This document shows, piece after piece, positions 1 to 64,000 of a stretch of 64,000 nt of DNA (the first letter of the stretch is position 1; each line of letters begins with the position of its first letter). Source of the DNA: Chloroflexota bacterium (GTDB taxonomy: Bacteria; Chloroflexota; UBA11872); contig OZ244802.1 in assembly GCA_965220135.1 (NCBI GenBank), positions 2,532,239 to 2,596,238 on the forward strand. The letters are read 5' to 3'. The translations under genes were made by a program, and so were the position numbers. The notes beneath the pieces were generated by a model. That model was not told the DNA's origin. It worked only from the letters and a program-made list of their open reading frames with translations, and did no database searches.

Positions 1-163
1 CGGCCGCTTCGCACTCGTGCAGCAAGGCTCGCGGCGGGTTGGCCACCAGGTCCCGCGTCTCGGGATCGACGATCAGGTATTCCTCCTCGACCCCGATCGT
101 GAAGTCCGGCAGCCCGTCAATGAAAGCCGTCACGCGCGCATCCTTCGAAATCGGCCGGGCCAT
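1..163 (-). CDS. carboxylate-amine ligase (YbdK / glutamate-cysteine ligase family 2), 5' end only; gene runs off the window start
   Basis: Minus-strand translation from ATG at 161-163 reads MARPISKDARVTAFIDGLPDFTIGVEEEYLIVDPETRDLVANP... This is the conserved N-terminal EEYxxVDPxTR motif of GCS2-family proteins. Not in the ORF track because it is truncated by the window edge. Confidence 0.5.
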   Translation of the reverse strand, partial: MARPISKDARVTAFIDGLPDFTIGVEEEYLIVDPETRDLVANPPRALLHECEAA

Positions 164-199
164 GCTACGCGGCCGCGATTAACTGGTGGGAATCTCGAG

Positions 200-215
200 T
201 GTTTCACGTGAAGAA
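200..215. promoter_or_regulatory. parS: parS-like centromere site (TGTTTCACGTGAAGAA, 14/16 match to the TGTTNCACGTGAAACA consensus)
   Basis: The palindromic left arm TGTTTCAC matches consensus perfectly. The right arm has 2 mismatches. The site is intergenic and about 10 kb from parB and oriC. Confidence 0.4.
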
Positions 216-267
216 TAGGGGCCTCCCCGCCTAGCCGCTCGCATGCCTTCGCGGGTACGCTGCGCGC

Positions 268-1269
268 ATGATCAAGATTGGCTTGCGTCTCGTCGACCTC
301 TCGAACGACCACCTGCAATACGCGGCGCAGATCGGCGTGGACGGCGGCACCCTGCGCACCGACGAACTGCCGGGCGTGGCCGAAACGGGTCAGGTCGACG
401 CCGCCGGGCTGCGCGACCTGCTGCAGCGCCTGGATACCCTGAACCTCGAACTGGCCGGCATGGAGCTGCGCCGCGCCCGCATCGCCGGCGTCCTGCGCGG
501 CGATCCCGAGGGCGACGGCGAGATCGACGACCTCTGCGAGACGATCCGCGTCCTCGGCGGCGAAGGCGCCCCACTGGTGACCTGCGGCTTTGCCGTGGCT
601 CATGCCGACGAACACATCCAGGGCTGGCGCGGCTACAAGGACCTGCCGGGCGGACGCGCCGGCACGGAGCTGCGCACCTTCGACGCCGCCTGGGTCGAGG
701 AGTCCGACCTGGTGACCTGGGGCGTCGACACCGGCGACCCGGCCGTGCGCGTGCCGATTGACGAGGTCTGGCGCCGCATGGACGGCTTCATGGAGCGCGT
801 CCTGCCGGCCGCCGAATCGGCCGGCGTACGCCTGGCCTTCCATCCCAACGACCCGCCGCTGCCGCTCTACCGCGGCGTCGAGCAACCGTTCGTCAATCCG
901 GCCGGGCTCCAGCAACTGCTGGAGCGCTACGACAGCCCCAACGTCGGGCTGCTGTTCTGCCTGGGCACCATGCAGGAGACCGGCGAAGACATGCCGGCCG
1001 CGCTGCGCTCGTTTGGCGAGCAAGGCAAGCTGTTCACCATCCACTTCCGCAACGTGCGCGGCGTCATCCCGCGCTTCGAGGAAGTCTTCCAGGACGAGGG
1101 CGACTACAACGCGGCCGACCAGATGCGCACCTTGCACGAGGTCGGGTTCGACGGCTTCGTGATGCCCGACCATTACCCCGGCCTGCTGGGCGACAACGAA
1201 GCCCGCGAACGCGCCCGCGCCTGGTGCGTCGGCTACCTCCGCGCCCTCATCCAGGCCACCGCGCCATAG
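268..1269 (+). CDS. mannonate dehydratase-like protein (xylose-isomerase-like TIM barrel, UxuA family)
   Basis: 333 aa. FHPNDPP matches the hPDDPP metal-site motif of UxuA-type TIM barrels. The N-terminus MIKIGLRLVDL...QIGVDGG has the UxuA-like pattern. Strong GC3 codon bias. Confidence 0.5.
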   Translation: MIKIGLRLVDLSNDHLQYAAQIGVDGGTLRTDELPGVAETGQVDAAGLRDLLQRLDTLNLELAGMELRRARIAGVLRGDPEGDGEIDDLCETIRVLGGEGAPLVTCGFAVAHADEHIQGWRGYKDLPGGRAGTELRTFDAAWVEESDLVTWGVDTGDPAVRVPIDEVWRRMDGFMERVLPAAESAGVRLAFHPNDPPLPLYRGVEQPFVNPAGLQQLLERYDSPNVGLLFCLGTMQETGEDMPAALRSFGEQGKLFTIHFRNVRGVIPRFEEVFQDEGDYNAADQMRTLHEVGFDGFVMPDHYPGLLGDNEARERARAWCVGYLRALIQATAP

Positions 1270-1291
1270 CCGATCGCCGCCTCTGTCTCGA

Positions 1292-3130
1292 TCAGGCGGC
1301 TGGTTGACCGACCCGCTGGTAGCACGCGGGGTCCAGGTCATCGAGTAACGGCGACCGCGCGTCCGCGCAGCAGACGATCGACAGGTTGCGGCTGGACCGC
1401 GTCAGCGCCACGTAGAACTGCGCCCGTCGGCTGTCGATCGGGATGACGTCGAGCACGGGGTCAAGAAGATAGACGGACGTGAAGTCCAAGCCCTTGGCCG
1501 CATGGATTGTGGCGACCGAGACCGACGCACCGTCCGGCGGGCTGTCGCGGTCCACGGTCTGGACCGACAGGCCCGCTTGCTCCAGGGCAACCCGAGCTTC
1601 GTCTCGCCGGCGGTTCCTTCCGGCCAGCACGGCGATCTGTCCAGCTGGACGCCCTTGCCCGAGCTCTGCCTGGATCCATTCGACAATGACCTCGAGACCC
1701 TCCTGTTCCGTGACGAACCGGGCCACCCGGGGCAACGGCCCTTCGCGTTCAGCCTCGGCCATTTCGCCAATCTCGCGGCGCGTCTCGTCAACATTCGCGT
1801 ACAGCGACGCCGCCAAGGCATGAATCTGGCGGGTTGAGCGATAGGGACGGCGCAGGGTGAGCGCCTGGCGACCTCGTGGGCCGAACTCGCGCCGCGCCCA
1901 GAGAAAGCGGCCCGGGTAGAGCGACTGCGCCGGGTCGGCCAGGATCAGCAGCCGCTGCTCCGCGCCCGTTACCAGCACCTTTGCCAGTCGCGCCATGACC
2001 GGCGAACAGTCCTGACCTTCGTCCACGATCACGTCGCGGTAGCGAGGCGGATCGAGGTCGCCCGCGCGGGCGACCCGGGCGCGTTCGATCAGGTCCTCCC
2101 AACCATCGAGTGCGTCGTCGCGTCGCCGGATACGTCGATGCAACTGCCAGATCGCCTCTCGCTGCGGACGGCGTAAGCGGACCAGGCCCTGTCCTTCGGG
2201 CCGCGTCAGGTTGAGGTAAGGCGTGATCCCGTCGAACTGATTGGGGCTTAGCACGCGGTCGACTTCGTTACAGAGCACGTCGTCGGGAAGATCGCCGAGC
2301 GCGTCTCGAGAATCCGCGGGCAGTTGCTGGCGCTCCTCGGGAAGCGCCGCGCGCAGCCAGTCACCGAACATGTCGACGTTCTTTGCGACCGAGTAGTCAG
2401 CGCCACGCCGCTGGAGGTACCGCTCGGCCCAGCCATGGAAGGTGTTCACCTCGATTTGCCGCGCCACCGCCGGCTGGGCCAGCAGGTCGATCGTGCGGCG
2501 GACCGACAGCATCAATGCGCGGTTGTAGCAGAGATAGAGCACCAGCCCGCCTTCGAGATCCGGCTGCGTGGCCTGGCGCAGGGCTCGGTGGATGGCAATT
2601 GAGGTCTTGCCGGTGCCGGCGCCTGCGGTGACGAACGAGAGGCCGCGGCGATTGCTCTTGGCGGCGTCAAATTCCACGAGAAACCGCTGCTGCTCGTCCA
2701 GGGCCGAGAAGTAATGCTCGTAGCCGCGCGCTGCCAACTCGTCCAGTTCGTCCGGGTCGCCTATCGGGAAGGGTTCCTGCGACAGAACGCTTGGCGCGGG
2801 CTCGGGCCGTTCCAGGATTTCGCACCGCCTGGGGATATCTCCACGGTGCCGGTCCATCCACGCGTACGCTTCGTCGTGGTTGTCGACCCACAACACCACG
2901 ATTCGCTCGTCGGTTCGGGCGAAAATCAGTCGGTAGGCCTGCGTGATCCGCGCCGAGCGCACCTCCAAGCCGCTGGCGTATCGATGTAGCAACTCATCGT
3001 TGAGGCCACCTCGACGGTCTCTCCCACTCAGACGGCGGATGGCCTCGAGCGTCTGGTTCTCATGGCGGCCGCTGAGCCGGTTCAGCGCGCGTGGGAAGTC
3101 GTAGCCATGAAATAGAGATAGACCCGGCAT
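1292..3130 (-). CDS. UvrD/PcrA-like superfamily 1 DNA helicase with N-terminal RelE/ParE-like domain
   Basis: 612 aa. Helicase motifs present: Walker A AGAGTGKTS, motif II VIVDEGQD, motif VI VALTRSSRNL, plus a C-terminal ATIHAAKGLDFTSVYLL block. The first ~100 aa (…RITQAYRLIFARTDERIVVLWVDNHDEAYAW) resemble the RelE/ParE toxin fold signature YRxxYxxxDxxxxVxxVxHRxDxY. Confidence 0.8.
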   Translation of the reverse strand: MPGLSLFHGYDFPRALNRLSGRHENQTLEAIRRLSGRDRRGGLNDELLHRYASGLEVRSARITQAYRLIFARTDERIVVLWVDNHDEAYAWMDRHRGDIPRRCEILERPEPAPSVLSQEPFPIGDPDELDELAARGYEHYFSALDEQQRFLVEFDAAKSNRRGLSFVTAGAGTGKTSIAIHRALRQATQPDLEGGLVLYLCYNRALMLSVRRTIDLLAQPAVARQIEVNTFHGWAERYLQRRGADYSVAKNVDMFGDWLRAALPEERQQLPADSRDALGDLPDDVLCNEVDRVLSPNQFDGITPYLNLTRPEGQGLVRLRRPQREAIWQLHRRIRRRDDALDGWEDLIERARVARAGDLDPPRYRDVIVDEGQDCSPVMARLAKVLVTGAEQRLLILADPAQSLYPGRFLWARREFGPRGRQALTLRRPYRSTRQIHALAASLYANVDETRREIGEMAEAEREGPLPRVARFVTEQEGLEVIVEWIQAELGQGRPAGQIAVLAGRNRRRDEARVALEQAGLSVQTVDRDSPPDGASVSVATIHAAKGLDFTSVYLLDPVLDVIPIDSRRAQFYVALTRSSRNLSIVCCADARSPLLDDLDPACYQRVGQPAA

Positions 3131-3370
3131 GAGGCCGCCCGTCCTCTGTGCGCGTCTCTGTGAATGCGACTCGGCTGAGTCCGAGCGCCAGTCTATCGGC
3201 GGCCGGCTCTTGTCGAGACCACGCGGCCTGGCACGCCCGTCAGATCAATGGTTCCGCGGGCAAGCCGCAGTGCTGGGCGGATTCGCGGCGAGTCGAGACG
3301 GCGCTGAGTTGGAGCGTACGATCAGCGGTACCCGGGGCCTTGAGCGCTGAGATGCATAAGGACGAGCCGC

Positions 3371-4342
3371 ATGAGTGATCCGGTGAAGGTTGGATTTGTT
3401 GGGGCGGGGCACCTGGCGAGCCTGGTGCATTACCCGTCGCTGGACGAGATCGACGCAGCGGACCTGCGGGCGATTACGGAGTTGGACGAGGACAAGCTGA
3501 CCGCCACCGCGGACCAGTACGACGTGCCGGGGCGCTATACCGACTACCGTCGCATGCTGGAGCGCGAGGACCTGGACGCCGTTTACGTGGTGATGCCGCC
3601 GCACCTGCTGCACGACATCGTGATCGACTGCCTGCAGGCCGGGAAGCACGTCTTCATCGAGAAGCCGCCCGGCGTCTCGACCTACGAGACGGAAGCCTTC
3701 GCCTGGTACGCCGAGCAGCACGGCTGCCTGACCATGACCGGCTTCAACCGCCGCTTTATTCCCCTGCTGCGCCACTGCAAAGAGGTCGTTGAGGCGGCCG
3801 GCCCCATCCACATGGTCGCCGCGCGGTTCCACAAATTCGACACCTGGCCCGACCAGTACGGCTTCTACCGGGGCTCCGTCAGTCACCTGACTTCCGACAT
3901 CATTCATGCCGTCGACTCGTTGCGGTTCCTGGCCGGCGGCGAGGTGGTGGAGGTGAACGCCCACACGCGCGCGCTGGGCCGCCCCTACATAAACGTGCAT
4001 GCCGCGCTGATCGAATTCTCCACCGGCTGCTCAGGCGTGCTGCTGGCCAGCCGCCGCGCCGGCGCCCGCCGCCACACCTTTGAGATCCACGGCGGCGACG
4101 TCTCCGCCTACTGGGAGGACGGCGAGGAGGGCATGATCTATCGCGCCGACGCAAGGACTCCCGAGTTCGTGCGGGGAGCGGATCTGGTCGGCACCGACGC
4201 CCCCCATCACCGCTCCGGTTTCCTGGCGGAGAGCCGCCATTTCATGGAGAGCATCCAGGCCGGCGCCCAACCCCTCACCAACTTCGCGGAAGCCGCCAAG
4301 ACCATGCGCCTCGTCGACCAGATCGCGGCGGAGGTGCGCTAG
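3371..4342 (+). CDS. Gfo/Idh/MocA family NAD(P)-dependent oxidoreductase
   Basis: N-terminal Rossmann motif VGFVGAGHLA and EKPP motif (HVFIEKPPG) typical of the family. 323 aa. Confidence 0.85.
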   Translation: MSDPVKVGFVGAGHLASLVHYPSLDEIDAADLRAITELDEDKLTATADQYDVPGRYTDYRRMLEREDLDAVYVVMPPHLLHDIVIDCLQAGKHVFIEKPPGVSTYETEAFAWYAEQHGCLTMTGFNRRFIPLLRHCKEVVEAAGPIHMVAARFHKFDTWPDQYGFYRGSVSHLTSDIIHAVDSLRFLAGGEVVEVNAHTRALGRPYINVHAALIEFSTGCSGVLLASRRAGARRHTFEIHGGDVSAYWEDGEEGMIYRADARTPEFVRGADLVGTDAPHHRSGFLAESRHFMESIQAGAQPLTNFAEAAKTMRLVDQIAAEVR

Positions 4343-4421
4343 CCGCGGCGACTCTGTCGGGGGACGGCACCGCGCAATCAGCGGTCAGTGGACCGACGAC
4401 GGCGCAGTCTCGCGACGGTAG

Positions 4422-4658
4422 TCAGCCCCCGGTCGCGGGACCGGTCAGCTTGTCGACCGCGATCAGGACACCGGTGGCGACGCTGACCAGGAACAGCGTC
4501 CACATCATCAGCCGGATCTGGACCGTGCTAATCGCCGACGTCAACCTGATCTCAAGGTCCTTCAGGTCGGCCTTCGATGCGTAGTGGGCAAGGCTTCGGT
4601 CCAACTCCTCACGCAGCTCGGCGCGCGTCAGGGTTTCAACAGGCGCTTCGGCGGTCAT
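4422..4658 (-). CDS. hypothetical small membrane protein (coiled-coil plus C-terminal TM helix)
   Basis: 78 aa. The N-terminus has a coiled-coil-like stretch (ELREELDRSLAHYASKADLKDLEIRL) followed by one TM helix (MMWTLFLVSVATGVLIAV). Codon bias is consistent with coding. Confidence 0.4.
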   Translation of the reverse strand: MTAEAPVETLTRAELREELDRSLAHYASKADLKDLEIRLTSAISTVQIRLMMWTLFLVSVATGVLIAVDKLTGPATGG

Positions 4659-4976
4659 GCGGTTCCCCGATCAGAGAGCTTGCGTGGATGACCGCCCGTC
4701 TCGACTCAAGCCTGCGACAACTTGGGCACGGGACATCCATTCCGCGGAGCCCGCCATCTGTTCTACCCACCGGGCCCGGGGTTGTCAATTGCGCGTCAAG
4801 CCCGCACCGATCAGCCGGATGGCGCTTCCGTTCGTCGCTTGTGCGCTTGCCGTCAACGTCGCCCTGGTCAGCAGCGACGCCACGATCCACGGTGCCGGCG
4901 GCCCCGGTCCCGAGCCGAGCCCCGCCCGCCTGGGCGGTCCGCGCGCTTCACGTCCCGCTGCTCGCCGTACGCAGCC

Positions 4977-5189
4977 TCAGCCCTGCTGCAGGTACTCCAG
5001 GGCCTTGACGTAGCTGCGGCGTTGCAGGAAGTGGCGTAACTGGGCCGGGCTGTCGGGGCCGAGCGCTTGAGTCAGCCCGTCCACCTGGCGCAGCGCGGCC
5101 TGGAGTTCGGCGGCGGGAGCCGGCGGCGGGCCAATGGCCCGCAGCAGGGTCTCCAGCGCCTGCGTCAGCTCGCTTCGGTCGTCGCTCAC
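4977..5189 (-). CDS. hypothetical protein, co-directional and 6 nt downstream of osmC-like gene
   Basis: 70 aa. GTG start immediately after the OsmC stop. No recognisable domain. Confidence 0.3.
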   Translation of the reverse strand: MSDDRSELTQALETLLRAIGPPPAPAAELQAALRQVDGLTQALGPDSPAQLRHFLQRRSYVKALEYLQQG

Positions 5190-5195
5190 CGGTAA

Positions 5196-5642
5196 TCAGC
5201 CCGCCAGGGTGGCCTCGACGGAGATGTCCACGTTGCCGCGGATGGCGTTGGAGATCGGGCACCCGGCCTCGCCCTGCGCGGCCAGGTCGGCGAACCCCGC
5301 CTGGTCCAGCCCCGGGACGACGCCTTCCACGCTGAGCGAGCTGCTGCCCACCTTGAACCCGCCCGCCGGCAAGGGCTCGAACGTGACCGACGCCGACACG
5401 CGCAGTTCCTCCGGTGGATGCCCGGCCTCGGCGAGCGTGTGCGAGAACGCCATGGCGTAGCAGCTGGCGTGTGAGGCAGCCAGCAATTCCTCCGGGCTGG
5501 TCTTGCCGCCCGGCGCCTCGGTGCGGGCGGGCCAGCTGACCGGCTGCGCCGTGAGGGCGCCGCTTCCCGCGTCGAACGTCCCCGTACCTTGAAGCAAGTC
5601 TCCGCGCCAGATGACGTCGGCCCGTCGGACGATGTCGGCCAT
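5196..5642 (-). CDS. OsmC/Ohr family peroxiredoxin
   Basis: 148 aa. Conserved ...EELLAASHASCYAMAF... cysteine motif and C-terminal GCPIS motif of OsmC-family proteins. Confidence 0.8.
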   Translation of the reverse strand: MADIVRRADVIWRGDLLQGTGTFDAGSGALTAQPVSWPARTEAPGGKTSPEELLAASHASCYAMAFSHTLAEAGHPPEELRVSASVTFEPLPAGGFKVGSSSLSVEGVVPGLDQAGFADLAAQGEAGCPISNAIRGNVDISVEATLAG

Positions 5643-5830
5643 GTCCAGTCCTTTCCGTCAGGTGATCCGGTTGCTCGTGCCGCGGATTGTCGCCTCTTCC
5701 GGCATTGCGTGCCACACGCCGCTGCGCCGCAGCGGTTGCGGGTCACGCGTCCGGTACAGGTTTGGCGGCTCAATCAGCGGCGCTGGTTTGGAGGCCGATG
5801 GCTCGCTCGCTATAGTGCCTGTCCCCTGTT

Positions 5831-6526
5831 ATGGGCTTTGCCAACGCCGTCCGACAACTCCGCGAGCAGCGTCGCCTGACCAAGGCGGCGCTCGCTGCGC
5901 GTTGTGGGCTGGCGCCTTCCTATCTCTCTCGGCTGGAGAGTGGCGACTACAAGAGTCCAACCGTGGCCACTCTGGTAACGCTGGCCCGGGGCCTGGAGGT
6001 GGACCCGCGGGAACTGCTGGCGCTGGCCGGCTACGTTCCCGACGACATGGCCAACACGCGCCGGCGCTTTGCGGAAGAGACGATAGCCAGCGTGGCGGAA
6101 TCGGCCATCCGCTCGATTTCGCGCACGGTCAGCACCACGCTCAATCCCGACCACGACGACAGCGATGACGAGCAGCTCCACGTGGACCGGGGGCTCCTGG
6201 CGGAGCGGCTGCGCACGCGTCGTCGTTCCGACCGCCTGACGACTCGGCAAGTCGCGCGAAAGGCCGGCGTGCGCGTGAGCGTGATCACCGACCTCGAGGC
6301 GGGCCGAGAGCCGTCCGCCGCGATCGACCTTGCGCAGTTGGTCGCCCGAGGGTATTCGCTGACCACGTCCGAGGTTGATGACCTGCTGTTTGAGGTTGGC
6401 TTGAGCCAGTTCCTGGCCGAGGACATTGTCCTGTCGACCGAGTCGCGCCGCATGACGCTGGAATTCGCCCGCCTGGCGCGGATCCGCGACCGTCACAGCC
6501 GCCAGGGCACGGGTCTGGGCGACTAG
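5831..6526 (+). CDS. XRE-family transcriptional regulator with two helix-turn-helix domains
   Basis: Two HTH_XRE-like segments: LTKAALAARCGLAPSYLSRLESG and LTTRQVARKAGVRVSVITDLEAG. Divergent from the osmC promoter region. Confidence 0.75.
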   Translation: MGFANAVRQLREQRRLTKAALAARCGLAPSYLSRLESGDYKSPTVATLVTLARGLEVDPRELLALAGYVPDDMANTRRRFAEETIASVAESAIRSISRTVSTTLNPDHDDSDDEQLHVDRGLLAERLRTRRRSDRLTTRQVARKAGVRVSVITDLEAGREPSAAIDLAQLVARGYSLTTSEVDDLLFEVGLSQFLAEDIVLSTESRRMTLEFARLARIRDRHSRQGTGLGD

Positions 6527-6602
6527 CGCGTCGGTCCCGGGCATGCCCGGTTCGCCGGGGTGTCCGCCTGCCGGATTCGCGAAGGCCGGGTGTGGCCGCC
6601 CG

Positions 6603-8429
6603 TTAGCTGCCCACCACGACGCCGACGGCTATTGAGGTCGCGTTGTCCGAGGCCAGGCCGTCGGCCGTTGAAAATGCCGTCCAGGTTGATCCGTCAAAGC
6701 GGCCCACGCCATCGTCGGTGGCAATCCAGATGTTCCCAAGGCTGTCTTCCGCCAGACCACGGACATTGTTGGACGGCAAGCCCGCATTTAGGACGTTATC
6801 CGTTGAGAACGCCCCGTCCCGGAGCCGACTCACGCCGCCGCTGGTCGCCACCCAGACCGTTCCATCGCTGGCAACCAGGATGTCGCGGATGTTGCCGCTG
6901 CCAAGCCCCTGGCCGACTCCGAAGTGCTCCCACTGCAACGGGTTGAGAGTCCGCGACAGGCCGGCGTTGGCGGTGCCGAACCACAAGCCGCCGTCCGCAC
7001 CCACCGCGACCGCCGTGACGTTGTTGCTGGCGATTCCCGAACTGTCGATGTCGTAGATGTACCAATTCTCTGCGGCCGCGTCGTAGAGCACAGCGCCACT
7101 GTCGGTTGCAAACATCAGGCCATGCGCGGTTCCCGGAATCATGTGGACCCGGTTCACGTCTGAGGTTGGCAGATTGGAATTGTCGGACCGGAGCCTGTCC
7201 CAACTGCCGCCGTCGAACCAGCTGACGCCCTGCCGCGGGTGGACCATCCAGATGACGTCCGAGGCCTGACCGCCGGCCAGAGACGCGACGTCGTCGGAAC
7301 CGATCTGGTTGCTTGTGGTCGAGCGGTCGAAGACCGCGCCGTCCCCGTTGCGGTTCATTCGGACGAGACCCGCGTTCGTACCGGCCCAAATCCGGCCGTT
7401 CCGATCCACGAGCACGGACTGCACCCGGTTGGTGCCGAGCGCGGAGCCGTCCCTGTTGAGCTGTTGCCACGATGCGCCGTCGTAGAGAAGCACGCCGCCG
7501 TCGCTCGTACCGACCACGACGAGTTCGCCCGCGGATTGCGGCGGCGCCGGTGAGGCCGTGGTCCCAGGGCTGACGCTCGGGGTGGCCGCTGGCGTGGGCG
7601 AGGCGCCAGGCGCTGGGGTTGCCAGGGGCGTGGTGAATTCGATGATCGACGGCGTATAGGCCTGCCCCGTCGCCAATGGCACGGCGGCGCTAAAGGCGTC
7701 GAATGCCTGCCAGGCATCCGCCGGGTACTTCTGGTTCCGCAGATCGTCGCCCAGCAGCCGGAGCTTGACCGGGGCTTGCGGGTCCTGCGGATGGTGCTCC
7801 ATGACCGCCGCCTGGAAGTACTGCCGAACGAATCCGCGGGTGGCCGCCGCGATGTGCACGGTGCCCGCCGCGTTGGTGTCGAGCCTGGCTTCGGTCTTCG
7901 GGAAGCCGAAGGCCTGTACGCCGCCAAAGTCGTTGAAGAAGTCAAGGAAGCCGGTGTAAACGCCTCCAACCGAGAAGTTGGAGACCTTGTGGTTCCAAGG
8001 CCCGAGCTGCTCACCGGTGTTGTTGTTGACGGTTCCCGGTTCCACGCCCAGGTCGGGGCTGCCTCCCTGGCCGCCGCCGAAGTAGTCCCAGGTGAGCCGG
8101 CGCTCAAGCACATAGATGCCGCCAAGGTCGGGGCGTCGGTGGAAGTCAACGACGCCGCGTTGGAAGTACTGGGTGAGCGTGCCGGGCTCCTCGACGTGGA
8201 CTTCGGACGTCGGGAAGCCCCAGCGCTGAAGCCCGCCGGTGCGGTCGAAGAACTCCTGAAAGTCGGCCGTGAGCGTCTCGGTGCCCACCGTCACGCTCAG
8301 CCGCGGGACGTTGTGCTGAAGCGCCGAGTTACCGGGCGCGCTGAGGAAGGTGCTGTCGAGGACCGTAATCGGCCCGAAGCCGGAGGTGACCTGCGCGGTG
8401 AGGGCTGCGGGGCCAAGGGTCAGGGCCAC
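6603..8429 (-). CDS. secreted protein with N-terminal LGFP-like repeats and C-terminal two-component-regulator-propeller (Reg_prop-like) repeats
   Basis: 608 aa. LGFP-like units: WGFPTSEVHVEEPGTLTQYFQRGVV and FGFPKTEARLD...RQYFQAAVMEHH. Multiple ~25-aa repeats follow, e.g. GGLWFGTANAGLSR, GTVWVATSGGVSRL and GNIWIATDDGVGRFDG. A PT-rich linker lies between the two regions. An in-frame hydrophobic segment RVRVTLGIAAITLLVALTLG lies upstream of the first GTG, so the start is uncertain. Confidence 0.7.
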   Translation of the reverse strand: MALTLGPAALTAQVTSGFGPITVLDSTFLSAPGNSALQHNVPRLSVTVGTETLTADFQEFFDRTGGLQRWGFPTSEVHVEEPGTLTQYFQRGVVDFHRRPDLGGIYVLERRLTWDYFGGGQGGSPDLGVEPGTVNNNTGEQLGPWNHKVSNFSVGGVYTGFLDFFNDFGGVQAFGFPKTEARLDTNAAGTVHIAAATRGFVRQYFQAAVMEHHPQDPQAPVKLRLLGDDLRNQKYPADAWQAFDAFSAAVPLATGQAYTPSIIEFTTPLATPAPGASPTPAATPSVSPGTTASPAPPQSAGELVVVGTSDGGVLLYDGASWQQLNRDGSALGTNRVQSVLVDRNGRIWAGTNAGLVRMNRNGDGAVFDRSTTSNQIGSDDVASLAGGQASDVIWMVHPRQGVSWFDGGSWDRLRSDNSNLPTSDVNRVHMIPGTAHGLMFATDSGAVLYDAAAENWYIYDIDSSGIASNNVTAVAVGADGGLWFGTANAGLSRTLNPLQWEHFGVGQGLGSGNIRDILVASDGTVWVATSGGVSRLRDGAFSTDNVLNAGLPSNNVRGLAEDSLGNIWIATDDGVGRFDGSTWTAFSTADGLASDNATSIAVGVVVGS

Positions 8430-8604
8430 CAGCAGCGTGATGGCCGCTATTCCGAGCGTGACGCGTACGCGGGTCAGGTCCGCGAACCTTCCTTCGTCGC
8501 TTGGGACGGTGACGCCTCTGCCGTACCGGACCTACGGTACGCCGCGTCCGCGCCGCCTCAACCAATCCGGATTATATGTATTGCCTCGCGCCGCGCCAGC
8601 CCCG

Positions 8605-8862
8605 CTAGCCCAGCGCCAGCCCAACAGCGACCACGACCAGCGTCAGCCCGATGCCCAAGCCCAGGCTGATGGTCAGGTCCCGGCGCAGATGCGGCAGCGT
8701 CGGCAGGCGCACGGCGGTACGCGCCGACGAGGTGTGCGGGAGCGTCGTCTCCGGCGCCGCCGGCGTCTGGCCCTCGGTTGTGACCGCAGGCCTGGACCGA
8801 CGGGCCACGCGGCGGATCGGGGCGCGGCGTCGACGCCGGGTCGACCGCCGACGGTTAGCCAT
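8605..8862 (-). CDS. hypothetical Arg-rich small membrane protein, translationally coupled to rhomboid gene
   Basis: The ATG overlaps the rhomboid stop (aATGaATGgctaa) and has a GGAGGA Shine-Dalgarno 7 nt upstream. 85 aa with a C-terminal TM helix (ISLGLGIGLTLVVVAVGLALG). Confidence 0.45.
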   Translation of the reverse strand: MANRRRSTRRRRRAPIRRVARRSRPAVTTEGQTPAAPETTLPHTSSARTAVRLPTLPHLRRDLTISLGLGIGLTLVVVAVGLALG

Positions 8863-9559
8863 TCATTCCTCCCAGCCGGTCCTTGTCGCCGTGCCGTGGC
8901 GCGGTCGCGCGGATGCCAGCTTTATCGTGCGTGTCCTTGCTGCGCCGTCGTCGAATCTCCCAGCGCACCAGCAGCCCCGCCATGATGCCGGTTGCGAAGC
9001 CCGCCAGGTGAGCTTGCCACGCAATGTTCGAGTCAAGAAAGGACGGCGGCTGGGTCAGCACACCGATGAGCTGCACCGATAGCCAGAGACCACCGGCCAG
9101 CAAGCCGGCCCATCCGCCGACCGTTACGACGCCGATCAACCCGGCCACGCCAGCGCTGGCGCCAATGGTGGGGATGAGGGATGCGCTGTTCATCAACGCG
9201 TGGAAGGTTCCGCCAACCGCGACGGCCGCCGCCCAGACGATGCCAAAGCGCCACGAGCCAATCGCCCGCTCGACCATCGTGCCGAGCACGGCGATGAATG
9301 CCAGGTTAACCGCGAGGTGACCCAGGTCGCCGTGCAGAAACGACGACGTGAAGAGCGTCAACGCGTAAGGGGTTGGCGAACCGTGGATCGCGTAGCCCCG
9401 GCTATCAAGGAGTACGGCGGGCAGCAGGCCGAAGCGCCAGGCCCATTCTTGCCCGGCCGGTCCCTGCGCGACCTGGAGGCCGTAGATCGCCAGGTTGGCC
9501 AGCAGCAATGCGCCGGCGACAGGGCTCGGTAGCCCGAGGCTACGGCGCCAGCGCAGCAC
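8855..9559 (-). CDS. rhomboid family intramembrane serine protease
   Basis: Motifs FLHGDLGHLAVNL and GASAGV (catalytic Ser) and AHLAGF (catalytic His). Multi-TM. 234 aa. Confidence 0.85.
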   Translation of the reverse strand: MLRWRRSLGLPSPVAGALLLANLAIYGLQVAQGPAGQEWAWRFGLLPAVLLDSRGYAIHGSPTPYALTLFTSSFLHGDLGHLAVNLAFIAVLGTMVERAIGSWRFGIVWAAAVAVGGTFHALMNSASLIPTIGASAGVAGLIGVVTVGGWAGLLAGGLWLSVQLIGVLTQPPSFLDSNIAWQAHLAGFATGIMAGLLVRWEIRRRRSKDTHDKAGIRATAPRHGDKDRLGGMNG

Positions 9560-9568
9560 TCGACCAAC

Positions 9569-10396
9569 TCACTCCGGCAGCAGAATCCCGAGGAGGGCGT
9601 CCAGGTCCTCCGGATCGCGATATTCGATCTGGATGCGCCCGCGCTTTCGGCTGCCCACGAAGCGGACGCGCGTGCCCAGCCGCCACTGCAGGCGCTCGGC
9701 GACGTGCTCCAACTCCACGTCGGGCGGCCGCGGCGCCTTCAGCTGGCGGCGGGCCTCCCGCTCCGCCTGGCGCAGGTTGAGACGGCCGGTCAGCATTCGC
9801 AGAAACAGCCGGCGCCGGGTCTCGTGATCGCTAATTCCGACCAGCGTGCGCCCATGGCTTTCCGAGATCCGCCCCTCGGCCAGGGCCTGACGCATGTCGC
9901 TGTCCAGCTTCTGCAGGCGCAGCGTGTTGGTCACTGACGAGCGGCTCGTACCCACCACCGCCGCCACCTGGGCCTGGGTCATGCCGTAGTCATCGATCAG
10001 CGCCTGATAGGCGTGCGCCTTCTCCAGCGGGCCCAGGTCCCTGCGCTGGAGATTCTCGACCAGCGCCAACTCCACCCGTCGCCGCGCATCGGCCGCGATG
10101 ACGGTCACCGGAACCACTGTCAGGCCCGCTTTACGCGCTGCCCGCCAGCGGCGTTCGCCGGCTACCAGCAGAAACCGTCCGGGCCGATCCGGTGTGGGGG
10201 TTACCAGCAATGGCTGCAGTACACCGTGCCGGCCGATTGAGTCGGCCAGGCTTTCCTCATCCTCGGAGACGAACCTGCGACGCGGCTGCTGCGGGTTGGG
10301 TTCAATGCGATCCAGGGGGAGGGTGCGCCAATCGCCGGTCACCGACTCCCCAAGCTCGTCCGGCTGCTTGCACGAGCCTTTCCGCAATTGCCTCAC
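9569..10396 (-). CDS. parB: ParB/Spo0J family chromosome partitioning protein
   Basis: ParB box motifs: LQPLLVTP...LVAGERRWRAARKAGL and the HTH segment GMTQAQVAAVVGTSRSSVTNTLRL. GTG start. Located directly after dnaA and the oriC-like spacer. Confidence 0.85.
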   Translation of the reverse strand: MRQLRKGSCKQPDELGESVTGDWRTLPLDRIEPNPQQPRRRFVSEDEESLADSIGRHGVLQPLLVTPTPDRPGRFLLVAGERRWRAARKAGLTVVPVTVIAADARRRVELALVENLQRRDLGPLEKAHAYQALIDDYGMTQAQVAAVVGTSRSSVTNTLRLQKLDSDMRQALAEGRISESHGRTLVGISDHETRRRLFLRMLTGRLNLRQAEREARRQLKAPRPPDVELEHVAERLQWRLGTRVRFVGSRKRGRIQIEYRDPEDLDALLGILLPE

Positions 10397-10767
10397 CGTG
10401 ACTGATCGGTGTCCGGATGTATACGGACAGCTTACATGGTTACCGCGGTCTCGTCCATCGTGTGTGCAAGAAGCATCGAATGCGTCTTGGGAATCTGGTT
10501 AATGATTAAGACTGGTAGAAGTCCCAGTCGGACCGTGAGTCGTGGGGAAAACACGCTGCGGTTGACGGTGGCACTCGGAGTGGCGTGATTCGTAAGGCCC
10601 GGGCTGCGAGCCTGAACGGTCTGTGGATGGCAGACGTACGAGTGCGATCGGTGTCACCAACCGCGGGCCGGTAGGGCCGGATCGGCCGCAGCGGACTGTA
10701 CCTATCCACAACGGCTGTGGGTTATCCACACAATCGGACCGGTTATCCACAAACCGGTCGTCGGAGG
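10397..10767. other. oriC: putative chromosomal replication origin (oriC): DnaA-box cluster plus AT-rich patch between dnaA and parB
   Basis: DnaA boxes in direct orientation: cTATCCACA at 10702-10710, TTATCCACA at 10722-10730, TTATCCACA at 10743-10751. An inverted half-site TGTGGgTTATCCACA lies at 10715-10730 and a degenerate TGTGGATGG near 10621. An AT-rich stretch tggttaatgattaagactggtagaag near 10490-10520 sits in otherwise ~70% GC DNA. Confidence 0.7.
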
Positions 10768-12138
10768 CTAGTCGGCCAGGTGGACCCGGATGGCTTCGAT
10801 ATCCGCCTTCAGCTGATCCTCAAGCTTTAGCCGGCGCTCGATTTTGTTGCAGCCGTGCAACACCGTGGTGTGGTCGCGTCCTCCCAGCACCCGCCCGATT
10901 TCGGGAAAGGTTTCCCGACCGTCGTTGCGCATCAGGTACATGGCGACCTGGCGCACGCCTGCCGTTCGCGCGTCGCGACGCTTCCCGAGCAGATCGTCTT
11001 GCGCCACGTCGTAATGCCGGGACGTGGCGGCCAGGATGGCGGCAGTGGCGGGCGGGCGACTGGCGGCTGCGCGGCCGAGGCCGGACAGCGCCTGTTCAGC
11101 GGCGGCGGGCTGCAACTCCAGGCCGTGCAGCTCGGCGTAGATCAGAGTGCGGGTCAACGCGCCTTCCAGTTCCCGAACGTTGCGTGTAATGCGGTCAGCC
11201 AGGAAATCCACGACATCCTCGGAGACACTGGCGCCGGACGCGGCGGCGTGCTGGTGCAGGATCATGCGCCGCAGGTCCAGGTCGGGCGCCTGGATGTCGG
11301 CCACCAGCCCAACCTCAAAGCGGCTGCGCAGGCGGGCTTCAAGGCGGGCGATTTCACGCGGCGGGCGATCACTGGTCAGCACGATCTGACCGCCGGCCTC
11401 GTAAATCGCGTTGAAGGTATGGAACATTTCCTCCTGCGAGGCTTCGGTTCGAGAGAGGAACTCGACGTCGTCCACCATCAACAGATCGACGGTGCGATAG
11501 CGCTCGCGGAAGCGGCGACGCCGGTCACCGCGGCTCTCGGTGCGGATCGCATGTAACAGATCGTTGACGAAGGTCTCGCAGGGCACGTACCGCATGCGAG
11601 TCTCGGGGCGCCGCGCCAGGACGGCACGGCCGATGGCATGCAGCAGGTGCGTCTTGCCCAGGCCCACCCCGCTATAGAGAAAGAGCGGGTTATACACGTC
11701 GCCCGGTCGTTCGCTGACTCGAAGCGCGGCGGCGTGGGCCAGGCGGTTCGAGGAGCCGACTACGAAGCGCTCAAAGGTGTATCGGGGATTGAGGCGTACG
11801 CCGGGAGCGGCGCTGGCGGCCGTCGTTGCCGCCGGGGTCGGGACTGGCGCCGGGGCCGGATCCGCGAGCCAGGCCGGCGGGCCGGCGGGCTGCTCGGCCT
11901 GCACGACAAAGGTAACGTGTACATCACCGCCGTGCGCCTTTGAGACCGCGCGTGCGACCATCTCACGGTAGCGCCGGGTTACGATTTCCTTGGCGAATAC
12001 GGTCGGGACCGCTACGACAATCTCGCGCCCGCCAGCGCGGACGAACTTCGCATCTCGAAACCATGCCGCAAAATCCGCTTTCGGAACCTCGACTTGCAGC
12101 GCGCCGAGAGCCGCCTCCCACGTGCGTTGGCTCAGCAT
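10768..12138 (-). CDS. dnaA: chromosomal replication initiator protein DnaA
   Basis: AAA+ Walker A GVGLGKTHLLHAIG. Box VII and sensor motifs are present. C-terminal DNA-binding domain ...HTTVLHGCNKIE... The likely start is the internal ATG (MLSQRTWEAAL...); the ORF track extends to 12240. Confidence 0.95.
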   Translation of the reverse strand: MLSQRTWEAALGALQVEVPKADFAAWFRDAKFVRAGGREIVVAVPTVFAKEIVTRRYREMVARAVSKAHGGDVHVTFVVQAEQPAGPPAWLADPAPAPVPTPAATTAASAAPGVRLNPRYTFERFVVGSSNRLAHAAALRVSERPGDVYNPLFLYSGVGLGKTHLLHAIGRAVLARRPETRMRYVPCETFVNDLLHAIRTESRGDRRRRFRERYRTVDLLMVDDVEFLSRTEASQEEMFHTFNAIYEAGGQIVLTSDRPPREIARLEARLRSRFEVGLVADIQAPDLDLRRMILHQHAAASGASVSEDVVDFLADRITRNVRELEGALTRTLIYAELHGLELQPAAAEQALSGLGRAAASRPPATAAILAATSRHYDVAQDDLLGKRRDARTAGVRQVAMYLMRNDGRETFPEIGRVLGGRDHTTVLHGCNKIERRLKLEDQLKADIEAIRVHLAD

Positions 12139-12595
12139 CCCATCCCCGGTAGCCGCACCGCGCCTTTGGTGCGGGAGAAGAAGACTAGCAAAAGGCCGCA
12201 TCCGGAGTGATCGGTAGCAAACCTGTAAGCCCGCGACCAATCGGGATGCTTGAGTTGACTTTAGTGAAGTTCATCGCCTGAAGCGAGGCTCGCGGGCGCG
12301 TCACCCCGGATTGTCCAGCCGGGCTACTTCAAGACCTGACACCACGGCGAGGAGCGGCAGCGTTACGCGCGACAAGGGAACGGAGGCTGCAATGAGTTTA
12401 AGTTAACCAGCTGTAGAGCCAGGGTGCTCGTCATCGGCATGGACGCGGTGGTCCTGAACCTGAGACAGCAACACTATTGACAATTTGGAGTTACCAGAGT
12501 GCATGGGCCAGCGCCCGAATCGCCGTGGTCGCGGGCGTACAATCGGGAGACAGGCGTTACACGCGCGCGCGGTTCGCGCAGAGGAATGGAAGGCA

Positions 12596-12751
12596 ATGCG
12601 GTTTATCAGCGGTGCACTGGCGGTGGTCGGCCTGCTCGTGGTGCTGATCATCATGCTGGCAGTGGGCGTGTTTGCCTACGACGAAGCCAGGCGCCGATTG
12701 GTCGGCGACGAATTCGCGCCGGATCGGCCTGAGGAAGACTCCCGGAACTAA
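12596..12751 (+). CDS. hypothetical small membrane protein
   Basis: 51 aa, MRFISGALAVVGLLVVLIIMLAVGVF..., single TM. A GAGGAAtGGAAGG purine-rich stretch precedes the ATG. Confidence 0.35.
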   Translation: MRFISGALAVVGLLVVLIIMLAVGVFAYDEARRRLVGDEFAPDRPEEDSRN

Positions 12752-12862
12752 GTCCCGGCGCGCAAGGGCCGGGGATGCGCCAATGACCGGGCGCGCCGCA
12801 CTATTACCGGCCAGGCTTGCCGGTAGCAGCGACCGCGGCGCCGGGCGGCAGGCACACGGTCC

Positions 12863-15034
12863 TTGGCTGCCTCGGCTGGTGGCGATGCTGGTCTGCTCCT
12901 GGGTGTGAGCGCGAGTCCGGCCCGCGCGCTGGACTGCGGATCAGCCGCCGGCATCCCGCTGGACGACGGCTGTCTTTTTACGATCACGGGCTCCGACACG
13001 CCGGAGCCGGCAGACGGATTCGCCGTGACCAACGCCGACGGCGTGCCCCTCTGGGACTTCGTCCGGGGCAAGGATCCGCAGGCGATCGGCTATCCCATCA
13101 GCCAGCGCTGGACGGACGGGCCGTTCACCCTGCAGGCGTTCCAGAAAGTGATTCTGCAGTGGGACCCGCAGCGCGGGCGGATGAACTACTACAACACGCT
13201 GGACGCGCTGGCGACCCGCTATGCGTATGTCGCGCTGCCCAACGTACCGGGCCACGACGTGCTGGCCGAGGACACCGGAGCTGCATTTGCCCAAGTGATC
13301 CGGAATCACCTGGCAATCCTGGAGCAGAACGACCGGATCAAGGCGCGGTTCCTGGCGGAGCCGGACTGGCTGAACCTGTACGGGCTGCCAATCCGGTACG
13401 AGGAGCGGGCGGTCAACGGCAATCCGCTGGGCCTGCAGGCGCTACGCACGCAGCGGACGGTGTTCGAAGTGTGGAACGTGCCGGCGCCGGGAACGACACC
13501 TGGCCGCGTGCAACTGCAGAACGTGCCGGACAAGGTCAAACGGCTAAGCAACGTGATCATCCCGGACGCTGCCAAGACGCCGGCAGCGCTGCCCGAGCCG
13601 GCGCTCCCGCCCAAGATCAGGTCCCTGCCCTGGGCCGCTGACGGCGTGACGGATTCCGAGCAGCGACTCGCCACTAACCTTCAGCGGATCGCAGGGGCGT
13701 CGCAGGCGATCTATGGGCGCCTGCTGAGCGGGCCGGCCGCGAGCTGGTTGGAAGGCCAGCCATCCGAGCGAACGCTCGGGGCAACCGAACTGCTCGTGAC
13801 CATTGCCGAGCACCCCTGGTCGGCAGCCGTGCGGCAGCAACTCTTGGACCACACCCTGCTCCGACTGGTCCTGAACGAAGGCGAAGATGACTGGCCACGG
13901 TCGTTCCGACGGATCCTCGAGAAGCCCTGGACGAGGGACGGCGTGTCGTGGGATGAACTCAAACTGATCGACGAGTTCGCCTATATGCATCGAAGATTGC
14001 CGACCAACCCGTGGTCCGGTTCGTATTTCGGAAAAAGCCAGGAGATGGACGTACTGTTGGGGCAAATGCTCGACATGCCGTTTCTGCAGACGATTGAAGG
14101 CTACGAGGTGTCGATCATAGGCAGACTGAGCGGAACCGGACAGGGCATGGATTACCTGCAGAAGGCTGTAACCGGCTGGATACACAGGGGTGGCATTACG
14201 GACGATCAAGTATTGGCATACCTGTATCCGCTGTTTCCGCGAAATACGATTGATCCAGACGACTTCAGAGAGCATCCCGAGCGGCTCGGTGAGCTTCTCG
14301 ATTTAAACCGGCTGGGTATCACCATCGAAAGACGCACCGTCAGCCTGCCGCATACCGGGAACCTGCTCTTGATCATACTTCGAATGGGCGCGACGTTACC
14401 GTCCACAATGGATGTCCTGGAGCAGGAGACGCGCAGGATCGAGGCGCTCATTGGAGAACCGCTGAAAAAGAGATATACCATTCTGCTTCTCTGGGAGCAG
14501 CCACCAGACACGGTGCTGTTACCGTCAGCGTATAATGCCGGATATTTTATGCAGTTTGACGCTGAGCATTTCTCGCGCGCGAGTGTATCGACTGTCACGA
14601 AATCCAACCTTGCTTACTTGTTGTCGGACTACTATTGGACAGGAGCAGACCCTTGGATAAGCAGGGGAGCCGCCATGTTCCTGGTGATGCGAGGGGGACA
14701 TGCCAGTCGCGAACAACTGTACGACGTACACTCGAGGTGTGAGACTGAACGGATCGTAGATCTCCTGGATGATATGCGTGACTTTGGTGTGTGTTATCAG
14801 TCGCTCGGGGCCTCTCTGTTCTTGGAGATATACGACGCACTGGGCGACAGGGCGTTTAAGGATGGATTTGCGCGCTTGGAGAGAGCGGTGGACGCGGACG
14901 GCTTATATTGTCTTTGCGGACTTGAACGTAAGGAGTCAGTGGTTCACGCAAGGGAGTCGTTCACGACCGCGGCCACGGAGGAAGTCAGGGGCGTGGTGGA
15001 GGGAATCATCACGCGGAGGTATTACGGGCAGTAG
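12863..15034 (+). CDS. large hypothetical protein with N-terminal LGFP-like repeats
   Basis: 723 aa. LGFP-like units: IGYPISQRWTDGPFTLQAFQKVILQWD and YGLPIRYEERAVNGNPLGLQALRTQRTVFEVW. The remainder has no recognisable motif. TTG start; the N-terminus and signal peptide are uncertain. Confidence 0.6.
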   Translation: MAASAGGDAGLLLGVSASPARALDCGSAAGIPLDDGCLFTITGSDTPEPADGFAVTNADGVPLWDFVRGKDPQAIGYPISQRWTDGPFTLQAFQKVILQWDPQRGRMNYYNTLDALATRYAYVALPNVPGHDVLAEDTGAAFAQVIRNHLAILEQNDRIKARFLAEPDWLNLYGLPIRYEERAVNGNPLGLQALRTQRTVFEVWNVPAPGTTPGRVQLQNVPDKVKRLSNVIIPDAAKTPAALPEPALPPKIRSLPWAADGVTDSEQRLATNLQRIAGASQAIYGRLLSGPAASWLEGQPSERTLGATELLVTIAEHPWSAAVRQQLLDHTLLRLVLNEGEDDWPRSFRRILEKPWTRDGVSWDELKLIDEFAYMHRRLPTNPWSGSYFGKSQEMDVLLGQMLDMPFLQTIEGYEVSIIGRLSGTGQGMDYLQKAVTGWIHRGGITDDQVLAYLYPLFPRNTIDPDDFREHPERLGELLDLNRLGITIERRTVSLPHTGNLLLIILRMGATLPSTMDVLEQETRRIEALIGEPLKKRYTILLLWEQPPDTVLLPSAYNAGYFMQFDAEHFSRASVSTVTKSNLAYLLSDYYWTGADPWISRGAAMFLVMRGGHASREQLYDVHSRCETERIVDLLDDMRDFGVCYQSLGASLFLEIYDALGDRAFKDGFARLERAVDADGLYCLCGLERKESVVHARESFTTAATEEVRGVVEGIITRRYYGQ

Positions 15035-15078
15035 CCTGGCCGCCGACAGAGATCAGCAGTGGTGGGCGGGGTCCCGGG

Positions 15079-15663
15079 CTAGTGCGTCAGCCAGCCCAGC
15101 AGCTGGAGGCCGGCCACGCCGGCCCAGGCGAAGGCGAGGTTCTTGATGACCAGCCCGGGCCACGACGCGAGAACGAAGCGCAGCAGCCCAATGCGGGTGG
15201 CACCGGCGATCATGCCCGCCACGTCAAAGAAGGGGTTGGGAATCGCGGCCATGACGAACAGGGTCAGGACGCCGTAGCGGGCCATCCAGCCGCTGAGGCG
15301 GGCGTAGCCTTTCACGTGGCTCAGGGCGCCCTTGCCGGACCAGCCCACGTAATAGCCGCCAAGTTCGCCGACCATCTGGCCGGTGGCGCCGACCAGGCCG
15401 ACCGCCCAGATGTTGTCGAGGGCCGCGGCAAAGGCGCCCACGCTAACGGCGGCCGGCGCGGGCAGGATCAAGGTGGCGGCGCCCACGGCGGTGAGCACGA
15501 AGACGGCCGCATACCCGGCGCCCGCCAGCCGGTCTCGCAATACCTCGCCATACACCACCGCGAGGATCGCGATGGCGAAGACGCCAAGCAGGGCCACGAT
15601 CTGCGCCGCAAGCCGCCACCGCGAGCGGCGAGTCGACGGCGCGGCCTCTTGACTCGCGGCCAT
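15079..15663 (-). CDS. DedA/SNARE-associated (VTT domain) family membrane protein
   Basis: 194 aa, polytopic, with the DedA-like core ...GYYVGWSGKG...FFDVAGMIAGATRIGLLRF. Confidence 0.7.
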   Translation of the reverse strand: MAASQEAAPSTRRSRWRLAAQIVALLGVFAIAILAVVYGEVLRDRLAGAGYAAVFVLTAVGAATLILPAPAAVSVGAFAAALDNIWAVGLVGATGQMVGELGGYYVGWSGKGALSHVKGYARLSGWMARYGVLTLFVMAAIPNPFFDVAGMIAGATRIGLLRFVLASWPGLVIKNLAFAWAGVAGLQLLGWLTH

Positions 15664-15780
15664 TACGCAGCCAGCCGGATCTGAGTTGTCATGGGGGAAG
15701 CAGCGAGCGCAGGTCCGCGCAGCGCGTAGCCTTGCGTGGATACGACGTCAAGGACGGCGAGCCCGTGACGGATCAAGGGT

Positions 15781-18645
15781 ATGCCCAAGCGTAGACGGCT
15801 GATCGCAAAGCCGCGCCAGCGTAGCAACCGCCTCTGGCTGTGGCTGGGGCTGGCGGCCGGCGCGCTGGTCGGCCTTGGCGCGGCGCTGGTTGCCGTTGTG
15901 GTCACCACCGGCGTCGGCATAGCCATAGCCGTCAGCGTGGCCTCCACGTTCCTGACGGAATTACCCCCGGTTGACGAGATCGCCACCGTCGGCGGCCAGC
16001 TCTTTCAGACCACCACCATTCATGATCGTCGCGGCCGGCCGCTCGGCGAACTGTTGGGCGAGGGCCGCCGCCGCGTCGTGCCCCCGGAGGACATCCCCCA
16101 GGTCGTCAAGACCGCGGTGGTCGCCGCCGAAGACGCCACCTTCTACGAGAATCCCGGGGTGGAGGTCCGGGCAATCGCGCGCGCGCTCTGGAACAACTGG
16201 CGTGGCGGCGAGGTGGTGTCCGGCGCCAGCACCATCACGCAGCAGCTGGTCAAGAACGTGCTGCTGACGCCCGAGGAGACGTACGAGCGCAAGATTCGCG
16301 AAGCGGTGCTGGCCTGGCAGATCAGCCAGCGGTTTTCCAAGGACGAGATCCTGGGGCTGTATCTCAACCAGAATCACTACGGCGGCCTCACCTACGGGAT
16401 CGCCGCCGCGGCCGAAACCTACTTCGACAAGGACCTGGCCGACGTGACGCTGGCCGAGGCGGCCATGCTGGTGGGCCTGCTGCCCGCGCCGTCGCTGCAC
16501 AACCCGCACGTCGATCCGCAGGCAGCCAGGCGCGAGCAACTGCGCGTGCTGGCGGCCATAGGGCGGCACGGCCTGGCGCCGGCCGGCGCGGTGGCGGCGG
16601 CTCGCGACGAAGACGTGCAGATTGCGCCGCCGCGCGAGACGACCTCGCCGGCCCCGCACTTCCTGGATTACGTGGTACGCGACCTGCAGGAGCGCTACGG
16701 CCCCGAGATCAGTCGCCAGGGCTGGGAGATCACGACCACGCTCGACCTGGACCTGCAGGCCGCGGCCGACACGGCGGTCCGGGAGCACGTGGCGACCCTG
16801 GCCGACCGCGAAGTCACCAACGGGGCCCTGGTGGCCATCCGCCCGGCCACGGGGGAAATCCTGGCCATGGTCGGCAGCCTGAACTTCAACGACGAAGCCA
16901 TTGACGGGCAGGTGAACGTCACGACGTCGCTCCGACAGCCGGGCTCGGCGTTCAAGCTGTTCACCTACGCCAGCGCCCTGGAACACGGCTACAACCCCGC
17001 CACCATGCTGCTGGACATCCCTACCACGGTGCCGATCGCCGGACAGGAGCCGTACCGGCCGCGCAACTACGACCGCAAGTTTCGCGGCCCCGTGAGCCTG
17101 CGTACGGCGCTTGGCAGTTCGCTGAACATCCCGGCCGTGCGCACGCAGCTGTTCGCGGGGCTCGACGCCACGCTGGACGTGGCGGATCGGCTTGGCATCA
17201 CCTCGCTGACCGATCGCTCGCGCATCGGCCCGGCGCTGGCCCTGGGGTCCAACGAGGTGCAGCTGCTCGAGCTGACCGGGGCCTACGCCACCGTGGCCAA
17301 TGAGGGTCGGCGGGTGACGCCGTCGGCCGTACTCTGCATTCGCGACGCGCGGGGGCTGGTCGTGGAGCAGCTTGGCGACGGGTGCTCGCTTGCCGACGAC
17401 ACGTCGCCGCTGGCGCTGGGACGGGTCGCGTCCACGGAGCGCGTGCTGAACCCGGAGATCGCCTACCTGATGACGTCGATCCTGGCGGATCGGGCCGCCC
17501 GCGAACCCGGCTTCGGGCAGGTTCGCGAACTGTTGGATCTCACCGACCGCGCGGCCGCCGTCAAGACGGGGACCACCGAAAACACGCGCGACGCCCTGAC
17601 CGTCGGCTTCACCCCGCAACTGGCGACCGGGGTGTGGGTCGGGAATGCCGACGGCACGCCCATGGACGACGTGACCGGCGCCCGCGGCGCCGGGCCGATC
17701 TGGCAGCGCTTCATGGACCATGCGCACGCGGGCCTGGACATCGTCGACTGGACGCGGCCGCCAACGGTGATCGAGCAGGAGGTCGACATCGTGTCGGGCC
17801 TGCTGCCGTCGCCATTCACGCCGGAGACGCGCATGGAGGAGTTTGCGTCCGGCACCGTGCCAACCCAGCGCGACGTGGTGCACCAGCCCTTCCGCGTTCA
17901 CGTGCCCACCGGGCTGCTGGCGACGCCGGACTCGCCGCTCGATGAGGTGGAGGAACAGGTGTTCATCGTCCTTCCGACCGAGGCGGAGGCCTGGCAGCGC
18001 GGGGTGGACGACGACTCGCCGTATCGACTGCCGCCCGACGCTTTCGCGGGCGGGAGCGTGTCGGCCGTGGCAACGGCCGCGGGCCTCGATGCGCAGATCA
18101 CGGCGCCGGCCGAAGGCCAGGCGGTTCGCACCATCATGGAGATCTTTGGCACGGCCACGCTGGGGGGATTCGTAGCATCCGAACTCCACTACGGCGTAGG
18201 TCCGGCGCCCGGCGCCTGGACCCGGATTGGCTCGCCGTTGGACGTGCCGCGGGTGGATGAACAGCTCGGGGCGGTCGACACCATTCAACTGCCGGACGGC
18301 GCCTACACCTTGCGGCTGACTGTTCGGGCGGCCGATGGGAGCGCGGAGATTGCATTTCGGCGATTCCTCGTGGATAACACGCCGCCGGTGGTTGAGGTCG
18401 TGGGCGTGGGCGCCGATGCCAACGTGGCCGCCGGCAGCGTGCCCCTGGGCGCCAATGTCGAGGATGCCGGCGGCGTGGCCAGCGTGGAGTTCCGGGTCGA
18501 CGGGGCGTTTGTCGGGACGGCCCGCTTCGCGCCCTACCAGGTCACCTGGCCGAGCGAACCGGGCGAGCACGAGGTGGTGGCGATCGCCACCGACCGGGCC
18601 GGAAACACCGCGTCGTCAGCGCCGGTGACGTTTCGGGCTGGTTGA
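15781..18645 (+). CDS. class A penicillin-binding protein (PBP1A-type transglycosylase/transpeptidase) with ~250-aa C-terminal extension
   Basis: GT51 motifs EDATFYEN and SGASTITQQLVKN. Transpeptidase motifs SAFK (GSAFKLFTYASAL), SLN and KTGTT. N-terminal TM anchor. The C-terminal region (~res 700-954) is outside the catalytic core and looks Ig-like or beta-sandwich. Confidence 0.9.
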   Translation: MPKRRRLIAKPRQRSNRLWLWLGLAAGALVGLGAALVAVVVTTGVGIAIAVSVASTFLTELPPVDEIATVGGQLFQTTTIHDRRGRPLGELLGEGRRRVVPPEDIPQVVKTAVVAAEDATFYENPGVEVRAIARALWNNWRGGEVVSGASTITQQLVKNVLLTPEETYERKIREAVLAWQISQRFSKDEILGLYLNQNHYGGLTYGIAAAAETYFDKDLADVTLAEAAMLVGLLPAPSLHNPHVDPQAARREQLRVLAAIGRHGLAPAGAVAAARDEDVQIAPPRETTSPAPHFLDYVVRDLQERYGPEISRQGWEITTTLDLDLQAAADTAVREHVATLADREVTNGALVAIRPATGEILAMVGSLNFNDEAIDGQVNVTTSLRQPGSAFKLFTYASALEHGYNPATMLLDIPTTVPIAGQEPYRPRNYDRKFRGPVSLRTALGSSLNIPAVRTQLFAGLDATLDVADRLGITSLTDRSRIGPALALGSNEVQLLELTGAYATVANEGRRVTPSAVLCIRDARGLVVEQLGDGCSLADDTSPLALGRVASTERVLNPEIAYLMTSILADRAAREPGFGQVRELLDLTDRAAAVKTGTTENTRDALTVGFTPQLATGVWVGNADGTPMDDVTGARGAGPIWQRFMDHAHAGLDIVDWTRPPTVIEQEVDIVSGLLPSPFTPETRMEEFASGTVPTQRDVVHQPFRVHVPTGLLATPDSPLDEVEEQVFIVLPTEAEAWQRGVDDDSPYRLPPDAFAGGSVSAVATAAGLDAQITAPAEGQAVRTIMEIFGTATLGGFVASELHYGVGPAPGAWTRIGSPLDVPRVDEQLGAVDTIQLPDGAYTLRLTVRAADGSAEIAFRRFLVDNTPPVVEVVGVGADANVAAGSVPLGANVEDAGGVASVEFRVDGAFVGTARFAPYQVTWPSEPGEHEVVAIATDRAGNTASSAPVTFRAG

Positions 18646-18799
18646 GGTCAGGCCGGGGCTGACTGCGTGCCCCGGCGATCGCGCCGGGGTCCGCGACGAC
18701 GAGGGCCGGGGCCGCCCGGCGCCGCCACCGTGGAGCGAGCTTTTCAGCTCTCACAGGCTTCCGCCGGGCCCACCGCACGACGGCGCCGCCCGCGCGGAC

Positions 18800-20364
18800 T
18801 CAGGTCGCCTTTGGCGGGCGCGGCGACCCCGGAACGTCCAGGTCGCGGATGACCGTCTGCGCGGCGTTGTGCCCGGGCACGCCGCTCACGCCTCCGCCCG
18901 GGTGACAGCCGGACCCGCAGAGGTACAGCCCGTCGAGCGGCGTGCGGTAGGCCGCGCACGCGGGCAGCGGCCGGGCGGCCAGCATCTGATCGATGGTCAT
19001 GTCCACATGGTGCATGTTGCCCCGCGTCATGCCGGCCCGCGCCTCGATCTCCGGCGGTCCGTGCAGGTAGGCCTGGCTCACGATGTCCGGGAAATTGGGG
19101 GCGTAGCGCGCGACCTGGGCGATCAGCGCGTCGGTCGTGGCAGCCCGCTGGGATTCCCAGTCCGCGGGCGCCAGACCCACGGGAGCGTATTCCGCCCAAA
19201 TCGAGATGGTGTGATGGCTCGGGGGCGCGACGGACCGGTCGTAGACGGACGGGCAGACAAGCCCAAGCACGGGGAAATCGGGTATCCGGCCGGCGCGAGC
19301 GTGACTCCAGGCCCGGTCGATGTCGTCGAGCGACTCGCAGATGCGCACGTTGGCGCCATGCTGCGGACCGTCCCCCGGCAGGGCCCGCCAATCCGGCAGG
19401 CCGGTGGTGGCGCAGTGCAGCTTCAGGTAGCCGGCGTTCATGCGCAGACGACGGATCGCTCGCCGGAAGGCGGCCGGCAAGTGCTCCGCCGCCACCAGCC
19501 GAGTGAACGTGAGGTGCGGGTCCGCGCTTGAGAGCACGGCCCGCGCGCTGATGACGGTCCCGTCGGCCAGCGCAACGCCTCGGGCCCGGCCGGCGTCCAC
19601 CTGAATGCCCGCCACCGGCGTATCGACGCGAACCTCGGCCCCGGCGCTCTCGGCCGCTTGCCTAAGCAACTGCGTCACGGCGCCCATGCCGCCCCTGGGG
19701 AAACCGGCCAGCCCCCGTTCGCCCAGGCGAGCCGAGAGGGCGGCGGCGAACGCAAAGTAGAGCAGGCCACCGGCGTTGTCGGTATAGCCGGCGTCGAAGG
19801 TCGTGCCCAGGGATGCCTTGACGCGTGGCGACTCGAAATACTCGTCGAGCAGCTGGCGACGGGTACCCGTGACAAGCGTATGCGCGATGGCGGCGTCGGG
19901 CGTTCCCTCGGTGGCACGCAGAAACTCACCGAGGGTGGGCGGGGCTTCGAGCAGGTAGGGATCAAACAGCTGCGCCGCGCGCTGCCAGAATGCTATGTAC
20001 GCGGGGTAGGCGTCGGCGTCGCGACGTGAGAATCGTGCAATGGCATCGCGTGTCCGTCCCTCGTCGCTCCACATGAGCAGGTATTGGTCGTCGGCGAACG
20101 GATGAAACTGCGGCGGATCGCGGCGAAACACGCGCAGGCCGCGCTCCACAAGCTGCAGGTCGTCCAGGATCTGCGGATGGAACAGCACGAAGCTGTGTGC
20201 GCAGGTCGAGAAGTGGAACCCGGGAAAGAGCTCATCGGTGGTGGCCGCGCCGCCAACCTTGGGGCCCTGCTCGAGCGCGAGCACCCGCATCCCGGTCCGA
20301 GCCAGATAGAACCCCGCGACCAGACCGTTGTGGCCGCAACCGATGATGATCGCGTCGTAGTCCA
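18800..20364 (-). CDS. phytoene desaturase-family (CrtI/CrtD-like) FAD-dependent oxidoreductase; probable CTG start
   Basis: Conserved body with C-terminal GSGCHPGGGVSGVPG. The Rossmann motif DYDAIIIGCGHNGLVAGFYLARTG lies in-frame upstream of the first ATG, with no ATG, GTG or TTG before the in-frame stop. A CTG at 20362-20364 would give MDYDAIIIGCGHNGL. Confidence 0.75.
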
Positions 20365-20635
20365 GCGTGCTCGCCCGTCGTCAACGCCGATGGTCGCGGC
20401 AGCGTACTCCGCGACGTGGGGCGACGGTGGTCGGGCCCCGCCGTTGCTCGCCGCACCCACAGAGTCCGGCGCGGCCAAACGTCACAGGGCGCGTGTACAA
20501 TGCGGCCACGTTTAGTCTGCAGCGCGCGTTCTTGGGCCCCAGGCGTTACAGGGGAGGCTCCGTGGCGCGAGACCGCCAGCAGTTGTTGATCCGGGAGCGA
20601 CCAGAGACTGGCGCCCCCGGGGATAGGGGGCTGCG

Positions 20636-21652
20636 GTGAGAAGCCTGCGACAGTACCGACTGTTCGTGACGCTTCTGGTTCTGCCGGTACTTGCCATTGT
20701 CCTGATCGTAATCCTGGTCATGGCCTTGACCGGAGGGGACGAGGAACCGCCAACCGAGGTGTCGCCAACCGTCGCGCCGCCGACCGCGGTCGTTGGGGGC
20801 CTGACACCGTCGCCGTCAATCGGCCAACCGCCGCCGCCAGCGCTGACGGTCGCACCAACCGCGCCGCCGGTTCCCGAGCCTACTCCCACGCCTCCGCCAC
20901 CGACGCCGACGCCCACCGAAGCGCCGGTGCCGACGCCGACACCCACGCCGGAAGGTCCGATCGAGTACGCGGTCCAGGAGGGCGACACGCTCTTCTCCGT
21001 CGCCTCGGCCTACGGGGTGAGCGTGGACGACCTGGTCGATTTCAACGATCTTCCCGACGAGAACTTCATCTTCGTCGGCCAGGTGCTCGAGGTGCCCACG
21101 GACCCGGCCCAGGTCATCGAGCGGCGTGAGTCGCGGCCGGTGGCCACAACCGCCGTGGTGGTGCCCAGCGACGGGCTGAATGTGCGCGCGGCGCCGAGCA
21201 CCGAGACCGGCGACATCCAGTACGTGGCGCCCGGCGGCACGGAACTGGCGCTATCCGGCGTAATCGAAGTCATCGACGGCATCGAGTGGCGCGAGGTTGA
21301 CGATGGCAACTGGGTGCAGGCCCAGTACCTGGAGATCGGCGTGCGGGCCGCACCGGCGCCGGCCCCGGTCGAGACGGCAGCGCCCGCAGCTACGGCGGCG
21401 CCCGCGCCCGCGGCCACGGCCGCTCCTGCGGCGACCCCGCCGCCCGCGGGCGAAACCGTGCGCGCCACCGTGGTGCCAACCGCCGGCCTCAACGTGCGCG
21501 TGGCCGCCGACCCCAACTCGTCGGTCGCCTACGTCGCGCCGGGCGCGTCGGAAGTGGAACTCACCGGTGAAACCCAGGTCGTCAACGGCGTTACCTGGTG
21601 GCAGGTGACCGACGGCAACTGGGTCCAGGGGCAGTTCCTGAAGTTCGGCTAG
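20636..21652 (+). CDS. membrane-anchored LysM plus two SH3b-like domain protein (cell-wall binding)
   Basis: N-terminal TM helix, then a PT-rich linker. LysM unit: YAVQEGDTLFSVASAYGVSVDDLVDFN. Two repeats of the form LNVRAAPS...W[RW]EV(D/T)DGNWVQ(A/G)Q(Y/F)L are typical of bacterial SH3-like domains. Confidence 0.8.
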   Translation: MRSLRQYRLFVTLLVLPVLAIVLIVILVMALTGGDEEPPTEVSPTVAPPTAVVGGLTPSPSIGQPPPPALTVAPTAPPVPEPTPTPPPPTPTPTEAPVPTPTPTPEGPIEYAVQEGDTLFSVASAYGVSVDDLVDFNDLPDENFIFVGQVLEVPTDPAQVIERRESRPVATTAVVVPSDGLNVRAAPSTETGDIQYVAPGGTELALSGVIEVIDGIEWREVDDGNWVQAQYLEIGVRAAPAPAPVETAAPAATAAPAPAATAAPAATPPPAGETVRATVVPTAGLNVRVAADPNSSVAYVAPGASEVELTGETQVVNGVTWWQVTDGNWVQGQFLKFG

Positions 21653-21675
21653 CCGGACAGCTGCTTATAAAAAAA

Positions 21676-21705
21676 GGGGCGCTCCCACGGGAGCGCCCCT
21701 TTTTG
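21676..21705. terminator. bidirectional rho-independent terminator between convergent genes
   Basis: GC-rich hairpin GGGGCGCTCCC-acg-GGAGCGCCCC followed by TTTTT and preceded by AAAAAAA. Confidence 0.8.
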
Positions 21706-21713
21706 CAGGGTCT

Positions 21714-22754
21714 CTAGGAAACTGCCGGGCCGCCCGGCGCCAACCAGCGATCCATGAAGCCGAGCGAGGCATCCGCGCGGTACTCGTGCCCGCCGTCGAA
21801 CTCGTCGCGTTCCAGGCGCTCGGGGACGCCGGCCGCCGCGTAGATCGCGGCCACGCGCGCGTGTGCCTGGCGTGAGGCCTCGATGGGAAATCCGCGATCC
21901 GCGCGACCGGCCTCGATCAGCAGCGGCCGCGGCGCGATCAGGCCGTGCACGTCCGGCACGTCCGCGTAGGCGTAGATGCCCGGCAGGAACTGCGAGCCGC
22001 AGAAGTTCCCGGTGTCGAGGGCGTAGGCGCGGAAGGTGGTGAGATAGCCGCTCACGACCGCCGCTCGGATCCGCGTGTCCAGGGCGCCCAGGTACATGGT
22101 GCGCGTACCGCCGAACGACAGCCCGGCGCAGCCCAGCCGACCGGCGTCCACCTCCGGCCGCGCGGCCAGGATGTCAAGACCCCGCCGGTCGTCCTGGATG
22201 TTCAGCGCCATCAGGTTGATGCCGAAGAGCAGGGCCCGCATGAAGTTGACGTTGCAGCCGTCGCGCTGCCCGTAGCGGCGGAACTCCTGGGCGCGTTCGC
22301 CAAAGCCGATGGCGTCCGGCGCCAGCACCACGTGGCCGCGCTCGGCGTAGCGGCGGGCGAAGCTGCGGTAGACGTTGCCGGGCTCGTCGTCGCGCGCCAC
22401 CAATTGGTCCTTGCCGTCGCCGTGGCCGTGCAGCGCCAGGATTCCGGCCGCGGGCCGCTCGGCTGACGCCGAGGAAGGTACGAGCAGCCAGGCCGGGACC
22501 CAGACGTCAGCAATGGTCTCGTACACGAGCTTGTGCTGGACGTAGGCGCCGCAGTCCGTGGACTCCAGGATGGTCGGCTCGGATCCGGTCAACGCCGGCA
22601 GGTCGCCCAGCAGCGACACTACCCGCTCCAGCAGCGCCGCCCGCCAGGCGGTGAAGTCCATGCCCGGATGAAAGGCCAGCGATGGTTCCCGGGCGTCATC
22701 AGTGTTGTTGATGAAGCCGTCGAAGGCGTACGCGGGCAGGTCCGCCGCCGTCAT
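21714..22754 (-). CDS. alpha/beta hydrolase (acetyl-xylan-esterase / dienelactone-hydrolase-like)
   Basis: 346 aa. Nucleophile elbow GLSFGG, and a HGHGD region. Confidence 0.7.
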   Translation of the reverse strand: MTAADLPAYAFDGFINNTDDAREPSLAFHPGMDFTAWRAALLERVVSLLGDLPALTGSEPTILESTDCGAYVQHKLVYETIADVWVPAWLLVPSSASAERPAAGILALHGHGDGKDQLVARDDEPGNVYRSFARRYAERGHVVLAPDAIGFGERAQEFRRYGQRDGCNVNFMRALLFGINLMALNIQDDRRGLDILAARPEVDAGRLGCAGLSFGGTRTMYLGALDTRIRAAVVSGYLTTFRAYALDTGNFCGSQFLPGIYAYADVPDVHGLIAPRPLLIEAGRADRGFPIEASRQAHARVAAIYAAAGVPERLERDEFDGGHEYRADASLGFMDRWLAPGGPAVS

Positions 22755-23551
22755 GACGCCGGAACGCGCGCCCGCAGGTAGTCCAACGCCGGCCCGGCCT
22801 GCGAGGCAAAGTCGGTGAAGCGCTTGCCGTTGTCCTCCACGCTCATGCGCAGGTCATAGCCTGTGGCCAGCAGGGCGTCCAGGAAGTCGTCGAAGCCCGG
22901 ATCCGTCGGCTGCTCCTGCGCGCCGGGAATGGGAGGCACGGGTACGTGAATGTGACGCAGGCGCGGCGCGACTTCGGCCAGGGTTGCCAGCGGCTCGTCG
23001 TTGTGAAAGACGTGGAACCAGTCGGCCAGCGTCCACACCCGCGGGTGCCCGCTCTGGCGGGCGGCCACGAAGCCTTCGACGATGGTGTTGATGGTGTCGC
23101 ACACGTCGCGCCAGAGGGGTTCGATGACCAGGTCCATGTCGTGGTCGGCCGCGATGCCGCCGGCCAGCAGCAGGAAGTCCTGGAGCTGCCCAGGTACCAG
23201 GTGATGGTCGAACCCAGGCGGCGTGGAGCGGGCGCCGCCGCTGCCGAATACGACCAGCCGCGTCCCCAGGTCGCGCATGCGGCCCATCGCCGTGGTCACG
23301 TAGGCGCGCAGGCCCTCCAGGTCGCGATCCGGTCCCACCACGGGGTGATGCGGCGGGATGAATACGTTCAGGGCTTCCGGCGGCAGGCCGGCATCCTCGA
23401 TCTGGCGCTTGATCGGGGCGTAGACGGTCTCGTCGTCGTCGGGCCGCAGGTCCACGACGCGCAGTTCGGCGTAGTCGTAACCGGCCGCGCGCATGGCCGG
23501 CATGTTCTCGATAGGTCCGCAGCAGCCGAATCGCATAGGGCGCGTATCCAT
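22751..23551 (-). CDS. sugar phosphate isomerase/epimerase (xylose isomerase-like TIM barrel)
   Basis: 266 aa. 4-nt overlap with the upstream hydrolase gene. TIM-barrel-like alternation of hydrophobic strands; weak family motifs only. Confidence 0.5.
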   Translation of the reverse strand: MDTRPMRFGCCGPIENMPAMRAAGYDYAELRVVDLRPDDDETVYAPIKRQIEDAGLPPEALNVFIPPHHPVVGPDRDLEGLRAYVTTAMGRMRDLGTRLVVFGSGGARSTPPGFDHHLVPGQLQDFLLLAGGIAADHDMDLVIEPLWRDVCDTINTIVEGFVAARQSGHPRVWTLADWFHVFHNDEPLATLAEVAPRLRHIHVPVPPIPGAQEQPTDPGFDDFLDALLATGYDLRMSVEDNGKRFTDFASQAGPALDYLRARVPAS

Positions 23552-23613
23552 TCTCAGGCCAGGCTGCCGGGCATGGTACGCGAGCGCCCGCCCAAACCCG
23601 GCGCGACCAGCGC

Positions 23614-24288
23614 ATGACCTACGACGATCAAAGCGAACTGCTGGAGGTCGTCACCCCCGACGGCCGGTCCACCGGGCGCCTGCTGCCGCGCATCCGGATT
23701 CACCGCGAGGGCCACTGGCATCGCACGCGCACCGTCTGGGTGGTCCTGACCGGCGAGCCGAACGGCCCCGGCCTGCTGCTCCAGCAACGCGGCTTCACCA
23801 AGGACACCTGGGGCGGCCTGCTGGATGTCAGCAGCGCCGGTCACCTGGCGCCCGACGACCCGGACCCGTGGCGCGAACTGGAGGAAGAGCTGGGCGTGCG
23901 GCCCACCGACGGACCGCTCATCCAGCTTGGCACCCGGCGCGTCGAGGGTGCCCATCCACGCGAAGGACTGGTGGATCGGGAATTGCAGGACCTGTGGCTC
24001 TGGCTGGCGCCGCTTTCCCTGGAGGACATGCGTCCGCAGCCCGTCGAGCTCGAGGCCCTGCTCAGTCTCGACCTGGCGGTCGTGCCCGACCTGCAGCTAC
24101 CCGCGGCACACACCCCGGCCCGGCGCCTGGACGCTACGACCCGAAGCGTGTCGTCCGCCGTCATCACGCACGCCGAGATGACCCCAGGCCTCGGTCCCTT
24201 CGCCACACACCTCGCGCAACTGGCTGGCCGCGCCCTGGCCGGCGAGCGCGACCTGCGCTACGACCCCGGATTCGACCTCCGCGCTTAA
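23614..24288 (+). CDS. NUDIX hydrolase
   Basis: Nudix box GHLAPDDPDPWRELEEELGV matches Gx5Ex7REUxEExGU. Confidence 0.7.
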   Translation: MTYDDQSELLEVVTPDGRSTGRLLPRIRIHREGHWHRTRTVWVVLTGEPNGPGLLLQQRGFTKDTWGGLLDVSSAGHLAPDDPDPWRELEEELGVRPTDGPLIQLGTRRVEGAHPREGLVDRELQDLWLWLAPLSLEDMRPQPVELEALLSLDLAVVPDLQLPAAHTPARRLDATTRSVSSAVITHAEMTPGLGPFATHLAQLAGRALAGERDLRYDPGFDLRA

Positions 24289-24349
24289 ACCTGACGGGCC
24301 GGGCCGCTCGTGGCGACCCGGCCCGCTGGGGGAGGGAGGGGGATGTGGA

Positions 24350-25288
24350 TTAGCTGATGGTGATGTCGCTCACACCGGCCTCGATCTTGATCGAGACCCG
24401 GTTGGCGGCGCTCTCGAAGTCGGGCGAGACGTAGCGGTCGCCCTGCTTGGGGAACCGCGACTCGTCGATGTTGAGACTCGAGATTCCGCCGTCGAAGTCG
24501 ATCTGCGCCGCGACGCCGTCCGGAACCGTGATGTCCAGGTCGGCCGCGCCGATGCTGAACTCGGCGGTCGTGCGTCCGGCATTGGCCGGCAGCACCACGT
24601 CAATATCCGCGGCGCCCCCGTCGACGTTCAGTCTCTGCACGTTCAACTCCCGCAGGTCGAGAGCAAGGTCCGATGCTCCCGTCTCTATACGGATATCGGT
24701 TGGAATGCCCTCGGCGTGACGCAAGATCCAGCGCGGCGAAGACGAACTGCCCCGACGCGGCGGGAACTGGAAGTTCCAGTCGGTGTTGAGGCGCACGTCC
24801 ATCGTGCTCCGGCCTCCCGATCTGATCACGCTCACGCGCTGTTCCGACGCTTCTGCGACGGTCCCCTGGGATCCGCCGGAGAGCAAGAGACCCGACGGGG
24901 CGCCGCCCGTCAGCGTGAGGTCGCCGGCGGCCACCGTCAGGTTCAGGCGCGCCGACTGCGCGCCTTCGCTCTTCACCGAGATTGATTCGCTGGTGATGGA
25001 CAAGCTGTGCGAGGTCGAGGGGTTGGCCACCGCCAGCACCCAGGCCGCGGCCAGCGAGCCCGTGACCACGGCCAGCGCGGCCAGCGAGCCAATCCAGGCG
25101 CGCTGGCGGGACAAGATCAGGTTCGCGCCGATCGCCACCAGCAGCAGCGGCCAGAGGGTCCAGAACTCGCCCCAGAAACCGTCGGGCAGCACGTTGAAGT
25201 TCCAGAGCAGCCCGAACAGGCCGAGCAGGATCAGCGCGCCCGCGAATCCGAAGCCGGACTGCCGGGCCAGGGATCTTGAGTCGCTCAT
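24350..25288 (-). CDS. LiaF-like cell-envelope stress protein, paralog 2 (N-terminal LiaI/LiaF-type TM module plus C-terminal DUF4097-like beta domain)
   Basis: Start at the internal ATG (MSDSRSLARQ...) with a GAGGAGG SD; the ATG overlaps the upstream stop. The N-terminal block LWNFNVLPDGFWGEFWTLWPL is shared with the paralog at 26312-27238. Confidence 0.65.
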   Translation of the reverse strand: MSDSRSLARQSGFGFAGALILLGLFGLLWNFNVLPDGFWGEFWTLWPLLLVAIGANLILSRQRAWIGSLAALAVVTGSLAAAWVLAVANPSTSHSLSITSESISVKSEGAQSARLNLTVAAGDLTLTGGAPSGLLLSGGSQGTVAEASEQRVSVIRSGGRSTMDVRLNTDWNFQFPPRRGSSSSPRWILRHAEGIPTDIRIETGASDLALDLRELNVQRLNVDGGAADIDVVLPANAGRTTAEFSIGAADLDITVPDGVAAQIDFDGGISSLNIDESRFPKQGDRYVSPDFESAANRVSIKIEAGVSDITIS

Positions 25289-25510
25289 CACGACCTCCTC
25301 GCGTCGGCGAGGTACCTGAAGATCATGACCAGGCCGATCCCGATCAGAATCAGCGGCCACAGGTCGCCAAAGTCGGCCCAGCCGAATTGGTCCACGAGGA
25401 AGATGGAACCGATCAGGATGAGGATGGTTCCCGCCACGAGGCCTCCGTCATCCCGCCGCCGGCGCTTGCGGGCCGGGGCTGAATCGCGATTGGTGTCGTT
25501 TCCAGCCATC
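25288..25510 (-). CDS. small membrane protein carrying only the LiaI/LiaF/PspC-C-terminal-type TM module
   Basis: ~73 aa. AGGAGG SD. LILIGSIFLVDQFGWADFGDLWPLILIGIGLVMI resembles the C-terminus of the adjacent PspC-domain protein (LALVDQFSWLSFWQFWPLILIGIGGALIL). Confidence 0.55.
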
Positions 25511-25518
25511 ACGACCTC

Positions 25519-26172
25519 CTATCGAAAGCGGCCGAGGATCAGCGCGCCGCCGATCCCGATCAGAATGAGGGGCCAAAACTGCCAGAAACTCAGCCAGCTG
25601 AACTGGTCCACCAGGGCCAGCCCGCCGATGACGATCAGGATCGCGCCGATGACGAACGCGCCCTGGCCGCGCCGCCGCGCCGCCGCACGCCGCCGCCGGG
25701 CGCGGCGCCGCGAGTTCCGGCGCTCTCGACGAGCCTCGCGCCTGCGCCCTCGCTGGGCTTCGGCCAGGGGCGCGTCGGAAGTGGCCGCGCTCGTTGCGGC
25801 CGCGGCTGCGGTCGCACCGCCGTCGGCCTTGGGCTCGGCCTCTTCGTCCGCCGCGGCCACGGCCTTGTCGTCGGCCTCGCTGGCCTCCTGGCCGTCAGGC
25901 GCGGCTTCGGCGGACGTGGCTTCGTCCTCTGCGTCGAGGTCTTCGTCCTCGTAATCCTCCTCGTCGTCGTACTCATCCTCGCCGTCCGGCGGCGCCGGCA
26001 TGATGATCGCCATCACGAAGTAGGCGACGAGCAGCAGGCCGCCCGTGAAGAGGGCGCCCAGGACCCAGAGCAGCCGGATGATCACCGGGTCGACGTCGAA
26101 GTACTCCGCCATCCCGCCGGCCACGCCCGTGAGCATTCGGTCCGAGTGGCTGCGGGTCAGCCGGTTGTCCAT
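25519..26172 (-). CDS. PspC domain-containing membrane protein
   Basis: N-terminal PspC domain RLTRSHSDRMLTGVAGGMAEYFDVDPVIIRLLWVL. Acidic and Arg-rich low-complexity middle region. C-terminal TM module as above. Confidence 0.75.
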   Translation of the reverse strand: MDNRLTRSHSDRMLTGVAGGMAEYFDVDPVIIRLLWVLGALFTGGLLLVAYFVMAIIMPAPPDGEDEYDDEEDYEDEDLDAEDEATSAEAAPDGQEASEADDKAVAAADEEAEPKADGGATAAAAATSAATSDAPLAEAQRGRRREARRERRNSRRRARRRRAAARRRGQGAFVIGAILIVIGGLALVDQFSWLSFWQFWPLILIGIGGALILGRFR

Positions 26173-26311
26173 GAAGGGCCTTTCCGCGGTTGTGTGTGTC
26201 GTGCATGGTCACGGTAAGCCGTATGCGGCGCCCCGCCATCGCCCCAAGGCCGTAATTTTCAGCCCGCCGCATCGGCCAAAAGGACTAGGCCCGCCAGGCG
26301 GGGGTTGGGGA

Positions 26312-27238
26312 CTAGCGGACGGTGACGTCGCCGGCGCCCGCGTGGATGGTGATCATCACGCGGTTGGCGGCAGTGTCGAAGTCGGACGAAACGTAGCGAC
26401 CGTCGCCCTGCACCAGGAAGCGCGACGTGTCGATGTCGGCGCCCGGCGCGCCGCCTTCGAAGTCGATCCGGGCCGCCACGCCCGCCGGAACCGTGATGTG
26501 CAGGCTGGTCGCGGTGCCCTCGAACTCGACACTGGTGCGTCCGGCAGCGGCCGGCAGCGTGACCTCGATGTCGGCTGCGCCCAGAGCTACCTGCAGGGTT
26601 CTCACGTTCAACGCCCGGAGGTTGAGATCAAGGGTGGTCGCGCCGCCGGCCACCCGGAGGTCGGTCGACACCCCGTTGGCGAGGCGTAGATTCCAATGTC
26701 CCGACGAGATGTGGCGACGCGGTGGGAATGGAATCTCCCAAGAGCCCAGCAGGCTGACATCCAGCGTGCGCCGGTTGCCCGCGGTACGTATGCCCGCCGA
26801 GAACTGGGCCGCCGGGATGGCCATGCCCTGGAAGTCGCCGGCCACCAACTGCCCGTCCGGTGCATTGCCGCCAAGCGCGAGAACGCCGCCGGACGTGGTC
26901 AGGTTCACCTCAACCGTGTCGACGCCGTCCAGCGGCACCGAGATCGACTCGTAGGTCCTCGGCAGGAGCGGTGGCCGGTTCTCGTCGGCCGCTTGCCACC
27001 AGGCCGCGCCCAGGGAGACCGCGACGATGGCCATCGCCGCCAGCGAGCCCGCCCAGGGGTGCCAGCGCGACAGGAGCATGTTGACGACGGCGGCTGCCAG
27101 CCACAGGGGCCACAGGAGGAAGAACTCCTCCCAGAAGCCGTCGGGCAGGACGTCGAAATTCCAGAGCAGCACAAAGACACCAACAAGAAGCAGGCTGCCT
27201 GGCAGAGCAAAGCCGTTGCGCTGTGCTCGCTCCTTCAT
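26312..27238 (-). CDS. LiaF-like cell-envelope stress protein, paralog 1
   Basis: 308 aa. The N-terminal TM module LWNFDVLPDGFWEEFFLLWPL and the C-terminal domain are collinear with the 24350-25288 paralog. Confidence 0.65.
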   Translation of the reverse strand: MKERAQRNGFALPGSLLLVGVFVLLWNFDVLPDGFWEEFFLLWPLWLAAAVVNMLLSRWHPWAGSLAAMAIVAVSLGAAWWQAADENRPPLLPRTYESISVPLDGVDTVEVNLTTSGGVLALGGNAPDGQLVAGDFQGMAIPAAQFSAGIRTAGNRRTLDVSLLGSWEIPFPPRRHISSGHWNLRLANGVSTDLRVAGGATTLDLNLRALNVRTLQVALGAADIEVTLPAAAGRTSVEFEGTATSLHITVPAGVAARIDFEGGAPGADIDTSRFLVQGDGRYVSSDFDTAANRVMITIHAGAGDVTVR

Positions 27239-27669
27239 CCGGCCCTCCTGAATCGCCCGCCCGGGTTGAGGGTCAGCGTGACGCCCACCGCTCCAGGGTT
27301 TCGGCTGTGAAGTCGCTTACCTTAGCCAGTAGCACTGGCTGTGCAGGGTTGGAGCGCCGATCAGGATACGGACCCTGCCGACCGGGCGGCAGCCGAGAAC
27401 CCAGAGGGGAGTTGGACAATGCGGAACCTGATGTTGACGTACGTCCCTATATTCCCTGCCACACCGGTGGGCGTGGCTACGTCCTGCGCCGCGCCAGCCG
27501 CCGGATTCTGGCGCGGCGACTGTGTGGCTGGGGTCCCACCGCGAGCCTGCGTCACACCGTGAAACGGTGGTCGCCATCGCCCCAAGGCCGAGATCGGCAG
27601 GCCGTCGAATCGGGCGCGAGGACCGGACCCGACGGGCCCAACGGCCAATCGGCGCACCGAGCCGAGTCG

Positions 27670-28425
27670 GTGCGCCTGCACGTGTTCCTGGCCCGCGCCG
27701 GAGCCGGATCGCGCCGCGCGATGGAAGCGGCCATCATCGCGGGACGCGTCCAGGTTGACGGCCAGGTCGTGACGACGCTTGGCACGCGGATCGATCCTGC
27801 GCACGCCGAGGTGCGCCTGGACAGTCAGCCCGTCGGCTCTTCGTCCGAATGCCGCCTCGTGGTCGCTGTCCACAAACCGCCCGGCGTCATTTCAACGGCG
27901 CGCGATCCCGAGGGACGTCCCACCGTCCTGGACCTGCTGCCGGCGGACCTGCGGGAGGTGCGGCTCTACCCGGTCGGACGCCTGGACGCGCCCTCCACGG
28001 GCCTGGTGCTCCTCACCAACGACGGCGACCTAGCCGAACGCCTGATGCACCCACGCTACGGCCACGAGCGCGAGTACGCGGCGGAGGTGCGCGGCAACCC
28101 GCCCCGCGACCTGGCGAAGCGCTTCGCCGAAGGCATCTCCATCGGCGACCCGCGTCCGGCCCGCGCGGAGGTCCGCAATCTGCGCCAGCACCGCGGCGGG
28201 GCGACCCTGCGCCTGGTCCTGCGCGAAGGCCGCTACCGCCAGATTCGACGCATGCTCTCTGCCGTTGGGGTCAAAGTCGTGACCCTTCGCCGCCTGCGCA
28301 TTGCCACCGTGCGCCTGGGAGGCCTTCCGCCGGGCGCGGCCCGCGTGCTCACCGCGGAACAATGCGCCGAACTGCAAGCTGCGGTGGCTAGTCCCCCGTC
28401 AGCTTCCGCCGCTGATCCGCGGTAA
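27670..28425 (+). CDS. RsuA/RluB-family 16S/23S rRNA pseudouridine synthase (S4 domain plus PseudoU_synth_2)
   Basis: A GTG start gives MRLHVFLARAGAGSRRAMEAAIIAGRVQVDG (S4 domain). Catalytic motif LYPVGRLDAPSTGLVLLTNDG. The first-ATG ORF (from 27223) adds a 150-aa non-conserved leader and is probably not translated. Confidence 0.85.
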   Translation: MRLHVFLARAGAGSRRAMEAAIIAGRVQVDGQVVTTLGTRIDPAHAEVRLDSQPVGSSSECRLVVAVHKPPGVISTARDPEGRPTVLDLLPADLREVRLYPVGRLDAPSTGLVLLTNDGDLAERLMHPRYGHEREYAAEVRGNPPRDLAKRFAEGISIGDPRPARAEVRNLRQHRGGATLRLVLREGRYRQIRRMLSAVGVKVVTLRRLRIATVRLGGLPPGAARVLTAEQCAELQAAVASPPSASAADPR

Positions 28426-29164
28426 GCGACCAGCCCACCGCGCCCACGGCCTCGTCCACCCGCTCTACCCGATCGGTCTTGGGAATCGCCATCACTCCCG
28501 GCCGATCGATCACCCAGTTCAGCAGCACCTGGGCCGGAGTCTTGCCGACCTCAGCCGCCACCTCGTCCAGTCGCCCAAGGGCCGGGTCTCCAAACTCCCC
28601 CTTCACCAGCGGGCTGAAGCCGATCACCGTCACGCCGTGCTCCTGGCAATAGGGCAACACGGCGTCCTCGATCTGGCGGGCGGCCACGCTGTAGCGCACC
28701 TGGTTGGCGACCAGGGGGACGTCGCTCAGCGCGTCCTGCGCTTCCTTCATGTCATCGACCGAGTAGTTGCTCACCCCCACAAAGCGCACCTTGCCGTCGG
28801 CGACAAGCTGCCGCATCGCCCGCATCGTCTCCGGAATGGGGATGTCGGGGTTGGGGTGGTGGACCTGGTACAGGTCGATCCGGTCCGTCTCTAGGCGCTC
28901 CAGGCTGGCGTCGGCGTGGGACAGCACGTCGTCATAGGCCAGGTTCGCCGGCGAGACCTTGGTGGCGATGAAGTACTCGTCGCGCAGGTCGCCGATATCC
29001 TGCGCCACCTGCGCTTCCGTGCCGTAGGCCTCGGCCGTGTCCACAAAGGCCGCGCCCAGTTCGTGCGCCCGGCGCAGCACACCCGCACCGCCCCGGTACT
29101 GCCAGGCGCCAAACCCGATCTTGGGAATCTGTGTCGTCGTTCGTCCGAGTGGCAGGTATTCCAT
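28388..29164 (-). CDS. aldo/keto reductase
   Basis: Start at the internal ATG (MEYLPLGRT...). AKR motifs: FVDTAEAYG, IATKV and the C-terminal IPKTDRVERVDE. The 3' end overlaps the convergent rsuA-family gene by 38 nt. Confidence 0.85.
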   Translation of the reverse strand: MEYLPLGRTTTQIPKIGFGAWQYRGGAGVLRRAHELGAAFVDTAEAYGTEAQVAQDIGDLRDEYFIATKVSPANLAYDDVLSHADASLERLETDRIDLYQVHHPNPDIPIPETMRAMRQLVADGKVRFVGVSNYSVDDMKEAQDALSDVPLVANQVRYSVAARQIEDAVLPYCQEHGVTVIGFSPLVKGEFGDPALGRLDEVAAEVGKTPAQVLLNWVIDRPGVMAIPKTDRVERVDEAVGAVGWSLTADQRRKLTGD

Positions 29165-29240
29165 GTCGTGCTCGCGTGCGGGTTGTCCCCTAGGACTATG
29201 GCGGCGACCGCCGGTCATGTCGAATCCCGGGCGCTGACCT

Positions 29241-30248
29241 GTGGGAGACTGCCCGCCCACGCCTCCCGCTGGAATGCCCATGCCGCCGCGCGCGCCAATT
29301 GGCGGGGTGCCACTCTTCGATTCGGCCGAAGGCGTCACGCTCCTCAGCCCTGAGGTCGACGCCCCCGGCTACTGGGTCGGCGCGCCCGCGCTCTGGCTGG
29401 ATGATGACGCGCTCTACCTGAGCGTCCGCTGGCGGCGTCCGCTGGACGGCGGTCGCGGTTGGAAGTCCGAGATCTACCGGCTGCGCGACATCGCCACCCT
29501 GGAGCCCGTCTGGGCCTGCACCGCCGACCAATTCGACACAGAGTCCATCGAGCGCTCGGCCCTGGTCCGCACTCCCGGCGGCGCCTGGCGCTACTACGTC
29601 AGCTACCTCGACCCCGCCGACCGCCGCTGGCGTATCGACTTGCTGGAAGCCGACGAACTCACCGCCCTCGACCCCGCCAAGCGCATCCCCGTGCTGGACG
29701 CCGCCAACACCTTCTCGGAGGGCGTCAAGGACCCCGTGGTGCTGCTGCTGGACGGCCTGTTCTACCTGTTTGCCGGTTACGGTCCGCGTGATCGGGTGGC
29801 GGACGGCGCCACGCCCGAACAGCTACACGGCACCGGCAACGTCTTCACCACCGGGCTGGTGGAACACCCCACAGGCCTCTGGGTCTCGGCCGACGGCCGC
29901 CGTTTCGGCTTTGAGCGCGACATCGTCACGCCCGGTGATGGCTGGGACGCCAACGTCACCCGCGTCAGCACCGTCATGCCCACGGACGCGGGATTCCTGA
30001 TTTACTACGACGGCCGCACGACCGAAGGCGACGTGTACGAAGACCGCACCGGCATGGTCTTCTCGCAGGACCTCAGCACCACCGTGCGCCACTCCAACGA
30101 CGGCCCGCTGCTGCAGGGTCACGCCGGTACCCGCTGCCTGCGCTACCTGGACTACGCCGTTCTGGGCGACAGCCTGTTCTACGTCTACGAGACCTCCACC
30201 GCCAACGGCGCCCACGAGCTCCGCGCCAGCCGCGCCCGGCTCCAGTAA
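29241..30248 (+). CDS. hypothetical protein, glycoside-hydrolase-like beta-propeller (GH43/GH130-type fold suspected)
   Basis: 335 aa. Good codon bias. Repeated W/Y/D-rich blade-like segments. No catalytic motif confidently assigned. Confidence 0.45.
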   Translation: MGDCPPTPPAGMPMPPRAPIGGVPLFDSAEGVTLLSPEVDAPGYWVGAPALWLDDDALYLSVRWRRPLDGGRGWKSEIYRLRDIATLEPVWACTADQFDTESIERSALVRTPGGAWRYYVSYLDPADRRWRIDLLEADELTALDPAKRIPVLDAANTFSEGVKDPVVLLLDGLFYLFAGYGPRDRVADGATPEQLHGTGNVFTTGLVEHPTGLWVSADGRRFGFERDIVTPGDGWDANVTRVSTVMPTDAGFLIYYDGRTTEGDVYEDRTGMVFSQDLSTTVRHSNDGPLLQGHAGTRCLRYLDYAVLGDSLFYVYETSTANGAHELRASRARLQ

Positions 30249-30389
30249 AAGGCTTCAAGGGAACGGCGCCCGGCGCCCGATCCCGATGGTCCACGTAAAC
30301 TAGCTGCGGATTCCGCCGGTTGCCGGTTGCGGCCCGGCTCCCAGACCGCGTGAGGCTCCGTTGCAGCACAAGCAGACGAGACCGGCCTG

Positions 30390-31112
30390 ATGGACCTCGG
30401 ACAGATCGTCCAGGACATCGTGAAGGATCCGGCCGCGCTCGGCCAAATCATCCTCTTCGACCTGATCCTCAGCGGCGACAACGCGGTGGTCATCGGGGTC
30501 GTCGCCAGCCGGTTGCAGGGGCGTCAACGGCGCTGGGCCATCATCATCGGGGCCGGCGGCGCCGTGGTGCTGCGCATCGCGCTGGCCTCCATCGCCACCC
30601 TGCTCCTGCAGGCGCCGGCCATTTCGTTGATCGGGGGCCTGGCCCTGTTCTGGGTCGCCTGGCGGTTGCTCAAGCCGGAAGGCGACGAAGAGCACGAGGC
30701 CGCCACCTCCTTCCCGGAGGCCCTTCGCCTGATCATCCTGGCCGACGTGGTCATGAGCCTGGACAACGTGCTGACCGTCGCGGGCACGGCCCACGGCAAC
30801 ATTCCGCTGTTGGTCTTCGGACTGGCGCTGTCGATCCCGCTGCTGTTCGTCGGCGCCGGCCTGATCGCGCTGGCCACGGAGAAGGCGCCGATCATCATCT
30901 ACATCGGCAGCGCGCTGATCTTCCGCATCGCCGTGGTGCTGATCGTGGACGACAAGCTCCTGCACGACTTCCTGACGCCCAGCCTCTGGTTCGAGCACGT
31001 GATCCCATGGGCCGTGGCGTTTGGCGGTCCCGCCCTCTACGTCGCGCTGGCCCGCCGGGCGGGTCGTTCCATCGTTCCGTTCTGGACCAACCCGTTCGCG
31101 AAAGAGGCCTGA
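30390..31112 (+). CDS. TerC family integral membrane protein
   Basis: LILSGDNAVVIGV motif repeated as ADVVMSLDNVLTVAG, i.e. the duplicated DN motif of TerC/YjbE proteins. Polytopic. Confidence 0.7.
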   Translation: MDLGQIVQDIVKDPAALGQIILFDLILSGDNAVVIGVVASRLQGRQRRWAIIIGAGGAVVLRIALASIATLLLQAPAISLIGGLALFWVAWRLLKPEGDEEHEAATSFPEALRLIILADVVMSLDNVLTVAGTAHGNIPLLVFGLALSIPLLFVGAGLIALATEKAPIIIYIGSALIFRIAVVLIVDDKLLHDFLTPSLWFEHVIPWAVAFGGPALYVALARRAGRSIVPFWTNPFAKEA

Positions 31113-31136
31113 CGGGTTGGGCGGTGTGCCTGGCGC

Positions 31137-31537
31137 CTAGGGCCGTTCGGAGTCGCCGGCGTCGCGTGGCGGAACCCGGTACTCGGGGGCGGACTCGGCT
31201 GCGGTAGCGGGCTGCTGCTCACTTGTCGCCGGAGCGGCGACGCGCGTCTCCGCCAGCGAACCGCGGGCGAGCAGCAGAACATCCAGCCGAGCATTCACGG
31301 CGTTGGCGTCGGCGTGCTGGCGGTCGCTCAGCCGCTCGATGCTGGCAGTGGTGTCGGCCCGCACCGCTGCGACTTCACGATGGAACTCCTCTCGCAGCGC
31401 ACGAATTTCGCCGCGCAGGCTCACCTCCAGAATTTCCAGGCGACGGTTGGTGTCGCTCCAGAGTTTCAGTACGACCCCGAGCAGAACAACCCCCGTTCCG
31501 ACGGTTGTTCCGATGATGGTCCACGTTTCAACGCTCA
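31137..31537 (-). CDS. hypothetical membrane-anchored coiled-coil protein; probable CTG start
   Basis: The track ORF starts at a GTG (MSLRGEIRAL...). The in-frame upstream TM helix TWTIIGTTVGTGVVLLGVVLKLW has no ATG, GTG or TTG before the stop. CTG at 31535-31537 would give MSVETWTIIGTTVG... Confidence 0.4.
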
Positions 31538-31669
31538 GGGAATGGCGCTCCGGCTACGGAATCGGGCTGATTTCAACGTAGCACGCAGCGGCGCGCGGAG
31601 GGTAAGCACTCCGACGTCGGCCGTGGGAACGTGCGACGATGTCGCGCCCATCGTCCACCCGAGGCCCCC

Positions 31670-32047
31670 ATGTACAAGCTCCTCCACACCCGCATCCGCG
31701 TCAGCGACCTGGACCAGTCGATCCGCTTCTACGAAGACAACCTGGGGTTCAAGCTCCTCAGCCGCTCCGACCGCTCGCCCGCCGGCAACCAGATCGTCCA
31801 CCTGGAGCTTCCGGGCAACGACCACACCATCGAGCTCACCTGGTCGGCCGACTACGAGCTCAACGTGCCCGAGGACCTGATGCACTTCGCCATCGGCGTG
31901 CCCGACCTGATCGCCTTCTGCGACGAGCTGGAAGGCAAGGGCCTGGAAATCTGGCCCGGCGATTGGCGCGAGACCTTCCCCACCGGCCGCAAAATGGCCT
32001 TCGTCGACGACCCCGACGGCTACGAAATCGAACTGCTGGAACGCTAA
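31670..32047 (+). CDS. VOC family protein / glyoxalase I-like (lactoylglutathione lyase family)
   Basis: MYKLLHTRIRVSDLDQSIRFYEDNLGFKL...HLELPGNDHTIEL...GYEIELLER, typical GloA-like N- and C-terminal metal-binding motifs. Confidence 0.8.
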   Translation: MYKLLHTRIRVSDLDQSIRFYEDNLGFKLLSRSDRSPAGNQIVHLELPGNDHTIELTWSADYELNVPEDLMHFAIGVPDLIAFCDELEGKGLEIWPGDWRETFPTGRKMAFVDDPDGYEIELLER

Positions 32048-32451
32048 AGCTCCCAGTAAGCCTACGAGCGCCTTGTATTGAAGGCGCGCCGGCGTGAGTG
32101 AATCGCCGGCGTGGAAGCCCTAGCCTTGAAAGTCCTCGGCTAGCGCGTCGTCATGGCGCTCCGACAAAGGCTGAGGGCCTACAGGCTGCGACCTGCCCGA
32201 GCCGATGAAAGTGAATTCCTCCATCGAGACCGGCCGCTGCACGGGTGACGCCACGGACCGCACTACGGCCTTGCGGACGGCCGCCGCGGTGGACCTGTCC
32301 TCCGCCGACGCACGTTGCCTGGTCAATTCGCACAGCCGCTCGTCCGGCTGGATTCGCGTGTGCCCCATGCCTTCAGGTTCAGTTAAACCACCGGTGACAG
32401 CATGCCAGCACAGTGCGAACTTACGACGCTCGAGAGCGACTTCCGGACGGC

Positions 32452-33552
32452 TCAGCCCCCCGGGATGTACAGGCTCCGGTCCGCCACCGGCACGTCCACC
32501 CGCGCGCCGCCGGCCAGGTGCGAGTGGGCCACGGCGAATTGGACTTCCACCGACTGCATCGTCACGTCAATGTTCCCGCGCGTCGGCTCGCCGGTTTCCA
32601 GCGAGTTGATCAGGTCGCGGATGGTGTTCACGGTCGGCGGTTCGCCCTGCGCGTAGATCTTGCGCGTGGTGACGTCGTCGGGGTTTGAGCCCAGGCTGTG
32701 GCGGATTTCGAACGTCAGGCCGTTGTCCAGCGCGTAGGCGCGGCCTTCGCTGCCCAGCACGTGCACGTCCAGGAACCCGCGGTGCGGGATGAAGTAGCCC
32801 ACGGCCCCGTTGGCGTAGCCGACCTGGAAATGGCCCACATACGGGTCCGCGACCTCCCAGCCCGGCGAGGGCAGGTAGCGGTGGTTCTCGGCGTCGTATT
32901 CCGGGTGCGCGCGTCGCGGCTCGGGATCGAACGGGTCGCCGGCCTCGATCAGCCGACCGCTCACCCACTGCGGTTGCGGGTCGCCCAGCAGCATCGAGAC
33001 CAGGTCCAGCGTATGCGGGTGGTGCTTGATGAGGTCGGTGTAGGTCAGCATCAGCACGGCCTCGGGTTCGCCGATCTCGCCTGCGGCGATAGCCTCCGCC
33101 AGCAACCGAAAGCCCACGTTGTGGCGGCGCATGGCGCCCCAGTTGAACGCCACGCCGTTGCGTGTCATGGCATCCCGGATCCGGTCGGCCTCGGCCAATG
33201 AGGCGCACAGGCCCTTCTCGCTGTAGATGGCCCGCACGCCGTTCTCGGCGCAATAGATCAGCGGCTCGGCCCGCGCGAACGAGGGCGTGGTAACGCTGAC
33301 GATGTCGGGCTGTTCCTTGTCGATCATCTCGCGGTAGTCGAGATAGGTGTTGCTGATCCCGAACCGCTCGCTGAAGCGCTGCAGGCGCTCGGCCCCGCGG
33401 TTGGCCACCGCCACGACCTCGGTCTCCTCGATGTACTGATAGCCCGAGAAATGGCCGTAGGGGAGGTTCGGGTCCCCGAGCGGAATCTCGTCCTCGATCA
33501 ACCCGCCCATGCGGCCCGTTCCGATAATCGCGACCCGGTACTTGCTTGCCAT
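32452..33552 (-). CDS. Gfo/Idh/MocA family oxidoreductase (second copy)
   Basis: Start at MASKYRVAIIGTGRMG with a GGGAGG SD. The EKP-type motif is present as YSEKGLC. Confidence 0.8.
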   Translation of the reverse strand: MASKYRVAIIGTGRMGGLIEDEIPLGDPNLPYGHFSGYQYIEETEVVAVANRGAERLQRFSERFGISNTYLDYREMIDKEQPDIVSVTTPSFARAEPLIYCAENGVRAIYSEKGLCASLAEADRIRDAMTRNGVAFNWGAMRRHNVGFRLLAEAIAAGEIGEPEAVLMLTYTDLIKHHPHTLDLVSMLLGDPQPQWVSGRLIEAGDPFDPEPRRAHPEYDAENHRYLPSPGWEVADPYVGHFQVGYANGAVGYFIPHRGFLDVHVLGSEGRAYALDNGLTFEIRHSLGSNPDDVTTRKIYAQGEPPTVNTIRDLINSLETGEPTRGNIDVTMQSVEVQFAVAHSHLAGGARVDVPVADRSLYIPGG

Positions 33553-33673
33553 CAACCCGCCTCCCTGCCCACCAACCGCGCCATGCTCACCCAGCCATCC
33601 CGCAGCGGCAACCTGCCTGGCGACGGTCCATTGGGCACAATCGCGGCGACTCCGACTCGCTGGACTCAAATTC

Positions 33674-34546
33674 ATGACCAAATCGACCATCCTTCGCCAG
33701 CGCCTGGCCGGCGACGAGATCATCGTGCTGCCGGGCGCCTATGACGCGCTCTCGGCCAAGCTGATCGAGCAGGCCGGCTTCAAACAGTTCTTCACAACCG
33801 GCTTCGGCCTGGCCGCCAGCACCCTGGGTGAGCCGGATATTGGCTTGCTGACCCAGACCGAGACGCTGGACCGCGCGCGCCGCATCGCCCACACCGTGGA
33901 CATCCCGCTGGTGGCCGACATGGACACCGGCTACGGCAACCCGATCAACGTGATTCGCACCGTCCGCGAGTGCGTGCAGGCCGGCATCGCCGGGATCATC
34001 CTGGAGGACCAGGAGTGGCCCAAGCGCTGCGGTCACCTGGAAGGCAAGCGCGTCGTGCCGGCCGATGACCACGTGCAGAAGCTGCGCGCGGCCGTCCACG
34101 CCCGCGGCGACGACGACCTGGTCATCATCGCCCGCACCGACGCTCGCGCCGTCAACGGGCTGGACGACGCCATCGCCCGCAGCCACGCCAACGTGGAAGC
34201 CGGTGCCGACGTGGTCTTCATCGAAGCCCCGCGCTCGCTCGACGAACTACGCGCCGTGCGCGCGGCCTTCGACCCCGAGATTCCCCTCTTCGCCAACATG
34301 ATCGAGGACGGCGTCACGCCCTTCCTCTCGGCGTCCGAGCTTCAGGACCTGGGTTACATGATGGTGGTCTACCCGCTCTCGGGCTTGTTCGCGGCCACGG
34401 CCGCCCTGCAGCGCACCTACGCGGCGCTGGTGGCCGACGGCACCACCGCCGACGCCGGACCAATGGCCGGACTGGAGGAGTTCAAGGACATCATCGGCGT
34501 AGCCGCCTACGGCGATCTGGAGCGCGAGTTCGTCAGCGCGCCGTAG
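33674..34546 (+). CDS. isocitrate lyase/PEP mutase superfamily enzyme (methylisocitrate lyase / carboxyvinyl-carboxyphosphonate phosphorylmutase-like)
   Basis: Motifs LPGAYDALSA, ADMDTGYGN, IILEDQ and IIARTDA. Confidence 0.8.
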   Translation: MTKSTILRQRLAGDEIIVLPGAYDALSAKLIEQAGFKQFFTTGFGLAASTLGEPDIGLLTQTETLDRARRIAHTVDIPLVADMDTGYGNPINVIRTVRECVQAGIAGIILEDQEWPKRCGHLEGKRVVPADDHVQKLRAAVHARGDDDLVIIARTDARAVNGLDDAIARSHANVEAGADVVFIEAPRSLDELRAVRAAFDPEIPLFANMIEDGVTPFLSASELQDLGYMMVVYPLSGLFAATAALQRTYAALVADGTTADAGPMAGLEEFKDIIGVAAYGDLEREFVSAP

Positions 34547-34754
34547 GTTGCGTCAAGCCTTGGCGTTCGCGCGCTCGGTTGGACATTTCACGAACGTGCG
34601 GCTTGGACCTGACTACTGTGGTTTAGGGTGACTGGTGCGGTCGAGTCCGCGTTTCAGTGGGCTCGGTGACGCACGACAGGGCATAACTCAATCGCCGGTC
34701 ACGGTTACGCGTTCAAATAGCACCTCCGTCTGGGGCGGAACGGAAGGAAGCGCC

Positions 34755-36461
34755 TTGAGAATTTTCGGTCGAATAATCAAGCGGATGGTCGCTGTCGGCA
34801 CTCTGACGTTGGTCCTCATTGCAGGCTTGGCCTGCGGCGAATCCGCGACTGCCCCGGTGCCCACGCCCACAGCCGTCACCCAGGCGCCCAGCACGCCACC
34901 GCCGACCGCAACGCCGGCCATTCCACCGACGCCCACGCCTACCGCCACACCGCCCGCGACCCCCACGCCAACCGCCACGCCAACGCCAGAGCCCACCCCG
35001 ACGCCGACCCCTACACCAACTCTGGATGTGGTCCAGGCGGATGGGAGTATCGACTGGAGCCCGTGCCGACCGGGCAGCAGATTCGAGTGCGCCGTCGTCG
35101 AAGTCCCGGCGGACTACCGGGATCCCGACGCCGACAGCCTGAGCATCGCGATCAACGTGCACCGGGCCACGCAGCCCAACGAACGGGTCGGCTATCTGCT
35201 CGTCAACCCCGGCGGGCCCGGCGGCAGCGGTCTGGACCTGGTCGAATCCATCAGGTCCGGATTCCCCGCGTTCGCCAGGGATCTCGTCGAACGCTTCGAC
35301 ATCGTCGGCTTTGACCCGCGCGGCGTTGGGGCCTCGGACCCGCACTTCGCGTGCGGCGCCCCTGGCGAACAGCTGGACCTGCGTCGCTCCATCGACGCGC
35401 CCGTCGACACGCCAGAGGAAGTCGCCGCCGGCGAGGCCGCCGCCAACCTCTGCATCGAATCTATGGGGACGGTCGGCGCCCTGCTGCACACGGCTTACGT
35501 CGCCAGGGACATGGACGAAATCCGCAAGGCCCTGGGCGTCGAGCAGGTCTCGTACCTGGGCTTCTCCTACGGCTCCTCCGTGGGCGTCTGGTACGCCACG
35601 CTCTTCCCCGACTCGGTCCGCGCCATGGTTATCGACGGCGCAGACAACCCCGTCGATGCGGCGACCGGCCAGGCGGAACGCATTGCCGACGCCCTGGAGG
35701 AGACGGCCCCAATCGCCATTCTTCTCGAAAGGGCCCTGACGGCCTGCGACAGTCCCGAGTGCCCGATCTACAACGACGGCGACCCGATCGGCTACTTCCG
35801 AGAGGCGGCCGAGAAGTTCCACCTGGTCAACGAAGCGGCCAGCAACCATCCCGACGCCGCCGCTTACGCGGTGATCTCACCCCTGTATGCCGAATTCCTG
35901 TGGCCGATCCTCTGGGAGGCGCTGTTCCAACTCAACGAGCTCGACGACCCGTCCGTTTTCCTGCAGATCGCCGAGTTCCAGTGGGAAGCCGGCGGCCCCC
36001 GCGTGGCGCGGATGCCCGAGCACATCGGCTGCCTGGATGACTGGGTCCTGCATCCCGATCAGGACCGGGCGAGCAGGCTGGCCGACGGAGACGTCTATCA
36101 GGCCGCCCAGGACGCGGAGTTTCCGCTGCTGGCGCTGCTGGGCCGCCCGCTGGCCTCCGCCTGTCCGTTCTACGACCAGTTCGCGCCGGATCCTCTTGAG
36201 GGACCGCTCGACGGCGGTGGAGCGCCAATCCTGGTGATCGGCAACCACGGCGACCCGTTTACCCCGTTCATCGAATCCGAGGAGTTGATCACCGAGCAAC
36301 TCACCAACGGGTACCTGGTGGAGGTCGACCACGCCACGCACGGCGTCTATCCCAACAACTCCTGCGTGAACGACGTCGTGCATCGCGTGCTGATTGACGG
36401 CGAGTACCCCGATGAGCGGCGGGTGACCTGCGAGCGCGAGGAATCGCGGCTTCCGTTCTAG
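34755..36461 (+). CDS. secreted S33-family alpha/beta-hydrolase peptidase (tripeptidyl aminopeptidase-like) lipoprotein
   Basis: A TTG start with a GGAAGGAAG SD gives MRIFGRIIKRMVAVGTLTLVLIAGLACG (lipobox). PT-rich linker. Catalytic GFSYGSS (GxSxG). Confidence 0.7.
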   Translation: MRIFGRIIKRMVAVGTLTLVLIAGLACGESATAPVPTPTAVTQAPSTPPPTATPAIPPTPTPTATPPATPTPTATPTPEPTPTPTPTPTLDVVQADGSIDWSPCRPGSRFECAVVEVPADYRDPDADSLSIAINVHRATQPNERVGYLLVNPGGPGGSGLDLVESIRSGFPAFARDLVERFDIVGFDPRGVGASDPHFACGAPGEQLDLRRSIDAPVDTPEEVAAGEAAANLCIESMGTVGALLHTAYVARDMDEIRKALGVEQVSYLGFSYGSSVGVWYATLFPDSVRAMVIDGADNPVDAATGQAERIADALEETAPIAILLERALTACDSPECPIYNDGDPIGYFREAAEKFHLVNEAASNHPDAAAYAVISPLYAEFLWPILWEALFQLNELDDPSVFLQIAEFQWEAGGPRVARMPEHIGCLDDWVLHPDQDRASRLADGDVYQAAQDAEFPLLALLGRPLASACPFYDQFAPDPLEGPLDGGGAPILVIGNHGDPFTPFIESEELITEQLTNGYLVEVDHATHGVYPNNSCVNDVVHRVLIDGEYPDERRVTCEREESRLPF

Positions 36462-36501
36462 GCGGCGGCTCGCTGCTCGGACACGCGACGGCGCATCCGC
36501 G

Positions 36502-37284
36502 TCAAACGCTCTGACAGGCCGCGATAAAGTCCTGCGAGTCGGCCGTGAACACCCAGCGTTCCAGGTCGTGCAGCACGGCGCTGGTGATCTGCAGGCCGTC
36601 GTAGGTCTCCCGCGTCTCGATCCCGCTGGTGCAGTCGCGCAGCAGGATTGGCGCGTAGCCCCGGTTGCGCATCGCGTGTATCCCGTAGTCGCGAAAACGT
36701 ACGCAGATGTTGGTGGCGAATCCGACGTAGACCAGGTGCACCAGCCGCAGGTCGCGCAGCACCCGCTGCATCTGCTCGCCCGTGGCGATCAGGATGTCGT
36801 CCTCCCGCGGCGCGACCGCCTGGTGAATCGTGCGGAAGCGGTGCCAGTCCTCCGGCGGCTTGCCGGCGCTGTCCGGAGGCAGCTCACCCGGCGCCCGCCG
36901 CAGCGACTCGTACGGTCCCGCCACGGCGCGGTAGGCCGGCGGCGGCCAGCCGTCATCGGGCTCCGGCGTGGGCTGCAACTCCTCCACCCCGGCCCAGCGG
37001 GACCATTGCGTGTAGGTGGCGGCGATGGGCGGCGATGGCGCGTAAATTGGGGTCACGCCGGCTGCCCGCGCGGCATCCAGCGCCGGCCGGATTCGCTGCA
37101 CCGTGATGTCGCCGGTGCGCCCCCGATGGGAGGCGATCGGATGTTCGCCCCACGTATCCACCAGGACCAGGGCCGTCTCCGCCGGGTCCAGGTCGGCCTG
37201 CAATTCCGTCGGGACGATGTTGGCCTCCACGTTGTCGGCGGGGCCGGTGCTGTGCATCGCCTGGTAGCGCAGCGTCAGTTGCAT
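36502..37284 (-). CDS. isochorismatase-family cysteine hydrolase
   Basis: LVLVDTW near the N-terminus and catalytic-Cys motif VGFATNICVRF. Start at the internal ATG (MQLTLRYQ...). Confidence 0.65.
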   Translation of the reverse strand: MQLTLRYQAMHSTGPADNVEANIVPTELQADLDPAETALVLVDTWGEHPIASHRGRTGDITVQRIRPALDAARAAGVTPIYAPSPPIAATYTQWSRWAGVEELQPTPEPDDGWPPPAYRAVAGPYESLRRAPGELPPDSAGKPPEDWHRFRTIHQAVAPREDDILIATGEQMQRVLRDLRLVHLVYVGFATNICVRFRDYGIHAMRNRGYAPILLRDCTSGIETRETYDGLQITSAVLHDLERWVFTADSQDFIAACQSV

Positions 37285-37388
37285 GGAACGGATCCTCGAA
37301 CTCGATTCAGCCGAGCATACGCTTGCCAGGCTGTTCGCTTTTTGTATGGTATAACCAAAGCCCAATCCCGACGGATTGCACCTCGACC

Positions 37389-38684
37389 ATGAGCGACGCC
37401 TCGATCCGCTTCGTCCACTTTGCGGACGTTCACCTTGGCTTCCGCCAGTACGGGCTGTCCGAGCGCGCCGCCGACTTCGTCCGAGCCTTCGACGACGCGG
37501 TGGACTACTGCCTGCGGGTCGCGCCGGACTTCGTGGTGATCGCCGGCGATCTCTTCGACTCCAAGTCCATCGAACCGTCCACCTACGCCGCCGCCGACAT
37601 CGCGCTGGAGCGCCTGGCCCGGGCCGGCATCCCGGTCGTCGCCAACGAGGGCAACCACGAGCGCTGGTTTCGGCGCGGCGAGCGCTCCTGGCTCTGGCAA
37701 CTGAGCCGCCACGGCCGCCTGCGCCTGCTGCGGCAGTTCGATCCGCTCACCGGCGAGTTGCAGGCCCGGCCCTGGTCCAGCGAACGCGGCTTCGGCGCCT
37801 ACACCGACATCGGCGCCGCCCGAGTCTTTGGCGTGGAGTACCTGGGCGCGCGGTTGGCGGCCCATCTCCCTGAAATCGGCGCCTCGCTCTCCGCGGTGCC
37901 CGCTGGCGGCCAGCGCGCGGTGATTGGCCTCCTCCACACCGGCGTGGATGAAGCCGTCCACCTGGGCGTCGGCGGAGTGACCCTGGAGGACCTGGCCCCC
38001 ATCCGCGCCTTCACCGACTACCTGGCCCTGGGCCACGTGCACTACGAATACCACCTGCCCCAGCACAACCCCTGGATCTTCAACCCCGGCGCGCTCGAGG
38101 CCCACAACATCCTGGAAGGCCTGATCGGCGAGCCCAGCGAAGGCGAAGGGCGGGTCAGGGGCCTGTACGACGTAACGCTTCGCGCCGGCCGGCCGGCGGC
38201 GGTGGAGGCCGAGTTCCGGGACGACGTGGTCTCCCGTCGCCCCTTCCGGCGCTGGAGCGTCGACGCTAGCGAGGCCGCCGACTTCGATCAACTGTGCACG
38301 CACGTCGACCAGGCCGTATCCGGACGCCTCGAACTCTTCAACGAACCGCCGGTAATCGAGCTGCGGCTGACCGGCCGCCTGCGCTTCGAGCGCATTCACC
38401 TGGACACCGAGCTGCTGGCCGAAATCGTGCGCCAGTCGTTCCAGCCGCTGCATGTGCGCGTGACCCTGCAACTGGCCGGCGATCGGCGCCGAAGCGCCGC
38501 CGCCCGCTACGGAACCAACGTGCGCGCCATCGAGCGCGATGTACTCGTGCAACTAATCAAGGAATCGCCGCACGCCGACGAGGCCGAGGTGCTCACCGCC
38601 GCCGCGCTGGACTTGAAGTCCGCGGCACTTGAGGGTCAATCGCCCGAGGCGCTGGCGCAACACCTGGAACGGCGGCTGGGCTGA
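37389..38684 (+). CDS. sbcD: DNA repair exonuclease SbcD/Mre11 family (calcineurin-like phosphoesterase)
   Basis: Motifs IRFVHFADVHLG, VVIAGDLFD and NEGNHE. Confidence 0.9.
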   Translation: MSDASIRFVHFADVHLGFRQYGLSERAADFVRAFDDAVDYCLRVAPDFVVIAGDLFDSKSIEPSTYAAADIALERLARAGIPVVANEGNHERWFRRGERSWLWQLSRHGRLRLLRQFDPLTGELQARPWSSERGFGAYTDIGAARVFGVEYLGARLAAHLPEIGASLSAVPAGGQRAVIGLLHTGVDEAVHLGVGGVTLEDLAPIRAFTDYLALGHVHYEYHLPQHNPWIFNPGALEAHNILEGLIGEPSEGEGRVRGLYDVTLRAGRPAAVEAEFRDDVVSRRPFRRWSVDASEAADFDQLCTHVDQAVSGRLELFNEPPVIELRLTGRLRFERIHLDTELLAEIVRQSFQPLHVRVTLQLAGDRRRSAAARYGTNVRAIERDVLVQLIKESPHADEAEVLTAAALDLKSAALEGQSPEALAQHLERRLG

Positions 38685-38685
38685 C

Positions 38686-41487
38686 GTGTTCGTCCACGAG
38701 GTCGCGCTGCGCAACGTCAAGAGCTTCGTTGAAGCCACGGTCAGGTTTCAGCCCGGCCTCACCGCCGTCGTCGGTCCCAACGGCGCCGGCAAGACAACCC
38801 TCCTGGAAGCTATCGGCTACGGCCTCTTTGGCTTCATGCCGCACCGGCCCCAGGTGCGCTTCATGCGCCACGGCACGACGGAGGCCGCGGTCCAGGTGGA
38901 ATTCACCTCGCCCCGCGACGGCCGCGTCTACCGCGTAGAACGCACCATGCGCCGCCCCCGCTCGCGTGCTACCGGCAAGCTGGCTGACAACGCAGCTACG
39001 ACCGTCTCCCTCTTCGATGTCGAGCTGAACCGCTCCATCGACCAGCCGGCCGCTGAGCTGGAAGCCTGGCTGGCAGGTCAACTGGGCGTGGAAGGCCTCA
39101 GCAGTCCGGCCGACGTCTTCGAACACGTGGTCGGCGTGCCGCAGGGCCGCCTCACGGCTGATTTCCTGGACTCCCCCCGCCTGCGCAAGGCCCGCTTCGA
39201 CCCCATCCTGCGCACCGCCGAGTACCAGCAGGCCGCGGACTCCCTGCGCAGCCTCACGCAGCACTACGCCGAGGCGCGGCACGAGCTGCAGGTCAAGGCC
39301 TCCAACCTGGAAGGCCGTCTCGCCGCCGAACCGGAACTGTTGGCCCGCCGGTCCGCGGCGAGGAAAGCGCTGGAGCAGACCCGGGCGGCGGAAGAACAAG
39401 CCGCCGCCGACCTGGAAGCGGCGAGCGCCTGGTTGTCGACGCAGGACGCCGGCCGCGAGGCCTTTGAAGCCGCTGAGCGGTCGCTCGCCGCCGCCGTCGA
39501 GCGGCGCCAGCAGGCGGCTGCGCAGGTCAAACGCGCCAGGGCCGCGGTGCACGAGGCCCGGCGTGCGGCGGATGTACTCGACGAGACCCGCGCGGCGCAC
39601 GGGGCCTACCAGGCGGCGCAGGCGCGGGCCGCGGAACTCCAGCCCGTCGAATCCCGGGCGCGCGACCTGGACCTGGAACGCGCTCGCCGGGCCGCCCACC
39701 TGGACCGGGCCCGGGATGACCTGGCGGAAACTCGCCGGGAGGTCGGAAAGCACGTGTCCCTGATCGAGGTCGAGCCCGACGGAGATCCTGAAGCGCGGTT
39801 TCGCCAGGTGCGGACCGCATTCCGGCAAGCGGTCGAGGAGGCAAGGGAGCGAAAGGCCAGTGCCGATACTTCCTTCCGCCAGGCCCGGGAGGACACGCGC
39901 ACGCTGCACTCCCGCTGGATGCGCGAGCGCGAAACCGTCGGTCAGGCCTTCGACCAGGGACGCCGGCGCCTCAGGCAATTGGAGGCTCGCGCCGAGGTCG
40001 CCGCCGAACTTCCCGACCGCCGAACGCTGCTGGAGCGGCGCCGCCGGGAGCGCGCCACTGTTGAAGCCCTGCTGGAAGCCGACCGCCACGCCCAGCGCCT
40101 GCTCACCGATACCCGAACCTGTCCCTTCTTCACGGACGTCTGCCGCAACCTGGAGACCATCCCCGACGTGGCCGGCGTCTTCCGCCGGCAGGCGACCGAG
40201 CGCGAACGCACGCTTGTGGATCTTCAGGTAGCCATCGCGGAAGCGGAACGTGCGGTCGCCGCGGCGGAGCAGGCTGAAACCGAGGCCCGCCACGCCGCCG
40301 TCGCCCACGAACGCCAGGCCGTGCTGCACCGCAACCTGGATTCGGCCGACGTCGACATCGCCGCCGCCACCGCGCTGCTGGACGCGCTGGACACGCGGAA
40401 TGCGGGCGAACTCGCCGCGTTGGCGGACGGCCAGCCTCCCGCCTCGAGTGCTCGGGAAGTGCTGGCGCAGTCCGCTCGGCGCGCCTCGAGTGCGCTGGCT
40501 GAATTGGCCTCCACCAAGGAGCCGGCGTCAAGCGCCGCCGGTACCGAACTCTTGGCCGTCGCCCACCACCGCGCGGCCGCATCCGCGAGTGCGCTACGAC
40601 AGACTGAGGCCGAGCTAGAGGCCCTCCGCGACGACCTGAAGACCCTGGCTGACGCGCGATCTGCCCTGGACGACAACGCCGAGGGGCACACCCGCTTCCT
40701 TCAGCACCAGGTCCTGGCCGGGCAGCTTCAAACCCGAACCGCCGAGCTTGAATCGGCCCGGCAAGCCGCCGCGCAGGCCCAGAAACTTGAGGCCGCCGCG
40801 GAAGCTGAATTGGCGGCGGCCCGCGCCGAGTTCGACCCGAAGGCGCTACTGAAAGCTCGCCAGGCCCGCGACGCCGCGCTCGGCCTCGCCCGCCAACTGG
40901 CTGAACGTGCGGCCCGCATGCGGGCCGACGTGGAACGCCTCACCGCCGACGTGGAAGCCCTCCGCCAGGTGCGCGCGGACCTGGAATCCGCGCAGGCCGG
41001 CATCGTCCGCGTCACCCGCCTGGAAGACCGCACCGAGTTCATCCGCCGCCTCCTGCGCGACGCCGGGCCCCTGGTCACCGAAGTCCTGCTGGCCAGCGTC
41101 TCCGACAGCGCCGACGAGATCTACAGCGACATCATGGGCGCCCCCGGCGGACGCCTGCGCTGGGCGGCCGACTACGACATCGTGCTCGGTCGCGGCGGCC
41201 TGGAACGCCGCTTCGGCCAGCTTTCCGGCGGCGAACAGATGGCCGCCGCCCTGGCCGTCCGCCTGGCCCTGCTCCGCGACCTGCTGAACCTGGATATCGC
41301 CTTCTTCGACGAACCCACCCAGCACTTGGACGCCGAACGCCGCGAGAACCTGGCCCAGCAAATCCTCGCCGTCCGCGGCTTCAGCCAGCTCGTCGTCATC
41401 TCCCACGACGACACCTTCGAACGCCACATCGACAACATCATCCGAGTCACCCACACCACCCAAGCCAGCGCAGTCGAAGTGGGCTAG
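38686..41487 (+). CDS. sbcC: DNA repair ATPase SbcC/Rad50 family
   Basis: The GTG start at 38686 is 1 nt after the sbcD stop. Walker A GPNGAGKTT. Long coiled-coil middle region. C-terminal signature LSGGEQMAAALAVRLAL and Walker B AFFDEPTQHLD. Confidence 0.9.
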   Translation: MFVHEVALRNVKSFVEATVRFQPGLTAVVGPNGAGKTTLLEAIGYGLFGFMPHRPQVRFMRHGTTEAAVQVEFTSPRDGRVYRVERTMRRPRSRATGKLADNAATTVSLFDVELNRSIDQPAAELEAWLAGQLGVEGLSSPADVFEHVVGVPQGRLTADFLDSPRLRKARFDPILRTAEYQQAADSLRSLTQHYAEARHELQVKASNLEGRLAAEPELLARRSAARKALEQTRAAEEQAAADLEAASAWLSTQDAGREAFEAAERSLAAAVERRQQAAAQVKRARAAVHEARRAADVLDETRAAHGAYQAAQARAAELQPVESRARDLDLERARRAAHLDRARDDLAETRREVGKHVSLIEVEPDGDPEARFRQVRTAFRQAVEEARERKASADTSFRQAREDTRTLHSRWMRERETVGQAFDQGRRRLRQLEARAEVAAELPDRRTLLERRRRERATVEALLEADRHAQRLLTDTRTCPFFTDVCRNLETIPDVAGVFRRQATERERTLVDLQVAIAEAERAVAAAEQAETEARHAAVAHERQAVLHRNLDSADVDIAAATALLDALDTRNAGELAALADGQPPASSAREVLAQSARRASSALAELASTKEPASSAAGTELLAVAHHRAAASASALRQTEAELEALRDDLKTLADARSALDDNAEGHTRFLQHQVLAGQLQTRTAELESARQAAAQAQKLEAAAEAELAAARAEFDPKALLKARQARDAALGLARQLAERAARMRADVERLTADVEALRQVRADLESAQAGIVRVTRLEDRTEFIRRLLRDAGPLVTEVLLASVSDSADEIYSDIMGAPGGRLRWAADYDIVLGRGGLERRFGQLSGGEQMAAALAVRLALLRDLLNLDIAFFDEPTQHLDAERRENLAQQILAVRGFSQLVVISHDDTFERHIDNIIRVTHTTQASAVEVG

Positions 41488-41578
41488 CGGTCTCGGCCGG
41501 AAGGGCTTGGAGATTAGTCAAGCTATACGTATAGTGGTGTCGTCGCATACGTATACGTGCAGGCGGAGTCTGCAACAG

Positions 41579-41800
41579 ATGAGAAAGAAACTGACGCTCA
41601 CCGTCGACGAAGCGTTGATCCCTAAAGCCAAGAGCTACGCCTACGCGAACGGGAGATCTCTGTCGTCGCTGGTTGAGGAGTTCCTGAGGGAAACCGTGGC
41701 GGGCGAGACTCCGACGTTTGCCGAGCGGTGGAGGGGGAAGTTTCGGCCGGCCGAGCGTGATGACCCGCGTTATGAGGCGCTTGCCAGAAAGTACCTCTGA
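41579..41800 (+). CDS. vapB: VapB-type antitoxin
   Basis: 73 aa, MRKKLTLTVDEALIPKAKSYAYANGRSLSSLVEEFLRE... The stop overlaps the start of the PIN-domain gene. Confidence 0.65.
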   Translation: MRKKLTLTVDEALIPKAKSYAYANGRSLSSLVEEFLRETVAGETPTFAERWRGKFRPAERDDPRYEALARKYL

Positions 41801-42204
41801 TCCTGCTCGACACCGACGTCCTGATCGACGTCGCGCTTGACCGTCAGCCATTCGCCGCGCCGGCCGCGGAACTCATCGATCGCATTGAGCGGGGTGGCCG
41901 GAGCGCGTACGTCGCATGGCACACCGTGTCGAACTTCTACTACTTGGTGTCGGCTGGGCGCAGCAGTGGAGCTGCCAGGGACTTCATCCTCGAACTGACG
42001 CGGTTCGTGGCGATTGCGCCAGCCGACACCAATGCGCTTCGATACGCGGCGTCCTTACCGCTCAGCGACTTCGAGGACGCCATGCAGGTCGCCGCAGCCC
42101 ATGCTTGCGGTGCCCAGCACATCGTCACCCGGAACCTCAGGGACTTCAGACGCTCACCGATTCCGGCTGTGTCACCGCAGGATGCCCTGGACAGGCTGTT
42201 CTGA
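41797..42204 (+). CDS. vapC: PIN-domain toxin VapC; probable CTG start overlapping vapB stop (cTGA)
   Basis: The in-frame N-terminus LILLDTDVLIDVALDRQPFAAPA carries the first PIN acidic residue. It lies upstream of the first ATG with no canonical start available; a CTG start would give MILLDTDVLID. The C-terminal region contains the remaining PIN acidic residues (FEDAMQVAAAHACGAQHIVTRNLRDF). Confidence 0.65.
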   Translation: MILLDTDVLIDVALDRQPFAAPAAELIDRIERGGRSAYVAWHTVSNFYYLVSAGRSSGAARDFILELTRFVAIAPADTNALRYAASLPLSDFEDAMQVAAAHACGAQHIVTRNLRDFRRSPIPAVSPQDALDRLF

Positions 42205-42211
42205 GCTCTCG

Positions 42212-42454
42212 TTAAGGGAGCAGTCGTAGACGGAACCGCCGGGCAATGCCCACACTTCCGTGGGTGCCCATACTCGCCAGATAGCCTTCGACGGCCTCCC
42301 GGACATTCGCCAGCGCCTGGTCCCTGGTCCGCTCCTGGCTATGACACCCAGGCAGCATCGGACAACTCGCCACCGTCCAACCGTCTTCGTCGGCCTCAAA
42401 GACCACGTCTAGCTTCAGCGCTCCATCGCCCGCTTCGACGTCAACCGTCGTCAA
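42212..42454 (-). CDS. HicB-like (UPF0150 / RNase-H-like fold) antitoxin-family protein
   Basis: 80 aa, ...DEDGWTVASCPMLPGCHSQERTRDQALANVREAVEGYLASM, matching the UPF0150 signature (…PGC.SQG.T.EEAL.N..EA...). ATGA overlap with the upstream HTH gene. Confidence 0.6.
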   Translation of the reverse strand: MTTVDVEAGDGALKLDVVFEADEDGWTVASCPMLPGCHSQERTRDQALANVREAVEGYLASMGTHGSVGIARRFRLRLLP

Positions 42455-42753
42455 GATGCGGCCCCAACCAACTCCACCTTGAGCCGCTTACCCAGCGCGG
42501 CGGCCGCCTTCTGCAGCGTGAGCAGGGTGACCGACGGGTTGTCGGGATCGAGCAGACGATCCAGCGCGGCCCGGCTGGTGTGCATGCGCCGCGCCATCTC
42601 GGCTTTGCTCAGCTGCGCGTCGGCCATCGTCTGGCTGATCTGCCACGCAAGGATGCGCTTCACCGCCGCCGCCTCGACCTCCGCCAACGTCCCGTCCGCT
42701 TCAAGCAGGCTATCGAGCGTCGATCCCAGCTGAGGATTGGATGCCTTCGTCAT
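42451..42753 (-). CDS. XRE-type helix-turn-helix protein (antitoxin-like), upstream partner of the HicB-like gene
   Basis: Start MTKASNPQ with a GGAGG SD. HTH segment LSKAEMARRMHTSRAALDRLLDP. Confidence 0.55.
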   Translation of the reverse strand: MTKASNPQLGSTLDSLLEADGTLAEVEAAAVKRILAWQISQTMADAQLSKAEMARRMHTSRAALDRLLDPDNPSVTLLTLQKAAAALGKRLKVELVGAAS

Positions 42754-42939
42754 CGTGCGGCCTCCCAGCCGCGTTCGCGACTCCAGGAGAACGTTCGCTA
42801 CGGAGGCAAAGGGTATCAAAAATGATACACCGGGCAGCTATCACGACACGTCAGCGCGGTCGGATAGCCACCCTTCGCGCTCAGGTGGTTGCTGCGTCCC
42901 GCCAGGAAACACGCAGGGCCGATAGCGACGGGATCGCTG

Positions 42940-43236
42940 CTACTGCGCCTTCACGACCGCCACCCGCAACCCCAGCCCCAACGCCTGTATGACCTTGAGC
43001 ACGGTGGCCAACTCCGGATTGCCGGTGGGTGACAGGGCCTTGTAGAGGCTCTCCCGCCCCAGGCCGGCGTCCATGGCGACCTTGGTCATGCCTCGGGCCC
43101 GGGCAATGTCGCCCAGGGCGGCTGCGATCACTGCCGGGTCGCCGTCCTCGAAGGCCGCATCCAGGTAGGCAACGATGTCCTCGTTGCTTTCCAGGTGATC
43201 CGCTGCGTCCCACGGATGTGTTGGTGTTGTGTTCAG
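42940..43236 (-). CDS. HigA-family addiction-module antidote protein (HTH), orphan; probable CTG start
   Basis: The C-terminal region ...ALGDIARARGMTKVAMDAGLGRESLYKALSPTGNPELATVLKVIQALGLGLRV is typical of this antidote family. The conserved N-terminal part HPWDAADHLESNEDIVAYLDAAFEDGDPA is in-frame upstream of the first GTG with no canonical start. CTG at 43234-43236 would give MNTTPTHPWD... No RelE/HigB-like killer gene is adjacent. Confidence 0.55.
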   Translation of the reverse strand: MNTTPTHPWDAADHLESNEDIVAYLDAAFEDGDPAVIAAALGDIARARGMTKVAMDAGLGRESLYKALSPTGNPELATVLKVIQALGLGLRVAVVKAQ

Positions 43237-43255
43237 AGCAATTCCTCTTGGGAGT

Positions 43256-44341
43256 CTAGGACGCTTCGACCTCCCGCCACGCCTCCGCCAGATGCTCCTG
43301 CACCTTCACCGGCAGTCCCGTCCGGCTGCTTTCGATCGCGGCCGTCACCAGCGCCACCGACTGCAGGTTGTCGATCACGTTCGTCTCCATCGGCTCGCCG
43401 CCTTCCAGCCAGCGCACGAACTTTTCGATCAGCCACACGTGGCCCCAGGCCGGCTGCTCCAGCCAGGGTACGGTGTGGCTGTCGCCTTCGGCCTTGATGC
43501 GAGCATTGCGCGTCGGGTCGAACGGGATGCACTCCAGGCGGTCCGATCCGAGGATCAGCGTCGCCCCTTCGCACTCCGCGCGCGTGTTCTCGCGGCCCCA
43601 CCCGTCCAGCCCCACGGCGTTCACTTTGGAGCCCTCGTAGGTGGCCCGCACGCCGTTCTCGAACTCCATCGTCACCAGCGCCTGGGCGTCGCCGGCGAAT
43701 TCGCTCCACGCGGGATTCCAGGTCCGGGCGTAGATGGTGTCGCACTTCGCGCCGGCCAGATCGGCCAGGATGTCCAGGTGGTGCACCGACCCCTCCACCA
43801 GCAGCGGATCGTCCATTTGGTACCGGAAGCCGAGCCCCCACGCCCCCAGCTGGCGCGCCTCCTGTGTGAACCGGAACACCAGGTAATTCAAGTCTCCGCA
43901 GCGACCCGACCGCAGGCTCTCGCGCATCGTCGTCTTGTACTGGTTGAAGCGATGGCTCATCGTCACCGCCATCTTCTTGCCGGCCTTCGTCACCTTGTCG
44001 GCAATCCGCACCGACCCCACCAGCGTGTCCGCGATCGGCTTCTCCGAAAGGATGTGCAGGTCGTGGGCCACCGCCTGGTCAACGATCTCCTCGTGCGAGT
44101 ACGGCGGCACGACCACGGTGCAGAAATCAGCCGGGTTCTCGTCGAACGCACGCTGGATGTCCGTGTAGCACTGCGCCTCACCTAGTCCAAGATGCTCCCG
44201 GGCGTTCGCCAGCACCTCGGGGTTCGTATCCACCGCGGCCACGACCTCGATCAGCCCCGCCGCAACGTGCGGTGGCAGGAAGTCCCGACACCAAGTCGCT
44301 CCCATCCCGCCGGTGCCAACCTGGATCATTCGCAGGGCCAT
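43256..44341 (-). CDS. Gfo/Idh/MocA family oxidoreductase (third copy)
   Basis: MALRMIQVGTGGMGATW Rossmann motif and SEKPIA motif. 361 aa. Confidence 0.8.
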   Translation of the reverse strand: MALRMIQVGTGGMGATWCRDFLPPHVAAGLIEVVAAVDTNPEVLANAREHLGLGEAQCYTDIQRAFDENPADFCTVVVPPYSHEEIVDQAVAHDLHILSEKPIADTLVGSVRIADKVTKAGKKMAVTMSHRFNQYKTTMRESLRSGRCGDLNYLVFRFTQEARQLGAWGLGFRYQMDDPLLVEGSVHHLDILADLAGAKCDTIYARTWNPAWSEFAGDAQALVTMEFENGVRATYEGSKVNAVGLDGWGRENTRAECEGATLILGSDRLECIPFDPTRNARIKAEGDSHTVPWLEQPAWGHVWLIEKFVRWLEGGEPMETNVIDNLQSVALVTAAIESSRTGLPVKVQEHLAEAWREVEAS

Positions 44342-44494
44342 GCTTGGATCTCCTGGGAGCGTCCGTCCGGCGATACGCTCGCCGAGGACACAACGTCACT
44401 CACCACGATAGACGCTGCCCCACCTGCGGCGCCGCCCCGAAAGCGGACAGGGCTCGACCGAAAACCGGCAGTGTCTTCGGCCTGCGCGACAGGG

Positions 44495-45883
44495 CTAACT
44501 GCCGGCCCGCAGCGCCTCGAACTGGTGGTACACCGGCGTCTCGCCCGGCTCGGTCATAAACACCGAGTACACGGACGCCCGCTGCGCCGTCAGCCGGATC
44601 CGCGTCGGCCGCCCCACCGGCGCTTCCGCCTGCCCCACGCCCCGCCACTCCACCCGCTGCGCCGTGGAGTCCCCGTTGATCGGCCTGCAGTCCGCCGCCG
44701 TGAACCCCGGCAACGGCCGCGCCTCCGCGTCTTGCAGTTCCACCCGGACCTCGCCATCGTCCGCCGTGCTCGCGTTGACGAACACGTCAACCGATGGCGG
44801 AACGAAAATGATCGTCCCCAGCTCCGCCGCCGCCTCGCCCGCCCGCAGCGCCACGAACCGGTCCGGCTTCAGCCGCGCCAGGCCCAGGCCGGCCTCCTGT
44901 GGATTCACTTCCCAGCGGCTGGAGTGCCGTTCGTTCGTGCCCGCGTAGTAGTAGCGAATCTCGTCGTCCAGGAAGATCGGCTGCGAGGCCGGCTGCAAAT
45001 TGCCCGAGTCCCACTCATCCGCGGCCCCGTTCGGAATGAACGCCGTGCCCTGCTCGGCCCGGTGCCAGGCCGTACCGGTCCGCGCGTATGCCAACTCCGG
45101 CGTCTGCAGACCGTCCATCTTGTTCGGCCCAAGGTCGTCGCGGTCGGTGGCGTAGATCCACAGCGTGCCCACTTCATACGGCCCGTAGGCACAGGCGCCC
45201 AGTCCATAAAACTGCGTTTGCGGTGGATCGCCAGGATTGGGCTCCAGCACCATCTGCGGCTCGCCGGACCAGTGCAAAAAGTCCCACGACTCGCTCCGAA
45301 ACACCCGTCGCCCGTATCCGGCCATGCGGTGGTAGGCCGCGAACCGTCCATCCGGCGCTCGCAGAAAACCCATGGGGCAATCGGGCATCGTGGCAACGGC
45401 CGGCTGTATCCGACCGGCAAACGTCCGCGCCGGTTCCCAGTGAATCCCGTCCGCGCTGTGAAACGCGGACACGCATCCCGACGGCTCGGCGCCCGTCAGC
45501 AGCTTGTACCGCCAGGCCGGCCGCGGGTCCTGCAGGTCTTCGAGTATCGCGGGGCCGGTCTGCCCGGCGGCGAACACGATGTTGGTCCGTCGCCCACCGT
45601 CCGTGAACACATCCAGGTCCGGCTTGCGCCAGTGCAGCCCGTCGTCGCTCTCCGCGTAGGCCAGCTGTTCCGTCCAGGGCGCTTCGATCACCTCGTACCA
45701 GGCCCGAAACCGCCCGTCAGCCGCCCGGATCACGCTCCCGAACAGCTGCATGTTCCCGTGCTCCCACGGCAGATCCGGCCTCATCAGCGGCGCATCCGCA
45801 TGCTTCACCGGCTGCTCAACCGCCCGCGCAAAGCCCTCCACGTACTCCAATTCCCAATAGTCAAAAAACAGCAACTTCTTCAT
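44495..45883 (-). CDS. hypothetical glycoside-hydrolase-like beta-propeller protein
   Basis: Start MKKLLFFDYWELEYVEGF with an AGGAG SD. 462 aa. Family not confidently assigned; GH130/GH43-like flavour. Confidence 0.5.
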   Translation of the reverse strand: MKKLLFFDYWELEYVEGFARAVEQPVKHADAPLMRPDLPWEHGNMQLFGSVIRAADGRFRAWYEVIEAPWTEQLAYAESDDGLHWRKPDLDVFTDGGRRTNIVFAAGQTGPAILEDLQDPRPAWRYKLLTGAEPSGCVSAFHSADGIHWEPARTFAGRIQPAVATMPDCPMGFLRAPDGRFAAYHRMAGYGRRVFRSESWDFLHWSGEPQMVLEPNPGDPPQTQFYGLGACAYGPYEVGTLWIYATDRDDLGPNKMDGLQTPELAYARTGTAWHRAEQGTAFIPNGAADEWDSGNLQPASQPIFLDDEIRYYYAGTNERHSSRWEVNPQEAGLGLARLKPDRFVALRAGEAAAELGTIIFVPPSVDVFVNASTADDGEVRVELQDAEARPLPGFTAADCRPINGDSTAQRVEWRGVGQAEAPVGRPTRIRLTAQRASVYSVFMTEPGETPVYHQFEALRAGS

Positions 45884-45944
45884 CGGAACCACTCCTGCCG
45901 CCTGGCAACACCGATAGAGTTCGATCCTACGGCTCCTCGCGCGC

Positions 45945-46367
45945 CTAAGCGTCCACCAATTCGATCCGGTCACCGTACCGGCGGAAGTCCGCGCCATTGA
46001 ACGTCAGCAGCCGGCGCTCGCCGTGGGCGAGCATCGTCGCCACGATGTTTGCGTCGTGAATCTGCCGTCCACCAACGGGGAATTCCCGGCACAGGTCTAA
46101 CAGCGACTCGGTAACCAGGGAGCCGTCCTCAAGAATCTCGAAGTTGCGAAGCAGTCTGCGGACGTCAGCAAGGGCGTCTCCTCGGGTTATGCCCACCGGC
46201 CAGGTCTGCGGACGTGTGACGACGGCCAGGTACTCGCGTACGACCTGCCGGCTGATTCTCAGCGGCTCAGGGTCTCGAAACGCACGCTCCAGGCTTGCCC
46301 GAGCAGCGTCGTGGTCTGGCGCGCCAGGAATTCGGGAATTCACCAGCACGTTGGTATCAACAAACAT
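45945..46367 (-). CDS. PIN-domain ribonuclease toxin (VapC-like)
   Basis: Start MFVDTNVLVNS. PIN acidic residues in FVDTNVL, IHDANIVATML and LLTFNGADF. Confidence 0.7.
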   Translation of the reverse strand: MFVDTNVLVNSRIPGAPDHDAARASLERAFRDPEPLRISRQVVREYLAVVTRPQTWPVGITRGDALADVRRLLRNFEILEDGSLVTESLLDLCREFPVGGRQIHDANIVATMLAHGERRLLTFNGADFRRYGDRIELVDA

Positions 46368-46375
46368 GGCGGCGG

Positions 46376-46780
46376 CTAGACCCGCTCCTCGTAGAGATCC
46401 TCTCGCCTGAGGCTCAGGCCTTCGGGCCACACCGCCGTGGGGTGGACCGGCCATACCTCGTCGAGCGAAGGCCTGGCTTCAGGCTTGGGGTGCCTTCGCC
46501 TGAACAGCAGCGTCTCCGCATCCATATCAACCTCCGCCGTCTCCCATCCCGCGACGCTCCACGCCAGCGCGTGGCTGTGTCCGTTGCTGCGCTTCTGGTT
46601 TCCCCACCAGGGGCGGTGTAGCCGCGCGGACGGCGGCAGTTGGAATCCAACGACTGCCTCGATCTCGCCGAAAGAGGTCCTCCACTCCTGGGCCTGAAGA
46701 CTGTGCAGGTAGGCGTACAACCGCTGGTACTTGCCTCGTTCCACCATCTTTCGGTACCTGTCGCTTCGGTCCACGACCAT
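46376..46780 (-). CDS. hypothetical 134-aa protein immediately upstream (8-nt gap) of the PIN toxin gene; candidate atypical antitoxin or partner
   Basis: MVVDRSDRYRKMVERGKYQRLYAYLHSLQAQEWRTSFGEIEAVVGFQLPPSARLHRPWWGNQ...HALAWSVAGWETAEVDMDAETLLFRR... This is a conserved-looking block (FxEIE..G..LP.SAR....WW.N......HA.AW..AGW) not typical of VapB DNA-binding folds. Confidence 0.45.
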   Translation of the reverse strand: MVVDRSDRYRKMVERGKYQRLYAYLHSLQAQEWRTSFGEIEAVVGFQLPPSARLHRPWWGNQKRSNGHSHALAWSVAGWETAEVDMDAETLLFRRRHPKPEARPSLDEVWPVHPTAVWPEGLSLRREDLYEERV

Positions 46781-46847
46781 GTGAATCCTGCTCTCGGTTG
46801 GCCTGCCCGGAGGGAATCCGCGCGGCCAAGTATATGGTAGTGAGTTA

Positions 46848-46990
46848 GTGACTCCACTTCGCCGCCAGGACCACGCTGCCCAACAGCCGGTTGTTGCCCT
46901 GCTCCCATGGCAACTCCGGCCGCAGCAACGGCGCCCCCGCAAACCCCTCCACGTACTCCAACTCGAGATAGTCAAAGAAGAGCAGCTTTT
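46848..46990 (-). pseudogene. 5' fragment (about 47 codons) of a paralog of the 44495-45883 GH-like gene
   Basis: Translates MKKLLFFDYLELEYVEGFAGAPLLRPELPWEQGNNRLLGSVVLAAKWSH*. It is about 80% DNA identity to the 5' end of the full gene, with a 33-nt indel, and stops after about 47 codons. Confidence 0.6.
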
Positions 46991-47377
46991 TCATTGACAG
47001 AACTCCCGGGCCTTTGCGGAGCCTGGGCCAGTCCGGCAGTCGCTAGAGGTACTTCCCATGAGCCTGGTCGACAGATGAGAGCCTCCGTACTCGGCAGGGG
47101 GAATCGACAGACCCAACCGAGCGGAGGCTCTCATGGCGCTTCCGTGGCGCTGGCGCTGGCCCGCGTGCGGGGAATGGGCTACGAACTCCGACCGCCCACG
47201 GCCGCCCGAGGTCGCCTCGCGCTCTCCCTACCCCCCGCGGCGATTGCACGCTTGCGGGGCGACCGAGCAGCGCAGGCGGAATCCCGCCGGATGTCGTTGC
47301 CTTGTGGGTTGGGCCTCGACTCGAACAGACGACTGACCTCCGAGCCGGTACCCGAGATGCGCGCGGGCCGTCGGGCT

Positions 47378-47542
47378 CTAGCCGCCGTCCCTTACTGGCG
47401 TCCTCGTGCCACGCGGCTTGAAATCGAACTCGTCGCTATCGGCACAGGCCCCAACGGTCGACGCCACCGCGACTCCGAGGATCAGAACAGAAACCGCGAG
47501 CAGACGGCGACGGCCGAGATTCGGATCACGTCTTCCCCGCAT
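47378..47542 (-). CDS. possible small lipoprotein (speculative)
   Basis: MRGRRDPNLGRRRLLAVSVLILGVAVASTVGACADSDEF... is a signal-peptide plus lipobox-like sequence inside a longer ORF. No homology evidence. Confidence 0.25.
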   Translation of the reverse strand: MRGRRDPNLGRRRLLAVSVLILGVAVASTVGACADSDEFDFKPRGTRTPVRDGG

Positions 47543-47814
47543 CGATGTGTCCCCTGCGCATGGCGAGCGGCGGGCGGCCCCCACGATTGCTTCTACGGAC
47601 CATCGCCGCCCCAAGCGTCTGAGTCTAGCCCAGGCAGTTCTTCCAGGTTCGAGGCCGGGGGCTGTCTGCGAGCACGTCCGAGATCCGCGACCAAGCCTGG
47701 TTCCCGCAGACATCGTTGATGGATCCGCGCGTGAAGGCGACCATGGCCCACGCGCGACCGGTCTCACGAGTCAGCGTGCCAGCCGGGTAGATTCGTACGC
47801 AGCAGGAGCGGCCA

Positions 47815-48702
47815 GTGCAACGGAACGCGGACAGCAAAACAGGCGGAGCCTGCTGCGCACCGCTGCGCCTTCCCGACCTTGTACGCGATCTGATCAGCCT
47901 CGGCGTCCGCCCCGGCGACCTCCTCATGGTCCACAGCTCCCTCCGTAGCCTCGGACTCGTCGAGGGCGGACCGGAAACCGTCGTCGATGCCCTCCTGCAA
48001 GCCCTTGGGCCCCAGGGCACCCTGGTTGTCCCCACGTTCACCTATCCGACGGCCGGGGATCCCGCGTTCGTTTTCGATCCGGTCCACACGCCCTCGCAGA
48101 TGGGCGCGATCTCCGAGGCGGCGCGCCAGCGACCCAACACCCACCGCAGCATCCATCTCGCGCACAGCATCGCCGCCATCGGGCCGCTGGCCCAGACCAT
48201 CGCGACCTCCGGCGGCGCGTCCGGCTGGGACGCCGACAGCCCCATGCGGCAGGTATTCGATCGCAACGGCCGCTACCTGCTGCTCGGCGTCCCCTACCAG
48301 AACCTCACCGCCATGCACCTGTGCGAAGTGTGGCTGGGACTGCCGTACCGGCAGCCTCGTACGTCGGAAGGCCGCATGCGTCATCCCGACGGCTCCACCA
48401 CGCCCCTGGTCAACATCGGCACCCCGCCGCTCCCCGGCCACCCCGGCAGCGACTACAACCGCCTCGGCCAGCGCATGGAAGACGCAGGCCTCGTCAAACT
48501 AGGCCCCGTAGGCAACGCCATCGCCCGTCTCCTCGACGCCCAAGACATTCGTGCAGCAGCCCGCCAACTCACCCGCCAGGACCCAAACGGCTTCCTCCAG
48601 CAGGGCCACGCCGTCACCAAACTGACCTACGGCCACACGGTCAATTCAGACAAGGGCGAACACTGCACCGTCGATCCAACCCGCATCTACGACGCGACCT
48701 GA
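47815..48702 (+). CDS. AAC(3)-family aminoglycoside N-acetyltransferase-like protein
   Basis: LMVHSSLRSLGLVEGGPETVVDALLQALGPQGTLVVPTFTY and SPMRQVFDRNGRYLLLGVPYQNLTAMHLCE match the conserved AAC(3) (Antibiotic_NAT) blocks. Confidence 0.75.
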   Translation: MQRNADSKTGGACCAPLRLPDLVRDLISLGVRPGDLLMVHSSLRSLGLVEGGPETVVDALLQALGPQGTLVVPTFTYPTAGDPAFVFDPVHTPSQMGAISEAARQRPNTHRSIHLAHSIAAIGPLAQTIATSGGASGWDADSPMRQVFDRNGRYLLLGVPYQNLTAMHLCEVWLGLPYRQPRTSEGRMRHPDGSTTPLVNIGTPPLPGHPGSDYNRLGQRMEDAGLVKLGPVGNAIARLLDAQDIRAAARQLTRQDPNGFLQQGHAVTKLTYGHTVNSDKGEHCTVDPTRIYDAT

Positions 48703-48743
48703 GGCTCAAGCCCGACACGTCATAGCGACCCAACCTCCGGCCC

Positions 48744-48822
48744 GACCGCGCCCCGGAGACCTTTGCACAACGCCTCTCCCCTTCAGAGGAGACGCCGTCT
48801 TATTCCCTCTCCCTGGCAGGGT
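48744..48822. repeat. copy A of a dispersed GC-rich repeat family (about 80 bp)
   Basis: ccggagacctttgcacaacgcctctccccttcagaggagacgccgtcttattccctctccctggcagggtg aligns at about 75% with 57243-57320 (ccggaaacctttgcacaacgcccctcgccctcgcgagagggacggctcttgttccctcttgccgtgggagaggg). Confidence 0.6.
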
Positions 48823-48979
48823 GTCCAGACGGAGGACATCATTTGCACCCGTTCGGAGACATTGTGAACACATCCAGCGCTGAGATCGAAGACCGGGATG
48901 TGCCGTTTGCCGAGCGACGAGTGAGCGAAAAGCGGGCGTGATCCGGAGTCCAAAGACCGGGGAGTGTGAAGGTGAACAG

Positions 48980-49040
48980 TTGACACGCAAGCACGCACTT
49001 GCATATCGTGCGCCCTGACATGCAAGCGGACACTTGCCTT
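48980..49040 (+). promoter_or_regulatory. putative arsR promoter with tandem imperfect palindromic operator sites
   Basis: TTGACA (48980-48985), a 17-bp spacer, then ATATCG. Two similar palindromes overlap or follow the -35/-10: GCAAGCacgcACTTGC (48988-49003) and GCAAGCggacACTTGC (49022-49037). Confidence 0.45.
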
Positions 49041-49051
49041 AGACTGGTCGT

Positions 49052-49336
49052 GTGGACGTATATCGCGCGATCGCTGACCCAACCAGGCGGGCCATCCTGG
49101 ATGAACTCGTCGATCGGTCAGGTCAATCGCTCTTCGAAATCTGCGCACGCCTGACCATGAAGCACGGCATCAACTCCTCGCGGCAGGCGATCACCCAACA
49201 CCTGGGCGTCTTGGAGGCCGCCGGGCTGATTCGCACCCGGCGCCAGGGCAGGTCAAAGCTCCATTGGTTCCAGGGCGGCCCGCTCAAGGCCATCGCCGAG
49301 CGTTGGCCGATCGCAACAGATGAAAGGGACACGTGA
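49052..49336 (+). CDS. ArsR/SmtB-family transcriptional regulator
   Basis: MDVYRAIADPTRRAILDEL...GQSLFEICARL...SRQAITQHLGVLEAAGLI is the winged-HTH ArsR signature. Confidence 0.85.
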   Translation: MDVYRAIADPTRRAILDELVDRSGQSLFEICARLTMKHGINSSRQAITQHLGVLEAAGLIRTRRQGRSKLHWFQGGPLKAIAERWPIATDERDT

Positions 49337-49339
49337 ACG

Positions 49340-49735
49340 ATGAGAATCCACCTCGCCGGCGTCTTCGTAGACGACCAGCAAAAGGCGCTTCGCTTTTACA
49401 CCGAAACGCTTGGCTTCCAGCTCAAGCACAACATTCCCTTGGGCGAATACGCCTGGATCACCGTGGTATCCCCGGAAGACCCTGAGGGGACGGAGTTCCT
49501 GCTCGAGCCTGATGCCCATCCCGCGGTCCGTCCGTTCGTGCAGGCGCTTGTGGAGGACGGGATCCCCAGCACCTCCTTCGCGGTCGACGACGTGCAAGCC
49601 GAATACGAGCGTCTCCAGGCAAAAGGCGTGCAATTCGTACAGCCGCCAACCGACCTCGGCCCGGTCATCACCGCGGTACTCGACGATACCTGCGGCAACC
49701 TGATCCAGATCCAGGAGCAGAAACCCCAACCCTAA
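49340..49735 (+). CDS. VOC family protein (glyoxalase/bleomycin-resistance fold), 4 nt downstream of arsR
   Basis: 131 aa. RIHLAGVFVDDQQKALRFYTETLGFQL...ITVVSPEDPEGTEFLL...CGNLIQIQEQ. Confidence 0.8.
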   Translation: MRIHLAGVFVDDQQKALRFYTETLGFQLKHNIPLGEYAWITVVSPEDPEGTEFLLEPDAHPAVRPFVQALVEDGIPSTSFAVDDVQAEYERLQAKGVQFVQPPTDLGPVITAVLDDTCGNLIQIQEQKPQP

Positions 49736-49838
49736 CGATCGTGACCAGTCGCCCCAGCCCCCATGGGTCGTCGCCGGTCGCCAATCTCAACGGGTCGCAC
49801 CAGAGCATCAAAGGCACGGCTTCGCTGTTGCAGGGAAG

Positions 49839-50126
49839 TCAGGTGCCTGTCGAGGCGGTCCGCGGATGCCCTCCGAGAGTCCTTTCGCGAGCGGCGCTCA
49901 AGGACGGTGAGACGAAAACACCTCGGGTGCGTCCCAGCCTCAGGTTGTCCTCGGCAATCGCGTAAGCCACCGCATACCCCTCGGGCCCGGATATCTCTAC
50001 ATTCGAGTTGCGCAGCGCCTGCTCAATCGAATCAATCCGCAAATGCACCGCCCCAATCTCCCGCGCCAGCCCCGCGGCAACCGCTATCTTTCCCACGGCC
50101 GGAAGACCTCCGAATATCAGCAGCAT
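49839..50126 (-). pseudogene. truncated P-loop kinase (AAA_33-like) gene fragment
   Basis: MLLIFGGLPAVGKIAVAAGLAREIGAVHLRIDSIEQALRNSN... carries the Walker A GxxxxGK. After about 75 aa the frame degenerates (…RTRGVFVSPSLSAARERTLGGHPRT*), so the expected ~170-aa kinase body is missing. Confidence 0.45.
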
Positions 50127-50534
50127 GTGATCATGGATACTGCGCCTGCTGCGCATTCATTCGACCGCTTGAATAGTAGCGACGCGAATGCCTGTCCCGA
50201 CTGTGCGCTGACATGTGTTCGTGGGCCGCCTCGGCGGTATGTGTCCTTTCACTGGATCGTGATGTCGTATGGCGAGTCGTAGAGAGGCCACTAGATGGAT
50301 AAATCTGAGGGAAATGATTGGCAAGAGCGAATTACCACAGAATCACTCCCACCATCCTAGGAGCACATTCGGTTGACAGCCGATAGCATTGGACTTGTAC
50401 GTCACTTAGCAATTGCATTTTGCCAAAAGATTTGGTGACATCTCAGTCTGTGGCCGGACGCAAAACCTCGGCAGGCATAGCAAATCGCGAAATGCGGGTC
50501 ACGCGGACATTGGGTTCATGATAGGATTCCTATA

Positions 50535-53258
50535 GTGCCTGCTTCGTCACTTCGTGAACGAATCGTTGCCTTTCTTCAGGTCTCAAGCCGCCTAGAGATG
50601 TTTCGAATACCGACTTTGCGCTTATTGCTGCAGGGCACGGCTGTGTCAAAGGTGCGGGTCTCGCTTTCCGGTGTTCTGGTCCTCCTGCCGCTCTTTGGTG
50701 TCATCGTGGCCCTCGGTATCGCGGAAACGCCACCAATTCCGTGCCTTCCAGACCCAAGGGACGCCACGGCGGTCCTTGGAACTATTCTGGCCGCACAAGT
50801 AACGATCACAGCCCTAAGTCTAGCCGTGACACTCTTCATGATGCAGGCGATAAGTTCGAGAACGGATGTCGACGACCGGATGTACGTTGAATATGTTCGA
50901 CGTTCTTGGATACGCGTGTTCTTTTGGGGGAGTCTCACAGCCGTCGGCGTTACGGGTACCCTCCTCGTCCGCGAAGGGTTCATCGCTGGGTCGGGCGCAT
51001 CGATCGATGATCTGCGGAACACTAGCAACTTCGTTCTGACGGCAGCGATAGCTTCTATTCTTAACATGATGCTCGTGGGTGCTCTTTTTGAGCGGTCGAT
51101 TCACTACTCTCGGCCGCACCGGTGGCGGGACCTGCGTAGGGATCTTGCGAAATCCGATGTGCGGGAAGCAGTAAAGGCCTTCGTGCAGCGGACCCGCCGC
51201 ACTCAGGACGCGGAGACAGCTGGTGGATCCGACTTCACAGTCTTGCTTCCCGACTCAACTGAAGGCTCTGCCGATGAGGCAGTAAGGGCCTTGCTGGACG
51301 ATGCACGGAGGGCGATGTCGGAGCGGCGACATGAGGAGTTTAGTCGGTCCTTGGACTTCATTCGAGAACTCATCGACTACGCAATGGAGGAACTAAAGGG
51401 ATCGGGTATCCAATGGGAAGCTCCAGGAACTCAACCAAGGTGGCCGCCCTTGAAGGAGTTAAGCCGAAGTCTCTACACATTCCGAGAAGACGTGATTCGT
51501 AGCGGTGACCGAGAGTACATACTCGGACTTCTGCGCTTTGACTACAGACTTACAAGTGCGGGGATGCGTGCGCGTTGTGGTGAATTGTTCAGTGTCGGCT
51601 TGAGCGGGCACCGATGGAATTACCAGATTGCGATCCGGTTCGGTACAGGAGAGTTCCAAGAGTTGCTCCGCGACCGATTCTCTCAGAACGCGAACATGAT
51701 CATGATACGCGTAGAACCAGTTGAGGCATTTCCGTACGCCAGCGAATTGGTTAAACAGCAAGAAAGGTTGCTATCAGATGCGATTAACAGCGACCGTCCG
51801 ACCGATTTTGACGAGCTGCATACTGGCTTTCTGGACTGCCTCCGTGCAATTCGTCTTCACTGGCGAGTTGATAGCCAGACTTCTCCAAGAGTATTTCAGC
51901 TATATGAAAAGCTGGAGCAAGCCTACCGCATTGTCCTGATGGGGCTCGGAGGGCGCGCTATGGTTCTGGCTCAGCAGGACAGGGTGGCCAGGGTGAAATC
52001 GTTCTTGGACGTAGCCCGTCGATCACACGTCGACCTTTGGCAAATGGCAGACGACTTAGTGGTTGCACTTGCGTATGAGGACAACGATAACTTCTCTATT
52101 TGGCAAGAATGGGAGACCGAACGCGCTCGACCATACCAAGCAATGAGTATAGTGTCCGAGCGTTATCCCCTAACGTTCTTTGTCTTACGACTGATGGATC
52201 TAGCTTCCGATTCGATGCGAGTTTTTGGCTTGCACGGCAGGTCGCAGCGGGTGCTTGATTGGTTCACGAACAACGTTGAAAGCATTGGACACTTTGTAGA
52301 CACGGACCTGGCCCCAGCCTTTGAGGAGCGAATTGAACTCGCCAAGGGGATCCTTCTAGCCGCTGTCAGTGAGGATGAAAAGGCGGAAGACTATGACATT
52401 ATCAACCGTGAAATTAGTTCAGCCAGGGTCGCGACGCTAAGGTCTGAGGTGTATATGGCTGCTTTTGGCAGTAACACACTAGAACGCCTGTTCGAGCGAG
52501 CAGATGCGCGCTTACACCTTCCAGCAGATGCTGGTGACGATCCTCCGGAACGCGTGATTCAGGTGTTAGAGCATAAGGGTTATCTCACAGAGCCGTCTGT
52601 TGGTGCGCTCATCGACTATGGCCCGCTTGATGGTCACCAATGGGGCTATGATCTGTCTGTCGACGTGCTGCAGAGATTCTGCGAGGCGGTCGATGAGGCG
52701 ACTGAGCTGATGGTTTCGCTCGATACGCCTGGCGAAGTGCTGCAAGGAATTGACTTGGCTATAGATGACCTTTCCGCTCCGGACCAATTGGCTGTGGTAT
52801 TGGCGGGAGATTGGACTCAGATTAAAGTAGGGCTCAACACAGAGAATCCGGAAGGTCATGAGGCGTCTTGGACGTTGTCGCGCGCCGACCGGGTGGGAGA
52901 GATAGGGCGTTACCAAGGCCATCCAATCCTCAGCGCTCAAGACTATGAAGATCGGTGCGTGTACGTTGTTGATCTCGCTGGGTGGGGTCAGTTCGTACGC
53001 GCACGGACAGTCGGGGAGCACGACTTGCGCATCGCGATAAAGCCGATCTCAGTCAATCGAGCCAAGAAACTCCTAGCAGCCAATCCCAAGCATTTCGCCA
53101 GTCAGCCAGACGAGGAGTCAAAGCTCCGGAAGCTACAAACCTATGTTGAGGTGGTAATCGGTGCCCGCACTGGGTTCCGCGTCGCAGACGCTACCCGTGC
53201 TCGGCGGATTGTCCCGATCGGCCAAGTGGAGGAGAGTGGCGAAGTGGCTCAACGCTAG
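50535..53258 (+). CDS. large membrane-anchored hypothetical protein (four N-terminal TM helices plus ~700-aa cytoplasmic domain of unknown function), low-GC
   Basis: 907 aa (the real start is possibly the internal MFRIPTLRL). TM helices near res 45-65, 85-110, 130-150 and 165-185. The rest is helix-rich with no Walker, nuclease or other motif I can assign. GC is clearly below its surroundings. Confidence 0.7.
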   Translation: MPASSLRERIVAFLQVSSRLEMFRIPTLRLLLQGTAVSKVRVSLSGVLVLLPLFGVIVALGIAETPPIPCLPDPRDATAVLGTILAAQVTITALSLAVTLFMMQAISSRTDVDDRMYVEYVRRSWIRVFFWGSLTAVGVTGTLLVREGFIAGSGASIDDLRNTSNFVLTAAIASILNMMLVGALFERSIHYSRPHRWRDLRRDLAKSDVREAVKAFVQRTRRTQDAETAGGSDFTVLLPDSTEGSADEAVRALLDDARRAMSERRHEEFSRSLDFIRELIDYAMEELKGSGIQWEAPGTQPRWPPLKELSRSLYTFREDVIRSGDREYILGLLRFDYRLTSAGMRARCGELFSVGLSGHRWNYQIAIRFGTGEFQELLRDRFSQNANMIMIRVEPVEAFPYASELVKQQERLLSDAINSDRPTDFDELHTGFLDCLRAIRLHWRVDSQTSPRVFQLYEKLEQAYRIVLMGLGGRAMVLAQQDRVARVKSFLDVARRSHVDLWQMADDLVVALAYEDNDNFSIWQEWETERARPYQAMSIVSERYPLTFFVLRLMDLASDSMRVFGLHGRSQRVLDWFTNNVESIGHFVDTDLAPAFEERIELAKGILLAAVSEDEKAEDYDIINREISSARVATLRSEVYMAAFGSNTLERLFERADARLHLPADAGDDPPERVIQVLEHKGYLTEPSVGALIDYGPLDGHQWGYDLSVDVLQRFCEAVDEATELMVSLDTPGEVLQGIDLAIDDLSAPDQLAVVLAGDWTQIKVGLNTENPEGHEASWTLSRADRVGEIGRYQGHPILSAQDYEDRCVYVVDLAGWGQFVRARTVGEHDLRIAIKPISVNRAKKLLAANPKHFASQPDEESKLRKLQTYVEVVIGARTGFRVADATRARRIVPIGQVEESGEVAQR

Positions 53259-53304
53259 GCAACGCATCGAGACTCCTGGTCACTCAATGTGGCCTCCAAT
53301 AGTC

Positions 53305-54027
53305 TTAGAGCAGAGGACTCACGTCGGAAGCGACGCCGAAATGGTCCGAGAGTTTCCTCTCGCCGTGGATGTTGCTGATCGCAGCCACGGAGTCGACCGC
53401 CCAATCCGCACTAAAGGCAATGTGATCGATGCTCTTGCGTCCCTGGAAGGCAAGATCCGCCGTCATGATCCGCAGGTTCGGCTCAAAGGCCTCTTGGAGC
53501 GCCAGCCGAAGCGCCCGAGGCGCCCGGCTTCCCTGCCCGATTCTCTGGTTGAAATCCCCCATCACGATCAGACGCTTGGCGTCCACCTGTTCGAGCACTT
53601 CGGAAAGCCCGGTCAGGTACTCCTCATGGTCCTCCCACCGCCCTCTGCGCTCCGCCCCCCGCCGAGCCTCGGTCCGCGACCCAAACCACGGAATGCAGAT
53701 CCCAATCACCGCCACCTCGCCCACCGACGTCTGCGTCACGCCCGACACAAACCGCCCCGGCGGCATCGAGTCCATCCCCAGGTCATCAGCCTGGTTCCAC
53801 GGTTCCCTCGACCAGAGCAACACCTTACGCCGGTTCTTCTGTGGCCCGTATCCATACTCCGGCCGCGAGCAGATCGCGTGCCCAGATTGGGCAATTAGCT
53901 CGTCATGCGTCTCGGTCAGACAGATAATCTCCGGGCCATGTCGATCAATACGACCCAGGATTTCAGGCGTTCGCCACGACCTCGGCGTAGCAAACTGAAC
54001 ATTCCAGTTGACAATGCGCAGAGACAC
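53305..54027 (-). CDS. endonuclease/exonuclease/phosphatase (EEP, DNase-I-like) family protein
   Basis: MSLRIVNWNVQFAT...ICLTETHDE...LIVMGDFNQR...SIDHIAFSADW...LSDHFGV covers the canonical EEP blocks (N/E catalytic pair, GDFN, SDH). Confidence 0.8.
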   Translation of the reverse strand: MSLRIVNWNVQFATPRSWRTPEILGRIDRHGPEIICLTETHDELIAQSGHAICSRPEYGYGPQKNRRKVLLWSREPWNQADDLGMDSMPPGRFVSGVTQTSVGEVAVIGICIPWFGSRTEARRGAERRGRWEDHEEYLTGLSEVLEQVDAKRLIVMGDFNQRIGQGSRAPRALRLALQEAFEPNLRIMTADLAFQGRKSIDHIAFSADWAVDSVAAISNIHGERKLSDHFGVASDVSPLL

Positions 54028-54195
54028 AACCTTACGTCTTTCGCGTATATGCCAAGGCGACTAGTCGTTCTCTTTGACGCTCATTAGCAATAGGTTCATT
54101 CACAGGCTAGCATGCTTGCGTCTGGGGCGATCAATGTGCCACGCTGAACATCAACGCTATTCAGTCATAGATGCTGGGATGCTAGGGAGACTGCC

Positions 54196-55161
54196 ATGCC
54201 TGAACGTGAAGGCGAGAGCGAACAGTTGGCCGTTCGCGACAAGTGGGAGCATGAGGCACACAACTTCACGCCTTGGCTGGCCGAGAATCTTCAGGCGCTG
54301 GGCGATTCGCTGGGGTTAAAGCTGGAATGGATCCAATCGGAAGTGCCGATAGGTCCGTATTTTCTCGACATTCTGGCGAGAGAGAGTCGCGAGGATGTGA
54401 AGGTAGCGATTGAGAATCAGTTGGAAGAGACCAATCTCCACCATCTCGGCCAGCTGCTCACTTATGCGACCGGATGCGGAGCGCACATTGCTATATGGGT
54501 GGCGCCGGAATTTGGCTACGAGCACGCCCAGGCTCTCCATCTGCTCAACGAATGGACGACTGAGCGGATTCGCTTCTACGGCGTGAAAGTCGAGGTCATC
54601 AAGAAGGCTGGTGCTCCGTGTCCAGAGCCGAGGTTCCGCGAGATCGTCTACCCCGGCGGCTGGAACAAGTCGGCCACTCTTCCGTCCGGAGAGATGCCGC
54701 TATCCAAACGGCGGCATCACGAGTTCTTTCAACCCATCGTTAGTAGGCTGCTGGCAGACGGCTTTGCCGATAGTGCGTACCAGAGATTTGACCAGGCTGA
54801 TCGCACCTTCCCCTCCCGCCTCCACAAGGGCATAGCTTACGCAGTGTCTTTCTACAAAGCGAGGGCTTGGGTATCACTCCATATTGAATTGGATGATATT
54901 CAGCAGACTAAGCAGGTGTTCGATGAGTTGATGACCTCCCGAGAGCAGGTCCAGGAGAGTGTGATCGTCGGTTCCGGCAGAGATTGGCGGTGGAACAGGT
55001 ATGACAAGTTCTTGTTCTCTAGCATTAGCATCGTAGGCGACGGGTCAATCAACGATCCTCCGGCAAACCTGGAGGAGACCAGAGCCTGGATGCTCGATCT
55101 GCTACCGAAGCTTAAGGAGGTGTTCGACCCGCACCTCGAGGAGATTTTGGCTTCCATGTAG
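54196..55161 (+). CDS. hypothetical protein with N-terminal PD-(D/E)xK-like nuclease-fold signature
   Basis: FTPWLAENLQALGDSLGLKLEWIQSEVPIGPYFLDILARESREDVKVAIENQLEETNLHHLGQLLTYATG is a D...E-N-Q...HLGQ block characteristic of a restriction-endonuclease-like fold family (DUF4268-like). The C-terminal 150 aa are unassigned. Confidence 0.55.
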   Translation: MPEREGESEQLAVRDKWEHEAHNFTPWLAENLQALGDSLGLKLEWIQSEVPIGPYFLDILARESREDVKVAIENQLEETNLHHLGQLLTYATGCGAHIAIWVAPEFGYEHAQALHLLNEWTTERIRFYGVKVEVIKKAGAPCPEPRFREIVYPGGWNKSATLPSGEMPLSKRRHHEFFQPIVSRLLADGFADSAYQRFDQADRTFPSRLHKGIAYAVSFYKARAWVSLHIELDDIQQTKQVFDELMTSREQVQESVIVGSGRDWRWNRYDKFLFSSISIVGDGSINDPPANLEETRAWMLDLLPKLKEVFDPHLEEILASM

Positions 55162-55464
55162 CCATCAATAGGTTGGACCGGCCGCCATCCGTCCAGTGCT
55201 ACACAAGACCATCGGCGAGGCCGGCAGGCTCAAGAAGTCCTATTGGACGGGAAGTCACTATGCCTACTCCGCCACGTCGGAGAAATTCGTGATAGCGACC
55301 TCGCCTTCCGGAAACTCCGGCACGATCTTGAGCTTGCCGCCTACAGCGTCAATGTTAGACCGCAGACTTGGCTCGCCAGCTTCGGCCTGACGCGGCGTAC
55401 ATTGCTGAGTCTCACAGTGGAACCGGCCGTGCATAAGCTGTAAACGATTTGTCCTTTTGCAGCC

Positions 55465-57105
55465 TCACACCCAGCTCGCAACCGTCTCGACAATCCACTC
55501 ACCGTTTGCCTGGGCGGAGGCTCTGATAGTCACATACTCCTGCGGACTAGTGGACACTTGATGAGAGATATCCATACGCTTGTATTGAGACTCTATCAAC
55601 TGGCCATCGCTGCTGTAGAGCCCGGCGCGACCCAAGTGGTCGACAATAAACTGATAGGTAGTTCGATACTGTTGTTCAACCAGACAGCCCGACCCTACGT
55701 TCACTCGAAGGCCAGGCTCACAATTCTCAGTAATCTCTGGGAGCGGCGAAGGGGCAGTAGAAGTCGGCGGTGCTGACTGATTCTGTCGGTTGTCTCCCCA
55801 ACAGGCGATTGATCCACCTTCGAGAATTCCGCAGCCGTGTGATAGACCCGTGGAGACATCGATGAATGCATGGCTCGCGGGAATCCGGTCGAGCTCGATG
55901 CTACCACCCAGTAGGGTAGTCCAACATGTCGCCGAGCCTTCCAAATCAAGCCCGCATCGATATGCTTCCGAACCATGACTGACATGGCTGCCAAGGTGAG
56001 AAAGCCGGAGATTAGGAAATGGGTGGTGGATGTCTGCCGAAAATTTGCTCCAGCAAGCCACAGTCCCGTCAACTGTCAAGCCGCACGTACTATCGAAACC
56101 TCCACTTATGGATATAAACTGTTCTTGTAGATACAGGACTGTCTGATCTTTAACATTCCCCCAGCATAAGGCGGAGTTGTCCTGTCGAATACCGCACGTA
56201 TAGTCGAAGCTCGCAGTAATTGCCGCGAACTTCTCCCCCGGTGGAACCGATGACTGGCCTGCCCAGTTGGCGCCCCAGCAAACCGCTGAACCATCCGTTC
56301 GGAGAGCGCACGCGTGGCTGTCTCCGCTGCTAATGGCGGTGAACTTTTCGTCTTGCGGAGGAGGGCCCAGCGGTTGTGGGTGGCCGAGGATCGGTCCGTT
56401 CGTCTCAGGCCGTCCTCCCCAGCATGCTGCGGAACCATCCACGCGGAGTGCGCATACATGAGCGGCGCCGCTACTGACCGCGATGAATTTCTCGTCGTGC
56501 GGAGGCGTCGGCTGACCATACTCGCCGCTTCCCCAGCACACGACCGTTCCGTTGGCTCGAAGCGCGCAGGTATGTAAGTGCCCGCTGGTGATATCAGTGA
56601 AGCGGTCAGCGCCACTCGATTGGACGGCGGGGCGCTCCGGCTGAGGGGCTGCGAGGTCGAACGCCCAACCAAACACGCCGCGTACGTCCTCCCGGTGATC
56701 GTTTCGGCAAGCCGGTTCGGCCTGGTCGCCAAACACTCGCTGGTAGATCTCCACGTTGTCGTGGTTGCCGAGGTGGTTCTCGACGATGTCGTTGAGCTCC
56801 ACGCAGTCCGCCGGCCACGCGAGGTCGGGAACGTCCGACTGCGATTCCGAGCCAGCCTCATCGAACGCCCACGCAAACACTCCGCGCACGTCATCCCGGT
56901 GGTCGTTCTGACAGGCCTGTTCGGCTTGGTCGCCAAACACCCGCTGATAGATCCCAACGTTGCTGTCGTTCCCCAGGTGCGCCTCGACAATGTCGTTCAG
57001 ATCAACACAAGTAGTTGGCCACTGGGCAAAGACTGGCGTCGCGAGTGCCGCAGTTGTTAAGGCCGCAACAACCACCGCTGCGCAGATCGCCCTGGTGATT
57101 CTCAT
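55465..57105 (-). CDS. secreted RCC1-repeat (beta-propeller) protein with duplicated N-terminal ~70-aa module
   Basis: Signal peptide MRITRAICAAVVVAALTTAALATPVFAQ. Two near-identical units: CVDLNDIVEAHLGNDSNVGIYQRVFGDQAEQACQNDHRDDVRGVFAWAFD and CVELNDIVENHLGNHDNVEIYQRVFGDQAEPACRNDHREDVRGVFGWAFD. Multiple RCC1-like repeats follow (HTCALRANGTVVCWGSGEYGQ, HVCALRVDGSAACWG, HACALRTDGSAVCWGANWAGQ and others). Confidence 0.75.
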   Translation of the reverse strand: MRITRAICAAVVVAALTTAALATPVFAQWPTTCVDLNDIVEAHLGNDSNVGIYQRVFGDQAEQACQNDHRDDVRGVFAWAFDEAGSESQSDVPDLAWPADCVELNDIVENHLGNHDNVEIYQRVFGDQAEPACRNDHREDVRGVFGWAFDLAAPQPERPAVQSSGADRFTDITSGHLHTCALRANGTVVCWGSGEYGQPTPPHDEKFIAVSSGAAHVCALRVDGSAACWGGRPETNGPILGHPQPLGPPPQDEKFTAISSGDSHACALRTDGSAVCWGANWAGQSSVPPGEKFAAITASFDYTCGIRQDNSALCWGNVKDQTVLYLQEQFISISGGFDSTCGLTVDGTVACWSKFSADIHHPFPNLRLSHLGSHVSHGSEAYRCGLDLEGSATCWTTLLGGSIELDRIPASHAFIDVSTGLSHGCGILEGGSIACWGDNRQNQSAPPTSTAPSPLPEITENCEPGLRVNVGSGCLVEQQYRTTYQFIVDHLGRAGLYSSDGQLIESQYKRMDISHQVSTSPQEYVTIRASAQANGEWIVETVASWV

Positions 57106-57242
57106 TGCACCTCGCCTCTCGTCAATTGGCAGGAGACAGTTCCTGGCGCCCGTGCATGGACTGTTGACTCCGTGTTCTGCGGGTGACGCTCGCCGTCAGG
57201 TCGTGTTCCGCACATCGGATCGGCGATGAGCACGACAAACAG

Positions 57243-57415
57243 CACCGCCGGAAACCTTTGCACAACGCCCCTCGCCCTCGCGAGAGGGACGGCTCTTGTT
57301 CCCTCTTGCCGTGGGAGAGGGTCGGGGTGAGGGTCTTCCGGGCAACCGCCCCAGGATTGCGCAAAGGTCTCTCCTGGGGGAGAGGGTCAGGGTGAGGGGT
57401 CTTCCGGGCGCAACG
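57243..57415. repeat. copy B of the dispersed repeat family, containing an internal ~38-bp tandem direct repeat
   Basis: 57243-57320 aligns to 48744-48822. The unit tgggagagggtcggggtgagggtcttccgggcaac (57305-57340) recurs as gggggagagggtcagggtgaggggtcttccgggcgcaac (57374-57412). The flanking cctttgcacaacgcc and ggattgcgcaaaggtc form an imperfect inverted pair. Confidence 0.6.
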
Positions 57416-57581
57416 CTTCCCAACACCCCAACCCGCGACGGCCTCCATCGCACGCCCGCGCCCGGCGAAGCTCATGCAGCGGCATTTCGGCCAACAACTC
57501 CCGCTTCACTTCGTCCACGCGCCGACGTCGCTCCGGGGTGAAGTCCTTGGTCAGTTCGCTAAACGGATGTCGTCCAGTCAT
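57387..57581 (-). pseudogene. 5' fragment of an XRE/HigA-like HTH antitoxin-family gene that runs into the repeat element
   Basis: MTGRHPFSELTKDFTPERRRRVDEVKRELLAEMPLHELRRARA matches the N-terminal leader plus helix 1 of XRE antitoxin-type HTH proteins. The ORF continues as non-homologous sequence (CDGGRRGLGCWEALRPEDPSP*) inside the 57300-57415 repeat. Confidence 0.45.
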
Positions 57582-57722
57582 TCGATCAACCCCTCCTTTC
57601 GCAACTCCGCCAGCGGCACAAACGCCTCATGGAACCTGTCGTTCCCCGTCTTGTCTCAGCCACCTCAAGGCCTGTCGCCGTTACCATGACTCTTGACGAG
57701 ACTCCCTGAATCCCTCAGCCCC

Positions 57723-59051
57723 ATGCTCGACACCCTCATGTCCGTCGACGAGGCGATCTTCACGCGCCGGACCTGCCGCAAGTTTCGGAAGGACCCGGTG
57801 TCGCCGGAGACCCTCACCAAGATCATCGACGCCGCGCGCTACGCGCCCAGTTCCTGCAACCTGCAGCTCTGGGACTTCGTGCTCGTCAACGACCCCGAGA
57901 CCAAGGCCGAAGTCGCGGAAGAAACCCGCTACGTCCACCTGGCCCCGGTCTCGCTCTTCGTCTCCTACGGCAACAACTACACCCGCGAGAACTACGCCTG
58001 GGTCCAGAGCGCCGCCGCCGCCATCCAGAACATGATGCTCATGGCCCACAGCCTCGGCGTGGCCAGCTGCTGGGTCGACACCCTGGGCGATGTCGACCGC
58101 ATTCGCCGCATTCTGGGCCTGCCGGCCGAGCGCGAAATCCTGGCTCTGGTGCTCTTCGGCTACCCGGAGTTGATCCCCAAGGCCCCCCGCCGCCGCGCCA
58201 TCGACATCCTTCTGCACTACGACAAGTACAAGGGCCGTCTCAACTGGCCCAGCAGCGATGACCCCGAGGAATGGACGCTCGAACAAATCCGCGACTTCCA
58301 GATGGCCAAAATCCGCAACGGCGCCCGCTACAACAAACCCGTGCCCTCGGAACGCGACGCCGTCCTGGAAGCGCTCGAAGACTTCGTCGACGTGCAGGAA
58401 GGCCGCTGGCTGGACGTCCTACCGCTCACCGGCCTCTACACCGAGGAGATCGCTTCCAGGTACCCCAAAGTCGACCTCACCTTCGCCGAAATGACCGACC
58501 AGGTCTTCGAATTCGTCCAGGACCGCGCCCCGCGCACCCTGCGTCACGAGCTCTACCCCGACGCCTTCCACGAGGGCCCCGAGGGCTACGACGTGATGTC
58601 CCTGGTCTTTCGCCTCGAGGGCTACCCGCGCGACGAGCGCCGTAGATTCCTCTCAACCATGCGCCGCCGCATCAACGACGACGGCCAGCTCTTCCTGGCC
58701 TTCATCAACCGCCGCTCCTACCACCGCCCGCTGCGCTGGATGCGCGGCCGCATCGGCCACTCCGGCGTCGAATACGCCCTGGCGCCGGACCCCAGCCTCG
58801 GCCCGTTCAAGGCCGCCACGCCCGGTGAAATCCGCGCCGACCTCCGCGCCACCGGCTGGCGCGTGCGTGACCGCCGCCACTTCTTCGCCATTCCCCCGGG
58901 CGACGAAATCGAGTTCCGCGCCGGTCGCAAGGGCCGCAAAGTCAAGCTCGCCGGCCAGACCCTCACCCGCATCAGCCGCCTGCTCCAGCCGGTCGACCCG
59001 GTCCTCGGGCCAGTGGCCCGCATCCACGCCTGGGACGTCGTACCGGCCTGA
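57723..59051 (+). CDS. nitroreductase-family domain fused to a ~270-aa C-terminal domain of unknown function
   Basis: N-terminal IFTRRTCRKFRKDPV...IIDAARYAPSSCNLQLWDFVLV...SCW are nitroreductase motifs (~res 1-180). The C-terminal half has no clear motif; WLDVLPLTGLYTEEIA is only weakly Rossmann or methyltransferase motif-I-like. Confidence 0.65.
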   Translation: MLDTLMSVDEAIFTRRTCRKFRKDPVSPETLTKIIDAARYAPSSCNLQLWDFVLVNDPETKAEVAEETRYVHLAPVSLFVSYGNNYTRENYAWVQSAAAAIQNMMLMAHSLGVASCWVDTLGDVDRIRRILGLPAEREILALVLFGYPELIPKAPRRRAIDILLHYDKYKGRLNWPSSDDPEEWTLEQIRDFQMAKIRNGARYNKPVPSERDAVLEALEDFVDVQEGRWLDVLPLTGLYTEEIASRYPKVDLTFAEMTDQVFEFVQDRAPRTLRHELYPDAFHEGPEGYDVMSLVFRLEGYPRDERRRFLSTMRRRINDDGQLFLAFINRRSYHRPLRWMRGRIGHSGVEYALAPDPSLGPFKAATPGEIRADLRATGWRVRDRRHFFAIPPGDEIEFRAGRKGRKVKLAGQTLTRISRLLQPVDPVLGPVARIHAWDVVPA

Positions 59052-59061
59052 GGAGGCTCGG

Positions 59062-61107
59062 CTACGTCGAGGTGCGAACCCGGTAGATCACCGCTGCGCC
59101 GGACGGATCCCGAAGGGCTTCCTCGAAGCGCCCGTCCGCCAGCTTCTCCTCAATCGCGGCTGCCTGGGCCTCGGTCAGCTGGGCCGGATCGATCAGCACG
59201 TAGCCGATTTCGAGTTCCTTCAAAGCGCGGTCACTCAGCTCCTGTTGTGCGCGCCAATAGGTGTGCCGGTACTGGTCGACCTGCGAAAGCGAGTGATACC
59301 CGTACGGGACGAACTGGCCGGTCTGGGCTGCGATGTCCAGCGTGATCCCGGGCGCACCGCGGTTAAACAAGTCCACGGTGGTCTGCGCGCCGTGCACGGC
59401 CAGCAGTCGCTCGTGCACCTCGGTTTCCCGCAAGAGGAAGTCACGTGCGCCCGGCGGTAGCCGGTCCACCGTCACGGGCGGCTGCCCCACCATGCGCGGC
59501 CAGGCCATGGCCGAAAACACGAACGCCCCGCACAGAACGCCCGCCGCCAACAGCGCGGCGCCGCCGGCTAACCTCCGCCGCAGGCCGGCTGCCGGAAGCC
59601 GCTCGGCGCCCAGGATGGCCAGCGCGGGGACGGTCAGGGTGAACCCGGTCTGTGCCAGGCGGTTCAGATTCGGCGCGGACTCTTCGGCCCTCAGGGCGAT
59701 CACCACGGCCACGTTTATCGCGGCGATCAGCAGCCAGGGAGTGGCGTCGCTTGCCCCGCGCCGATAGGCAATCCACCCAAGCGCGAGGGCCAGCAGCCAG
59801 AACAGCAGCCCGCCGTCAACCAGGAATTCGGCGCTCAGAATGGGGGTGTCGTGCCGTCCCTGTGTAGGCCACGTTACCCAAGGGCCCGAGCTATTGAACC
59901 CCCAACTGGGCAGGCTGCCGAAATGCGCGCTGTTTGGCGCCAGTTCAAGACGCCCCAGGTCGGGGTCGTCGCCGAATGTTCCGGCCAAGACGCCGCTGGT
60001 GGTCTGGGCCAGCAGCAGAGCCAGAACAGTGACGGCCGCCAGCACGGCCGAGGCGGCCATCGCCTGCCGAGGCCGCGAAGGACGCCGCACCCAGAACCAC
60101 AGGCCCAGCCCGGTCGGCACCGTCAGCATCAGGAACTCATTGCTGGGCGCCAGGTAGACGAGCGCCGCCGCCGCGACCGCCCACGTCGCGAGCGAATACC
60201 CCCGCCAGATCCGCGTGACGGCTGCGATGGCGACAACCGCCGGAATCAAGCCATGCAGCGCGGTGACGTTGTGCGTGGCCATGGCAAAGGGACCGCCCAG
60301 GAACAGTCCGCTCCACGCGATCGTCTCGGGCGCTCCCACGATTACGCCCAGCACGTCGCCCAGCCCCCGCTCCCGGATGGCCGCGGGCGTCAGTAGCCAA
60401 TACAGCGGCCCCCAGGCATAGGCCACGGCCGCGCCGCCCAGCGCCCATCCCGGACCAATCCGGCCGGCCAGCGCCCCGTACAGCGTCAGCACCAGGACGA
60501 CGGCGGTTGACGCCACCAGGTGAGGCATCACGGCCGGCGTCAGCACGTCCAGCAGGTCCACCGCGCCCGCGCCCAGCGTGTGCAGCGTGACGCGGTACTG
60601 GAGCGCGTATTCCGGCTCGAACGGATTGACCACCGGGAAGTTGCCGCGCGCGATGCCGGCCACCAGCCCGCTGTGCATGTACAGCGTGCCCGCATCCGCG
60701 CGTCCCACGGTTCCCTCGGCCCAGAAGGCGAGAGCAGAGAGATAGGCCAGCAACCCGGCGACCGAAACGCCGGCGATCGTGAGGCGGCGGTCCCGACGCG
60801 GTTCGGGCGCGGGCAACCGCCGCAGGACCAGCGCGCCAAGCGCGCACAAGACACCCGCCACCAGGAGCGCGCTGCCCACGGGCATGACTCGCGGCAGCCA
60901 GAGCAGCGGCAGCCCCAGCGCCACCAGCCCGACCCCGCTGCCCAGGGCGGCGCGACTCAGCCGCGTGGGCGCCGCCAACACGCTGGCGGCCACGCGATAT
61001 CCCAGCGCGCCGGCGGCGGCCAGACACAAGATCAGCGCGGTCAGACTGAGCCACATCATGACCCGCGAGTGTGACGAGGGCGCCCGCGGTCCGCAATGGA
61101 CGGCCAA
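59062..61107 (-). CDS. large polytopic membrane protein, putative GT-C-type glycosyltransferase (uses lipid-linked sugar donors)
   Basis: About 665-680 aa, at least 12 predicted TM helices, and a soluble C-terminal ~150 aa. Adjacent and divergent to a Dpm1/GtrB-like GT2. Start is ambiguous: TTG at 61107 or ATG-ATG at 61059. Confidence 0.5.
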   Translation of the reverse strand: MAVHCGPRAPSSHSRVMMWLSLTALILCLAAAGALGYRVAASVLAAPTRLSRAALGSGVGLVALGLPLLWLPRVMPVGSALLVAGVLCALGALVLRRLPAPEPRRDRRLTIAGVSVAGLLAYLSALAFWAEGTVGRADAGTLYMHSGLVAGIARGNFPVVNPFEPEYALQYRVTLHTLGAGAVDLLDVLTPAVMPHLVASTAVVLVLTLYGALAGRIGPGWALGGAAVAYAWGPLYWLLTPAAIRERGLGDVLGVIVGAPETIAWSGLFLGGPFAMATHNVTALHGLIPAVVAIAAVTRIWRGYSLATWAVAAAALVYLAPSNEFLMLTVPTGLGLWFWVRRPSRPRQAMAASAVLAAVTVLALLLAQTTSGVLAGTFGDDPDLGRLELAPNSAHFGSLPSWGFNSSGPWVTWPTQGRHDTPILSAEFLVDGGLLFWLLALALGWIAYRRGASDATPWLLIAAINVAVVIALRAEESAPNLNRLAQTGFTLTVPALAILGAERLPAAGLRRRLAGGAALLAAGVLCGAFVFSAMAWPRMVGQPPVTVDRLPPGARDFLLRETEVHERLLAVHGAQTTVDLFNRGAPGITLDIAAQTGQFVPYGYHSLSQVDQYRHTYWRAQQELSDRALKELEIGYVLIDPAQLTEAQAAAIEEKLADGRFEEALRDPSGAAVIYRVRTST

Positions 61108-61222
61108 CGCTCGCCTAAACTGCGCAAGTTCGTGGCGCTGACGGCGTGGCGTGGCCGTTGATTGGTAGGGCCCCGCGGTCGTAGACCCGTCAAAGGTTGA
61201 AGTGCGCCGTCACGCAATCGAA

Positions 61223-61972
61223 ATGGCCTCCATGCTTCTAACCATTGTGGTGCCGGCCTACAACGAGGCCGAGCGCCTTGGACGGACGCTGCCGCAGATC
61301 CTCGCCTGGCTGTCGACGTTTCCCGAAGGCGGGCGAGTTCTGGTCGTCGACGACGGCAGCACCGACGCCACAGGCGACGCCGTGCGCGCACAGATGCCTG
61401 CCCACCCGAACCTGGATCTGATCACGCTGTCACAGCAGAGCGGCAAGGGCGCCGCGGTGCGGGCAGGATTGCTAGCGGCCTCGACGGAGATCGTCGGCTT
61501 CATGGACGCCGACCTGTCAACCGACCTTCAGCACGTGCCGGAGGCTGTGGCTGCTATCCAAAACGGCGCCGATGTCGTCATTGGTTCTAGAGCGCTGCGC
61601 CGCAGCGAGACCGTCATGCGGCAGCCGGCCTATCGACGGGCCGGCGCACGGATTTTCCGCGAGCTGGCTCGTCAGGTCGGTGGTCTGCCCGGTACGCCCG
61701 ACTCGCAGTGCGGGTTCAAGTTTTTTCGCGGCTCCGTGGCGCATGATCTCTTTGGCTCAACCGTGGTCGAACGTTGGATGTTCGACCTTGAGATCCTTCG
61801 GCTGGCGCGGCACCGGAACTACACCGTTCATCAGCTCCCCGTTGAATGGACGAATGACCCCGACTCGCGGCTGCGTCTGACGGTGGACACGCTGCGCATG
61901 ACGCGTGACCTGGCGCGAATCCGCTGGCGCTTCCTCAACGGCCGCTACGGCCCGCCGGGACGACCCGACTAG
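61223..61972 (+). CDS. GT2 family glycosyltransferase, polyprenyl-phosphate sugar synthase-like (Dpm1/GtrB/ArnC type)
   Basis: IVVPAYNEAERL, VVDDGSTDAT, DADLSTD and QCGFKFF motifs. Confidence 0.8.
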   Translation: MASMLLTIVVPAYNEAERLGRTLPQILAWLSTFPEGGRVLVVDDGSTDATGDAVRAQMPAHPNLDLITLSQQSGKGAAVRAGLLAASTEIVGFMDADLSTDLQHVPEAVAAIQNGADVVIGSRALRRSETVMRQPAYRRAGARIFRELARQVGGLPGTPDSQCGFKFFRGSVAHDLFGSTVVERWMFDLEILRLARHRNYTVHQLPVEWTNDPDSRLRLTVDTLRMTRDLARIRWRFLNGRYGPPGRPD

Positions 61973-62040
61973 GGCCAGCCAGTGCGTCCTGCCCGCCACC
62001 CATCCCTGGCCGCCACGACCGGCGGCACGGCCTAACCGCC

Positions 62041-62727
62041 ATGGGCGACCTGATCACCGCCACGCGCGAATTCCTGCTGGAGTTCCTGGAAGCCAACCAG
62101 TACCTGGCGCTGGCCATCTACGTCGGCGTGGAAGAGGCCGGCGTTCCGTTCCCCGTGCCGGCCGACACCGCCATCGTGCTGATGGGATATCAGGTCTACC
62201 GCGGCGTGGCCAATCCCGTCGCCGTGGTGGCCACCGTCGTGGTCTCGGCCACGGCCGGCGCGTCCGTGCTCTATTGGCTGGCCCGGCTGATCGGACCGCG
62301 CCTCATCGACCGCTTTGGACGGGCGCTCCACATCACGCCCGAGCGGCGTGAGCGCGTCGAGCGTTGGATTCACCGCTATGAGGTGCCGGCGGTTGTCATC
62401 GGTCGGCTCATACCCGGCTTTCGGATCGTCATCACGGTCGTGGCCGGCGCGGCCCGTGCCAGTTTCTGGAAGTTCCTGCCGTCGGCCGCCCTGTCGGCGC
62501 TGATCTGGGCGGTCATTTACATGGGCATCGGCTGGGGTCTGGGCGATCAGTACGAACGGGTGGCGTCAGCGGTTGAAGCCGATCCCCGCGTTGGGTTCGG
62601 CATCGTGCTGGCCGCGGTCGTCGTTGTCGGCGGCCTGGTGGCGTTCCGGTTTCGTCGGCGCTTGTTCAGACAAGTCCGGATACGCAAGCTCGGCCGCGAC
62701 GGCGATTCCTCGCCGCCACCGCCCTAG
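62041..62727 (+). CDS. DedA family (VTT domain) membrane protein
   Basis: EAGVPFPVPADTAIVLMGY and the RLIPGFR motif typical of DedA proteins. Confidence 0.7.
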   Translation: MGDLITATREFLLEFLEANQYLALAIYVGVEEAGVPFPVPADTAIVLMGYQVYRGVANPVAVVATVVVSATAGASVLYWLARLIGPRLIDRFGRALHITPERRERVERWIHRYEVPAVVIGRLIPGFRIVITVVAGAARASFWKFLPSAALSALIWAVIYMGIGWGLGDQYERVASAVEADPRVGFGIVLAAVVVVGGLVAFRFRRRLFRQVRIRKLGRDGDSSPPPP

Positions 62728-63134
62728 GGGGTCGTTCGCTCAGCCTCGCTCAGGCGTCCGTTGCGGCCGACGACCCGCTTGATCAGGGTCAGCCAACTCG
62801 ACGAGCCGTGGCCGCGCCAGTCCAGGTCGTCCTGCAGTTTCATCAGCCGGTCCATGCGGCCCAGCCGCTCGGCCCGCTCATAGATGCGCAGCCAGACGCA
62901 GGGCAAGGTCGGGTCGGTCTCGCACATGCCGTAGACGTCGGTCCCCCCGCACGGCCCGTCCCTCAGCCCCTTGGGGCAGGCCATCGGGCAGATGAAGGCC
63001 GTGTCCTGCAGGATGCAGTGCCCGCACATCTGGCAGCCGAAGAGAGGGCGTTTCACCAGGCGCTCCACCAGCGTGAAGGCCTGAACCGGGGCGTCGCGCA
63101 AGGCTCGCTGCGCGGTCACCTGCGTAATGTTCAC
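62724..63134 (-). CDS. MTHFR_C-like zinc-ribbon domain protein (standalone methylenetetrahydrofolate-reductase C-terminal domain homolog)
   Basis: GCQMCGHCILQDTAFICPMACPKGLRDGPCGG cysteine cluster. 136 aa. 4-nt overlap with the upstream DedA gene end. Confidence 0.45.
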   Translation of the reverse strand: MNITQVTAQRALRDAPVQAFTLVERLVKRPLFGCQMCGHCILQDTAFICPMACPKGLRDGPCGGTDVYGMCETDPTLPCVWLRIYERAERLGRMDRLMKLQDDLDWRGHGSSSWLTLIKRVVGRNGRLSEAERTTP

Positions 63135-63203
63135 GGCGTACCGGGACCCGTCTTGCAGTTCAGGTCGTCAAGTATATGGCCGGGGGCGCGCCGGCCCCCG
63201 CAC

Positions 63204-63821
63204 TCAGGTCGACGCGCCGCCCTGACCGGCAGCCGGCGTGGGCCTCACCGTCGGCGGCGTGATCCGGCGTTCCGGAATCAGCAGGCGACGCCCGACAAAC
63301 AGCTGTGACGGATCGGTGATCTCGTTGATTTCGGCCAGGTCCTCCACCGTGACGTCCAGTTCCTGCGAGATCGCGTACAGCGTGTCGCCCGCCTTCACGG
63401 TGTACACGTCCGAGGCGTCGCCCCCGCCGGCAACCGGCGTCTCCGGCTGGACGCGCTCGCCGGGTTGCGGCAACTCGAGCTTCTGCCCCGCGAAAATGCT
63501 ATTGGGATCGGCCAGTTGATTCTTGCCCTGCAGGTCTTCGACCGTGATCCCGAATCGCTCGGCAATGGCGAGCAGCGTGTCGCCCGGCTGCACGGTGTAC
63601 GTCTGCGGGGCTGGCGTGGGCGTGGGGGTCGCCTCAGGCGTGGGTGTCGGGCTGGGCGTCGGAGTCTCGGCCGTCTCGGGCGTGGCCGTGGCCGTCTCGG
63701 TCTGGAGGCCTATGCCGCCGCCCTCCGTCGCCTGCGTGTACAGGACGTACGCCACAGCGCCCAGGATCAGCAGCCCGAGCACTCCCAGGACCAACTCGCG
63801 GCGCGAACTGTCCAGCCCCAC
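63204..63821 (-). CDS. membrane-anchored protein with two LysM domains
   Basis: N-terminal TM helix, PT-rich linker, then YTVQPGDTLLAIAERFGITVEDLQGKN and YTVKAGDTLYAISQELDVTVEDLAEIN. Confidence 0.8.
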   Translation of the reverse strand: MGLDSSRRELVLGVLGLLILGAVAYVLYTQATEGGGIGLQTETATATPETAETPTPSPTPTPEATPTPTPAPQTYTVQPGDTLLAIAERFGITVEDLQGKNQLADPNSIFAGQKLELPQPGERVQPETPVAGGGDASDVYTVKAGDTLYAISQELDVTVEDLAEINEITDPSQLFVGRRLLIPERRITPPTVRPTPAAGQGGAST

Positions 63822-64000
63822 TCACCTCCGGCGCTTCCGGGTGTAAAACCCTTCATGCGGCTGGCTGACACAGCGCGAGTATAGGCACGCGACGGCGGAC
63901 GCGGACGTACCATGCGTGGATGCACGCGCTTGTACTGGCGGCGGGCTGGGCCACGCGGCTGGGATCCATTACCGGCGGCGGGCCGAAGCACTTGCTGCCC

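Follow-up and report, generated by a model that had tools for sequence, protein, structure and literature searches.

How is a ribonuclease-type toxin fold kept in check when it forms one end of a helicase? RelE-family toxins are normally seen as small proteins, restrained by a dedicated antitoxin. The stretch of DNA analysed here (the window; 64,000 nucleotides from a Chloroflexota bacterium) encodes a protein in which a predicted RelE/YoeB-like domain precedes a UvrD-like motor. A RelE RNase fold with its catalytic residues, a fused helicase and the absence of an antitoxin together imply a different control logic. The features of the locus are these:

1292–3130, minus strand: complete coding sequence, 612 aa plus stop, comprising RelE/YoeB-like domain, linker and SF1A helicase (ORF list; Pfam, PADLOC and NCBIfam scans)
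2819–3130, minus strand: predicted N-terminal RelE/YoeB-fold domain, residues 1–104, pI 9.6 (AF2, Foldseek, profile against PDB sequences)
2993–2995, minus strand: E46, equivalent of YoeB Glu46, the general base (HMM alignment to 2a6q_E)
2948–2950, minus strand: R61, equivalent of YoeB Arg59, transition-state and mRNA contact (HMM alignment)
2930–2932, minus strand: R67, equivalent of YoeB Arg65 (HMM alignment)
2858–2878, minus strand: H85-D-E-A-Y89-A-W91 signature, where helix alpha3 begins; its H85 corresponds to YoeB His83, the general acid
2702–2818, minus strand: acidic linker, residues 105–143, partly disordered, pI 4.05 (model, alignment)
1295–2701, minus strand: SF1A (UvrD/Rep/PcrA-like) ATPase/helicase core, residues 144–612 (Pfam, Foldseek, phmmer)
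2603–2623, minus strand: Walker A/motif I, GAGTGKT (K175), located by sequence
2009–2032, minus strand: Walker B/motif II, VIVDEGQD (D370, E371), located by sequence
1394–1942, minus strand: motifs III (ADPAQSLY, 397–405), IV (YRSTRQI, 430–436), V (TIHAAKGLDF, 541–550) and VI (FYVALTRS, 572–579)
3131–3370, no strand assigned: divergent spacer common to the RelE-UvrD and oxidoreductase genes
about 3135–3147, minus strand: purine-rich AGAGGACGGGCGG element directly 5′ of the ATG (upstream alignment)

The reading frame is a genuine gene, and not a chance ORF in high-GC DNA. Some 55 full-length homologues, 35–96% identical, carry the helicase together with the N-terminal region, and the ATG start aligns across five orthologous loci. 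Purifying selection acts on both domains (dN/dS about 0.1): comparisons with orthologues give 0.08–0.18 across all regions of the gene, and comparison with the gene for P0004 gives 0.086 overall (RelE domain 0.108, helicase 0.080). The string that the original prediction quoted from this protein corresponds to residues 48–91 of the translation.

Residues 1–104 are predicted to be a separate folded module of the RelE/YoeB toxin type. In the AF2 model (pLDDT 84.9) the elements follow the order beta-alpha-alpha-beta-beta-beta-beta-alpha (strand 5–8; helices 12–17 and 21–35; strands 45–50, 56–61, 66–72 and 76–84; helix 85–95, which spans 85–104 in the full-length model). This is a microbial-RNase-like fold, with a strand, two helices and an antiparallel sheet of three to four strands. 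The Foldseek comparison that had been proposed as a check came out in favour of the toxin assignment: the model of residues 1–106 matched archaeal RelE best among PDB structures (1wmi_A; E = 8e-6, TM 0.77), and all of the top 30 matches were toxins of the RelE, YoeB, YafQ or HP0894 type. Normalised to the toxins, TM scores against YoeB/RelE are 0.72–0.77. A family profile run against PDB sequences placed E. coli YoeB first (E = 2.4e-4; residues 16–84, near full length), with RelE-superfamily toxins taking all nine top places. Curated Pfam and NCBIfam models stay below their cut-offs on this domain, ParE_like coming nearest (16 bits against 24.4); the YoeB, HigB and TIGR02116 models are likewise under cut-off for the 612-aa protein. 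Among 31 family members, Pfam ParE_like, HigB, ParE_toxin and YoeB matches appear in 14, 11, 6 and 4, every one sub-threshold. A weak match to pPIWI_RE_Z at residues 5–55 was judged to be non-specific helical similarity.

The catalytic roles of Glu46, Arg59, Arg65 and His83 in YoeB are documented (PMC3814384). Four of the five catalytic or mRNA-contact residues of E. coli YoeB have near-invariant equivalents here. In 198 homologous domains, the position of E46 is E in 173 and H in 18; that of R61 is R in 188, that of R67 is R in 197, and H85 is kept in 197. The remainder of the HDEAYxW signature is similarly constant in the same set (D86 in 190, A88 in 195, Y89 in 178 and W91 in 194). The fifth residue, YoeB Tyr84, lacks a direct counterpart: D86 aligns with it, and the conserved Y89 lies one helical turn on. 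The domain had been called RelE/ParE-like; the predicted fold is as claimed, but within the superfamily the domain falls nearer the RNase branch (YoeB/RelE) than ParE. A ParE-like gyrase poison ranks below an RNase as a reading of the domain, because YoeB, RelE and YafQ outrank ParE structures in Foldseek and the catalytic residues of YoeB are retained. YoeB and RelE differ in being free proteins of about 85 aa with an antitoxin gene; the basic domain described here is neither free nor so accompanied, and its C-terminus runs on into the conserved HDEAYxW helix and then into the helicase.

In the motor half, Pfam UvrD-helicase scores 58.5 bits (cut-off 23) over residues 161–405 and UvrD_C 56.7 bits (cut-off 25.6) over residues 535–588; UvrD_C_2 and AAA_19 are also above cut-off. 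Foldseek returns the UvrD proteins of D. radiodurans and E. coli as best matches (E about 5e-21), and phmmer against the PDB matches UvrD, HelD, Rep and PcrA. Motifs I, Ia, II, III, IV, V and VI are all intact, and across the 24 sequences of alignment A1 the following are invariant: G172, T173, G174 and K175 in motif I; D370, E371, Q373 and D374 in motif II; and D399, Q402, Y430, R431, K546, G547, V574 and R578 in the later motifs. The core shares the motor fold and motifs of UvrD, PcrA, Rep and HelD, but at about 470 aa it is much shorter than these proteins, and the RelE-like N-terminus replaces their accessory domains. The claim that a RelE/ParE-fold module is joined to an intact UvrD-type helicase is supported; the N-terminal region did not turn out to be a standard UvrD accessory domain, nor was the RelE fold missing from the prediction.

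The setting of the gene is a conserved chromosomal housekeeping locus and not a defence island. A GFO/IDH/MocA oxidoreductase gene (3371–4342, plus strand) is transcribed divergently from it across 240 bp, as had been noted, and on its other side a UxuA-like/xylose-isomerase-like TIM-barrel gene (268–1269, plus strand) runs towards it. The synteny is identical in five genomes, about 8 kb from dnaA; GC is uniform across the window, and no mobile-element or defence genes were found near the RelE-UvrD gene. Other short members of the family are placed among metabolic genes. The spacer is poorly conserved, the five orthologous upstream regions keeping only about 25 nt before the ATG. A sigma-70 consensus scan of its 240 bp gave no promoter-like site, and no LexA-like or other conserved operator was evident in the upstream alignment.

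The fusion architecture is already known. In ARMADA type II of E. coli, ArmD has an N-terminal RelE-like domain and a GajB/UvrD-like SF1 helicase; it is the fourth protein of an anti-phage system and essential to the defence, and its mutagenesis in that preprint is limited to the Walker motifs (bioRxiv 10.1101/2025.09.15.676423). Such fusions had been described as unusual, which does not hold: the long form (about 700 aa) fills at least 7,987 protein clusters, many of them labelled ‘mRNA-degrading endonuclease RelE’ by JGI, and the architecture was published as ArmD in 2025. What is unusual here is the shorter, solo version, resident at a conserved housekeeping locus near the replication origin. 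Against an ArmD-type reference encoded on an E. coli IncY plasmid (L097:4347–6461, in which the K266/D454 numbering matches that of the ARMADA paper), BLASTP aligns the window protein collinearly in both parts, at 32% identity in the RelE domain (E = 7e-11) and 28% in the helicase (E = 8e-34). The HDEAYxW signature and the conserved E/R/R/H residues are common to the two. The window protein is shorter (612 aa against about 700 for ArmD), without the helical inter-domain insert of about 90 residues (ArmD about 129–218) that the long forms show as an extra block in alignment A1; the acidic linker, with pLDDT below 50 at residues 107–118, sits in its place. No Pfam family matches the insert. Short-form proteins make up a clade of their own, with about 55 clusters and with named members that are Chloroflexota, and the window protein falls outside the ArmD/long-form clade; the short-form clade has 100/100 bootstrap support in a neighbour-joining tree of the helicase core, a simple distance method. 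By sequence, the window protein belongs to the same superfamily as ArmD, as a distinct short lineage that lost, or never had, the insert and every partner gene.

One way to understand such a protein is as a self-contained unit of motor plus RNase, the YoeB/RelE-type RNase being regulated by the helicase in place of an antitoxin. We consider this reading probable, with somewhat better than even chances. The N-terminus would be an endoribonuclease domain of the YoeB/RelE type, as the retained Glu/Arg/Arg/His set suggests, and the C-terminus a compact UvrD-like SF1A motor driven by ATP. The helicase module would engage a nucleic-acid substrate or signal; ATP binding or translocation would then control or position the RNase domain, so that the helicase would stand in for the absent antitoxin as regulator. 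RNA cleavage by the RNase would fall on mRNA at the ribosome, in the manner of YoeB and RelE, or on transcripts that the motor encounters. The gene would be a fixed, vertically inherited chromosomal resident of this Chloroflexota lineage, and its role may lie in defence or in nucleic-acid surveillance. There is precedent for a RelE-fold RNase under cis control by a fused sensor domain, with no antitoxin, in Cami1, the CARF-RelE fusion that serves as an ancillary RNase of type III CRISPR systems, where the sensor is a CARF domain that binds cyclic oligoadenylate. Cami1 structures (8phb, 8phj) are matched by the RelE-like domain in Foldseek (E = 2e-3; TM 0.62 normalised to the query). The kinship is at the level of fold only: Cami1 has CARF where the window protein has a helicase, with its two domains in the opposite order.

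Several observations weigh against the motor-plus-RNase reading. ARMADA protection is direct and non-abortive, without growth arrest (bioRxiv 10.1101/2025.09.15.676423), which argues against ArmD as a global translation-shutoff toxin; in the window protein the Tyr84 position is Asp, and the Pfam RelE/ParE matches are sub-threshold; a dnaA-proximal housekeeping locus of uniform GC is not typical for defence genes. A more specific version, which we advance tentatively and consider doubtful as a whole, supposes that the short RelE-UvrD protein is a minimal one-gene, antitoxin-free toxin-motor, domesticated into the Chloroflexota core genome, with the helicase gating the RNase in cis, which would serve immunity by a single protein or RNA surveillance at replication, transcription or translation conflicts. 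If that were so, the short form would be the simplest experimental handle on the job of the RelE domain in ArmD.

A second perspective supposes that the RelE-like domain is a non-catalytic adaptor, by which the helicase would dock on ribosomes, RNA or some other protein, and that the whole is a housekeeping helicase of this lineage, acting for example where transcription, translation and replication conflict close to active genes. The strictly conserved core-genome position near dnaA in five genomes is compatible with this, as are the metabolic surroundings of other short forms, the uniform GC with no mobile-element or defence genes nearby, the missing Tyr84 equivalent and the weak resemblance of the C-terminal half to HelD, the RNA-polymerase recycling motor (NCBIfam, Foldseek). 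However, pure docking would not need the general base, the general acid and both arginines of YoeB all to be near-invariant. Nor is the protein an equivalog of a known housekeeping motor: the NCBIfam models for UvrD, PcrA, Rep, helicase IV and HelD give 23–61 bits against cut-offs of 419–1168, and those for HelD, UvrD, PcrA and Rep by themselves 40–60 bits against 419–1144. Moreover, in sister proteins the N-terminal slot holds other nucleases. NERD-UvrD proteins (P0070, P0071, P0077), which have a NERD nuclease-related domain where the window protein has its RelE-like domain and a helicase of the same superfamily, nest among the RelE-UvrD proteins; among PADLOC models the helicase part scores best with the candidate C3a187, ‘NERD+UvrD’ (4.6e-26, residues 144–590); and the N-terminus of P0073 is of the classical ParE_toxin type. 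The N-terminus thus behaves as a swappable effector slot. Taken together, a docking role seems unlikely, though less so than the rivals that follow.

A bona fide ArmD, with ArmA, ArmB and ArmC encoded elsewhere in the genome, is quite improbable. It would account for the homology to the ArmD-type protein in both domains, and long-form relatives do adjoin YprA-like helicases and PglX-like methylases, which the window gene does not. The ARMADA type II operon order is, however, strict: ArmA (BrxHII-like SNF2), ArmB (PglX-like methylase), ArmC (YprA-like helicase), then ArmD (bioRxiv 10.1101/2025.09.15.676423). Unlike the gene in that operon, the window gene has no ArmA, ArmB or ArmC neighbours: no SNF2, PglX-like or YprA/MZB gene was found among the ten largest ORFs of the window, searched with Pfam, or in the surroundings within ±10 kb at the five syntenic loci. 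The short form is, besides, the separate clade described above, without ArmD residues 129–218 or thereabouts. An EEP gene 5′ of deep-branching short forms was considered as a relic of the ArmC EEP domain; BLASTP found no similarity.

More improbable still is a type II toxin of the classical sort, with an antitoxin that was overlooked or is encoded in trans and with a helicase part that is incidental. The RelE-superfamily fold would suit such a toxin, and an Xre-type double-HTH gene (5831–6526, plus strand) stands 2.7 kb away; that gene is missing from the contexts of other short-form members. The statement that no antitoxin-like gene lies upstream held up in a family scan of small ORFs and in view of the poorly conserved spacer: antitoxin family matches were found neither for the two plus-strand ORFs of the spacer nor for nearby ORFs of 70 and 78 aa, and no conserved small partner ORF adjoins the gene on either side. 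The RelE-like domain was found solely at the N-terminus, with Walker A present in 42 of 43 matches of at least 550 aa, and shorter matches resemble fragments; selection on the helicase is at least as strong as on the RelE domain. Least credible of all is a reading as the GajB helicase of a Gabija-type system, or as the inert remains of a defence system in decay: many partial matches to PADLOC GajB models (best 2.7e-19) and the description of the ArmD helicase as ‘GajB-like’ in the ARMADA paper point that way, but the matches span segments of the protein only, no GajA (OLD/TOPRIM) gene adjoins, and the intact helicase motifs with dN/dS of about 0.1 exclude decay.

The joining of this RNase fold, catalytic residues kept, to an ATP-driven helicase extends to thousands of ArmD-type relatives. 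Being shorter, solo and under purifying selection, the form described here could offer a simple setting for the question whether the helicase gates the RNase and which RNA would be cut. Its fixed site beside the replication origin in one phylum raises the question whether a defence component was recruited to housekeeping.

The genomic contexts of relatives had been expected to include phage defence and plasmid maintenance. The first expectation stands, in ArmD; for the second no link was found. Searched with tblastn, plasmids matched the helicase part alone at E ≤ 1e-8, and phages gave one weak match, so that neither plasmid maintenance nor carriage by phages finds support as the origin of the short form. 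A scan of genome contigs for the Walker B and motif V patterns returned, among the matches listed, distant relatives only (at most 31% identity) and no Chloroflexota orthologues. The plasmid copy examined, that of E. coli IncY, lies directly downstream of a gene for a 2113-aa DEAD/DEAH helicase, the size of ArmC.

Genes of interest in the window:
268-1269, plus strand: UxuA-like/xylose-isomerase-like TIM-barrel gene, on which the RelE-UvrD gene converges
1292-3130, minus strand: RelE-UvrD fusion, 612 aa; the peptide quoted in the original prediction is residues 48-91
3371-4342, plus strand: GFO/IDH/MocA oxidoreductase gene, 240 bp from the RelE-UvrD gene
10768-12240, minus strand: dnaA (Bac_DnaA, E=2.7e-63), ~8 kb from the RelE-UvrD gene
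12863-15034, plus strand: ORF without Pfam match, 723 aa
38629-41487, plus strand: 952-aa SMC_N/AAA_23 protein, SbcC/RecN-like (Pfam)
44192-46000, plus strand: ORF without Pfam match, 602 aa
50535-53258, plus strand: ORF without Pfam match, 907 aa
59062-61107, minus strand: ORF without Pfam match, 681 aa

The RelE-UvrD reading frame is a genuine gene, because Pfam UvrD-helicase (residues 161-405, 58.5 bits) and UvrD_C (56.7 bits) match well over their cut-offs, about 55 protein clusters of 35-96% identity align across 95-100% of the protein, N-terminus included, and dN/dS (Nei-Gojobori, against orthologous genes) is 0.08-0.18 in each region. Purifying selection is equal on the RelE-like and helicase modules; GC content is that of the flanks. 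The gene is divergent from the oxidoreductase gene and lacks an antitoxin, both as first described: small ORFs nearby carry no antitoxin domains. It also lacks partner genes; a Pfam scan of the ten largest window ORFs found no SNF2, PglX-like or YprA-like gene.

The original prediction of a RelE/ParE-like module fused to a UvrD-type helicase was correct. Single-sequence scans with Pfam, NCBIfam and PADLOC gave sub-threshold matches only (ParE_like, E=0.013; YoeB, 0.06; HigB, 0.14); evidence at the level of the family is much stronger. When all PDB sequences were searched with a profile made from 31 N-terminal regions, the nine top matches were RelE-superfamily toxins, the best being E. coli YoeB (E=2.4e-4), aligned over almost its whole length (16-84 against 16-83). 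The AlphaFold2 model of residues 1-106 (pLDDT 84.9, pTM 0.78) runs beta-alpha-alpha-beta-beta-beta-beta-alpha. Foldseek against the PDB places archaeal RelE 1wmi_A first (E=8e-6; target-normalised TM 0.77), and YoeB, RelK, Thermus RelE, YafQ, RelE2 and HP0894-type toxins after it, so that RelE/YoeB-type toxins fill the first 30 ranks and ParE structures come below; Cami1, a CARF-RelE fusion, is matched too. The region thus has a predicted RelE fold and is not the standard UvrD accessory domain that had been offered as the alternative.

In the HMM alignment, E46, R61, R67 and H85 sit on YoeB Glu46, Arg59, Arg65 and His83. Glu46 is the general base of YoeB and His83 the general acid; transition-state stabilisation and mRNA contact fall to Arg59 and Arg65; Tyr84, the fifth residue of this catalytic and mRNA-contact set (PMC3814384), has no direct equivalent in the window domain by this alignment. 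Among 198 homologous domains, position 46 is E in 173 (H in 18), R61 is kept in 188, and R67 and H85 in 197 each; H85 opens a family signature, HDEAYxW, with D86, A88, Y89 and W91. Profile, structure and active site together argue for a RelE/YoeB-type fold with a putative RNase-like active site. A weak match of residues 5-55 (2966-3118, minus strand) to pPIWI_RE_Z (PADLOC E=0.0022; Pfam E=0.027) falls on the opening beta-alpha-alpha part of this domain, and is probably non-specific.

The helicase module (residues 144-612) presents motifs I (GAGTGKT, K175), Ia, II (VIVDEGQD), III, IV, V and VI, with key residues invariant across the family. The full-length model (pLDDT 84.9; residues 107-118, between the modules, disordered) resembles D. 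radiodurans and E. coli UvrD, PcrA and Rep, and HelD more weakly (Foldseek). Every NCBIfam equivalog cut-off lies far above the scores of the window protein, which is therefore none of UvrD, PcrA, Rep and HelD. Among PADLOC models, a ‘NERD+UvrD’ candidate scores best (4.6e-26 across 144-590); many GajB models match, each partially.

The favoured reading of this protein, which joins an intact SF1A motor to a RelE/YoeB fold where the catalytic residues of YoeB are conserved, is a self-contained motor-RNase, in which the helicase would restrain or direct the RNase in place of an antitoxin. Binding of nucleic acid, or ATP turnover, would release or position the RNase, and RNA would be cut. Cami1, whose RelE domain is controlled by the CARF sensor fused to it, offers a precedent for such control in cis. 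In the main rival, a housekeeping helicase carries the RelE-like domain as a docking module without catalytic function. This reading ranks below the motor-RNase, as the invariant residues are specifically the catalytic ones. The core-genome location of the window clade fits domestication and defence equally.

Such fusions had been called unusual, wrongly: the architecture is widespread and already known. Residues 1-135, searched against 1.84 billion representative proteins, found 130 matches, with the domain N-terminal in all 130 and a Walker A motif in 42 of the 43 of at least 550 aa; shorter matches look like gene fragments. The HDEAYxW signature is common to the window protein and a ~700-aa long form, for which a profile search found at least 7,987 clusters at E<=1e-20, annotated ‘UvrD-helicase domain-containing’, ‘3'-5' exonuclease’ or ‘mRNA-degrading endonuclease RelE’ (JGI). 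A literature search found one description, published in 2025: ArmD of the ARMADA anti-phage system (bioRxiv 10.1101/2025.09.15.676423). Protection there needs all four genes, is lost in ArmD K266A (the ArmD mutants of that work being in the Walker motifs), and is direct and non-abortive, with no growth arrest (same preprint); for that reason the RelE-related domain of ArmD may not be a global translation-shutoff toxin.

An E. coli IncY plasmid (NZ_AP027623.1; locus L097, 1-6461) encodes an ArmC-size 2113-aa DEAD/DEAH helicase directly followed by a 704-aa ‘ATP-dependent helicase’, whose Walker A/B residues, K266/D454, match the published ArmD numbering. The pair also occurs on other E. coli and Klebsiella plasmids; 15 Escherichia plasmid records match. 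BLASTP aligns the window protein collinearly with this ArmD-type protein over the RelE domain (32% identity, E=7e-11; 2-120 against 6-128) and the helicase (28%, E=8e-34; 123-596 against 219-701). ArmD residues ~129-218 have no counterpart in the window protein; this inter-domain insert has no Pfam match.

In a neighbour-joining tree built on 443 columns of 57 helicase-core sequences, short forms like the window protein make one clade (100/100 bootstraps), E. coli ArmD falls among the long forms, and the RelE/NERD-UvrD assemblage stands apart from UvrD2/PcrA-like outgroups (100/100). By this tree, a simple method with tentative rooting, the window protein would not be an ArmD proper but a member of its sister lineage. 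The NERD-UvrD proteins P0070, P0071 and P0077 nest within the long-form clade, beside P0059, which indicates that the N-terminal effector domain was swapped; P0073, with a classical ParE_toxin-type N-terminus, groups beside the short forms. Because of these placements, the N-terminal position appears to behave as an exchangeable effector slot.

Named sources of short forms are Chloroflexota. Five Chloroflexota genomes keep the neighbourhood unchanged at 62-96% protein identity: dnaA, parB, rhomboid, Reg_prop protein, double-HTH protein, OsmC, two small ORFs, GFO oxidoreductase, RelE-UvrD, UxuA-like, GCS2. By synteny with these loci, parB should lie just before dnaA, at ~9.6-10.7 kb; with dnaA found and parB expected, the region of the chromosomal replication origin is probably inside the window. 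A short lineage that has neither insert nor partners, fixed next to this region in Chloroflexota, appears to be undescribed. For the four long ORFs that Pfam does not match at E<=1e-5, the candidates are uncharacterised proteins and spurious reading frames in high-GC DNA.

Features at comparison loci (L numbers):
L005, 11845-12369; L092, 6621-7127: PTPS (6-pyruvoyl-tetrahydropterin synthase/QueD-like) genes overlapped by a short form
L091, 2249-2971; L007, 6773-7501: Exo_endo_phos (EEP) genes
L004, 4101-15596; L030, 2378-17817; L057, 915-8489: ResIII helicase, N6_N4 methylase and long form

Other short forms are set differently. P0031 and P0045 have 2-oxoacid:ferredoxin oxidoreductase genes on one side and the PTPS gene on the other; they overlap the start of the PTPS gene by 4 nt, which suggests co-transcription in this subclade. 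An MFS transporter and an amidohydrolase flank P0028. P0053 and P0054, which branch deeply, are in regions rich in mobile and defence genes, and immediately upstream of each is a conserved 240-aa EEP gene (69% identity between loci) that shows no similarity to an ArmC in BLASTP. Beyond this pair the two contexts differ; EEP and short form may be a two-gene module.

Long forms show two arrangements among the loci examined. L009/L010 and L019 carry a PglX-like methylase and YprA-like DEAD/MZB helicase, the ARMADA type II layout; L013 and L021 have an MZB-bearing gene upstream, truncated by the end of the contig. In L004, L030 and L057 the long form directly follows the ResIII helicase and N6_N4 methylase pair, which looks like a second multi-gene context, separate from ARMADA type II. 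On the 3' side, L004 has a giant 1142-aa RNase_H_2 and SF1-helicase protein, and L030 a 1945-aa ORF.

Follow-up and report, generated by a model that had tools for sequence, protein, structure and literature searches.

Low-GC genes of an uncultured Chloroflexota bacterium probably belong to a mosaic accessory-gene hotspot between sbcC and a nitroreductase gene

Defence-island hotspots located between conserved core genes are known from Pseudomonas aeruginosa and Vibrio. A locus comparable with these was analyzed in a 64,000-nt stretch of DNA of a Chloroflexota bacterium (contig OZ244802.1, positions 2,532,239 to 2,596,238), referred to below as the window. Two of its residents can also be compared with described proteins. 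MdgA, composed of NucS and DUF4268 domains, is a single-gene, modification-dependent anti-T4 nuclease (bioRxiv 10.1101/2025.02.28.640651). A survey of encapsulins lists a transmembrane (TM) extension in one form only, C-terminal and MFS-like, in Family 3 (PMC8346489).

The window was compared with the loci of relatives, which are labelled L001, L003, etc. The limits of the variable region are defined by the following features:

37323-38684, sbcD-like gene located upstream of sbcC (Pfam Metallophos)
38629-41487, + strand, left conserved flank, SbcC/Rad50-like SMC ATPase (Pfam SMC_N, AAA_23 and SbcC_Walker_B)
41488-57692, variable hotspot, from sbcC to the nitroreductase-methyltransferase gene, absent from L015-L018
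57693-59051, + strand, right conserved flank anchoring the hotspot, nitroreductase gene with a fused methyltransferase-like domain (Pfam Nitroreductase, 1.5e-31)

The nitroreductase orthologues show 93-98% aa identity in L001-L014 and L019-L021, and 79-82% in L015-L018. In these more distant relatives the sbcC orthologue adjoins the nitroreductase gene (60-70 nt lie between them in L015-L017 and ~1.7 kb in L018), and therefore the whole of the 41.5-57.7 kb region is considered a variable hotspot; its content differs among L003-L014, L021, L028, L045 and L046. The preliminary description of this DNA was concerned with a low-GC core, which constitutes the right half of the hotspot. In its support, the core lies in DNA that the more distant relatives lack at this site.

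The G+C content, calculated in 500-nt windows, is 0.51-0.58 across positions 50,000-56,249, with a bump of 0.62-0.63 at 53,250-53,999 (the EEP gene), shoulders of 0.61-0.65 at 48.5-50.0 kb and 56.25-58.5 kb, and values of 0.65-0.72 elsewhere. All 2-kb windows between 49 and 58 kb are tetranucleotide outliers, the sole further outlier being located at 13-15 kb. The GC3 values of the four genes of the core are 0.575 (907-aa protein), 0.743 (EEP), 0.680 (PDC-S11) and 0.625 (RCC1), versus 0.82-0.90 in the flanking genes. The reported drop in G+C content, the shift in codon usage and the foreign-like composition of the segment are thereby borne out. Relatives share genes of the core at this locus, not with the typical composition that had been named as evidence against an island, but with the same atypical one, and the alternative cargo of their hotspots is also low in G+C (0.47-0.60). 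In agreement with the preliminary description, no tRNA gene was found in the 64,000-nt window, and no integrase or transposase domain in the ORFs scanned between 41 and 59 kb.

The four genes, reported earlier as having no housekeeping role, were confirmed at the positions reported:

50535-53258, + strand, TM907, 907-aa protein with TM segments and predicted helical-repeat and HK97-fold domains
53305-54027, - strand, EEP-superfamily enzyme, 240 aa, cytoplasmic (PF03372, 48.4 bits with a cut-off of 24.5 bits, 1.3e-12)
54196-55161, + strand, PDC-S11 candidate defence gene, MdgA-like, with a NucS/PD-(D/E)xK-like N-terminus and DUF4268 (PADLOC PDLC04911, full length, 8.4e-67)
55465-57105, - strand, secreted RCC1-repeat beta-propeller protein (RCC1_2, 1.8e-34, six stretches)

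TM907, the largest gene of the low-GC core, encodes an undescribed membrane protein. Its hydrophobic TM segments are located within the first ~190 residues: four TM helices (~aa 36-186) precede a helical-repeat domain (~194-655) and a cytoplasmic terminal domain (~656-896), for which the structural model (pLDDT 83-95 in this domain) predicts an HK97 fold resembling phage capsid and encapsulin shell proteins; no sequence-level support for this assignment was found. Defence or toxin-antitoxin genes lie within 8 kb of TM907 in only about half of its ten neighbourhoods, and none of the ten has cargo, scaffold, protease, portal or terminase genes adjacent to TM907. We infer that this is an accessory gene standing on its own. 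The HK97-fold domain, held at the membrane by the TM helices, would most plausibly engage phage capsid-assembly components or form capsomer-like membrane oligomers.

The assignments of an EEP-family protein and a PD-(D/E)xK-like protein in the preliminary description both proved correct, the latter being further specified by the full-length PADLOC match to PDC-S11. The EEP enzyme contains the motifs WNV, LTE, GDFN, IDH and SDH, which can be read directly from its sequence. With orthologues at 10 relatives' loci (1589 homologues were found in total), it persists more widely than any other gene of the hotspot, and may represent a second candidate nuclease or a phosphatase effector. In PDC-S11, DUF4268 scores 34.2 bits (cut-off 27), and D58, E73 and Q75 are invariant across 7 orthologues. 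This protein may act as a single-gene DNA nuclease against phage, probably a modification-dependent one. PADLOC gave no match for TM907, the EEP enzyme, the kinase described below, or a 358-aa partner seen in relatives.

The RCC1 protein has a Sec-type leader, read directly as MRITRAICAAVVVAALTTAALATPVFA followed by Q. Its N-terminal module, common to trypsin-like peptidases of the clade, is duplicated (56657-56818 and 56861-57022), forming an internal 162-nt repeat. The remaining features of the segment are gene remnants, an additional gene pair and repeats:

48753-48820, + strand, left REP/MITE-like dispersed repeat, with a 32-nt direct repeat sharing 88% identity with 57248-57279
49052-49735, + strand, ArsR-type HTH gene (49052-49336; Pfam HTH_20) and glyoxalase/VOC gene (49340-49735; Pfam Glyoxalase)
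49926-50126, - strand, AAA_33 P-loop kinase remnant, aa 1-67 of 182 (tblastn 84-91% to the L046 and L045 kinases; weak AAA_33 match)
50127-50534, divergent intergenic region of the kinase and TM907 genes, collinear with L045 and L046, not an insertion junction
55267-55389, - strand, degenerate 3' remnant of an HTH_37 antitoxin gene, aa 66-106 (tblastn 68% to the L045 HTH)
57248-57410, + strand, right REP/MITE-like element of two units with an internal inverted repeat, replacing HTH codons 45-106
57450-57581, - strand, 5' remnant of an HTH_37 antitoxin gene, aa 1-44 of 106 (89% to the L045 HTH_37)
57581-57655, - strand, last 25 codons of a Gp49/HigB-like toxin gene, with a 9-codon deletion (intact in L003 and L004)

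The 32-nt direct repeat occurs in only two copies in the window and in further copies in L003, L004, L012, L013, L018 and L046. The right element is present at the identical HTH codon in L046, L007 and L001; Rfam gave one sub-threshold match (57365-57399) within it, and its DNA fold was not significant.

Even in relatives of 90% identity the interval differs gene by gene. L003 and L004 contain EEP, PDC-S11 and RCC1 genes at ~90% nucleotide identity, without TM907, while L045 and L046 contain the kinase, TM907, EEP and PDC-S11 genes, without RCC1, which was also found in L007. The slot of TM907 is occupied in L013 by a HEC-05/GmrSD gene (1e-219; L014 has a homologous 587-aa ORF), and in L006 by genes of an MT-A70 methyltransferase and a DndB/DpdB-like protein. 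Elsewhere in the hotspot, L010 encodes an SMC/LmuB-like ATPase and L012 an N6_N4 methylase fused to Mrr_cat. The alternative cargo also includes a YaaC-like protein in L013. Because the residents include several non-defence genes (RCC1, ArsR, glyoxalase, aminoglycoside N-acetyltransferase), the term "accessory-gene hotspot" is safer than "defence island".

Taken together, the low-GC segment is probably, in composition, the most deviant part of a ~16-kb hypervariable mosaic accessory/defence hotspot, and not one insertion. Modules with separate histories would have been acquired, exchanged and lost among related strains: (i) the kinase and TM907 block, (ii) EEP with the divergent PDC-S11, (iii) the decayed Gp49/HigB-HTH_37 pair, (iv) RCC1 with the REP-like element and (v) the ArsR-glyoxalase genes. 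This exchange probably proceeded by homologous recombination, for which the conserved flanks would have served as anchors. The main anchor would be the nitroreductase gene at its 5' end, fragments of which lie inside the hotspot in L013, L014, L045 and L046; deletions may also have occurred at dispersed repeats, and no integrase would be involved in this turnover. The mechanism is read from end-states only, and the duplicated flank fragments would also be compatible with a site-specific integrase that has since been lost.

Such an integrase is central to another, rather unlikely reading, according to which the right part of the segment, from EEP to the toxin-antitoxin pair, is a decayed integrative element. 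It would have entered the nitroreductase gene at its 5' end by site-specific recombination, bringing a replacement for that end, and its integrase would have been lost later; such an event may be a single step in the mosaic history. This reading is suggested by attL/attR-like fragments from the 5' part of that gene (aa ~2-79), located within the hotspot at the outer side of EEP in L013, L014, L045 and L046, by an IS110 transposase gene in the EEP-to-toxin-antitoxin block of L045, and by a serine recombinase gene near a TM907 homologue in L049. However, neither the window nor the annotated ORFs of the inspected loci yielded a tyrosine or serine integrase, IS110 being an insertion sequence and no integrase of islands. 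The window lacks the duplicated fragment, with only 46 nt between TM907 and EEP, and each relative has a different set of genes between its "att" copies, a pattern more typical of swapping by recombination.

It is improbable that the genes are old vertical residents whose low G+C content reflects gene-specific constraints, e.g. AT-rich codons in weakly expressed or rapidly evolving genes. Orthologues in ~10% diverged species occupy the same locus with the same low G+C content and no sign of amelioration (TM907 was measured at six loci of relatives; its G+C content is 0.55-0.56 and its GC3 0.58-0.59 at four of them, versus 0.59-0.62 and 0.65-0.70, respectively, in L049 and L050), but the genes are patchily distributed among close relatives, unrelated genes fill the slot elsewhere, the interval is empty in L015-L018, and TM907 occurs at unrelated sites in other genomes.

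The preliminary description proposed a single ~7-kb island inserted into an HTH-kinase pair, which its deletion would recreate. The two fragments do lie on either side of the low-GC core, both in minus orientation, but this proposal is now very improbable. Positions 49926-53283 align without a break with L045 (802-4157, 83%) and L046 (5332-8686, 73.5%); therefore the 5' part of the kinase gene, the intergenic region and the 907-aa gene were inherited together, and the junction placed at 50157-50280 does not exist. In L046, DUF7662 is followed directly by an intact 182-aa kinase gene, which adjoins the homologue of TM907. The kinase gene is broken at 49926, on its 3' side, which faces away from TM907; ~190 nt past this point lies the inserted ArsR-glyoxalase module, which is present in L003, L004 and L006, and absent from L046. 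The fragment described at 49839-50126 is real, but its homology is limited to 49926-50126 (P-loop GKI; GKT in relatives), the remainder of ORF 49839-50156 being read-through.

The HTH fragment is also real and reads into the dispersed REP-like repeat at which it is truncated, with homology at 57450-57581 only. The HTH and kinase genes are unrelated and have separate partners. The HTH_37 antitoxin gene (PF13744, 3.5e-10 for the 106-aa L045 protein) pairs with that of the Gp49/HigB-like toxin (120 aa when intact, in L003 and L004; PF05973, 1.5e-15) in the arrangement of a type II system, the toxin gene coming first and its stop codon overlapping the antitoxin start codon (ATGA); in contrast to an intact pair, the window retains the final 25 codons of the toxin gene and codons 1-44 of the antitoxin gene. 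The antitoxin gene is intact in five relatives (L003, L004, L006, L013 and L045) with island genes to its left, and the toxin-antitoxin pair is intact in the closest relatives, which contain the same island genes. Its 3' remnant, found also in L003, L004 and L007, lies where the intact gene is located next to PDC-S11 in L045 (blastn: window 55151-55368 corresponds to L045 6373-6590). In L046 the HTH and kinase genes are 6.6 kb apart with island genes between them, and none of about 20 syntenic loci shows the insert-free adjacency expected earlier. Moreover, relatives do not carry the four genes as one set.

Although the source is an assembly of an uncultured organism, and an identical TM907 protein is encoded on a 3.56-Mb contig, the likelihood that the junctions arose by misassembly or misbinning of a metagenome-assembled genome is negligible, since the kinase-TM907-EEP-PDC-S11, PDC-S11-HTH remnant-RCC1-repeat and HTH-nitroreductase adjacencies all recur in several independent assemblies, obtained from other samples.

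Compared with known systems, the EEP enzyme matches PF03372 over its full length and has the catalytic motifs of the ExoIII/DNase I-like branch, but scores far under the ExoIII cut-off (23.8 versus 99 bits). PDC-S11 resembles MdgA in being a single gene with a C-terminal DUF4268, and, in the stretch compared, its catalytic-Glu motif AIENQLEE matches the E77 region of MdgA (VIVENKLDD, deduced from a published mutagenic primer); the residue following the catalytic Glu is Q in PDC-S11 and K in MdgA. In contrast to Family 1 encapsulin shell proteins and HK97-fold major capsid proteins, the predicted HK97-fold domain of TM907 lacks sequence similarity to them and is preceded by ~650 aa comprising the four TM helices and the helical-repeat domain, and TM907 was not found in phage, plasmid and IMG/VR collections. 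Like defence-island hotspots, the locus as a whole is bounded by constant genes (sbcC and nitroreductase), is empty in distant relatives, and has a slot that holds different restriction, GmrSD or candidate systems depending on the genome; further shared features are toxin-antitoxin remnants, low G+C content and the lack of a dedicated integrase. The locus differs in its occurrence in uncultured Chloroflexota, in that PDC-S11 is the only window resident matching a catalogued (candidate) defence family, and in the admixture of non-defence cargo, i.e. the secreted RCC1 protein, ArsR-glyoxalase and acetyltransferase.

The GC content of the region at 50.0-56.25 kb is 0.51-0.58, against 0.65-0.72 in the rest of the window (500-nt windows), with a bump of 0.62-0.63 over the gene of an EEP-superfamily protein and shoulders of 0.61-0.65 on either side of the dip. 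Every 2-kb window from 49 to 58 kb is a tetranucleotide outlier. Codon usage is shifted as well: GC3 is 0.575 in the gene of a 907-aa membrane protein (hereafter TM907), 0.743 in the EEP gene, 0.680 in a gene of the PADLOC candidate defence family PDC-S11 and 0.625 in that of an RCC1 protein, versus 0.82-0.90 in the flanking genes. The preliminary description of a low-GC segment with altered codon usage is therefore confirmed; its four ORFs were found where it had placed them, and, as it had noted, the window contains no tRNA and no integrase domain among its scanned ORFs. Its interpretation, a single island (50.16-57.45 kb) inserted between an HTH gene and a P-loop kinase gene, is rejected. 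As this locus shows, a local drop in GC content can be the mark of a mosaic of long standing instead of a recent insertion. A second low-GC patch (0.54-0.58; 13750-15000), also a tetranucleotide outlier, is restricted to the 3′ half of a 723-aa ORF (12863-15034, + strand) that has no Pfam match.

Features of the region (window coordinates, strand where assigned)
38629-41487, SbcC-like gene, left flank
48753, repeat copy
49052-49735, ArsR-glyoxalase module
50126-49926 (-), AAA_33 kinase remnant, aa 1-67 of a 182-aa kinase
50535-53258 (+), TM907 gene
53305-54027 (-), EEP-superfamily protein (PF03372, 1.3e-12)
54196-55161 (+), PDC-S11 gene, carrying DUF4268
55389-55267 (-), degenerate second HTH 3′ remnant, codons 66-106
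55465-57105 (-), RCC1 protein with six RCC1_2 repeats and a Sec-type leader
57581-57450 (-), HTH_37 5′ fragment, codons 1-44 of a 106-aa protein
57655-57581 (-), toxin remnant, last 25 codons (96-120), with a 9-codon deletion
57693-59051, nitroreductase fused to a methyltransferase-like domain, right flank

Related loci were gathered by a scan of one genome per species, using the right-flank protein (57693-59051) as the query. This yielded about 20 syntenic loci, all of uncultured Chloroflexota (numbered with the prefix L below), which are probably sponge-associated, judged by MAG names alone. In L015-L017 (79-82% aa identity), the SbcC-like orthologue ends 60-70 nt before the nitroreductase gene, and in L018 the two are separated by approx. 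1.7 kb. Since the flanks are nearly adjacent in these four loci, the entire 41.5-57.7 kb constitutes an insertion hotspot; it is only for this larger interval, and not for 50.16-57.45 kb, that relatives display an empty site.

The content of the hotspot is mosaic among relatives of ~90% identity. L003 and L004 carry the EEP, PDC-S11 and RCC1 genes (~90-93% nt identity) without the TM907 gene, L045 and L046 carry the kinase, TM907, EEP and PDC-S11 genes without RCC1, and L006, L007, L013 and L014 retain the EEP gene with other partners. The slot of the TM907 gene is occupied by HEC-05/GmrSD in L013 (1e-219), by a homologous 587-aa ORF in L014, and by a MT-A70 methyltransferase and a DndB/DpdB-like protein in L006. 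Outside that slot, the hotspot contains a N6_N4 methylase fused to Mrr_cat in L012 and an SMC/LmuB-like ATPase in L010. The alternative cargo of the relatives is also of low GC content (0.47-0.60). Different known defence systems thus occupy one locus across relatives, as expected of a defence hotspot, the systems counted being HEC-05/GmrSD, the methyltransferase with the DndB/DpdB-like protein, the methylase-Mrr fusion, the LmuB-like SMC protein and PDC-S11. The left half of the hotspot contains a second HTH_37 gene (42451-42819), a PIN-DUF7662 pair (45945-46454 and 46376-46975) and a 500-aa gene without a family match (44495-45997), all on the minus strand; the last is present as a tandem duplicate in L046.

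Fragments of the 5′ part of the nitroreductase gene (aa ~2-79) are found inside the hotspot, beside the 3′ end of the EEP gene, in L013 (6029-6202), L014 (6473-6550), L045 (4242-4495) and L046 (8776-8952). They resemble insertion scars at the 5′ end of that gene and indicate that new material entered there together with a replacement copy. The fragment has been lost from the window, where 46 nt lie between the two stop codons. To the right of the nitroreductase gene, a 681-aa gene without a Pfam match (59062-61107, - strand) varies among the relatives: it shows 91-92% aa identity in L003 and L004 and 74% in L001, L002, L011-L014 and L021, and is replaced by other DNA in L005, L006, L008-L010 and L020. 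The nitroreductase anchor gene therefore has variable DNA on both sides.

Both gene fragments described at the edges of the segment are present, the homology being limited to 49926-50126 for the kinase and to 57450-57581 for the HTH gene. The kinase remnant shares 84-91% identity with its counterparts in L046 and L045, and its P-loop reads GKI versus GKT in these two; with 67 of 182 residues left and a score of 22.8 bits (cut-off 27), it falls short of a full-length AAA_33 protein with a GxxxxGK[ST] P-loop. Window positions 49926-53283 align without a break to L045 802-4157 (83%) and L046 5332-8686 (73.5%), so one inherited block comprises the start of the kinase, the divergent intergenic region of 408 nt and the TM907 gene, and 50157-50280 contains no insertion junction. 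An intact kinase gene adjoins the TM907 homologue in L046. The break in the kinase lies on its 3′ side, at 49926; the ArsR-glyoxalase module and the repeat copy at 48753 are situated a few hundred nt past it, and both are missing from L046, in which DUF7662 is followed directly by the kinase. Conserved pairing of the kinase with TM907 was considered and rejected, as seven TM907 neighbourhoods at other loci lack an AAA_33 gene.

The 106-aa HTH_37 protein is intact in L003, L004, L006, L013 and L045. Its start codon overlaps (ATGA) the stop codon of an upstream reading frame, which in L003 and L004 is an intact 120-aa Gp49/HigB-like toxin (PF05973, 1.5e-15); the HTH gene is thus one half of a separate toxin-antitoxin pair. 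This type II Gp49/HigB-HTH_37 pair is intact in L003 and L004, and the window copy is a remnant in which only toxin codons 96-120 and antitoxin codons 1-44 are left. The HTH and kinase genes do not adjoin in any of the relatives compared. Consequently, neither an island inserted into or between an HTH-kinase pair nor the recreation of such a pair by deletion agrees with the data: the kinase is collinear with the TM907 gene and broken on its 3′ side, and the HTH gene has its own toxin partner. The degenerate HTH remnant at 55389-55267, between the PDC-S11 and RCC1 genes, takes the place of the intact HTH gene of L045. We dropped it as proof that an RCC1 cassette was inserted into the HTH gene, since L003 and L004 carry the degenerate remnant and the intact gene together; it follows that the RCC1-plus-repeat segment (55369-57452) arrived via at least two events.

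The HTH truncation coincides with a REP/MITE-like element (57248-57410), which is dispersed in related genomes. Elements of this type occur at the same HTH_37 codon (~44-47, after RRARAL(TQR)) in the window (57248-57452), L046 (12424-12499), L007 (~3946-4000) and L001 (~218-286), which points either to a target-site preference or to an insertion that was inherited and then altered by differing deletions. A known RNA was rejected as its identity (one sub-threshold Rfam match, E 0.098), and it shows no excess of fold stability over shuffled sequence (z -0.95).

In the best-supported explanation, related strains have long exchanged modules at this flank-anchored hotspot, and its low-GC core is defence-like cargo, not a discrete recent island. 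Judging from the end-states, the exchange would proceed by homologous recombination in the flanks and repeat-mediated deletion. For the right-hand block, a site-specific integrase that has since been lost is possible; the scanned ORFs contain no integrase domain, there is no tRNA, and the only direct repeat flanking the segment (48753/57248) is the dispersed REP-like element.

Searches of PADLOC and Pfam with the four proteins gave a full-length PDC-S11 match for the 54196-55161 product (PDLC04911, 8.4e-67, 223.7 bits; residues 7-315 on profile positions 7-313 of 318) and a DUF4268 match above the cut-off (34.2 bits versus 27); Pfam NucS was not matched. In 7 orthologues that are otherwise 63-87% identical, the N-terminal core does not vary, D58, E73 and Q75 included. 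MdgA, a NucS+DUF4268 nuclease, breaks down modified T4 DNA in vitro, and its E77A mutant is inactive (bioRxiv 10.1101/2025.02.28.640651). The E77 region, deduced from the mutagenic primer, which encodes VIV(E>A)NKLDD, is resembled by AIENQLEE at E73 of the window protein, a likeness by motif only. The designation of this PDC-S11 protein as a putative type IV-like nuclease is moderately well founded, and, as a diverged member of PDC-S11 and possibly of the MdgA type, it is a candidate for defence screens.

The EEP enzyme had been described as a DNase-I-like EEP nuclease. Its membership of the EEP superfamily holds (PF03372, 48.4 bits versus 24.5; canonical metal- and phosphate-binding motifs WNV, LTE, GDFN, IDH and SDH read in the translation), whereas the DNase I/ExoIII equivalog models TIGR00633 (23.8 bits versus 99.05) and TIGR00195 (19.9 versus 182.55) are not matched. 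The ExoIII scores are so far under the cut-offs that the term nuclease is an assumption, and the case for this enzyme as an effector is weak. We found 1589 homologues; among the best 120, most consist of a single domain and are about 200-310 aa long. The EEP gene is the most persistent hotspot gene among the relatives compared. An EEP-PDC-S11 two-gene system was rejected, because L006, L007, L013 and L014 have the EEP gene but no PDC-S11, and in L006, L007 and L046 its partner is a different protein of 358 aa. Proteins of 355-358 aa of this type, absent from the window, are encoded in L006 (6959-8035), L007 (1193-2266), L046 (9814-10890) and L004 (5615-6682); they have no Pfam, PADLOC or NCBIfam match, and in three relatives their gene lies directly upstream of the EEP gene and is co-oriented with it. 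The two may constitute a two-gene system. Further diverged EEP-domain genes (279-709 aa) are present in L003 (4018-4935), L004 (1491-3620), L014 (598-1437) and L013 (2307-2939), and L013 holds two copies of the 240-aa EEP type; EEP enzymes are thus a recurrent class of hotspot cargo, and the hotspot-recurrent family is a further candidate for defence screens.

The predicted secreted RCC1 propeller was borne out by six RCC1_2 stretches (117 bits) and a leader with a VFA|Q site, read by eye. The protein is one of many RCC1-repeat and other propeller proteins in the clade. Its duplicated N-terminal module (56657-57022, aa ~30-160) recurs N-terminally, with 66-83% identity, in trypsin-like peptidases and TolB/DPP-like propellers, and is apparently a leader or anchor common to secreted proteins of the clade. 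The RCC1 protein is not a defence gene product.

TM907 has no match in Pfam, NCBIfam, PADLOC (noise only, E 0.017), PHROGs or a PDB sequence profile. A weak match of aa 67-109 (~50733-50861) to DUF2254 ("predicted membrane protein") is the only one that recurs, in 10 of 44 family members (best E 0.017), and the membrane module may therefore have distant relatives there. A word-indexed search revealed at least 214 homologues, and an exhaustive profile search 541 cluster representatives among 1.84 billion, mostly of 830-930 aa or fragments of such length. The AlphaFold2 model, for which 44 homologues were used, reaches a mean pLDDT of 83.4 (83-95 across residues 650-895), and the domain limits were taken from its secondary structure.

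Predicted architecture of TM907 (residues)
~36-186, four transmembrane helices
~194-655, all-helical repeat domain
~656-896, alpha/beta domain

Positive charges, read directly, put both ends on the cytoplasmic side. Foldseek searches with TM907 against PDB and BFVD returned almost exclusively HK97-fold capsid proteins and encapsulins, and the alpha/beta domain of the predicted model thus adopts the HK97 fold; the helical domain matched only generic helical repeats. No capsid family (Linocin_M18, Phage_capsid and related Pfam/PHROG models) is matched by any of the 44 family members, and no PDB sequence was recovered by a profile search. The phage, plasmid and IMG/VR collections searched yielded no homologues. 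A census of encapsulins (PMC8346489) describes no architecture of this kind, and text searches of the literature found no description of it.

In ten neighbourhoods the TM907 gene is solitary, without a conserved partner, and neither an adjacent encapsulin cargo enzyme nor virion morphogenesis genes are conserved there. Three of these neighbourhoods are at this hotspot, one is in a TIR / MmeI / methylase / serine-recombinase island, one is near Beta_protein and CAP12-PCTIR_TIR genes and two are beside PIN or VapB genes; the others are among metabolic genes. The GC content of the gene is below that of its surroundings in all 6 relatives' loci measured.

The idea that TM907 acts against phages by mimicking their capsids, or forms a membrane-bound capsomer, is a hypothesis built on the modeled fold, the topology and a partial genomic association. 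In its fullest form, which we consider rather improbable, TM907 would represent an undescribed class of cellular proteins (~540 cluster representatives) of fixed ~830-930 aa architecture, with an HK97 domain tethered to the inner membrane face via the helical domain and four transmembrane helices, acting as a stand-alone anti-phage gene by capsid mimicry. Phage capsomers, scaffold, portal or prohead protease would be the partners that the HK97 domain joins in assembly or detects; it would then poison head assembly at the membrane or make the transmembrane domain collapse the membrane potential (abortive infection).

The locus is of a known kind, a hotspot of defence and accessory genes, with one surprising component. 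As an island it is ordinary though well resolved, and it demonstrates the occurrence of such hotspots in uncultured Chloroflexota as well; TM907 is the component that could matter more. Lying in or close to clusters of defence genes in several genomes, a membrane-anchored HK97-fold protein such as TM907 would represent a new exaptation of the HK97 fold and would offer a directly testable hypothesis, either immunity by capsid mimicry or a capsomer lattice bound to the membrane. The fold is otherwise known from encapsulins and from the capsids of tailed phages, herpesviruses, gene transfer agents and PICIs, which all form soluble shells. In contrast to these known HK97-fold proteins, TM907, with its predicted HK97 domain, is membrane-anchored, solitary and non-viral.

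Follow-up and report, generated by a model that had tools for sequence, protein, structure and literature searches.

An optional linkage of an EEP-fold enzyme and a PDC-S11 protein in a variable low-GC hotspot of a Chloroflexota genome

Two genes whose products are predicted to adopt different nuclease folds lie head to head in a low-GC island of a Chloroflexota genome (contig OZ244802.1). Does such a pair constitute one machine, or do two separate enzymes share a site? We analyzed a stretch of 64,000 nucleotides that contains the two genes, referred to here as the window, and its features are listed in Table 1. One gene encodes a protein of the endonuclease/exonuclease/phosphatase (EEP) fold and the other a member of the phage-defence candidate family PDC-S11, abbreviated S11. 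An ORF check found both genes intact and precisely where a sequence-only reading of the window had placed them. That reading had suggested that the two, next to a large membrane protein, form a defence or competition module. We favor, with a probability of about 0.5, two separately acting nuclease-type genes in one variable low-GC hotspot that do not constitute an obligate module.

Table 1. Features of the hotspot, in coordinates of the window
Feature	Position	Strand	Basis or description
907-aa protein (M907), convergent on the EEP gene	50535..53258	+	3-4 N-terminal TM helices and a ~720-aa soluble region
EEP-fold enzyme, 240 aa, predicted cytoplasmic	53305..54027	-	Pfam, conserved residues, AF2 and Foldseek
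Divergent intergenic region, 168 nt, common to EEP and S11	54028..54195	.	Alignment of 7 loci
10-bp palindrome CGACTAGTCG, inside the EEP-S11 spacer	54058-54067		Sequence reading
PDC-S11 gene, 321 aa, two domains	54196-55161	+	PADLOC PDC-S11, Pfam DUF4268, AF2
Predicted N-terminal PD-(D/E)xK-type domain of S11, ~residues 1-155	54196..54660	+	AF2, conservation, Foldseek
Putative active site of S11: E20/E49, D58, E73-N-Q75, H83	54367-54369 (D58); 54412-54420 (E73-N-Q75)		
C-terminal DUF4268 domain of S11, ~residues 165-321	54688..55161	+	Pfam PF14088, Foldseek
RCC1-repeat protein, 546 aa, N-terminal signal/anchor	55465..57105	-	Pfam RCC1_2, E = 1.8e-34

The hotspot is bounded by a glyoxalase gene on one side and a nitroreductase gene on the other. 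GC and GC3 values are 0.615 and 0.743 for the EEP gene, 0.556 and 0.680 for the S11 gene, and 0.548 and 0.575 for the gene of the 907-aa protein, compared with 0.67-0.70 and 0.82-0.90 in the flanking genes, in agreement with the foreign composition proposed for the island at the outset. The RCC1 gene also resides in the low-GC block, outside the nuclease pair. In the closest syntenic genome, L001, the flanks are 92-94% identical to those of the window and the EEP-S11-RCC1 block is 90.7% identical. The M907 segment is missing there, and the slot that it holds in the window is filled by a second EEP gene, designated c4. A search for island borders found no tRNA in the window and no direct or inverted flanking repeats between positions 49700 and 57800, and an Rfam scan of positions 49500-58000 gave no relevant match.

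The membrane protein does not belong to a conserved unit. M907 has predicted transmembrane segments at residues 46-64, 84-102 and 166-184, and matches no Pfam, PADLOC or PHROG family. Besides its absence from L001, it lies next to an EEP gene in one of 79 loci (the best 79 of 279 EEP loci) and in one further locus, L168. Homologues with 59-63% identity occupy the same slot in L014 and L168, and others occur without EEP, either alone (L172) or beside a recombinase, a TIR protein and an MmeI-type RM enzyme (L173). M907 is a swappable variable cassette, not a conserved partner, and its proposed place in a module is not supported. The RCC1-repeat protein, which has a hydrophobic segment at residues 7-25, is also encoded in L001, L009 and L018. 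Among loci that bear the EEP-S11 pair, its gene is missing from L003 (no called gene) and from L021 and L023 (no tblastn match), and weak RCC1-repeat similarity (43-44%) lies about 1.8-2.9 kb from S11 in L003 and L012. With two nuclease folds, a multi-pass membrane protein and a secreted RCC1-repeat protein side by side, the locus might be read as a competition module, in which secreted or contact-delivered nuclease toxins are accompanied by a membrane protein that serves as exporter or immunity factor. We regard this as highly unlikely: both nucleases lack a signal peptide and a delivery domain, no small immunity gene adjoins either of them, conservation of the neighbourhood does not extend to the membrane protein, and several pair-bearing loci have no RCC1 gene. 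Nothing at the locus indicates competition or a secreted toxin.

The EEP protein matches the Pfam Exo_endo_phos model (PF03372) with E = 1.3e-12 and 48.4 bits (gathering cut-off 24.5), and the alignment of its residues 7-229 with model positions 2-225 of 225 covers the whole domain. Among 37 homologues of 65-88% identity, no variation occurs at N9, E39, D158, N160, H202, D228 and H229, and conservation of D201 is at least 90%. The catalytic set is complete, with the Asn of motif I, the Glu of motif II, the Asp and Asn of GDxN, the Asp and His of IDH and the Asp-His of SDH, as the sequence-only reading had claimed. The AF2 model (pTM 0.80) shows the four-layer alpha/beta sandwich of the fold, and a Foldseek search of the PDB with this model gave 195 matches at E <= 1e-3, the first 50 being EEP enzymes without exception. 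The nearest folds are those of TDP2, NExo, the LINE-1 endonuclease, Nocturnin, APE1 and ExoIII (E from 4e-11 to 2e-9). The protein resembles TDP2, Neisseria NExo, the LINE-1 endonuclease and ExoIII/APE1 in fold and catalytic residues (TM 0.57-0.69), but it shares only 12-19% identity with them, and its residues 115-129 constitute an Arg-rich insertion, disordered in the model. PDB sequence searches with the EEP protein, the S11 protein or the S11 profile found nothing meaningful. No hydrophobic N-terminus, signal segment, transmembrane segment or hydrophobic loop was found in the EEP protein, consistent with the cytoplasmic location first suggested for it.

The fold does not settle the substrate class, because TDP2, NExo, Nocturnin and sphingomyelinase matches lie within about two logs of E-value of one another. 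An enzyme of the sphingomyelinase or lipid/inositol phosphatase type, or a housekeeping AP endonuclease of the ExoIII type whose adjacency to S11 is irrelevant, would fit the presence of sphingomyelinases (E about 1.5e-9 to 4e-9) and of APE1 and ExoIII among the Foldseek matches, the weak similarity to NCBIfam xth models (best E 2.7e-5), and the metabolic genes, such as those for ETF and copper amine oxidase, that flank some EEP loci. Several observations stand against it. Sphingomyelinases enter the Foldseek list at rank 29 and superpose with an rmsd of ~7 A, compared with 4.3-5.5 A for TDP2 and NExo, inositol phosphatases are absent from the top 50 matches, and the protein has none of the hydrophobic segments noted above; we thus rejected assignment to either subfamily. 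Membership in ExoIII/Xth was likewise rejected, as the protein scores 23.8 bits against TIGR00633 (cut-off 99.05) and 19.9 bits against TIGR00195 (cut-off 182.55), with only its N-terminal 160 residues aligning to the xth models. Two EEP copies in one MAG (L014 and L017), a GC content below that of the genome, recurrent nuclease and helicase neighbours, and strong PADLOC matches within 2.5 kb and within 10 kb of EEP loci also speak against a lipid-directed or housekeeping role, which we consider very improbable. The predicted structure supports a nuclease- or phosphodiesterase-like enzyme more than a lipid-directed one, in line with the original guess of a nuclease or phosphatase.

The S11 protein was assigned to its family by the PADLOC PDC-S11 model PDLC04911 (E = 8.4e-67, residues 7-315 against positions 7-313 of 318), and two further PDC-S11 models, PDLC04912 and PDLC04914, match it with E about 1e-58 and 1e-57. 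The family is large, with 4,190 representatives of 50%-identity clusters at E <= 1e-3, and is spread over bacteria, archaeal plasmids and a few phages. Of S11, the EEP protein and M907, only S11 has a counterpart in PHROGs, a single family of unknown function. In the AF2 model of S11 (pLDDT 95.7), the N-terminal domain is arranged a(20-39)-b(43-52)-b(55-63)-b(68-74)-a(81-93)-b(98-103), the order expected of a PD-(D/E)xK core, with D58 on strand 2 and E73 and Q75 on strand 3. This matches the restriction-endonuclease-like signature D...ENQ...HLGQ noticed in the sequence, which corresponds to D58, E73-N74-Q75 and H83-L84-G85-Q86. Across 95 relatives of 28-87% identity, H83 is invariant, and conservation reaches at least 90% at E20, E49, D58, E73, N74, Q75, L84 and G85; Q86 agrees with the consensus but is not among the positions conserved at that level. 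Of the acidic and lysine catalytic residues expected of such a core, the acidic pair, D58 and E73, is conserved, and the position of the lysine is a glutamine (Q75) throughout the family, giving a D...E-x-Q motif.

Foldseek matched the S11 N-terminal domain to SfsA (4dav, E 1.3e-2, probability 0.92), and BFVD gave local matches of 96-113 columns (3.7-4.6 A rmsd, probability 1.00) to phage proteins named 'restriction endonuclease' or 'RecB-family nuclease'. The model, conservation and these matches support a restriction-endonuclease-like PD-(D/E)xK core. No curated PD-(D/E)xK profile scored above threshold in the 95 family members, and none matched the window protein at all; sub-threshold Pfam matches occur in 11 of the 95 (YhcG_C in 6, best E 0.008; NucS_C in 4, best E 0.0067; MTES_1575 in 1). 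The C-terminal domain is DUF4268, a family that the sequence-only reading had named for this gene (PF14088, E = 2.9e-8, 34.2 bits against a cut-off of 27, residues 211-313), and DUF4268 was found in 90 of 95 relatives. With the topology a-b-b-b-a-b-b-a in the AF2 model, its best PDB matches are YbjN/AmyR (E 3.5e-4 to 7e-4), and T3SS chaperones also match, which suggests a fold like that of YbjN and type III secretion chaperones and a presumed role in substrate recognition.

These features leave room for S11 as a DNA- or protein-binding regulator or sensor with a dead E-x-Q site and a YbjN/AmyR-like C-terminal domain. The family-wide absence of the canonical lysine, the putative regulators YbjN and AmyR as top PDB folds, and the lack of a Pfam nuclease family above threshold would fit such a protein. 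However, the conservation of the acidic, Gln and His residues down to 28% identity argues for a working metal site, and the local folds match restriction endonucleases and RecB-family nucleases. Glutamine also replaces the lysine of (D/E)xK in BglII and NotI, which are active enzymes (PMC3025569); the D58...E73-N-Q75 arrangement parallels their D...E-x-Q variant. BglII and NotI differ from S11 in being sequence-specific type II enzymes with cognate methyltransferases, and no sequence homology between S11 and either was detected. A further argument comes from MdgA and MdgB, in which a nuclease domain is joined to DUF4268 and defence is abolished when alanine takes the place of a residue with a putative catalytic role in that nuclease domain (E77A in MdgA) (PMC12366544). 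We consider a non-nuclease S11 improbable.

MdgA and MdgB protect E. coli from T4 but not from T4-GT7, which has unmodified cytosine, and MdgA cleaves DNA in vitro in a modification-dependent manner (PMC12366544). S11 resembles them, as far as their descriptions allow a comparison, in being one polypeptide with a nuclease domain, DUF4268 and no methyltransferase, and its E73 and E77 lie within a conserved IENQLE block. The two were described as having no homology to known defences (PMC12366544), a statement that may or may not exclude a match to PDC-S11. DUF4268 is also fused to GmrSD type IV enzymes and is predicted to bind DNA; there it serves as a C-terminal accessory to a nuclease directed against modified DNA, and S11 has it in the same C-terminal position, although the GmrSD nuclease consists of DUF262 (ParB-like) and DUF1524 (HNH) and that of S11 of a PD-(D/E)xK core. 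As in type IV restriction, no methyltransferase domain accompanies the nuclease, either in the island genes or in the annotation of the syntenic loci L001 and L003.

How often do the two genes occur together? There are 279 EEP relatives in species-representative genomes, and among the best 79 of these loci the family is restricted to Chloroflexota, all being Chloroflexota/Dehalococcoidia except for one MAG titled just 'bacterium'. An S11 gene lies within 10 kb of EEP in 5 of the best 79 species-level loci, leaving 74 without S11, and none of 80 distant S11 loci has a relative of EEP, c3, c4 or M907. Plasmid copies of S11 adjoin IS66 elements, a NERD protein and helicase, or a type I RM system, and no EEP, and S11 is present without EEP in L004 and L005. 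The EEP gene is found next to S11 in one Chloroflexota clade only; co-occurrence is not consistent across lineages. The link between EEP and S11 is optional, not that of an obligate module, and since EEP mostly occurs without S11 the two are probably hotspot neighbours and not one machine.

In relatives, EEP is more commonly found in an operon with c3 and c4 than paired with S11. The c3 protein is a canonical PD-(D/E)xK protein (P-D...E-S-K) and c4 is a second, divergent EEP; in 7 loci, 2 nt separate the stop of c3 from the start of EEP, and c4 is found ~54 nt downstream in the same orientation. In L009, L017 and L019, c3 and c4 are fused into one ~666-aa protein. In 44 of 67 loci with a called EEP ORF, no c3, c4, c3-c4 fusion or S11 is an immediate neighbour. 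Neither the EEP family nor the c3 family has relatives among IMG/VR viral contigs, so a phage origin is not supported. Because c3, the usual partner of EEP, is also a PD-(D/E)xK protein, S11 could functionally replace it. In L009, the S11 gene is embedded on the opposite strand between c3 and EEP; that c3 is kept beside it makes S11 look inserted, not a replacement. Homology between S11 and c3 is not supported (hhalign probability 0.6%, E 0.098); the sole alignment superposes D58/D69, E73/E84 and Q75/K86.

Within the clade that carries both genes, the unit is well preserved. The divergent arrangement of EEP, a spacer of 168-173 nt and S11 occurs in at least four contexts (window/L001/L009/L168; L003/L012; L021; L023). 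The spacer is 168 nt long in five loci, 170 nt in L023 and 173 nt in L021, and has a mean column identity of 85% over 7 loci, a conservation equal to that of coding DNA. L021 and L023 share it although their two proteins are only 72-75% and 63-66% identical to those of the window, compared with 84-87% and 83-89% in close loci. The paired proteins diverge in step, and their persistence exceeds that expected for chance adjacency in a turnover-prone hotspot. A GGGAG Shine-Dalgarno sequence precedes the S11 ATG in the spacer. A sigma-70 consensus scan found no promoter there, and sigma-70 and terminator scans performed no better than on shuffled sequence.

This preservation is one reason to weigh a real two-nuclease module, in which EEP would be a shared accessory or effector of a PD-(D/E)xK sensor-nuclease, either c3 or S11. 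The S11 version in the window would be placed under one bidirectional control region, and S11 would cut foreign DNA first and leave the ends to EEP for processing or degradation, or the roles would be exchanged. Besides the conserved cassette and the co-divergence of its proteins, such a module is favored by the 2-nt operonic junction of EEP with the other PD-(D/E)xK protein, c3, and by known fusions of the two folds, namely c3-c4 and ArmC of ARMADA II, a defence-system protein with YprA helicase, Vsr-type PD-(D/E)xK and EEP domains. In architecture, ArmC recalls both the c3-c4 fusions of relatives and their helicase-EEP operons. The EEP domain of ArmC, joined to the helicase, has been predicted to lack activity, while in the window EEP is a protein of its own and its active site is intact. 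A ~115-aa domain that many S11 homologues carry as a fusion or have encoded immediately upstream is also found ahead of a c3-like gene in L083, a further shared partner; other Chloroflexota S11 members carry this domain N-terminally and the window copy lacks it. Against a module stand the co-occurrence counts, the single-gene status of PDC-S11 in PADLOC, the insertion-like arrangement in L009 and the lack of significant homology between S11 and c3. EEP and S11 are moreover divergent and not co-transcribed, and in the EEP tree the S11-linked members are scattered among the c3-linked ones. We judge such a module possible but unlikely.

Under the preferred reading of two separately acting genes, S11 would be a stand-alone enzyme that works as a restriction nuclease of the type IV or MdgA-like kind. 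Foreign, probably modified, DNA would be recognized by its DUF4268 domain and cut by its PD-(D/E)xK domain. In the latter, D58 and E73 would form the metal site, Q75 would stand in for the canonical lysine, and E20, E49 and H83 would be likely to assist. EEP would be an autonomous cytoplasmic Mg2+-dependent phosphodiesterase that most likely acts on DNA, by nicking it or by cleaning 3' or 5' ends; we hold it to be autonomous because its catalytic residues are invariant and yet most of its loci lack S11. It is an uncharacterized DNA-phosphodiesterase-like enzyme, usually found without PDC-S11, and in related genomes it is the constant member of a Chloroflexota operon in the order c3, EEP, c4. 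The operon in the window has decayed, with c3 lost and c4 swapped for the 907-aa cassette, and an S11 cassette with its own spacer sits upstream of EEP.

The proposal of a defence module survives in part. Defence is supported for S11 by its membership in a PADLOC candidate family; EEP is linked to defence by association, and PADLOC matches neither it nor the c3, c4 and helicase proteins of these neighbourhoods. PDC systems are candidates of one or several genes that were found inside BREX, DISARM or type I RM systems, and PDC-S11 was nominated solely on such embedding (Payne et al. 2024 preprint); a correlative observation on PDC-S11 exists in haloarchaea. The window protein resembles other PDC-S11 members in length and two-domain layout, and most of its relatives are solitary in mobile or defence contexts, with no obligatory partner in the 80 distant loci or the plasmid homologues. 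It is unlike them, together with a small Chloroflexota clade, in lying head to head with EEP across a conserved spacer. Strong PADLOC matches occur near EEP loci both within 2.5 kb (set A5) and at 6.5-10 kb (set A6); as they are abundant in both sets, the setting of EEP is defence-rich and the far set is not a background, so that the comparison of the two is not a measure of enrichment.

For the PDC-S11 family, these results provide a concrete putative active site (D58, E73, Q75 and H83) and a fold assignment for DUF4268, together with an architectural link to MdgA and MdgB, nucleases that experiments have validated. Immunity in Chloroflexota is little known, and an intact EEP enzyme recurs there beside PD-(D/E)xK nucleases, a second EEP and giant helicases. 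At present a lead, the c3-EEP-c4 operon would, if it is a defence system, add the EEP fold as a class of active effector.

GC content is 0.66 over the window and dips to 0.53-0.61 between ~50,000 and ~57,200. Four long ORFs occupy this stretch, and the noted nuclease pair, the endonuclease/exonuclease/phosphatase-fold protein EEP and the PADLOC PDC-S11 protein S11, are exactly the second and third (Table). GC3 is 0.58-0.74 in the four genes versus 0.82-0.90 in flanking genes, confirming the foreign composition that a sequence-only reading had ascribed to the pair. The RCC1-repeat protein is secreted or anchored, and a tandem-duplicated unit in its N-terminal region encodes a Cys-containing motif (WP..CV.LNDIVE.HLGN...). 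An Antibiotic_NAT gene lies ~2.7 kb left of the low-GC block (1.8 kb gene-to-gene); ArsR-type HTH and glyoxalase genes come next.

Table. Positions of features in the window and in comparison loci.
Feature	Locus	Position	Strand	Description
Low-GC patch	window	14001-15000		second patch; GC 0.547 vs ~0.68 around
Antibiotic_NAT gene	window	47815-48702	+	aminoglycoside N3-acetyltransferase-like; identity inferred from synteny with L001 2465-3352
Kinase remnant	window	49839-50156	-	AAA_33/KTI12-like P-loop; 105 aa vs 164 aa in L001
M907	window	50535-53258	+	907-aa ORF in low-GC stretch
EEP	window	53305-54027	-	240-aa ORF in low-GC stretch
CGACTAGTCG	window	54058-54067		perfect 10-bp spacer palindrome
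S11	window	54196-55161	+	321-aa ORF in low-GC stretch
Apparent HTH_37 remnants	window	55236-55368; 57453-57662	-	HigA-like antitoxin; strand is that of ORF 57387-57581
RCC1-repeat protein	window	55465-57105	-	546-aa ORF in low-GC stretch
RCC1 duplicated unit	window	56657-56818; 56861-57022		162 nt, 78% identical
~115-aa domain	L004	7653-7994		proteins with the domain: P0023, P0037, P0241
~115-aa domain	L005	7675-8001
~115-aa domain	L083	7600-7941
c3-EEP-c4 operon	L009	7555-8622; 10617-12746
c3-EEP-c4 operon	L014, L015, L017	ending at 9998
c3-EEP-c4 operon	L016, L018
DEAD+UvrD helicase	L028	4787-9958
DEAD+UvrD helicase	L007	2786-7963
DEAD+UvrD helicase	L026	3785-8935

EEP and S11 are divergent. 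The head-to-head pair recurs in L001/L010, L003, L009, L012, L021, L023 and L168, whose surroundings are of at least four kinds; the spacer measures 168 nt as in the window except in L023 (170) and L021 (173). The spacer is 85% conserved, including L021 and L023, with proteins only 63-75% identical. The CTAGTC core of its palindrome is invariant in 7/7 aligned cassettes, making the palindrome a possible operator; the pair includes no regulator gene. Such persistence is what a cooperative S11-EEP module would predict. The distribution of the two genes argues against the pair as a module: 279 EEP relatives turned up in species-representative genomes, and among the best 79 of these loci, all Chloroflexota/Dehalococcoidia except one MAG titled only 'bacterium', S11 lies within 10 kb of EEP in only five, while EEP was found in 0/80 distant S11 loci from metagenomes. 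S11 homologues without EEP occur in L004 and L005 (62% and 58% identity), and plasmid copies of S11 are solitary, neighboured by IS66 elements, a NERD protein and helicase, or a type I RM system. On a rough NJ tree, the EEPs linked to S11 fall within one clade, mixed with members having other partners. Together these loci and the tree indicate that EEP and S11 operate independently in most lineages; their cassette is a clade-specific, persistent arrangement, and we consider cooperation between the two unlikely.

In the flanks, identity to L001 (GCA_022820025) is 92-94%, and across the EEP-S11-RCC1 block it is 90.7%. The adjoining slot holds c4, a second EEP, and an intact 164-aa AAA_33 kinase in L001, versus M907, a membrane-anchored protein, and a truncated 105-aa kinase in the window. 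Homology extends over only the first ~66 codons; L168 has a similar remnant of 117 aa. M907 has 3-4 N-terminal TM helices and no recognisable domain; in L014 and L168 this slot is taken by homologues of it (59-63% identity). None of its 214 homologues carries a Pfam domain, and the only one with a name is a 'hypothetical protein'. Outside this slot it occurs either alone or, as with a 44% homologue in L173, in the company of a serine recombinase, a TIR protein and an enzyme of the MmeI RM type. M907 is exchangeable cargo, and it is no partner of the nuclease pair. The order in L009 is c3 (a PD-(D/E)xK protein), S11 on the opposite strand, EEP and a c3-c4 fusion, so arranged that S11 looks like a gene inserted at the c3-EEP junction; PDC-S11 was first nominated through such embedding (Payne et al. 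2024 preprint). S11 is directly followed by an HTH_37 and Gp49 (HigBA-like) pair in L003 and L012. In L001, L009 and the window, the RCC1 gene separates S11 from this pair. In the window alone the pair appears decayed, its apparent remnants being recognised by DNA similarity to HTH_37-bearing loci.

PADLOC PDC-S11 covers S11 at full length (E=8.4e-67), in a family of 4,190 50%-identity cluster representatives (E<=1e-3), and S11 is a new member of this catalogued candidate family. In S11 Pfam finds a C-terminal DUF4268 (E=2.9e-8) and no other domain. Among 95 full-length relatives (28-87% identity) F24 and H83 are invariant and W17, E20, T25, P26, W27, E49, G53, D58, I72, E73, N74, Q75, L84, G85, Y90, W101, H110 and N118 are at least 90% conserved; window S11 holds every one. 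The AF2 model (pLDDT 95.7) has two domains, the N-terminal one ordered a(20-39) b(43-52) b(55-63) b(68-74) a(81-93) b(98-103), with D58 on strand 2 and E73/Q75 on strand 3, a PD-(D/E)xK arrangement with Gln replacing Lys. The D...ENQ...HLGQ signature read from the sequence is conserved at D58, E73-N74-Q75 and H83-L84-G85, with Gln at the lysine position. This substitution would favour an inactive S11, against which stand the conserved site and the documented Gln variant of BglII and NotI, both active enzymes (PMC3025569). Fold searches matched the N-domain to SfsA (prob 0.92) and, in BFVD, locally (96-113 columns, 3.7-4.6 A) to phage proteins annotated as restriction endonuclease or RecB-family nuclease; YhcG_C, NucS_C and MTES_1575 matches in 11 family members were all sub-threshold. 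Support for a nuclease fold is moderate. The C-domain (a-b-b-b-a-b-b-a) resembles YbjN/AmyR and type III secretion chaperones in structure search (E 3.5e-4). DUF4268, predicted to bind DNA, serves GmrSD type IV enzymes as an accessory domain and is also present in the single-gene nucleases MdgA and MdgB, which protect E. coli from T4 and not from unmodified-cytosine T4-GT7; alanine at a putative catalytic residue (E77A in MdgA) abolishes defence, and modified T4 DNA is the preferred substrate of purified MdgA (PMC12366544). A ~115-aa domain (WREAVTYRDTWPHEYVVIKKDG...LNRALLYRDRRDFVI) without a Pfam family is fused to, or a separate ORF upstream of, many Chloroflexota PDC-S11 homologues; in L083 it sits ahead of a c3-like gene that itself lies upstream of an EEP. 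The window lacks this domain.

Along its whole length EEP is matched by Pfam Exo_endo_phos (E=1.3e-12, 48.4 bits vs cut-off 24.5). As the sequence-only reading held, its catalytic set is complete, N9, E39, D158, N160, H202, D228 and H229 being invariant and D201 at least 90% conserved in 37 homologues (65-88% identity), and a sequence scan found no hydrophobic segment. Structure search with the AF2 model (pLDDT 74.6, pTM 0.80; an Arg-rich insertion at 115-129 is disordered) returned EEP enzymes only, best TDP2, an uncharacterised Beutenbergia EEP, Neisseria NExo, LINE-1 endonuclease, Nocturnin, APE1 and ExoIII (E 4e-11 to 2e-9, TM 0.57-0.69). From the Pfam match, conserved residues, predicted fold and lack of a hydrophobic segment, we infer an intact, cytoplasmic, metal-dependent phosphodiesterase. 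Sphingomyelinases rank lower (rmsd ~7 A). Nucleic acid is the more likely substrate, though the fold alone is compatible with more than one subfamily. EEP scored below the ExoIII equivalog cut-off (23.8 bits vs 99). Searches found no PADLOC or PHROG family and no direct PDB relative, and the family is undescribed and, among the best 79 of 279 relatives, Chloroflexota-restricted.

Clustering all ORFs of these 79 loci revealed hypervariable flanks with three recurrent neighbours. The first, c3 (~357 aa), has no Pfam or PADLOC match and carries an invariant P68-D69...E84-S85-K86, a textbook PD-(D/E)xK motif; it lies directly upstream of EEP on the same strand in 10 loci, and in 7 of these its stop and the EEP start are 2 nt apart. 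In at least 10 loci the second, the divergent c4 (~305 aa, Pfam E 7e-5), follows EEP on the same strand after ~54 nt. The third is a c3-c4 fusion (~666 aa) in L009, L017 and L019, a combination with precedent in ARMADA II ArmC, which combines PD-(D/E)xK and EEP. Because c3 and c4 also accompany EEPs from distant branches of the tree, c3-EEP-c4 has the look of an old operon. Elsewhere a DEAD/Helicase_C and UvrD protein (1716-1725 aa, one of them 1723 aa) lies upstream of EEP on the same strand (gap 12-37 nt in L028 and L007). Other neighbours include a DEAD helicase with methyltransferase and an NYN protein; some loci adjoin plainly metabolic genes. Strong PADLOC matches, including DpdF-like, PsyrT, HamB, BrxH, type I MTase, DarG, Pycsar and AbiE, occur both within 2.5 kb and at 6.5-10 kb from EEP, so the setting is often defence-rich, as judged at the EEP loci themselves.

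We give roughly even odds (about 0.5) to two autonomous enzymes. S11 would act alone as a type IV-like or MdgA-like nuclease, its DUF4268 recognising foreign, probably modified, DNA and its D58/E73/Q75 site cutting it; no methyltransferase was found among the island genes (Pfam) or the L001 syntenic annotation. EEP would be an autonomous DNA phosphodiesterase, the orphaned core of a c3-EEP-c4 operon. A cooperative S11-EEP module receives half that weight, and inactive S11, a non-nucleic-acid EEP and a role in competition share the rest. The pair is solid as an observation, S11 itself is ordinary, and the EEP operon is a moderate lead: c3-EEP-c4 may be an undescribed multi-nuclease system.
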